Source: Jimgerdemannia flammicorona (Eukaryota). From it: a stretch of DNA of 35,251 nt. Where the stretch lies: assembly GCA_003990765.1 (NCBI GenBank), contig RBNJ01000256.1, forward strand, positions 1 to 35,251, written 5' to 3'. This document shows, in pieces, positions 1-35,251 of the stretch. The notes beneath the pieces are model-generated. The model worked only from the letters and a program-made list of their open reading frames with translations, made no database searches and was not told the DNA's origin. The position numbers and the translations under genes were made by a program. Within the stretch, counting starts at the first letter, position 1. Every line of letters starts with the position of its first letter.

Positions 1-382
1 CCAATAATCCAGCCTCTTTCAATCGGCGAATCCAATCCACTCTCTCCCCTCTCTCAGCCGGGCAGTAGCAAGACCCAACCATCAGCGAGCCCCATCCAGG
101 CCTCTTCCATACTCCCCACACCACATGCAACCCCCAATGTCCAATGTCCCCAATGTCCCCCATCCCTTTCCAAACAAGAATACCCACTTTCCCCCTCCAA
201 ACTGCTGCACTCCCCCATTCCTTAGTCCAGTCCTGTAAATCCACATCTGCCTCATACCGAACATCCTGTAACAAGAAGAGGTCCGCATCCAGATCCTGAA
301 GCTAACCAAAAATGTACTTCCTCCTAGCTGCCCCCCATAGCCCATTAATGTTCAATGAGTATATCCTAGTTGTACTGTTCAT
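1..382 (-). pseudogene. LINE ORF2 N-terminus (APE-like endonuclease) with a premature stop
   Basis: Manual translation: MNSTTRIYSLNINGLWGAARRKYIFG*LQDLDADLFLLQDVRYE...GSCYCPAERGERVDW. This matches the L1 APE motifs (S/T)LNVNGL, DxxxLQE and VYAP...ER. The stop at 302-304 is TAG where the right-hand copy has TGG. Confidence 0.85.
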
Positions 383-417
383 ATTGAGTAGATACATATT
401 GTAGAAGAGACCCCAAC

Positions 418-2333
418 CTATATTTCCATGCTCATCTCATCCCTCACTAAGTCCAAGAGCTGCTCAGCTTCCAATTCACCCTCCGCAATATCCCAAGCAT
501 CCAGTGCCCCCAAGATTTCCTGACACTCCACCCTGTCCACCTCCTCCATATCTGCTCTGTAATCCAAGCAGACTGCGTGCCACTTCTCCAGTCCCTTCCT
601 TGAGTTCCACAAGACAAGTGCCCTATCGCTCGCAATCCTTCTAAGCTCCTCTTCATGCTGATCATCAATCTGATACTCAACAGACTCCAGGAGGACAGCC
701 AGGATCTCATTCCTCATCTTCCTCAGCACCTCTTCCCCACGTAGAATCTCTTCCCAATGTCTCTCCTCTATCACCCTGAAGTCCTCACCCCCCAGCTCCT
801 CAGCCGCTACTCCTTCCAGAGTCTTCCACATCCACTTCTCCTCATCTACCGCCTCTGCCGCCCCCTGAGCAATTTGTCCCCCATCTACCTCAGGGTCCAC
901 CAGCGCGCTCCTCCTCACTGACTCATCCCACTCTTCATCTGGCACATCCATCAGCTCCTCCTCACCTCCTGCCCCATTCAGAACACTATACTGAGGACGT
1001 CCACTTTCGCCCATTTCAGCATCCACCTCCAAGTTATCCTCCCTCCCCTCCCCGACTCCAATCTGAGCCCCGCCCTGGGCCATCTCACCCCCTTCAGCCC
1101 AGGCGCTCTCCTGCAACCCTGCAGCCCCCTCCCCAGAGCTTCCACCAGCCCTACCCCAACCCATCTTCGCCAACAACTCCTTCTGGATCCTCCTCCCCTG
1201 CATCTTCTCCCAGGCCCTCTTCTCCATCTGAACCCTCTTCCCATCCACCTCCCCCACCACTGTCCTGGCCTCAAACTCCTTCTAGGCTACTCTCCTCCTC
1301 GCAACTGCCCCTTCCAGGTCCTCCAGAGCCTCCAACAGATCCTCCTCCTCCTCCTGAGTCCCCTTCACCCTAGTGACCTTACACTCTACTGGTCCCCACC
1401 TCAGTGCTGCCGGCCAGTCCCTCGACTTCCCCATATTCTCCTTTCCAGCCAGTCTCACCCTGACATCAACGTCTCCAGTTCTAAGCTCTGTGCCCTCCCA
1501 GACCTTGAACCCAACGTCCACAATCTCACCATACTCCTTGATTGCCTCTACAACCAACTCCCTGGTCCTTTCCTTCGACACCGTGGGAAGGTCCAACACC
1601 GTCAACTGCACCACCCGGGGGTCCCAGCACATACACTGGGCCATAGGGACCACAACCCCACCAACCATCACCCCCTTCTCCATGGCTGCCAACAAGGCAT
1701 CTTCCTCCTCAAACCCCACCTCGACCCCTTCCTTTCCTCTCAAGAACTTCACCGATGCTGCTCCCTTAGCGTCCTGTGCCACCAGCTCCAAAATCATCCT
1801 CGCTGTCACTGCCAAGCCCCAGAAGCACATCATGACCACGAATTCGGACCTCGACTTCTTGAGTAATGGGGCCGACACCATGCCCATCACCCCATCCACC
1901 AGGTCCCCGGGCCTCGTGCCCCCTCCAAGTCCTGAATTGCCAACCGCCGTCACATCTGAATTTTTTGCCAGATCCCCAGTCACAGCCCCATCAACAGTCA
2001 CATCTCCAGCCCCTACTCCGGCCCCTTCCCTACCACCAGAAGTACCCTGGGGTGCACCTCCCTGACCCCCAGTAGTAGCCATCGATGCCTTCCCCAGGTC
2101 CAGCCAACTATCCAGCCCAGAAGCCATCTTCCCCATTCTGACCTTGTCAGCAAAGGTCGTCCTCTCCCCTCCTCTCTGCCGCAGACCTCCCCTTCCTCTG
2201 CCACTGGGGCCACGGCCAGCCACCGAGGCCCCTGGCATCCCCAAACCATCTCTCCTCCTCCCCACCTACTGCCAGCCAAAGGCGCCATCACCCCCTGGCC
2301 AGTATACTCACCAGATCGATCATTGCCATCCAT
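418..2333 (-). pseudogene. LINE ORF1 (gag-like, RRM-like core), disrupted
   Basis: ORFs 2013-2345, 1282-2265 and 418-1260 join into one protein collinear with 33167-35086. Lesions: 1-nt deletion near 2292, CAG>TAG at 2266-2268, TGG>TAG at 1282-1284. Confidence 0.88.
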
Positions 2334-2347
2334 GTTGTTAGTCATTG

Positions 2348-2520
2348 GACACCAAAAACATTGTAAAAAGTGTTGTCTGAGTCTTGTGTTACCCGAATGT
2401 TACTGGTGAAAGGTTTTTTGACCATTGTTGCCATCTATATTGATAGTCTCTTGACACCGAAAATATAGTAAAAAGTGTTGCCTGAGTCTTGTGTCACCCA
2501 AATGTTACTGGTGAAAGATG
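2348..2520. repeat. Tandem duplication (period ~105 bp) in the LINE 5'UTR
   Basis: gacaccaaaaacattgtaaaaagtgttgtctgagtcttgtgttacccgaatgttactggtgaaag (2348) recurs as gacaccgaaaatatagtaaaaagtgttgcctgagtcttgtgtcacccaaatgttactggtgaaag (2453). The right-hand LINE has only one unit. Confidence 0.85.
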
Positions 2521-2599
2521 CCTGTTCAGTTAGATTTCTCTATATAAGTGAAATCTAATAAGCAAAGATTGTTAAATTTGGATATATTTTTATCAACTT

Positions 2600-2712
2600 A
2601 TTATATTTTGAAATATAGAGTTCAAATTGGACTCTCAATTTGATTTGAATTTGATTTGAATGACTCTCAATTTAATTTAATTTGAATTGATTTAATTTAT
2701 TTGAGATCACTT
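2600..2712. repeat. Decayed pentamer array (TTTGA/TTTAA, probably ancestral TTCGA), possibly the end of a non-autonomous DNA transposon
   Basis: ttgatttgaatttgatttgaatgactctcaatttaatttaatttgaattgatttaatttatttgagatcact, with 'gactctcaattt' twice. It abuts the Copia relic exactly at 2712. Confidence 0.4.
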
Positions 2713-3440
2713 GTTAGATATTATTATTATCAGCTATATTAGTATATTTAGTAGATATATAGCTAGATATACTACTCATACTACTGGTGATATTAATATT
2801 ACTACTTTTTATCAGTCTAAAAGTATTTTGCTAATTAATTATATATAGATAATAGATTGCTAATAGTAGATTTACTCATAAATTTTATATTAGCAGAACT
2901 GATATTAATAGATTTAGTAGTAAATATATTCTCTAGGTCTTCTTCATATATTGCTTATATAAAGAACATACTACTATTATTATTGTTTTAGTTGTATTTA
3001 TATTATTTTACTTCTCTTTATCTTGATAGTTCTTTCTACGATCTCTATATTACTAATACTGATATCTCTATGACTTATTTTCACTACTCTTCTTATTATT
3101 TTTTCAATGATAACAATGGTACTTTTTATATTTATACTTACTATAGTATTTATAGTAACCATATTACTTAGTTGATTGACTACTATATATTATATATAAT
3201 AATTTTGAATTTGGTTTTAATAGTCTTACTGTCTATACTTTTGAACTTATCTCTACTGGCTTTGATCTTATTTACTACTGTTTCCTTATCATATTTCTCA
3301 TTTATGAGACTTAGTATTATATTGACATAGTCTGTAAGCTTACTGTTTTCATATATATCTACTACTATTATATTATATATCAACATTTTGCCATAATGAC
3401 AATCTCGACTATAGAGGCATAATAATAGCTATACTATATT
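2712..3440 (-). mobile_element. Heavily decayed Ty1/Copia gag relic
   Basis: The reverse complement aligns with 15330-16065 (e.g. aatcaactaagtaatatggttactataaatactatagtaagtata vs aatcaactaagtatcatgagtactgtaaatactgcagtaagtata). It ends just before the protease W-x-x-D-S-G-A motif. Confidence 0.7.
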
Positions 3441-3899
3441 TGTATAATATCAACTATACTATACTCATGTAATATCAAGCTGTGTGACAAGAAAAAGATA
3501 TATCAATAACCTTATTGCCAACCTCTAAATGACCATATAACAAGTCTGAAACACAAGAAATGTCAAATGAATGATCATTGTTTTGTATTTAGGTGAAGCA
3601 CATAGTATAAAAAGAAAATCCAGCCTAAATGATAAGTGTAGTAATGTGCAGAATAATGATGCATAACAGTAAGATGGTTGGCAGAGCAATGAATCTTTGC
3701 CCAAATGAGGTAAAGAGGGTTATGGGTGTGTAATATGAGCAGAGTAAGAGGTGAGAGGTACTAATGGCTGAATAAAATAAGCTACACCTAAAGTCAGAAT
3801 ATGGTCAGTATTGTGGGCTACATGGTTAGGACCAAAGGTAAGTATTGCAAGCTGTGCAAAAGCCCAAGACAGCTAGCATGGCAAGCCAAGTAGTGAAGG

Positions 3900-4165
3900 A
3901 AAGAACTAGTATCATAAGTTGCATAGAATATGAGTAGGCTGGTATTGTGAGCCACATAATAGCAAAAAAGAGGCTGGTGTTGCAAGCTATACAGTGATAG
4001 AAAGGAGGCTGGTGTCATGAGCTACATGATGGCAAAAAGACTGATATAGATGAATGAAGGGTTGGTGTCATGAACTATGTGATGATGTAAGACTGATGAG
4101 GAGAAGTAAGGCTAGTATTATGCACTATATAGGACCTAGAGTAAGCTAGTGTCACGAGCTACATA
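3900..4165. repeat. About 7 copies of a ~20-nt motif (ggctggtgtcatgagctaca-like) downstream of the YR ORF
   Basis: Copies near 3904, 3937, 3972, 4007, 4060, 4111 and 4144, with periods of 33-35 or 51-53 nt. Confidence 0.75.
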
Positions 4166-4191
4166 GGAGAAGAGGAGGGGGGGGAATGATG

Positions 4192-5200
4192 TTAAACACT
4201 AGTAATATAAGTAGCCAGATAAACATTATGAGTTAACAAAGCCCAGAGGTGCAAAATGTGAGAGATGGGTATATGAATATAGCCTTTAAATACTATGCTA
4301 TCCTATCAACCCAACACCTGAATCTCATAATTGGATAAACTAGCTGCAGCAGCATTGGATGTTGCACTAATCCAAAAGCTATATCCAGCATAAAGGTGTG
4401 GATTCAAACTAATCTGTAAAAGCAATGCATGAAGATGACTAATGAGATAGACTTGAGAGAATGATCAATTTGCAGAACACTGGAACAGAGGCATGTCAGG
4501 TGGGGCTGAGTATGCCAGGTAGAGAAGACAGAGTAAAGATATGATACATAGTATAGCAGAGTCTGTTTTTGTGATAATGAACAATGTGCTCTGGCAAAAT
4601 GGATCTGTTTTAGAGGCCGGCAGAGTGAGTATAATATGGGTGGGGTCTGCAATATTAGGTTGAAAAACCATATTACTACAGGACAACTGAGAGACAAGAT
4701 TTCTATATGAATTTACTGGACCAAAGAAATCTGACATATGCAAGTGATATTGCAGTCATGAGATACAGATCATTATGATCAGATAACTGAAGTAAACTGA
4801 TAAGACAATGAAGAATACCAAGCATGATAGGAAGCCAAGGTTGAGCTCGGCAGATACCTAGCTATTGCTTCACACCTTGCATCACTTGAGGAATTTGATA
4901 AAGACCAATAAACAGATCAGTAAAGTCAGAGTTAATATGAAGAGACTGAACAGCTGAGAGGTAACATTTGATTGTGGTCAGTTGAAGCCATCACAATGCC
5001 AAGTTATAGTCCCACTACATTAGCACTAGTTTGAATATAGGCAGGGGGCCACAAGAGGCATGATTACTATCATGGAGGGTGCAGAATTGATTTTCCTGAA
5101 GAATATAAGTGGCACATTGTTTTTGCTAGTCCAAACTACAAAAAGAAGACAATGACAGGTGGAAATGTGGAATACAAATGATATTAATTGTACTCAGGTG
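4192..5200 (-). pseudogene. Tyrosine recombinase of the Ngaro/DIRS element
   Basis: LPASKTDPFCQ (typical LPxSKTDPFRxG) and YAGYSFWISATSNAAAASLSNYEIQVLG**DSIVFKGYI (typical HSFRIGAA...LGRWxSxxFxxYI). Confidence 0.88.
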
Positions 5201-6760
5201 TATCTAAGAATAGGGGGCAAGACAATGAAAACTAGAAAGATCAGCATTGGATAAAGTATCAGTAATGCCATTATCAGACATTGAGATAAATATGATATGA
5301 AGTTCAAAAGCATTGTGTACCATCAGAAAATATAGCTGGCAGAGGAGTTCCAGCAGAAGAGGGTTGCATGAAGAGTCTGAGTTAATAATGATAATGACTA
5401 CCTAGTTATCAGCATGAAGTAATATATAGTAAAAATGCCCTTGAATACCCCAGGTAGTAGTAGTGGCAATCAGGGCATAGAGTTCCTTGAACTGAATGTC
5501 GCATAAGGCCATATCAGGAGGCCAAGGAGCAGAAAACCATTTATAATTAAAATATACACCAAAGTCTTTGGCACCACTGGTATCTGTTCACACATATTGG
5601 GTTTATAGCACCATACAATCAGATGTATGATAGAAATATAATTTCAGTGGGGTAAGAATTCAAGCCACTATCAAATATCCACATAGAACTCCTCATTCAG
5701 TAGGATGTAGAATGAGGCATTGCTAGAAAGGAGGTTAATAAACTGCCAGAAGAATGGGCAGCCTGGCAGAATAATTTTACAAGTAAATACCAAAGAGCTA
5801 TTAAGAGATTGCAATTGAGGGTGGGTGCATAGTGTGTGCAATAACCATTGCTGAAGAATGGCAAGCAGTATGTCAAGCTTGCCAGGAGGAAGATGGGCTT
5901 CTATAGCCATTATATTCAGTTTGATACCCAAGAAAATGAGTAAGGTTGTCAGGCCCTCCACCTTATGCTCTTGAATCAACCAACCAAGATGGCAACAGAT
6001 AGCAAGGAGCAAATAGGTCAGTAAGGGCAGATGAATGAGATGGTGGTAAGATAAGAAGAAAGTCATCAATATAGTGAATGAGCATACCAATGTCATGATG
6101 ATGGGTAATCCATACAAGAAGTTTCATAAAAAGGTTAAAAAGGAATTGGAATGAAGATGTGCCAAAAGATACAAATCAATTGAAGTAAAACTGACTGGAC
6201 TATTTAAAGTCCAGTAACTTTCAATCCATAGGATAGATAAGAATATGATGATATTTATTGGTGAGATTGATCTTCAATAAAAGACAGCTCTGACCAAAGT
6301 AGCAAACTAAGTCCAAAGTCTTGTCAAACTTAATATAAGAAAGCTGAAAGGCATTGGTATCAATACTGGCATTAATGGAATCACTGTGATGAGACCAAGA
6401 GAGGTTGTGAATATGATAACATGTACTACTTCAATTCTTCTTTACATAATGCCAAGAGGAGATGAGTAGAAGCACTCAAATAGAGGTGATAAAAACAGGC
6501 CACAAATCCTGCTGGTAGCTACTTTCCACTTGATTTTGGGTGAGATTGCTTCTGGATGTTCAAAAGTAGAGTGATGATTGTAGGACAGTAAGTACCAATA
6601 AGGTCCATTAAAGCCAAGAAGAGCACCTTAAGTAATGGCAGCAATAGTGGCCTGAGTTACCAATGAATCAGGATACAACTGGAGCTCCTATATCCACATG
6701 AGAGGGCGAAGAGAAGAAGAGGAGAGAGGAAAATGATATAGAATATCTTGAGTGGTGTTA
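5200..6760 (-). pseudogene. Reverse transcriptase and RNase H of the Ngaro/DIRS element
   Basis: YPDSLV...GALLGFNGP; NLSWSHHSDSINASID; LIHYIDDFLL (~6055-6085); FLGIKLN; RNase H remnants QFKELYA, LHADN and DNGITDTLS (typical NxIADALSR). Many stops and frameshifts. Confidence 0.88.
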
Positions 6761-6859
6761 TTAAGAGGAGTGGTAAATTAGTGATGAAGTAGAGTATTTG
6801 TAGTGGCTGGGGATATATATATAGAATAAGTGGGAGTAAGTTCCTAGAGACAAGGTGAT

Positions 6860-8437
6860 GGGTTGTGGGAGCATCCATATTACATATGATTACCACTGCA
6901 ATGGAAGCAGATATGTACATAAGAGAAACCTTTTCTATTGTACTCAGGATCCTTCATGGGTGATCCATCAAACAGAATACCATTATATACCTGACAAGTA
7001 GACCATTGAGAGGCATTATTAGCTTTTGGAGCTGAAACGCCATTAGTAAGACATAGCCACCATTGTGTATTATGAGACTTAGAGGACTTAGGCAGATGAG
7101 ATGAAGAGGTCAGAGTTTGCTCATAAAGAGGTTGGGGTCACACCAGGCCCAATACTTGCATTATGCCAAAGAAATACCATTATTCATGATCTCTACTAGT
7201 CATTTTGTATGAAAGGAAACATGATAGTTGAGAAGTTCAGATCAATACGATGATATTGAGAGTAAGATAAAATCCATAGTGTACATATATAAAGAATGGA
7301 GTAGGATCAGTGATGCCCAGGTATGTGTCATAAAGAATGCTGAATTATGTGAGCAAGGTGGTGAGAAAAGCAGGAATATCCAGAAGGTCTTTGATAAGAG
7401 ATAGCAGCTTGTAAAGAATTATCTGAGTGTCTGACTTGTCAAACATTTCAATGAATTGAGCTTGAGAAAAACCACTGATAGAGATGATATTCTGCTCTGG
7501 AAAATGGCCAAGTGATATAGCAGTGAATGAATTGTCAACAACTATGGCCAACAGCCATTGATTGACATAAGTATATTTTAGAGAGAGGTTGATGCTCTGA
7601 ACAATGGTATGAGCAGTGATGACAGAAGAAGATAAAGAGATAGACTCACCATGGGGATTACTGGTGGGGCCATAAATACCAGTGGGACAAACTGTAGTGA
7701 TAGTCAGTAGGGGTTGGAATGTAGATGCAATAGCCACTGAAAGAGAGACAGTAGCATGATTGATAAAAACTTGATCAATAATGAGAGATATGGTCTGAAC
7801 AGAGGCAATGGGAATTTCAGTAGCTAGTGCCAGTACTAATAAAGATACAGTATCCAGGTGAGAGCATAGAAGCTAAAAAGGTTCATTGAACCAACAATCT
7901 TATGCAATTCTGGCTTTGATAGAAATATCAGTGTCCAGTATACTCAAAAAAACTGATCTGGTCACCATAACACTGATCTGATTCAAACCCTAATTTTCAA
8001 AATGCAATAACTCAGCATAAACTCATCAAAATCTAACATTCTTTAGCTTGTTAGAATCACATTAATACAGTGAATCTAACAAACTAAAATATGTTAAATT
8101 TAGATGAGTTTTCGTCGAGTTATTATATTTTGAAAATTAAGGTTTGAATCAAACTACTTGCAAGAGCCTTGGATGTAGCATGCACCAATAAACATATGGT
8201 TTGGTAAGGTGCATGAGTAGAATTATCAGAGAGATTGATGAGATAATCAGCAAGAATATCAAAGTCAGAGTTCTTGCTATCAGACTCTAGGTCATCCTGT
8301 AGGAAGCAGAGTACCCACTCAATGAAAATAACATAAGAGTAGAAAGAACAGGTGGTGGAGCCCAGATCATGTTGGCTCTTCAATATATGAGATGGGTCAT
8401 ATTGATACAAGAGACAGGAATTTGCAAAGAGGACCAT
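6860..8437 (-). pseudogene. ORF1/gag of the Ngaro/DIRS element, interrupted by a foldback element
   Basis: C-terminal Cys/His motif TCQVYN...SYVHICFHCSGNH..GC (~6870-7000), typical of DIRS/Ngaro gag. Strand composition is the same on both sides of the 7979-8151 hairpin. The 5' end is uncertain. Confidence 0.6.
7979..8151. mobile_element. ~173-bp foldback/MITE-like palindrome
   Basis: Arms 7979-8060 and 8070-8151 are near-perfect reverse complements (tgattcaaaccctaattttcaaaatgcaataactc... vs ...gagttattatattttgaaaattaaggtttgaatca), with a 9-nt loop. Confidence 0.8.
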
Positions 8438-9601
8438 GGGGTAATAAAAATTGAGTATATCCAGAAGTATAGAATATAAGTATACTATACATACAAATGT
8501 ACAGAAGTATAAAACATGAGTATAAAGTACATATGATATGTAAAGTACATATGAAGTATTGGGTGAAAATGAATGATGGATTACATGTAGAATTAATATG
8601 CACACTGTGCTAATACTATAAAAGAAAACCTATGCCCTATTTACATATACCTTAAATAAAAACATCAGTATTAAAACATTTCTAGATATTAGATACCTAA
8701 GACATTCCTGCATTTATTAATCTGTAGTCTTGAATGAGCCCACTCATTATATCTCAGAGAGACCTTTTGAGAATACTAGAACATTATCCTTAATGATAAT
8801 ATAATCTATAAATACTTTCTTTAGATTTTATATATAGATTGAATAACTGAGATTTTACATAGAAATTATCAGTATAGAAGTCTATACATAATGATTCCAT
8901 AATACTTTTCATATTTTATAGACTGTTATAGTATATATTATGCTTTATTTATAATATTGTAATTTTGAAATTATATCTATAACTTTATATACTCTTCTAA
9001 GCTATATTTGTTGAGGAGATTCTATATATAGAATATCTAAATTGTATAACTTTTCTATTGAAAATCAGGATAAATCTCTTAACTGTATAATTGAGACTGC
9101 ATTTTTTATAACAGTAATCAGAACACTTGTAATTAATATATCTATATTACTAAAGTTGCTAGGCTGATCATAACCTTCATTATAAAAGAGATTAATTTTA
9201 TTGAAGTTGCATAGATTATATATTTTACATATTACAGATGAATAATGTAAAACTAATAAGATAGTATAAGTCATATACTGATATTTCAAGTTGCAATTCC
9301 AACAATTCTATTTCATTTTTCTCTATTATTTATATTTGAATAATTCTATTTTTTTGTATGTAGGTATATATATATCATAAGAATAACAAAGTGTTTTGAA
9401 AGGATAAGAATTGCAGTCATTTTGCAGATATTTATTATTATATATATTACTTTACAAAATTTTATTTCAGAGAGAAAAATATATATATAGATCACACAAG
9501 TGTATGTCCATTTACAGTGCTTGCTGTCGAATTGCATAATAAAAGAACTTAATAAAGATGTAATGCAAAAAGTTGCTATAGATAGCGAAACGAGACATGA
9601 G

Positions 9602-10551
9602 CTTAATGTAACAACTCCTCAAAAGATTACATTTAATATACAGTTTAAGACACTATTATGAATAATTACCTAATAAAAAATTATCTGGCATAACTGGCCC
9701 TCCCTCACTCCATTGCTCCTAAGATGTCAATGATGTTCCTAAACAGTCAATTCTGGTATACAAACTACAGCTAGTTATCATTTCGACGACATGCAAAAAA
9801 GGTATCTTGATATGAACCTTCCCTCCATCGACCTCTTTCCGTATTCCTTAACGGTAAACGGTAATACGGGAGCAGTCAATACTGGTACGTTACATCTGGC
9901 CTGCCCCTGTTAGGATGGTCTGAGGAGATAATTATCTGGTCAAACCACAGCAAATCCGCTCTCTCTCGCTCTCTCATTCCCTTGCCGCCATCGCCGTTCC
10001 CTTAAGATGAATGAGAATATGCGAACAGTCAATTAGGGTACCCCAACTATAACTTTTCCCATCACGATGGCCTGAGAAAATAATTACCTTGTATTGGCGC
10101 AATCACACTATCCATCTCTCCCTCGATCCCTCGCTGCCAACAACATTCCTTAAGATGAATGGGAATATGCAAACAATCAAATCGGGTACGCCAACTCTAA
10201 CACGATTCCATTGTGATGGCCTAAAAAAATATATACCTGAAAAAAAGCACTCTCAAACCCACTCTCCCTCGACCCCTTTCCGCCGCCGAAACAGCTCTTT
10301 AACGATGAATGCGTAAATGCGAACAGTCAATCCTGGTATGCTAACTCCGACTCTCTTTCATTATGATTGCCTGAGAGAATTACCTGGACAAAAAGTAAGT
10401 CTCACATAACCCCTCTTCCCTCCCCACCCCTCTCTCTCGCTCCCTTCCCGTCCACACCGTTCCATAAAGGTAATTGAGAATAGGTAAAAAATCAATCCTG
10501 GTACGTCGGCTCTGGCTCACTATTATTGCTATGGTATAAGAAAAGAATTAC
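9602..10551 (-). repeat. Array of 6-7 homologous 83-89-nt intron-like units separated by 34-79-nt purine-rich spacers
   Basis: Units at 10463-10551, 10297-10383, 10149-10236, 10001-10087, 9847-9935, 9719-9805 and a degenerate one at 9602-9684. Minus-strand consensus: CAG|GTAATT...TACCAGGATTGACTG...CATTCATCTTAAG|G. Confidence 0.85.
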
Positions 10552-10684
10552 GTGATCAACATTCACCCTCCCTCAACCCCTCCAACAACACCTTGTACAC
10601 ACTCGCCGCTGACACTGTTGGCCACACCCCTCTTCGAAGACCAACATGTTGTGCACACTCGCCGCGTCCTATCCCTAATGTTGA

Positions 10685-12736
10685 CTATAAAATACGTCCA
10701 CTGACAAATGAAAGAGGGTAGTTACCTGGTGACAGTGCCATGGGCTCCCAGTTCGATGCCTTCCATTTGATCATCGGGAAACCGATCCCTTCCATCGGGT
10801 CTTGGTAGGTAAGGGGGACAGCCTCAACCCATTCCATGGGGTCACAATGGTGTTGTATACTGGCCTTGGCCATGACGTAATCGAGCATCGCCATTGCCAT
10901 CGGCCTCAAGATTGGAACAAAAGTCCCTATAGGTTTGGAAGGTGTTTTCAAGATGAATCACTATCTATGCAATAAGGAATGAGAGCTGCAACCTTGCTGT
11001 TATACTTTTATCAATGTTCATATCAAGGCCAGGAAATCCACTCTCACAGCATAGAAGAGGCAGTGGAAGAGGCGGCAGATGAGAGAGAAGCAGAGGCGAA
11101 GGAAGAAGCTGAGGTGGAAGATGAGGGAGAGGTATAGCCAGCAGATGAGGGAGAGGCTGATTGAGCAGTTGAGGCAGCCGGGGGTGAAATTCCCTCACTT
11201 CTGGTAAAATATATAATTTAAATGAAATGAGAACTATAGAACACTTTTATATAAACCACATGTAGCGAGCATTACCAGAAGCAACTGGCTTGTTAATTTC
11301 ACCAATTTCCGTGGTGCTGAAAGCATCATCACGGATGGCGTTGGAAACGCGTTCGGTACTGCCGCGGATGGTTTCAGTGGTTTGGGGGTTGTTGGTGGAA
11401 GAGGTGCCATGGCAGAAGGAACGGAAGGCGGCATTGATATGGGAAGCGTCTTCCCGTATTGTCCTGGCTTGGGCAGATTCAAGAAGTTGCGGACGAAAAG
11501 CGTCGACCCTGGCAGCATCGAAATCGGTGTGGCCACCGCGCAGAGTGTCAGTGTTCTATGAGAACAGCACTGGTATTGACAGGGTAAGATGTGGCGGGTT
11601 TGGTGGTGTACCTGATGGAAGTGGCAGACGAAAACGTTAACGTTAAGGGTGGGATGAACGACCAGTATCGGTGTATGTATGTTTGTTTACCTGTGGCCGC
11701 AGGGCTTCAATATCGAAAGGAGAACCAACACTAAGGCCTGGTTCAAAATAATGATCAGTACCTTAGTGATGGTTTCCAACTGGGTAGTCAGGGTGGAACT
11801 CGTACCTCGGCCCGCCTGCCTCGATCTTCCGCTGCCTCGCCATCGCCACATGCCCTCGCTCCTCGCGCCCCCGTTCCTCGCGCTCCCGCTCCTCGCGCTC
11901 CCGCTCCTCGCGCTCCCGCTCCTCGCGCCCCCGCTCCTCGCGCCCCCGCTCCTCGCGCCCCCACTCCTCGCGCCCCCGCTCCTCGCGCCCCCGCTCCTCG
12001 CGCTCCCGCTCCTCGCGCTCCCGCTCCTCGCGCTCCCGCTCCTCGCGCTCCCGCTCCTCCTTATCGCGCTCTTTGCGCTTTTCCATCTTGCGCTCCTGCT
12101 TCTATCGCGTTCCTTGCGCTCTTGCTCCATGGCAACGACTTTCCTCTTCTTGACGAGGACGAGGCCCTGGTCCCTCCGCACACATTCATCCTCCGGACCC
12201 TCGTCAGCGACCTCCCTCCTCGGCAGAATGGGAACGTGGATAAGTCCACATCAGCGCTCGATGGTAACCCTCTTCTTCCCCTCATGTGTGACCGTCGTCC
12301 TCGTCGTCTCTTTCACGGCAGCCTATTCGCCGGCTTTGCGTTTCCTATCTTCCACGCTATGGCTACTGGTAGCAGCCGGAGTGGGCACCACTACTGGCCC
12401 TCCGGCGTTGGGCTCTTTCTTGGAATGACGGCGGCACTTCGTTTCGGAAGCTTCGCACGACGGTTCGACAGCACGAGCCATCTTTCTCAGGCCAATGGTG
12501 GTAGAGATGCTCGTACTGGCCGGCATCTCGGTGCAGCTAGCGGTGTCAGGCGGTATGGCAGCCGGCCGGGAGACATCGGTGGGAGGTGGGGCGACTCTGA
12601 TCGTTGAACCTACCGATGGTGGTCAGTGCATATTAATCTATAAAACATATAAAAAATGTATAACGTGTTAGTTATATTGCTCAGAATACAGGGACGGGGG
12701 GCAGTGAAGAGGTAAAACGTACTTCCTATAAGCCAT
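10685..12736 (-). pseudogene. Multi-exon gene for a low-complexity E/R-rich and Ser-rich protein, with internal stops and a frameshift
   Basis: ATG at 12736 (MAYRK). GT-AG introns include 12722-12638 (gtacgt...ctaac...ttatag), one starting ~11690, ~11275-11201 and 10725-10685. The frame continues through several single stops (HHR*VQRS, AGE*AAV, IER*CG) into the EERER repeats. No recognisable domain. Confidence 0.55.
11861..12059. repeat. 15-bp minisatellite, ~13 copies (cctcgcgc[c/t]cccgct), encoding EERER/EERGR on the minus strand
   Basis: Direct reading of the sequence; ORF 11763-12086. Confidence 0.95.
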
Positions 12737-13866
12737 CTTTGCTGTTGTTATAGGGTAATGAAAGAACGGTAGGTTTTGTTGTGGGCGGTGTGAGTTGGAT
12801 AAGTTGGAAAGTGGTTGGGTTGTAAGTAACATGGGTAGTGTTCAGGAAGTGAAGCCTAAAAAATGGTGGTGGCGGGGAAATATAAGGGAGATCCCTAACC
12901 GGTCACACTCTGCGGCAAATCGGGCACGCGCCCACAATTCATCAGATGACTTCACAGTTCCTCCTTGACGTAATGGTTTCAAACATTGCGTGCGCCATTT
13001 TCCGTCCTCCCGACAAATTTTTCCAAGAGCTGAGCCGAGTCACTGTGCGCTTTTGGATTTAGTTATCCCGTAATGTGAAAGTTGACTCCAAGCTCCGCGA
13101 TTTTTTTTAGACACCTATCACAAGACAACTACAATGCTTGGGTGCATGCATTTGGCATCTCTTGTCTCCTTTTCGGGGTGAAGGATTAGAGGAGACCTCC
13201 TTTTTCTACAACTTCCACAGCCATTTTAGCCGGAATACGTCTACAAATGACCTAGCATAAAATAGAAAGGTAATGGTTCATATAGACCTCCTTGAAGTGT
13301 AAGCAAATCGAACGCACAGATTTTTTGTTTTTATTTTCGGTTACACCAGAAAGGGACTTCATCAGACCTGAACGCCAAATCAGATCTGCGAGAGATTGGA
13401 TGGGGTGCGCCATTCATGCGTTTCAGAGAGGTAAGGACTAACGCCATTTGTGCGTTTCAGAGATACGTGATTTGTCTCTGATGGCGTTCCCTGGTGTCAA
13501 CAAAAATAGTAACCCTGGGCGCCTTGTGTTTTTCTTAACCTCCACCACCAATCCCCGCCGGCATTACCTACAACCCGCCATTACAAAAATCAAGACCACT
13601 ACCCATTTCGCGATTGACAAATTGCACCTCACGCATTTCACCGACAATGAAAAATCTGTCGAGGCGCAGGCGGAGGTTCAAAATTAAGCAGGGTGGGTTG
13701 AGTTTTTGGGCGGGATTTCTTGACGTAATAACATTATCAGGTACCAGATATGCGGTTTTAAGGGGTGCGCCTTCCGGCGGCTGATGGAAACGAAGACCAG
13801 TTTCCAGATATAATAAATCGGCCGAATGATCCCTGATAATTTGGACACTAAATCAAAATGATTGTA

Positions 13867-15315
13867 TGTACATGCTGCACTGAGTGGTAGTGTGTTATCC
13901 ATTTTATGTACAAATAAATAATAAAATTCATGTTGCTCTATATGCTTTGCACTGCAGAAAATTTCCCATGTGTTTTACTCCTAGGTCACTATTGTAGTAT
14001 CGCACGCCCACATGGCTGGCAACAAACTTCCCTCCGACATTCAAACATTGCGAGATTTTGAGATCTGGGAGCGTTGTTGCAATAACCAGAAACTATGTTT
14101 GAGCATGTCGGTCGATATACTCTGTAAAGCTCACGAAATGAGAGTGTAACCGAATTCCCTTGGTCGCGGCGCATTCCATTAGACACCGTATTAACTGAAT
14201 GATTTCACCAAAACTTCCACAGTTAATGTCACCAGGAATGAGCGCATCAGGTAGCATAAATGTCTTTTTGGGTTCGTCTGGCGGCTTGCGCTGACCTTGG
14301 AAGTCGTGGAACTCATCGCGTGGAATTTTGTCGAAGTCGAAACTTTTCGGATGTGTGTCTTTTTGCTAATTTTAACGAGTTACTATCTTGGGCGTCTCCA
14401 AGTCATTCCTGCGTAGACCTAATATTGCCAAGAAACGAATTTGCCTCCGAGACTGACGAAGATGTATATCATAGAGTACTAAACGTTAGGTAGAGTGCAA
14501 ATCCATTCACTCGTCATATTCTCCAAATATTTCAGAGAGACCCATACCAATTTTTTTATTTTTTTTATTGTTAAAAAAAACTTACGAACACGTTGTCTCG
14601 CCATTGAGATATGTCTCTTACGTAGCAAAGTGTTCTTTACATAAAATATGAAGACGGGAACCGTAAAATGTAAATAAATGTCCGCAAATAGGAAAAAGTT
14701 CTTCGAAGACGTGTACCGTAAATGTAAATAACTGTAGGTAAAAAAATGTAAATATGCATGAAGCATATCCTACCAAGGCCCGCCATTCTCGTTAAAGCGA
14801 AGGGGCCGTTTATTGTACGCAACCCTAAGGGGGTGGGAGATGCGCAAACGGATTGAAATGCGAAATTGTTAAGGACTAATTGCTAAGTTGCTGACGTAGT
14901 ATATGCTTAATTACTGAGATGCGACGAGTATTCAGTTTCTGGTGAACGAACGATATTACGTGCTGAAATCACTGAAACTGGCATCTATCTGAAATCGGTG
15001 CTAACTAAGTTGCTTGAAACTAGCGCAGGGGAACCGATTGAAATTTCCGCAGGGGAATGCATGATTGTTCTGCATGAATGTTAAACGGCAATGGTTCCAT
15101 ACGAATGTTAAGCAGCAATTGTTCCGCATGGATGTTAAACGGCTCCGGCCACTTTACCGAAGTTTGAACTACGTTCGTAACTATATGTAGAAAAACCATG
15201 CAAATTTGCTGACGGACAATCGTGAGAATACATTCTGGGAAACGTCCGCAGCACGATCGGTCACCACACTCGCATGCATGGTAGGAGGAAGTAGCAGTGT
15301 TGTTGAATGACATTA
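13867..15315 (+). repeat. Segmental duplication, copy 1
   Basis: gtacatgctgcactgagtggtag...gttgaatgacattag is collinear with 24905-26153 at high identity. Copy 2 lacks about 14927-15110 and some smaller pieces. Confidence 0.95.
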
Positions 15316-16672
15316 GAGCAGCAGTTTTTCAGATTATGCCTAAATAATAACAAGTTTCATGATCAAGAAAATACACTATGGAAATAGTACCAATGATGAT
15401 GAAAATGTCTTCTACAGGTCCCAAAGATGTGGTGCCAAATGAGGTCAAAAGTATGGGTAACAAGGCCAATGAATCCAAACCCAAAATTAATATAATAATA
15501 ATCAGTCCAGCCAATCAACTAAGTATCATGAGTACTGTAAATACTGCAGTAAGTATAGATACAGGAAGTACCATTACTATAGTTGGAAAATAATAAGAAG
15601 AGTGGTAAAAATAAGCAATAATGTGGAAAAAGCCAATGCTGGCAATATGGAAGCAGTAGAAAGAACTATTGAGAGAAGCATGGTAATGCAAACACTGCTG
15701 AAACTGATGAAAGTGGTAATCTATTTTTATATAAGCTGTCAGTTCTACTGCTAATGCCAGTTCTGCCAGCACAAGATCCACCATTAGTACAAGATCTAAA
15801 TCTATAAAATCTGGTCAAAAGGATGACAATTTTGGACTAAAAAGTTCTGCCAAATTCACCACCAATTCCACCAGCACCAGTTCTGCCAGTATAAGATCTA
15901 CTACCAAACCCATCAACTTATCATCTATAAATCCCAGTAAGTAAAACACTTTTGGGACAACAAAAAGTGGCAATAATATCAACAGTTCTAACAATTATAT
16001 ATTCTTTAAGTATACATACACCAGAAGTAAATCCACCAATATAGCTATTGACAATGATATCTAGTTAATAGATTCTGGAGCTATATAATATATAATACTA
16101 TAGAGAAAATAGTTCTCTATATATGAGCCTTTTGAATACCCTATACATATTAAGTTAGGAGATAATAATGTTATCTATACTCAAGAAAAGGGAAATGTGG
16201 AGATACGTCTCTACAGAAATATCATTGAGCCTGCTGCTACTTTTAGGGATATACTGTATACTCCAGAGATATGTAAGAATCTCTTTTTGATAGGAAAGAT
16301 GATGTTCTATAGCAATAAAGAAATTTACATATAGAGAAGACACTATTATATATGATTTGTATGATAACAAACTAATGATAGCTTTGAAATGTAGAAATCT
16401 TTATATGATCAATAGTATGCTAAATGATATAAAAGTCTCTACTTATACAACAACTATTTTTAATATATCTAATATATAGCATCAATGCTTAGAATATATT
16501 GGCAAGATGAGTCTCAAACAAATAATAAGAAGTAGCTCAGTGAAAGGATTACCAGTGTATATATATCTAGAGAATAGCTTTTGTAAGATATAGGTGGAAA
16601 ACAAAATTTCTTAGTGACTATTTAAAGAATTATTGAAGTATACCTAGGGGATCCTAGATCTAATCTATATGA
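15316..16672 (+). mobile_element. Ty1/Copia gag-protease-preintegrase relic, truncated at both ends
   Basis: Decayed motifs: CKYCSKYRY (Zn knuckle, ~15537), I*LIDSGAI*Y (protease WxIDSGA, ~16058), I*HQCLEYIG (WHxRLGH, ~16474), FCKI*VENK and LDLIY. Cut by the Gypsy LTR at 16673. Confidence 0.85.
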
Positions 16673-18247
16673 TATCATAGAGTAGTTGCTGAGTCCTTCA
16701 AATATGTCAGATTCTTTTCAAGATATATCTCTTAGACTAACTCAAGTTTATTATAAGTAAGTTCTTATTAGAGTACCTTCTCAAGGTCTTATAGTCCTCA
16801 AACATCTTATCTTTAAACTGGCTTGTTATCTCTTAGATTGCTTGCAAGGAAGTATATATAATTAAACTTTACTGACTTTATTTCAGAGAAAATAAGAGGG
16901 GTATTTATACAAAATATAATTCAATAGTTGCTAAGATATAAAGCTAAATATAAATTCCAATAACTAAAACAAAATGCCAGGACAGAGAAAACTGCTAAGT
17001 TCCAGTGTTGGTACAGATAGTTATATAGGTTCAGAATGCTGGTATAATTTCAGTGATACAGGAAAATAGTACTGGAATAATTCTGAGTCACATCAGAATA
17101 CTGGTGGTAGAACAGCTATTACACAGGAAAAGAGTGCTGGCATAATTCTGTATAATCAAGGAACTTAGAGCAGAATGTTCAAGACTATAGAGGCTTCATC
17201 CTCATTAGAGGTCAGAATGTCTTCAAAGGAAATGAGGTCTGCAAATGTTTTGTCTGTCTCATTGTCATCATTGTTACATAGATCACATGTTTCATATATG
17301 TCATGTGGGATGACACCATCACTGATGACATCATCACATTTGGTGGTATTAGAAATAAGGAGATCTGGAGCTCTCCAGTCTATGAGGTTCTCTTCTACAA
17401 AATAGGAGACAAATGTGGGGTTTTGGAGAGATCTAACCTGGATGCTTGGGCCTTAGAATACTGAGATCAATCCTTGCAGGAATTGGTCTGAGTTGTTCTA
17501 GGGGATGGGATGCCAGAAGTTTTCTACTTTATTACTGTTGAGAGTGATAGTGGACTGGGCTTCTGTAGCCACCCTGGCTTCTAGTGCATTGATATAGCAG
17601 ACTTACAGATCTCTGAAGTCTGAGACTCTAATATACTCTAAGTTGGAGATTGACCACAGTGTATGTCTGAAGATCTGATAGATCTTCTTAGTTATTCTTG
17701 CTTTGTATATATCCATAGGAGTGGTATCTTGTAACTCTTGAGGGCTGGCCTGAGGGAACTTCCAGCAGAGGAGGTTTTCTATTTTGTACTTCTGCCACAT
17801 TTGGAGATATTCAGTAGCAATGGTGATCCTGGTTTCCATTTCACAACAGTAGAGGATATAGTGATAAGGGTCACCTGTACCCAGATTAATGCTAGGAGTC
17901 CTTCTTGTGCAGGTCCTCATGGCTCTACTGATGTCTTGGAATATCCTTTCTTTGACTGAGGTGCCTTGGTGGTTCCTTGACCTTGAGGTTTGGTAAGCAG
18001 TAGGTATTTGTTTGTGGTAAGTCTTTGAGCTATTTTGGGATTGGTGCTCTTGTTGGTTGCTGCTACTGTGGTTCCTTGATCCTTCTTTTATATTCCTCAA
18101 GATACCCATACTGTGGTCACAATGACTTACAGTTGGTCATCATTACTCATCTTGTATGCTGTATGATCTTCTTGTGCTCTAATCTGGTAGCTTGTAAGGA
18201 AAGGCTGTCCCCTATACTAATGTCATCATTCTGGGGTCACTATTACA
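16673..18247 (-). repeat. 3' LTR (1575 bp)
   Basis: Direct repeat of 23375-24904. Minus-strand ends TGTAAT...ATGATA (decayed TG...CA). TATA-like TATAAATA at 16902-16909. Confidence 0.95.
17165..18109 (-). pseudogene. ~314-codon ORF of unknown function inside the LTR (U3 region)
   Basis: A single frame over 945 nt with only point-mutation stops. The homologous frame in the other LTR (23836-24766) is open at those positions. Confidence 0.6.
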
Positions 18248-18259
18248 TCTTTCTCCTGA
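18248..18259 (-). other. Polypurine tract
   Basis: Minus strand tcaggagaaaga immediately precedes the 3' LTR TG. Confidence 0.75.
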
Positions 18260-18559
18260 ATAAGGATCTTCTTGAACATTCTAATTCATTGGTCCAGTTC
18301 GGAAAAATTTGCTGATCTCATAACCTCTGGCAAGGGGTCAAAAAGTGGTGTTTATGGGCTGGTATCTTCCCTATATATTTTGGCATGAAGGTGAAAGGTC
18401 ACTCTCTTTATATAGAGCAAGGGCCTGATTCTGATCTTGATTAATCAGTTGATGATTTGAACTTCTCTGGCTTCAAAAGTCTCACAGATGAGTAGTTACT
18501 GGTGCTGTATCTCTTAGAGAATGGTCCAGACAGATAGCCTGCTGATCACAGGACCTTAT

Positions 18560-20047
18560 ATAGGTTCATGATACTTCATGAGTCAATTCCTATATATTAT
18601 GATAGGCAGTATGGTCTCTGAGATTTTTCTAAGCCAGAAGGTAGTTCCCTTGATATCTTGCACATAGAAGAGTTCTTCCCATTTGGGCTCCAGTTTTTGT
18701 AACCATAAGGCTTCTACTATATTTCGATACAATAGGACCTTTTCACTGATTTGAATGGGTTCTAGGGTCTTGTAATTCTTTTCTGCATTCTTCTTTGTCA
18801 TCACTTGTGACTTGATGATGTAATCTTCAGCCTACTTCCTGATTTAGTATAGTCTCCAGATTTCCGAGTCAACCCATCTCCAAGTTAGGTCTAGATTTGT
18901 TGCTGAGGTTCCATCAGAATCTTCTTCTCTGAAGAGTAGTTCTTTTGGAGTAAAGTGTGTACTCTATGACTGTATGTCTTATAGAACAGAGAGGGCAGTT
19001 GGGAGGTAGTTATTCCAATTCTCATATGTATCTAAGATCTTCACCAGGATATTCTTGAGGGTCTTGTTGATTCTCTCTATCTGTTCATTTCCTTGAGGGT
19101 GGACACAGTTGTCTTGATGTGCTGAATCTTGTATTTCTGATATATTATCTCATGGAATCTATTGACAAATTCTGTACCATGGACTGTGGTGATTTGCCTT
19201 GGTGTCTTGTAGTGGCAGATGATTTCTTGGTGCAGGAAGTTGGCTATAGAGAGGGCATTGGCTTCTTGTAATGCTCCTGCTTCTATCCATTTGATAAAGA
19301 GGTCTACAATAACTATAATGTAGTGATTTCCTGATAGTATTACTGGTAGTGGTCCAATGATTTCCATTACAATGTGGTGGAAGGGGATAGGCTCAATTCT
19401 TGATGACCCAGGTATCTGGTCTTGCTGATCTTGTTTCTGTTTTTAGTACTTATCACACCCTTTGACAAATTGGCACAGGTCTTCTTCCATCTTGGGCCAC
19501 CACATAGTTCTTCTTTCCTTATCATATATATTGGTTCCTCTTAGGTATCCTTATTCATGTACTTCCTTCATTACTTGATACTTCTTATATTTGGGTATTA
19601 CTAGTTTTTCTCTTTTTCTGAGTGTAGTGTTGTCTAGTTCAAACTGTTTCCAAGTCCAGTTGATGATGGTGATTGTCCAGAGTTCAAGGGGGTTGGGCAT
19701 CTTTCACTGCCCAAGATAGCTGATTAATCTATAGTATAACTCTTTATTCATGTTGAATAGTCTTGATGGGGGTGTTTCGGGGTGTCCTTGAGAGTGCATT
19801 GGTATTGGTATTGGTTTTTCCTGAGTGGTGCTTGATGGTACAGTCATACTCTTATAGCCTGTAGATCTATCTGGCATATATTCCTTTGGGGTTCAGAGTG
19901 TGGAATAGTCAGACAAGAGTGGAATGGTATGTTTGAATGGTGAAGTGTTTCTCAGCTAGATAGTAGTGGAACTTGTCTACTGTCCAAACTACTGCTAAGC
20001 ATTCAAGCTTGTATGACTTGCAGTTTTGTTCTGCTCCATGGGTACCT
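18560..20047 (-). pseudogene. Gypsy RNase H C-terminal part and integrase
   Basis: AEQNCKSYKLECLAVVWTVDKFHYYL, NALSR, WWPKMEEDLCQFVKGCD, MEIIGPLP...YIIVIVDLFIKWIEA, TVHGTEFVN and KLEPKWEELF (decayed GPY/F). Confidence 0.92.
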
Positions 20048-21214
20048 CAGCTACCAGCTCTTTCTCCACTACCTTACTGGCTATAATGGTTTGGTAGGCA
20101 ACCTCCTAAGTCCACTTTCCACAATTATTACTCTCTCTATCTTGGGTTGGTTTGCTGTACTTGTTGCAGTGCAGTGGGAGGGAGGCAATGTTGATGAGTT
20201 GCTCCTTTATTAGAATCAGATCAGTGTCTTCTCTACTTTTTCACAGTTTTTGATACCTTTGGCTGTGTCTGGAGTGCATTCATTTTGGTGCAGTGCCTTC
20301 TTTCTTTTACCATCACCAACAAGGTACTGTCTCAGTGTGTCTCAGGCTACATAGGAAGTCAGCTGACCTTGGACATCAAGTGCCCAGTATAGGTTACCTG
20401 CACGTCCTCAGTACCTATGGTAGGGCCCTCTGGCTTTGGCAAGCTTCCTGGTGAGTGCAGTTCTGGCATAGGTAACTGTTTTTTGGGTGTTGTCAGGATG
20501 GGAGGGGAGATGGCCATCATAGATAGGAGGAAGGGTGATTATGGTGAACCAGTAGGGTGCCAGACTGGGGGCAGTCATCAGGGCTGGGGTGGGTGCTGCT
20601 TTGGTGGGGTCTTTTGATTGGTGTAGAGCAGTTAGATGGTAGATATTACTCTTGGCTTCTTTTGGTAATTTGGTAGGTTGGGCCCTAGTCATTGGGAGGG
20701 GTTGGGGGGCCCAAGGCTACCCATTTTAGACATCTTGGCTATATTCAACTAGAACTGAGAGCTGATACAGCAACATGATCGAGGCCTGCAGGCTTGAGTA
20801 GTGGAATATTGGGGGTCTCCTCCTGCCTTACATGTAAGTCCTTTACTCACCTTGACTGGGAGAACCAGGCCCTATATGATGTACTTTGATAAGAGTTTTT
20901 CTTTACCTGTCATCCTCCTTGGAGTGGCAGGGGCTATTCAATTTGGCTTTGGTATAGCCTTATACATATATTGGGGTCTCAGGCATATGCTTTTGGTCAT
21001 TGGCATATGGCTGGGTTACCCCTGGTGATAGGAAGAGCATGGTGTACAGAATGAGGTACAGGCTAATATAGGTTCTGCTGTACCTGATATGGTCGAGCTG
21101 CTGAACAATAGCTAGCCTAGGTTAATGGGGGGGCAGTGCTTGATGGGTAGTGGGGCAGGGTTTTGGCCTATATAGTCTAGGTTCCCTTCCAATAAAAATC
21201 TGCAGGACATTGAG

Positions 21215-21249
<35 letters not shown>
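20048..21249 (+). mobile_element. Retroposed polyadenylated insert (1.2 kb; 5'-truncated LINE 3' end or retrocopy) with 7-bp TSD
   Basis: AATAAA at 21191-21196, A29 at 21221-21249, TSD GGTACCT (20041-20047) / GGTATCT (21250-21256). Removing it restores the RNase H reading YASK-GT-HGAEQN. Confidence 0.88.
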
Positions 21250-21251
<2 letters not shown>

Positions 21252-22130
21252 TATCTTTGCTTGCATAGGAGATGACATATTCATGTCTATCTTTCTTCTG
21301 AGCTAGGACTGCTCTAAGTCCTATAGCACTTGCATCTGTCTATAGGATGAATTCTAGGTTCCAATCTGGTCTTCTGAGGATGGGTGTTTGGATCAACCTA
21401 ATCTTGAGTTCATTGAAGATTTTTTGACATTCCTTGGTCTATTTGAATTTGGTCTCTTTCTTCAGTAGCTCATAGATAGGTGCTGCAATGTTGGAGTATC
21501 CTTTGATGAATCTTCTGTAGTAGCTGGCCAGTCTAAGGAAGGCATGGACTTCTGTAGTTGTTCTTGGTCTCAGGTAGGCTGCAACTGTCTCAATCTTCAT
21601 GGGATCTGTGTGGATTCTGGTCTGATTGATGAGGTGTCCTAGGTAGGCAATTTTCTGAGCTGCAAACTTGCATTTCTTGGGCTTGATATAGAGGCCATGC
21701 TCCTTGAGCTTCTTGAGGGCTAGCTGTATGTAGTTGATATATTCCCATGCAGTATTGCTGAAGATGATCACATCATCAACATAGACAAAGAGCCATTTTT
21801 CAATCTCGTTGCTGAAGGCTCCATTTATCATTTGCTGAAAACTTGCTGGGGCATTGCATATTCCAAATGGCATTCACAGGTAGATATAGGTAGCATCAGA
21901 TGTGATGAAGGCTGATTTCTCACTGGTATCTTGAGTGAGACCAATCTGATGGAAGCCTGAGAACAGATCCAAGATAGTATAGTACTTGGCTTCACTTCCA
22001 AAAGTGGTAAGGATTTCTTGAATATTTGGCAAGGGCTACTTATCCTTCTTGGTAATTGTATTGAGCTTTCTGTAGTCAATACAAAGTCTTAGCACAAACT
22101 CTCCAGGCTTGCTTCCTTTCTTGCTTTTGC
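21250..22130 (-). pseudogene. Gypsy reverse transcriptase and RNase H N-terminal part
   Basis: LRLCIDYRKLN, LDLFSGFHQI, MPFGICNAPASFQ, VYVDDVII, KPKKCKF, YLGH, FLRLASYYRRFIKGYS, TDASAIG and VISYASK. Confidence 0.95.
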
Positions 22131-23345
22131 TTTCTTCTGAGACTAGAGGAGTACCTTCAATGATTTGGTAGGTAGCTTTATCTAACTCTATATCTTGATC
22201 AATCTCCTTGGGTTGGGTCTTGCTTTGAATAGTGATAGCTGGGGTCTTCTTCAGTCTTCCAACTGGCTTGCTGTTGCTCTTCTTATCATAGGGCTTGGAC
22301 CAGATTCTGATACCTTCAGTAGCAGGGTAAAATTCAAGCTCCTTATAGTATTCTTCATCATCAGTATCACCAATATCCTTGATGACTACTATATTGGTTT
22401 GTTCTCTGGTTCTAGCATTGCTTGGTTGGACTTTGTATCTTGTTTTGGTCATACAATTATTTGCATAGTGGCCTTCTTCTCTACATCTGAAGTATGTGAT
22501 ATTGTATTCTTCTGTAGCAGCTGCAAATCTCTACACTGGTCTCCTGTTGGTACTTCAGACTTCTCTAACAACATCACTAAGGTGAGTAGTCATCTCAGCA
22601 AACTACTTGGCAAGTTTCTCCACTAGGTCAGCTTTGGCTTTCTGGGGGATAAGTGGGGATGGTTATCTGTTTACAACTGTAGCAGATATGATACTGGTTG
22701 GCTTTGATGGCTCTATCTTGATACTAGTTATTTTCTCCATTGAGTGTTTGGCAGAGTATCTAGCAGTCCAATATCTCTGTACAAAGACCACTTTCTGATC
22801 AAGAATCAGTAGAGCTGGGGTAGACTGGATTGCTAGGGCAATTCCAGGGTAAACTCCTTTGAGAAAGATTAAATCCACTATTTGTTCCTTGAGGACATTA
22901 TCATAGTCAGGCAGGACAATCTGGTGGCAGATTTGGGTATAGAATGAGTTGGAATCTTCACTGAGTCTCTGGCAGATAGTATTGAGTTAATTCTTGAGCT
23001 TGTTTGATCTCTTTAGTATAGTATGTTGTTCTGAGGAAGGCCTTCATGTTAGCAAGTTTGGCTACATCATTATCTGCAATAGTGGCTACATTGAACTTGT
23101 CTCTGGCAGGTCCTCTGAGGCTGACTGGTAGAAGGGCCAATTGTGCATCCATACCAAGGGCCCATATATTGGTGAATTGTTCAAAGTCTTCAATAAAGAT
23201 CAGGATTGTCTCTTCAGTAGTATATCTATAGAATGTGGGTGGGTGTATTTCTATCTTGTTTTGAATTCTTGCAGGGGTGACTCTTGTAGTCAGGGTAGTT
23301 GTTGTGGAGATTGTTTATTTTTCAGCTTGAAAGTGAGGGATTCAT
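22130..23345 (-). pseudogene. Gypsy gag, fused in frame to mid-RT with the protease deleted
   Basis: PPTFY...FIEDFE, LRGPARDKF, EDSNSFY and the Zn knuckle YFRCREEGHYANNC (~22457-22504). ORF 22036-22452 runs straight from the gag tail into KKGSKPGEFVLRLCIDY. Confidence 0.85.
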
Positions 23346-23354
23346 CTTAAATTA

Positions 23355-23371
23355 CTAGCCAATGGGTACCA
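23355..23371 (-). other. Putative primer-binding site
   Basis: TGGTACCCATTGG lies 3 nt inside the 5' LTR and starts with TGG (complement of tRNA CCA). It may be a CpG-decayed TGGCGCCC (tRNA-Lys type; inference). Confidence 0.55.
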
Positions 23372-23374
23372 AGT

Positions 23375-24904
23375 TGTCATATAGTGGTCGCTGAGTCCTT
23401 GAAATATGTCAGATTCTCTTCAAGGTGTATCTCTTAGACTAACTCAAGTTTGTTATAAGCAAGTTCTTATTGGAGTGCCTTCCTATGATCTTATAGTCCT
23501 CAAACTTCTTATCTTTAAACTGTCTTGTTATCTCTTTAGATTGCTTGTAAGGAAGTATGTATAAGTGAACTGGAACTGACTTTATTTCAAAGAAAATAAG
23601 AGGGGTATTTATACAAAATAGAATTTAATGGTTGCTAAGATATAAGGCTAAATATAAATTTCAATAACTAAAATAAAATGCCAGGATATGGAAAACTGCT
23701 AAGTTCCAGGGTTGGCACAGATGGTTGCACAGAGTCAGGATGCTGGTATAATTCAGTGTCACATCAGAATGCCAGTGGTGGAACAGCTGTTATATAGGAA
23801 AAGAGTGCTGGTATAATTCAATATCACTAAGGAACTTAGAGCAGAATGTTCAAGACCATAGGGGCTTCATTCTCATCTAAGATCAGGATGTCTTCAAAGG
23901 AGATGAGATCCATGAACATCTCAACTGTCTCATCATGTAGGTCATACATTTTGCATATGTTATGCAGGATGATGTCATCACCAATGATGTTATCACATTT
24001 AGTGGTGGCAGGAACAAGGAGGTCTGGAGCTCTCCAGTCTATGAGGTTCTCTTCTACAAAATAGGAGACAAATGTGAGATCTTGAGAAGGTCTAACCTGG
24101 ATGCTTGGGCCTTGAAATACTGAGATCAATCTTTGCAGGAATTGGTCTGGGTTGTCCTGGAGGATGAGATGCCAGAAGTCTTCTACTTCATCACTATTGA
24201 GAGTGATAGTGGACTGGGCTTCTGTAGCCACTCTGGTTTCTAGTACATTCATACAGTAGGCTGACAGATCTCTGAAATCTGAGACACTAACATACTCCAA
24301 GTTGGAGATTGACCATAGTGTATGCCTGAAGATCTGATGGATCTTCTTAGCTATTCTTCATGTATATCCATGGGAGTGATATCTTATAACTCTTGGGGAC
24401 TGGCCTGTGGGAACTCCCAGCAGAGAAGGTTTTCTATTTCATACTCCTGCCATATTTGGAGGCATTTGATAGCCATAGTGATCCTTGTTTCCATTTTACA
24501 ATAATAGAGAATATAATAATAAGAGTCACCAGTACCCAGGTTGATACTAGGAGTCCTTCTTGAGTGGGTCTTCATGGCTCTTCTGATGTCTTGGAACATC
24601 GTTTCTTTGACTGAGGTGCCTTGGTGGTTCCTTGACCTTGAGGTTTGGCAAGCAGCAGACATTTTATTTATGGTAAGTCTTTGAGCTATTTTGAGATTGG
24701 TGGGTCTTGTTGGTTGCTGCTACTGCAGTTCCTTGATCCTCCTTTTATATTCCTCAAGATACCCATACTGTGGTCACAATGACTCACAGTTGGTCATCAT
24801 TGCTCATCTTTTATGCCATATGATCTTCTTGTGCTCCAATCTGGTGGCTTGCAAGGAAAGGCTGTCTCCTGTGCTGATGTCATCATTCTGGGGTCACTGT
24901 TACA
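23375..24904 (-). repeat. 5' LTR (1530 bp)
   Basis: Minus-strand ends TGTAACA...ATGACA. TATAAATA at 23606-23613 and AATAAA at 23581-23586. Confidence 0.95.
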
Positions 24905-26153
24905 GTACATGCTGCACTGAGTGGTAGTGTGTTATCCATTTTATGTACAAATAAATAATAAAATTCATGTTGCTCTATATATGCTTCGCACTGCAGAAAA
25001 TTTCCCATGTGTTTTACTCCTAGGTCACTATTGTAGTATCGCACGCCCACATGGCTGGCAACAAACTTCCCTCCGACATTCAAACATTGCGAGATTTTGA
25101 GATCTGGGAGCGTTGTTGCAATAACCAGAAACTATGTTTGAGCATGTCGGTCGATACACTCTGTAAAGCTCACGAAATGAGAGTGTAACCAAATTCCCTT
25201 GGTCGCGGCGCATTCCATTAGACACCGTATTAACTGAATGATTTCACCAAAACTTCCACAGTTAATGTCACCAGGAATGAGCGCATCAGGTAGCATAAAT
25301 GTCTTTTTGGATTCGTCTGGCGGCTTGCACTGACCTTGGAAGTCGTGGAACTCATCGCGTGGAATTTTGTGGAAGTCGAACTTTTCGGATGTGTGTCTTT
25401 TTGCTAATTTTAATGAGTTACTATCTTGGGCGTCTCCAAGTCATTCCTGCGTAGACCTAATATTGCCAAGAAATGAATTTGCCTCGGAGACTGACGAAGA
25501 TATATATCATAGAGTACTAAATGTTAGGTAGAGTGCAAATCAATTCACTTGTCATATTCTCCAAATATTTCAGAGAGACCCTTACCAATTTTTTTTTTTT
25601 TTTTAAAAAAACTTACGAATACGTCGCCTCGCCATTGAGATCTGTCTCTTACGTAGCAAAGTGTTCTTTACATAAATTATGAAGATGGGAAACGTAAAAT
25701 GTAATAAATGTCTTTAAAATAATGCAAATTTCAAAAAAGTCCTTCAAAGACATGTACCGTAAATGTAAATGTGCATGAAGCAGATGGGTTTGGCTATATG
25801 GAAGCATCCCCTTCCAAGGCCTGCCATTCTCGTTAAAGCGAAGGGGCCATTTACCCTAAGGGTGCACAACAGATAGAAATGCGAAATTGCTAAGGACTAA
25901 TTGCTAAGTTGCTGGCGTAGTATATGCTTAATTACTGAGATGCGACGCAGCAATTGTTCCGCATGGATGTTAAACGGCTCCGGCCACTTTACCGAAGTTT
26001 GAACTACGTTTGTAGTTATATGTAGAAAACCCATGCACATTTGTTGACGGACAATCGTGAGAATACATTCAGGGAAGCGTCCGTTTCACGCGATCGGTCA
26101 CCACACTCGCCTGCACGGTAGGAGGAAGTAGCGGTGTTGTTGAATGACATTAG
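24905..26153 (+). repeat. Segmental duplication, copy 2
   Basis: Matches 13867-15315 and begins exactly at the LTR end. Confidence 0.95.
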
Positions 26154-27516
26154 CCTGCGAGAAATTTTGCGATTGTGTGCCGCATCCGACATGACTTTGC
26201 GTTATGTCAATTTCAAGAGATGGTTATTGCGAGTTGGGGAGATTAACTACGATACCCGCACCCAGAGCTACCTCTTGGATTTATTGCCAGAAGGCAGTTC
26301 CCAGCCCATGCAGCAATCCAAATTACGGCAAGACCGATTGGAATGGAACTCCAACCCCCGCTAAATATGTCGATGAAAGACATGGCCTACATTTAGGCGA
26401 TAATACAAGTGGAAATATAGGGGTAAGTCGATGCTAAAGATTTACCAAACTGTTGGTGTTCAGCTACATGAATCTCGATATTGTTTATATAATTTGAGGG
26501 CGCGGGGAAGGATGGCGTAGACGGTTTCAAGAAGGCTATCCCTATTGAAGCTGAGGCAGTCGAGGGGGGAGGGGAGAAGGATGCCAGAGGCCGGGTTGAA
26601 GATGGACAGAATGACAGATCTGAAGTGGTCGAGAAGCACTTCTCATATAGGTTGTGAAGCCTTAACAGATGCAGCAGAAGGTCTGGATAATAAATCAAAA
26701 TGAAGACCATATGCAGTCATCATAAGACACTTGGCATCCAGGATGATAGCCTTAAATGCGATTTTATTTTTTATGGGTCATTCCCACTGGTTGTGTAAGC
26801 ACCCAATTAATCTATATATATACATATATAACTCTAAGGGGATATGTAAATGCACTAATCTTCCCAATAGTTTTAGTTTCTGTGTCTTTTCAATTTCACC
26901 ACAAACTCGGTATCCTGGTTGATGACTTCAAATAAATTTATTGTTCCGGCCAATCCCACAGATTGTGTAAGCTCCCAATTAAACCATAGTTAACTGTAAT
27001 GGACTTACAAATGCGTTAAATATGATTGATCTGGGTTCGTCAAATCTCCATTTTCGTCACAAAGATCTTGTGCCCAATTTTCTCTTTGCCGTAGGCCTTA
27101 CATACTGGAGCAGGCCTTGACCAGCCAGAAGAGCCATCTCATGTAGATTTCCTCGCAGCCTATAAGTACACATCTATTAATTCGTTTAAGTAGAATCAAA
27201 CCTCATCATTGGATTCATTACCTATGCATCTCTGTCTATCGGTATGGTGAAGTCAAATTGGAGCGATAGAGACCTCTGTGTAATAATAAAAAGAGATAAG
27301 GGTTATTATCGTGTCCTACTCGTACGAGTTGGGCGGACAAAATCAGGCTTAGGAATTTTTTTCAAACCTTCTGGCGATTGAAAATTTCGGAGGTTGCTTG
27401 GCCCCTTTAACCGGCAAGGATTTCTAACCAGAAGTGAGCAACAGGCCGTAAAAATTGTTTCCAAAACCGATCCGGCCCCTTTGTTAATTCAATAATGTAT
27501 CTGCCTAATATCTAGT

Positions 27517-28430
27517 ATGTTATCCTCGCTAGCGTCCTCCGGGTCTTCTTCAACTCATACTCCTTTTTGGATTTATTCTGCGGCCCCGGAGCCCTCTTCT
27601 TCTCACTCTCGCCCATGGGCCCTCTTCACACTCCTCTCACCCGGGACTCCGGGTGCTCTTCAAAACTCACCCGTGCCGTGCGCGAGCGCTTTTTTCGTAA
27701 ACCTGCCGACCGTGGAATCCATCGTCGTCTACGGCGGCGTCCGTTTCCGCCGAAACCCTCTCTCTCTCTCCTCCCTCCTCCCGGTCTCCTCCCGCTCTTC
27801 CCCCGGGCCCGCGCCTTCCTGAATTACCCTAAACCGGACCTGGATCAGTTCATCCTAGAGCGTTTCGTCCTCGGTGATTCCACGACCCTAGCATTATGGC
27901 TGAACAACGACTTTCGAAGTATGTTTCAGACGCGTGAGGATTGAGGTTTGTGTCCTTGTGTACGAAACGCTATGGATGAGAGTTCGTGGAGTGGAGCCGT
28001 GTGGCACTGTATGATAATGTTCCGGAATGACCTGGTTGATGTAGCACGGGCAGTCGGTACTGGTGGGAAATGGATGCGGTATTCGCGTCGTCGTGTAATG
28101 TGGGGCGTTGCAAGCAGGTAGTCTGACCTATTTTTCGATGCAGAACGCGATCCAGTTCTCGTACCCACCCTGGAACCCCCTCGCAATCCCATCCCAATGT
28201 GCCAAGAGCAGGCGGAGATCAATTCAACCTGCGCTTCTACGAAAAATAGGTATATGGAAATAATTTTAATTATAATGTTATAAATATTTTAAATTTGTTT
28301 GTATGTATATAAGCAAAACAAAAAACAAAAAAAGGAGAATCGTCCATATCCGGGGTTTAGAACCGAGGAGCCTGTGACTCTAGAGATCTTTACTCGCATC
28401 CCTACCATGGAAACCATTCTCGGACCTTGA
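27517..28430 (+). other. Possible gene or pseudogene fragment in a CpG-rich island
   Basis: GC-rich ORFs (27567-27944 ...NYPKPDLDQFILERFVLGDSTTLALWLNND...) followed by an AT-rich intron-like stretch starting gtatat at ~28250. No recognisable domain. Confidence 0.3.
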
Positions 28431-28939
28431 ATATTTATGCAAATCAAATTGAGAAAATGTTTACAATGCCTAACTGAAGAAGAGGGAGCGCCGGCGTCGC
28501 CGTCATCGGGAGCAAGTCACCAAGTAGAGAGTGTTTTTAAGGGAGACAATTAACTGATTGTAAAATGCCAAAATGCGAAAAGGGAAATGCACGCAACATG
28601 TGATGAAACAAAATCTAGTGCTATATCGTTACCAGCGGCACTATATAGATAATGTTTCTGGATGGGCTCTGAGATATGGGAATACAAATAAACACTCACG
28701 ATTCATAACTGCAGAAGAGAGAGCAGTCGTCAAGGCAATTGATCAACTAAAAGATGGTATTATTTCTGAGAGATATAATGAACTGACCATTGTAAAATAC
28801 AAATATGTAAAAACAGAAATACACGCAACATATTATAAAAATACAAAAATGCAAAGACGGAAATGCATGAAAATTTGAACCTGGTGCTATTCTGTTATCA
28901 GTGGCACTATATTGATAATTTTTTCTGGATGGGCTTCGG

Positions 28940-29990
28940 AGAATCAGAATCAGAATTAGCACCAGAATCAGAACCATAATTAGAAGACATTAATGATGAA
29001 ATGGCCACTTTATTACCAATCTCTGCAGGATACCCAGATAAAGACCCAACAGAATTTTTTAATGGAATTGAAGGAATTGCAGCCCTGAAGAACCTTACTC
29101 CTGAAAGAAAAGTCACTATCTATAAGGCCCAAATCAGAGAACCAGCTAAAGGAATTTTCATCTGAATAATAAATGATATAAACTCAGATCTTGGAGCTGC
29201 CATCAATGCAGCACCAACCTGGCTGGCAGAGTATCAAGCTATAATCTATTGGCTCATCAAGAAGTATGCAGGAAATGAGACCCACCAGAAGGCCCAAGAA
29301 TCTATCATAGAAATAAAGATGAATCTTAGAGAATTGCCTAGAGCATTCTTTATAAGAATTAAAAAGAGAATGCATACTACTGGATTCAATGCCACTAACT
29401 AAGATATTATAGGTCCAATGACATTTATAAATAGATTTCACTGAACATTACTCAGTATGTCTGCACTCTAGGCATCAGGAGGTCTGAAGAGCAAGTAGAT
29501 GCTGTCTAAGGAATTTTCATATCAGACAAAAAACTATCTGGAGTGACCATAATAAGAAGGATGACAAGAAAGATCTTCTGGTCAAAGCCCTGTAAGAACT
29601 CCTTTAAGGACAGAAAAGATCCAAAGAAAGAAAGCCAGCCAAAGAATGAAAGAAGGATAGAAATGAAATCCAAGACCTCAGTTCCAAGTTGAACTGATTG
29701 GTGGGGCAGATTGAGAAACTCACCACATGTAAAAATCAGAGCTATCTACAAGACAACAGAGAGTATACACCACAAAGAAACCAGGGTTATCCACCCAGAG
29801 CTAACAAGAGCTACCAGTAAGAAAAAAGAGATACTCTGTCCAAGAAAGAACCCAAGTCCAGTACTTCTACTGTAGATAATTTAGACACTATACTACTGAA
29901 TGTGATAACAAAAGAAGTAACTGAAGGGACTTGGAACCATCAAATCAAAGAAATATACAATATGACTGAAGTCTATCAAAGGTACACATT
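28940..29990 (+). mobile_element. Second Ty3/Gypsy gag relic
   Basis: MATLLPISAGYPDKDPTEFFNG (FxGxPDEDPxEF) from 29001, RELPRAFFIRI, and a decayed Zn knuckle VQYFYCR*FRHYTTEC (~29855-29903). No LTR seen. Confidence 0.75.
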
Positions 29991-30487
29991 TTAATATTTA
30001 TGCCTTACTTTCCACTTTCATTCATTGATTACCTAGTCTTACTTATATAAAGCTATATGAGACTGATTATCCACTGCTGAATATTACAAACTCTAACTAC
30101 CAGTGCTACCATATTATTTATTAATTAGTTACTATTATTCCTATATTTTTTTTTTTTTTTTTTTTTTTCATCAATTCTTCAATGAAACCATTGATCTGTT
30201 TTTTCTCCCCAAAGTTCCTTCTATTACCCCAGGTGCAATTGCTTTCTTACAATTTTTGAGAATACTGGAACATTGATATCATTTCTAAAAAAAGAATAAA
30301 AAAAAGTATTAAATCATTTAAAACTCTGCACTATGCTGTTTTTAGTGTTTTGCCATATTTCTGGGAAAATATTAATTAGGAGAATAATGTGAAAGGGCAT
30401 AGACTTTCCTATACTAATTTCCTTTCTTGCATGATTATATTCAGACAAGAGACCCTATTTCAATAAGACAGATGAGGGCTGGGACCA

Positions 30488-31947
30488 ATGATGGTGATAT
30501 CAACCAAGCAGTTGGAATATATTGAGAAATTCATAAGAAAATGATCCATTACCCTTCTATGCAGCCCCCCACTCTCAGATAAGAGTATACTGAGTGTGAT
30601 ACTCTGGGACTATTTCTTGGCTTGAAATTATGATGTTGTATATATATCTTTAGTAGGTTTGCCCCATATGAATATCTCTATTAAAGAGGATATCTTCAAT
30701 AATTTCTGGAAGTACAAGACTAAATGCATCTGGATACAATATCTCCATTATATAAAACCTACCATTGTCATTGTTGATAAGGCTCAGACTCTCTATGGTA
30801 ACAAAGCTATATGCTTTTGGGGAGACTTGAAGAGTTTTCACTCTGTAGATAGTCATAATGATAAGCTTAGAGTATTCCTACTTGCTACTTATAATCTAGT
30901 GTGGAATGACAATTTGACACTATTATAATTTATGAATTCTCTTGGACTGAAGAATCTTCTTTTGTCAGAGTTAGATTTTGAAATCATTGTGGAGTAGTTT
31001 GTTAAATTGTGAGATTCATAGGACAGTATGAACTTCAGTATCCTATAAGAGGTTGTCAAAACAATCCTCAACTTCACTGGTGGATATACCAGTCTTTGTC
31101 AATATATGATTTTCAAAATGTGTCAAAAGTTTTGTGACAGTGATACAATAGAGGACATGCTTAAGTATCTCATTTCTCAGAATTTTCTACAATCTACAGA
31201 AGCCATATATATCTATGAATGGACCTCTAATTGGAGTCTGACAAATGAAGAAGCCAAGTCTCTTCCCAATCTCCTTCTTCAAGATTACTCCAAGCCTTTA
31301 GATCTTTTCTCTTCAGTTATACAAAATTTCATCAAGTCAGGTCTTCTTATTGTGGATTCTGATTATAATTACCATTTTGCTGTCTCCATTATATAAACCT
31401 TTCTCATAAAGTCCTTGTTCAAAGTATATATAGACCTTTGGAAGTCACCTTTAATGACATTTGGTGAGTTCTTGTTACAAACAATTGAACATATGAGGCT
31501 GTCTGTCCTGAGGACATTTTTAGGCCAGGGATCAGGTCTGGGTTTGTGACTTCTCAAGAGAACTTGGCAAATGAAATGGTACTGCATGGCTCTCACTGTT
31601 GTCCCTGTTGGAGCCTCAGTTAGTCAGAATGTTGAGAGCATCTTTGGCTCTGATGCATTCTTAGACTTCTATGTTAACAGTAAAGGGTACAGTTGGGGAG
31701 TCAAACTGCTTCATGAGAGTGACAAAATGTATAGACATATCTAGAGATTTGAGCCAGATAGTGAATACAACAAATTCTCCTTATAGATTATATCATTATT
31801 GACTTCTACCATGAGAACATAATAGTTTAAACACCACTTTCTCACTTTTGGCATATACTGAACACTAACAACTATGAATACATTACCATCTGATGTTCTG
31901 GTGAAAAGGATAAAGTTCTAATTTTGGATGGTGATACAGAGTTTTAA
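30488..31947 (+). pseudogene. Crinkler-type P-loop NTPase plus restriction-endonuclease-like protein, pseudogene
   Basis: One frame reads LLCSPPLSDKS (decayed Walker A), IVIVDKAQ (Walker B DEAQ) and RTWQMKWYCMALTVVPVGASVSQNVESIFGSDAFLDFYVNSKGYSWGVKLLHESDKM...RFEPDSEY...YIIIDF, resembling fungal/oomycete CRN NTPase-REase C-termini. About a dozen stops and one frameshift near 31772. The true 5' end is unclear. Confidence 0.8.
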
Positions 31948-33166
31948 ATTTACATTTATCTTTTGTCATGAAGTTTTATTGATTATTTTCATATGTTGTA
32001 TATATATATAGTACTATATTATCAATTTATCATTGGGCCCATTGGTGGCTCTGACAATTTGCTGACTTCTATCTTTCTCTCTCTTCAAAGAAAAAGATTT
32101 TAACAGGTAGTCCAAATAGTTGAATGCTCATATGGTCTCTAGCTTTTTGATAACCTATCCTGTTTCACTTTTTCAACTAAATAGAATATTGCATATGACC
32201 CAAATAGCACCTATATTAAATGAATATCTATTTTGTTATTTGGTATATTTCTAGACTACCTTTGATCTACTTATATTGGGAGCTCACACAACTTTCATAA
32301 TTTATGATTTTTAAGCTATTGAAATTCTGAAATATATTTGTCAATTACTAATAAAAAAAAAAAAAGTGAATGGTTTACAGATGTTTGTCAATAATAAAAA
32401 CATTTTGGTTTAAACTATTAAAATAAATATTATAGTAATCAATTTAATTCCTTGCTTCCAGCATAACTAATATACTACATATATATAAAAGCTTTTATAA
32501 TTTTCTTCTTATTTTCTCATAGTAGTTCTGGCTTAAAGTTTAAAGTTTATTATTTATATTATCCCTTAGGTTGTAAAGCAGACAAATATGCCTGCAAAAA
32601 TTATGATACTTATATATTTTAGCTAATATTTATTTTATTAAATTTTAAATTATTGTTTTACTTATTATAACAATTATATTTTTTTATTTATAATTAGAAT
32701 ATACCAAATTTGGAAATTATTTTTTTATGTTTATTATAATTTTTTTATATATAAATTATTTAGTAAAGCTTTATTTTACCTTTTTTAGAAATTATAAAAA
32801 TAATATACATTATTACAGATATTATGGCTAAATAAATTTTTAGCAGGCAAATTTGCCTGTATCTTTAAATTTGCCTGTGTTTTTCTTACAGATTATGAAA
32901 TAGATTATATGACAGATATTTATATTGATTAAAATTTAGTAACTATGTTTTTTATATATTTATTTCTTAGTAGTTAATTAGTATATTTTTGAGTTATTTT
33001 CATTATAGTAAAGTATTCTTATTTTTGTTTTTGATTTTAATCTTAAATTCATTATATAGTTATCAACTCTAACTCTAATCAGCACACCTTTCATCAGTAA
33101 CATTCAGGTGACACAAGATTTGGATAACACTTTCTGCGAAGTTTTTGGTGAAAAGCTACTATCAAC

Positions 33167-35086
33167 ATGGCGAGCAACGAGCAAACTGGTGGGCAGGTCG
33201 GCCAGGGGGGCAGCTGGGCCTTCGACTGGCAGCAGGTTGGGAGGAAACGAGGAGATGGTCTGGGGATGCCAGGGCCGTCTGTGGTGGGTGGTGGTGCTGG
33301 AGGTGGAGGGAGAGGTGGACTGAGGCAGAGAGGTGGGGGGAGGGCGACTTTTGCCGACAAGGTCAGGATGGGGAAGATGGCCGCAGGACTGGATGGTTGA
33401 TTGGGACTGGGGAAGGCGATGCCGGGTGCAGAAGGAGGGCAGGGAGGATCCCCCATGGGAGCCACAGTCGGTATGGGGGGAGGGGGAGTAGGGGTTGGAG
33501 ATGTGACTGCTGATGGGGCTGTGACAGGGAATCTGGAAAAAAATCCAGATGTGACGGTGATTGGCGGATTAGGTCAGAAGGAGGGCACGAGGCCTGGGGA
33601 CCTGGCTAATGGAGTGACAGGCATGGTGTCGGCACCGTTACTCAAAAAGTCGATGTCAGAATTCGCAGTCACATTGTGTTTCCGAGGCTTGGCGGTGACT
33701 GCGAGGATGATCCTGGGGCTGGTGGCACAGGAGGTGAAGGGGGCAGCTACGGTTAAGTTCATAAAGGGGAAGGAAGGGATTGAGGTTGGGTTTGAAGAAG
33801 AGGTGTCGATGCTGGAGGCTATGGAGAAAGGGGTAGTAGTGGGTGGAGTGGTAGTTCCTATAGCAAGGTGCATGCGCTGGGACCCGAGAGTGGTGCAGTT
33901 GACGGTGCTGGATCTTCCTATGGTGTTGTGGGAGAGGGCTAGGGAGTTGATTGTGGGGTTGGTAAAGGAGTATGGGGATGTCATTGATATCGGGTTCAAA
34001 GTCTGGGAGGGTACGGTACTTAGGACTGGAGACGTTGATGTAAGAGTACGCTTGTTTGGTCGGGAGAACACGGGGAAGACGAGGGACTGGCCGGCGACGC
34101 TGAAGTGGGGACCAATTGAGTGCAGGATCTCGTGGGTGAAAGGGACGCTGGAGGAAGAGGAGGATTTGCTGGAGGCTCTTGAGGATCTGATGGGAGCTGT
34201 CGAGAGGAGACAATTGGCTTGGAAGGAGTATGAGGCCAAGACGGTGGTGGAAATTGTAGAAGGGAAGAAGATCAGGATGGATCGAGGAACTTGGGAGAAG
34301 ATGCAGGGGAGGCGTATTCAGAAGGAGCTGCTGGAGAAATTGGGAGGAGGCGTGGTGGAAGGTAGAGAGGGAGGAAGTGGCGTAGGATCGAGGGAAAGTG
34401 ACTGGGCTGGGGAGCCCAGAGTGGATCAAAGGGTGGCCCAAGAGGTCCGTGGAGAAGGAGGGCAGGGCGGCGTGGTGGAGGATGCTGAGATGAGCGTAGA
34501 AGTACAGCCACAGTATGGGGTCCCGGGAGGAGTCGGAGGTGAGGAGGAGCTTCTTGATGTCCTGGAGGAGGAGTGGGATGAGTCGGGAAGGAGGATCACA
34601 GTGGTGGACCCAGTGGTTGGGGGGGAAGGGAGTGCCCAGGGTGCCGAGGCAGTGGTGGAGGAGGAGAAGTGGCTGTGGAAGACTCTGGAAGGGGTGGCAG
34701 CTGAGGAGCTGGGAGGTGAGCACTTCCGGGTTATGAGTGATAGGTACTGGGAGGAAATTCTGCGTGGGGAGGAGGTGCCAAAGAAGGTCCAGAATGAAAT
34801 TCTGGCAGTGCTCCTGGAGTCGGTGGAGTATCAAGTCGATGATCAGCAAGAGGAGGAACTTCGAGTGATTGCGAATGATCGAGCAGCTTACCTGTGGAAC
34901 TCGAAGAAATGGTCGGAGAAGTGGGGAGTAGTGTGCAGGGAGTATCAGACCGAATTCGAAGTAATTGATGGAGCAGAGTGCCAGGAAATCTTGGAGGCAC
35001 TGGATGCGCAGGAGGTGATGGAGGACGAGTTGGAGGCTGAGTGGCACCTGGATATGGAGGGGGACAGGAGGAGCATGGAGTTCTAG
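33167..35086 (+). pseudogene. LINE ORF1 (~639 codons) with a single premature stop
   Basis: ORFs 33167-33400 and 33401-35086 are in frame, separated by TGA at 33398-33400 where the left copy has TGG (LDSWLDLG). Confidence 0.9.
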
Positions 35087-35116
35087 ATTGTGATATCCCT
35101 ACCAACATTATTCAAT

Positions 35117-35251
35117 ATAAACAGTACAACTAGAATCTTTTCTTTGAACGTCAATGGGCTAAGGGGGGCAAAACGGCGTAGAAACATTTTTAGCTGGTTG
35201 AAGGGTCTGGAGGCAGATCTCTTCCTATTGCAGGATGTGCGGTATGAGCCG
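35117..35251 (+). pseudogene. LINE ORF2 N-terminus (APE-like endonuclease); start codon is ATA (ATG in the left copy)
   Basis: INSTTRIFSLNVNGLRGAKRRRNIFSWLKGLEADLFLLQDVRYEP; L1 APE motif SLNVNGL...WLK...DxxxLQ. Confidence 0.85.

Follow-up and report, generated by a model that had tools for sequence, protein, structure and literature searches.

The array at 9602-10551 on the minus strand of the 35,251-nt stretch of Jimgerdemannia flammicorona DNA that we analysed (hereafter the window) most probably arose by segmental tandem duplication of the 3'-terminal intron/exon module of a single gene, the copies of which have since drifted in splicing role, and we put the probability of this reading at roughly 0.7. 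It would amount to an RNA-supported snapshot of introns multiplying and dying through local duplication, in which homologous 88-nt copies within one array act as spliced intron, retained exon segment, acceptor supplier and stop-carrying terminal coding exon, and in which the same sequence is exonic in u1 and intronic in u3 and u4. Intron sequence decays fast, and to our knowledge intermediate stages of this kind are therefore seldom observed.

The six clear units, u1 to u6, all lie on the minus strand at 10463-10551, 10297-10383, 10149-10236, 10001-10087, 9847-9935 and 9719-9805, respectively, and have a near-constant length (89, 87, 88, 87, 89 and 87 nt). They are followed by purine-rich spacers of 79 nt (s1, 10384-10462, with a G-quadruplex motif at 10410-10430), 60 nt (s2, 10237-10296), 61 nt (s3, 10088-10148), 65 nt (s4, 9936-10000), 41 nt (s5, 9806-9846) and 34 nt (s6), lengths that keep no frame. 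The initial annotation had given the same coordinates and lengths for these units and for an 83-nt stretch at 9602-9684, had noted that the spacers keep no frame, and had reported CpG retention unlike that in neighbouring TE relics, and all of this was borne out: the array has a CpG observed/expected ratio of 0.85, compared with 0.17 across the left flank (8000-9600) and 0.03-0.05 in more distant TE relics (4000-8000 and the LTR element). It had also held the spacers to be only weakly similar to each other, which proved mistaken. Units and spacers are both homologous and together form a tandem repeat of ~150 bp, with aligned-column identities of 62.7% for the units versus 57.9% for the spacers. 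A self-BLAST of the array shifted by one period gave 70% identity over 380 nt (E = 5e-32), and a repeat search of the window found families spaced 146-168 nt across the array, which was not scored by Tandem Repeats Finder. Common to the spacers is a GGGGTCGAGGGAGAG-type motif, with one extra copy upstream of the array at 10564-10581.

The stretch at 9602-9684 (minus strand), u7, had been counted as a degenerate seventh unit. Transitions account for most of its heavy decay, and it sits in the AT-rich, CpG-poor flank. The profile of the other six units does not match it (E > 10), but a transition-tolerant alignment gave z = 3.57, better than 500/500 shuffles and 41/41 flank windows; u7 may accordingly be listed as a decayed copy, though a weakly supported one.

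Evidence on splicing came from transcriptome-like contigs of two public runs, X1 and X2. Their RNA nature is our guess and rests on the joints they contain: we treated them as cDNA-derived because those joints have GT..AG ends, and we read from them joints and retention rather than isoform proportions. Three stretches lie outside the contig cover (8800-9569, 12958-13400 and u7) and were excluded as evidence; a third run, X3, supplied a single unspliced piece of 212 nt and was uninformative. Of nine contig joints, eight read GT..AG on the minus strand (CT..AC on the plus strand), and wherever the ends are canonical they assign the transcript to the minus strand. The joint 10147>10236 skips 88 nt and, with the cut moved by +1, corresponds to 10149-10236, while 9999>10087 skips 87 nt and on the same terms corresponds to 10001-10087. 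Both u3 and u4 are thus GT..AG introns removed exactly at the boundaries listed beforehand, confirming the minus-strand transcription and splicing that the initial annotation had proposed.

The other units have other fates. Contigs of both X1 and X2 run unbroken through u2 (10269-10528), a GT..AG unit that is consequently retained in some transcripts, and a joint at 10296>10726 reveals an alternative intron of 429 nt (10297-10725) whose acceptor is the AG of u2. A further joint, 10528>10726, found in X1 and X2, removes an intron of 197 nt (10529-10725, minus strand) with its donor, CAG|GTAACT, at 10725 and its acceptor, CCATAG|, inside u1; this intron takes in the opening 23 nt of u1 as well as a spacer-like stretch, s0 (10552-10684). 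Rather than being excised whole, u1 contributes its final 66 nt to an exon. At the other end of the array, X1 record 1, in which s2 lies between joints, is contiguous over 9703-9999 with 0 differences, and u5 and u6 stay in the last exon, which as covered by RNA spans 9703-10000 (minus strand) and comprises s4, u5, s5, u6 and part of s6. The picture of a transcript tail packed with introns must therefore be narrowed: only two of the six clear units, u3 and u4, are shown excised as units, u2 is retained or forms the end of the 429-nt intron, u5 and u6 are retained, and u1 serves partly as the end of an intron and partly as terminal exon.

On the minus strand 4/7 units start with GTAATT or GTATAT and 3/7 with ATAATT or ATACCT, 6/7 are preceded by CAG or AAG (CAC precedes u1), and 6/7 end in AG, the exception being u1 with TG, in agreement with the initial annotation. 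The excised u3 and u4 start with GT, and the retained u5 and u6 start with AT, as does u7. A branch-like TTGAC or TTGAT is present in 6/6 clear units, as claimed, although its A is 28-30 nt away from the last base rather than ~27 nt from the end; the motif was not found in u7. All six clear units, the two unspliced ones among them, preserve an 18-nt core, RTACCnnnATTGAYTG. We considered whether the internal AG used in u1 is common to all units, and rejected this by alignment, where the other five units have CA, CA, CG, CC and CG at that position. Also rejected was a shortened unit, 'u0', at the start of the 197-nt intron (10672-10725), which had a plain z of -0.89 and a transition-tolerant z of 1.84, with 16/300 shuffles equally good. 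Other short introns of the gene had no homology to the units (z = 1.11 and -0.86), the AT-rich one being marginal at 2.27.

The array had been placed directly 3' of a gene, and the official gene model does end short of it, but the contigs indicate that it belongs to the gene's own transcript. Upstream host exons and introns extend over 10726-12840 (minus strand), with GT..AG joints in X1 and X2 and with the family proteins P0003, which is the copy in a second assembly, P0004, P0010 and P0011 mapping there; RNA-supported introns in this region are 12638-12722 (85 nt), about 11609-11690 (79 nt) and 11201-11275 (75 nt) or 11109-11275 (167 nt). The host gene is both transcribed and frameshifted, and it belongs to a lineage-specific family named by NCBI under Jimgerdemannia flammicorona, the lineage being, by the names of the family matches, Endogonales, early-diverging fungi. 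Compared with P0004, the host copy has two frameshifts, and its RNA-supported frame also contains a stop. When the sequence was translated across the RNA-supported junction, the remainder of u1 proved to encode the last 12 codons and stop in the family frame (10492-10528, minus strand), reading ...TVT|SNNSEPEPTYQD and then TGA at 10494-10492, the stop codon falling inside the conserved core of u1 (CAGGATTGA). This terminal stretch agrees at 10/12 residues with the tail of the paralog model P0010, SNNSELEPTFQD. In the paralog model P0004, a protein only 65-79% identical over most mapped stretches, the last seven residues, SIPGLTV, are the translation of the u2 core, so that a second locus has preserved a unit-like sequence. 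No Pfam family matched any open reading frame of the host transcript, and Pfam searches of 9 and then 60 reading frames returned retrotransposon domains only. Protein searches found two unnamed relatives for a 561-aa frame at the window end and none for the 150-aa frame of exon 3, a tRNA scan gave 0 genes, and a literature search on the organism found no genome paper with intron data.

How could one sequence have come to play so many parts? Tandem exon-intron duplication, one of the explanations offered by the initial annotation, finds support in the alignment of the entire ~150-nt period, exons as well as introns. The ancestral module would have been an intron-type unit of 87-89 nt with its own GT, TTGAY and AG, joined to a purine-rich stretch of 34-79 nt, within a gene transcribed by RNA polymerase II. 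Amplification to six or seven copies would have been followed by divergence in splicing role, such that u3 and u4 are ordinary GT-AG introns, u2 is retained or swallowed by a longer intron using its AG, and u1 supplies an internal AG, its remainder being a terminal exon with the family-frame stop codon. Copies u5-u7 have A in place of G at the first intron base and are plain last exon or flank. The steady length of the units may simply be the normal intron size of the gene, with no special function needed, and the purine-rich, low-complexity spacers would be the more mutable part. The repeat, its transcription, the joints and the retention are observed; the duplication mechanism, the neutrality of the drift and the order of events are what we infer. 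Conservation of the u2-u4 introns, the invariant core and the SIPGLTV tail of P0004 could all be counterpoints to neutral drift.

These counterpoints lead to the alternative that survives best, though we consider it unlikely: that the array has been selected as a functional tail, either as post-stop 3'-UTR introns or as a repeated protein-binding or lariat-derived element around the core. In the UTR version, exon-junction complexes would trigger nonsense-mediated decay, or control would be exerted through the choice between the 197- and 429-nt introns. Among the GT..AG-intact copies u2-u4, introns are 68-79% identical versus 54-58% for the exons (Fisher p = 0.006 for intron versus exon conservation in the u3/u4 pair), which is the reverse of the usual and could reflect constraint on the units, as could the invariance of the core in 6/6 units, unspliced ones included. 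In the 197-nt isoform the introns u3 and u4 come after the family-frame stop at 10494-10492, and unit-like tails recur in the two paralog models P0004 and P0010. However, the two frameshifts and the stop in the host copy make a finely tuned 3'-UTR unlikely here; moreover, the donor G has been lost in 3/7 copies, unit and spacer identities across the whole array are close (62.7% versus 57.9%), and the units have no consensus structure. Spacers do have ~3 times as many gap columns as units, and within 10269-10528 all four differences between X2 and the window fall in s1 (p = 0.0085), but a surplus of this kind, in gaps and in polymorphism alike, is in keeping with mutable low-complexity DNA. A narrower form of the idea, that selection has preserved the units as a repeated RNA element, maintaining the 18-nt core and the length among copies and among paralogs, we regard as quite unlikely. 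If it were true, the family tail would be a splicing-dependent regulatory array of post-stop 3'-UTR introns toggled by the 197-/429-nt choice, or alternatively it would give rise to unstructured intron-derived RNAs, as a counterpart, in an early-diverging fungus, of the tandem-intron host genes of animals.

Introner-like multiplication, in which the units would be mobile introns multiplied locally and elsewhere in the genome, had also been suggested, and we now hold it to be highly improbable. The units are indeed self-similar introns with all splice signals, and unit-like sequence exists at two other loci, as judged from paralog protein tails. Yet those loci are paralogs of the same gene rather than unrelated genes, unit-like tails having been found only in the host family (the tails of the P0004 and P0010 protein models), and a unit profile run over the 35-kb window found 0 copies outside the array. 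Two metagenome loci that matched a unit-core pattern were set aside as chance, the unit profile fitting them only across the 22-27 nt that the pattern itself covers. Exon sequence on either side has been duplicated along with the units, which points to segmental duplication. Introners would be expected to be longer than regular introns and to have a stable fold with compensatory changes; the units, at 87-89 nt, do not count as longer than the host's other short introns (85, 79 and 75 nt), they have 0 consensus pairs, and their fold z-scores run from -0.25 to +1.75, compared with +0.36 to +0.85 for three comparison introns, all from the same gene.

Just as improbable, in our estimation, is that the spacers are variable coding micro-exons giving alternative C-terminal tails. 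Two RNA-supported acceptors do give different family-frame tails, SNNSEPEPTYQD-stop and RAVSAAERGRGRVGLRVLFFRNVVGSEGSRERWIV-stop, the first of which is annotated in paralog model P0010, but the spacer lengths (79, 60, 61, 65, 41 and 34 nt) break the frame, a stop precedes every spacer in the 197-nt isoform, the frame of the host copy is already broken upstream, and no transcript reading frame has a Pfam match.

A role for the array as host of small structured RNAs, which the initial annotation had raised, fared worse, and it is barely credible that the units represent small-RNA genes or their descendants, whether intron-released box C/D snoRNA-like RNAs or RNAs encoded on the plus strand. The architecture is like that of SNHG14, where, according to the excerpted text of PMC11608373, tandem introns each yield a snoRNA, and on the plus strand two of six units (u2 and u4) pair a C-like box with one mismatch, close to the 5' end, with CTGA close to the 3' end, and each box occurs singly in 3/6 units, at the homologous position. 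On the minus (sense) strand, however, 0/6 units have both boxes, the plus-strand boxes are broken in 4/6, no terminal stem around them was seen by eye, and all canonical-end joints point to the minus strand. Rfam gave 0 matches for the window at gathering score, the sole match at E <= 10 being archaeal sR4 (E = 4.5, 13.7 bits against a cut-off of 50), and RNAalifold on the aligned units gave 0 consensus pairs on either strand. Nor do the units resemble mirtrons or hairpins: their fold z-scores are +1.72, +1.75, +0.09, -0.25, +1.17 and +1.20, and none folds more than 0.25 sd better than its shuffles. Finally, an ordinary decaying ~150-bp satellite unrelated to splicing, as the similar unit and spacer identities (62.7% versus 57.9%) and the silence of Tandem Repeats Finder might suggest, is already contradicted by the X1 and X2 contigs, which join at GT..AG exactly at unit ends and are linked to upstream exons, unless those contigs are artefacts.

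Read as a segmental tandem duplication of the terminal module, the array can be placed among known systems. A search of the literature on tandem homologous introns found nothing pertinent, and the nearest relatives of the array come from work on intron gain and on host genes. Fungal same-gene intron duplications, as the excerpted text of Collemare et al. (2013; PMC3609843) describes them, have duplicated flanking exons and introns of normal length and folding energy. The array is like them in having homologous introns in one gene with exon sequence duplicated on each side: at least two homologous introns are spliced (u3 and u4 are 79% identical, and the AG of u2 is also used), the flanking exons are duplicated (spacers 57.9% identical, self-match of 380 nt), and length and folding energy are like those of non-duplicated introns, here three comparison introns of the same gene. 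It differs in having six or seven head-to-tail copies rather than a pair, in lying at or after the stop codon rather than between coding exons, and in that its copies have diverged into intron, retained exon, acceptor supplier and terminal coding exon. The BlastN criterion in the excerpt of PMC3609843 also demands near-identical copies, whereas pairwise unit identity here is 46-79%, and the array would be an old or fast-evolving example of the class that a near-identity BlastN screen would probably miss.

Among the accepted routes by which introns are gained is tandem genomic duplication, according to the excerpted text of PMC3443670. The array resembles this route in that the added donor/acceptor pairs are used by the spliceosome, often alternatively, and differs in that the classic model turns a duplicated exonic AGGT into one new intron, whereas here a complete intron-plus-exon module has been amplified. 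Zhuo et al. are said to have described, in 2007, introns arising from tandem arrays in human genes.

With fungal introner-like elements the array has in common self-similar spliceosomal introns carrying all splice signals (PMC3609843 and PMC3443670, in excerpt). Those elements are, in the excerpted text of PMC3609843, about twice the length of regular introns and form stable structures, whereas our units are no longer than regular introns, have no stable fold, are co-duplicated with their flanking exons and, in the 35-kb window searched, show no dispersal into unrelated genes. SNHG14, with its SNORD116 and SNORD115 clusters, is similar in its tandem homologous introns separated by short, poorly conserved non-coding exons, and in the better conservation of introns than exons, so far as the excerpt of PMC11608373 describes it; the array differs in having no sense-strand C/D boxes (0/6), Rfam match or consensus fold, in introns of only 87-89 nt and in its fungal host. 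The known mechanisms of intron gain are left unchanged by the array, which we regard as a tidy but fairly ordinary case of introns multiplying by local duplication.

We put at roughly 70% the probability that the array at 9602-10551 on the minus strand arose by tandem amplification of an intron-plus-spacer module at the 3' end of the host gene (upstream exons and introns at 10726-12840), with its copies diverging in splicing role. The repetition is not a product of chance: a self-BLAST of the array, offset by one period, gave 70% identity over 380 nt (E = 5e-32), and a repeat search found repeat families spaced 146-168 nt. The array is a real feature, correctly observed in the initial annotation, whose coordinates and lengths were exact for the six clear units (u1 to u6 in minus-strand order: 89, 87, 88, 87, 89 and 87 nt). 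The spacers following them, s1 to s6, measure 79, 60, 61, 65, 41 and 34 nt. Four of the seven units begin with GTAATT/GTATAT and three with ATAATT/ATACCT, as had been counted; CAG or AAG directly precedes six of the seven, and six of the seven end in AG. All six clear units carry TTGAC/TTGAT, although the A of this motif lies 28-30 nt from the unit end rather than the ~27 nt proposed. A profile of the six units matched only those six in the 35-kb window at E <= 1 (E = 6e-16 to 1e-21, values that are circular because the profile was built from the same six), and it missed the seventh unit, u7 (9602-9684). Nevertheless, in a transition-tolerant alignment u7 scored z = 3.57 against the units, ahead of 500 of 500 shuffles and 41 of 41 windows from the same AT-rich flank, and is probably a copy in an advanced state of decay. 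The spacers, which had been described as only weakly similar, are homologous to each other, like the units, as the whole ~150-nt period can be aligned between copies. One extra copy of the GGGGTCGAGGGAGAG type of spacer motif lies upstream at 10564-10581. One of only two canonical G-quadruplex loci of its type in the whole window falls in s1, on the minus (RNA) strand at 10410-10430, with four G3-4 runs and loops of 1-4 nt; in the other spacers the number of G runs is only two or three.

How the individual copies are used can be read from contigs of three public sequencing sets, X1 and X2 (small sets from two studies, RNA only presumed) and X3 (a large set), whose comparison with 8800-13400 of the window yielded nine joints. 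Eight of these have CT..AC ends on the plus strand, that is, GT..AG on the minus strand, so that the contigs are cDNA-like, their strand is fixed and the predicted minus-strand transcription is borne out. The joint 9999>10087 skips 87 nt and, with the cut at +1, removes u4 (10001-10087); 10147>10236 skips the 88 nt of u3 (10149-10236). A 429-nt intron (10296>10726) runs from a donor at 10725 to the AG of u2, and a 197-nt intron (10528>10726, in both X1 and X2) has its acceptor within u1, with the cut after CCATAG. Because 10269-10528 is contiguous in X1 and X2, u2 is retained in that form, and because X1 is unbroken over 9703-9999, with no differences from the window, u5 and u6, both of which begin with AT and not GT, are retained. 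Splicing at the annotated unit boundaries therefore holds exactly for u3 and u4, which are excised whole, and the remaining clear units were not seen excised as such: u2 provides an acceptor only, u1 serves partly as an intron end and partly as exon, and u5 and u6 lie in the last exon. The contigs are uninformative on isoform proportions, and u2 could be excised alone at a low level in transcripts that were not assembled.

Messages joined from RNA-supported exons are 2.2-2.5 kb long and contain no open frame longer than one of 167 aa, which is of low complexity; none of their frames matched a Pfam family. The last upstream exon matched seven proteins at E <= 0.001 among all protein representatives, and a word-based search with the paralog model P0004 returned four, named by their source as hypothetical proteins of Jimgerdemannia flammicorona (Endogonales, Mucoromycota). 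Relative to P0004 the host copy has two frame changes, near 11560 and near 10778, and its RNA-supported splice form has an additional stop after ...AVLIEH. Given these lesions, the family matches and the transcripts, the host is a decaying but transcribed gene of doubtful coding status, belonging to a multi-copy family specific to the lineage. Its own gene model, P0011 (201 aa, partial), stops at 10968 before reaching the array and is partly at odds with the RNA joints. Over the DNA at 10968-12060, P0011 and the paralog models P0003, P0010 and P0004 use differing frames and invented introns; all four agree only partly with the joints, and the annotation of the family looks unreliable.

Two of the paralog models, P0010 and P0004, terminate within unit-like sequence. 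P0010, 88-97% identical to the window's frames, has a tail in which ...GAHGTVT is followed by SNNSELEPTFQD; translation of the window over the RNA-supported 10726/10528 junction gives ...GAHGTVT followed by SNNSEPEPTYQD, with a TGA at 10494-10492, within the conserved unit core. These tails identify u1, over its 3' two-thirds, as the family's terminal coding exon; the homologous sequence is intron in u3 and u4. The P0004 tail, SIPGLTV, equals the translation of the u2 core at 7 of 7 residues, its junction being a model only. In the isoform with the 197-nt intron, all sequence downstream of u1 is 3' UTR.

Several other features of the host locus were observed. Exon 2 contains a 15-nt tandem repeat, GCCCCCGCTCCTCGC (11852-12059; 13.9 copies, 95% matches), open in several frames and encoding a low-complexity peptide; X2 lacks 26 nt beside it, at 12087, so the region is polymorphic. 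X2 alone skips the 161 nt at 10902-11062, with non-canonical ends (GG..CA, plus strand), where X1 is continuous, and P0003, a model from another assembly of this species, likewise brings the two flanking stretches together in its protein; splicing is a less likely explanation than a deletion allele. Below 11799, X1 and X2 share identical letters absent from the window, suggesting that they represent transcripts of a paralogous copy or use another splice partner outside the window.

Could the array instead be maintained by selection, as a regulatory or RNA-producing element? We regard this as improbable, though it fares best among the alternatives. In the three copies whose GT..AG ends are intact, introns are clearly better conserved (68, 71 and 79% identical) than exons (58, 54 and 57%; for the pair u3/u4, Fisher p = 0.006), and constraint may act on the units. 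Over the period alignment, however, identity is 62.7% in units (1198 aligned column-pairs) and 57.9% in spacers (679), so that substitution rates are similar overall, and indels are commoner in spacers: the ratio of gap columns to aligned columns is 0.115 in units, a value inflated by partial misalignment of u6, against 0.355, and that of gap events to substitutions 0.054 against 0.115. On the RNA strand, purines make up 69% of the spacers and G 43% (units: 38% G+C, 34% T), and X2 shows four differences from the window over 10269-10528, all in the 79-nt s1 and none in 181 nt of unit (p = 0.0085); we read the low-complexity spacers as the mutable part of the array.

The remaining alternatives are all very unlikely. 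That the units are a structured or known RNA, or host repeated small RNAs, finds some favor in the box C/D search of the plus strand, where both boxes occur in u2 and u4 but are broken in the other four units; on the sense strand a C-like box and CTGA occur together in none of the six. Rfam gave no match in the window at gathering score (the sole match at E <= 10 was archaeal sR4, E = 4.5), RNAalifold predicted no pairs on either strand, and the fold z-scores of the six units (+1.72, +1.75, +0.09, -0.25, +1.17 and +1.20) are similar to those of the gene's other short introns (+0.74, +0.85 and +0.36). An introner is opposed by the units' ordinary length relative to the gene's other introns, by their lack of a stable fold, by the duplication of exons together with them and by the absence of any further copy within the 35-kb window. 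Coding micro-exons are opposed by spacer lengths that break the frame, and a plain satellite, with which the similar identities of units and spacers accord, is contradicted by the contig joints.

Under tandem amplification, unequal exchange or replication slippage would have multiplied a ~150-bp module, made up of an intron-type unit (GT, a branch-like TTGAY ~29 nt from the AG, and the AG itself) and a purine-rich stretch, into six or seven copies, each of which then evolved independently. The tandem exon-intron duplication offered as one option in the initial annotation is supported, as exon sequence aligns along with the units. Copies keeping both GT and AG, namely u3 and u4, are spliced like ordinary introns, and those whose first base carries G>A stay in the message, as seen for u5 and u6. 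Since u1 has an internal AG of its own (the other five units have CA, CA, CG, CC and CG there) and no terminal AG, it ends a longer intron and opens the terminal exon, the donor at 10725 pairing with either this AG or that of u2. In their constant length the units match introns at this locus (75-89 nt), and length variation lies in the spacers, not the units.

Elsewhere, the window ends form an inverted duplication (251-2414 and 33086-35248; 74% identical over 2186 nt), one arm of which has a 561-aa open frame, with no Pfam family and only two relatives among 5.8 billion proteins; its counterpart is split into 287 aa and 327 aa. The left arm has on its inner border a 105-nt tandem repeat (2323-2517; 1.9 copies, 86% matches), one copy of which is also present at 33085-33168. 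An LTR retrotransposon at 16675-24904, with ~1.5-kb LTRs (16675-18247 and 23377-24904; 84% identical) and broken RT, RNase H and integrase frames, has a CpG observed/expected ratio of only 0.03. The same ratio is 0.03-0.05 in the TE relics further out (at 4000-8000 and in the LTR element), 0.17 in the left flank (8000-9600), 0.85 in the array, where CpG retention had been rightly noted, and 0.89 in the host gene; such extreme CpG loss, confined to repeats and sparing genes, is indicative of C>T mutation that is linked to methylation or targeted to repeats.

Zhuo et al. reportedly described, in 2007, introns arising from tandem arrays in human genes. PMC2812944 discusses human genes in which tandem repeats create introns that are used alternatively, and a review (PMC3443670) treats tandem genomic duplication as a general mechanism of intron gain. 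The array's architecture resembles that of the SNORD116/115 host gene as outlined in PMC11608373, but the defining snoRNA features, when tested in the array, did not hold. Of the classes described so far, the array comes nearest to same-gene intron duplication in fungi, in which, according to PMC3609843, half of cases are segmental duplications taking in flanking exons and the duplicated introns have normal length and folding energy. The present array differs in having six to seven copies in a row, in the age of these copies, which at 46-79% identity fall short of near-identity, in its position at and after the stop codon, and in the visible division of role among its copies.
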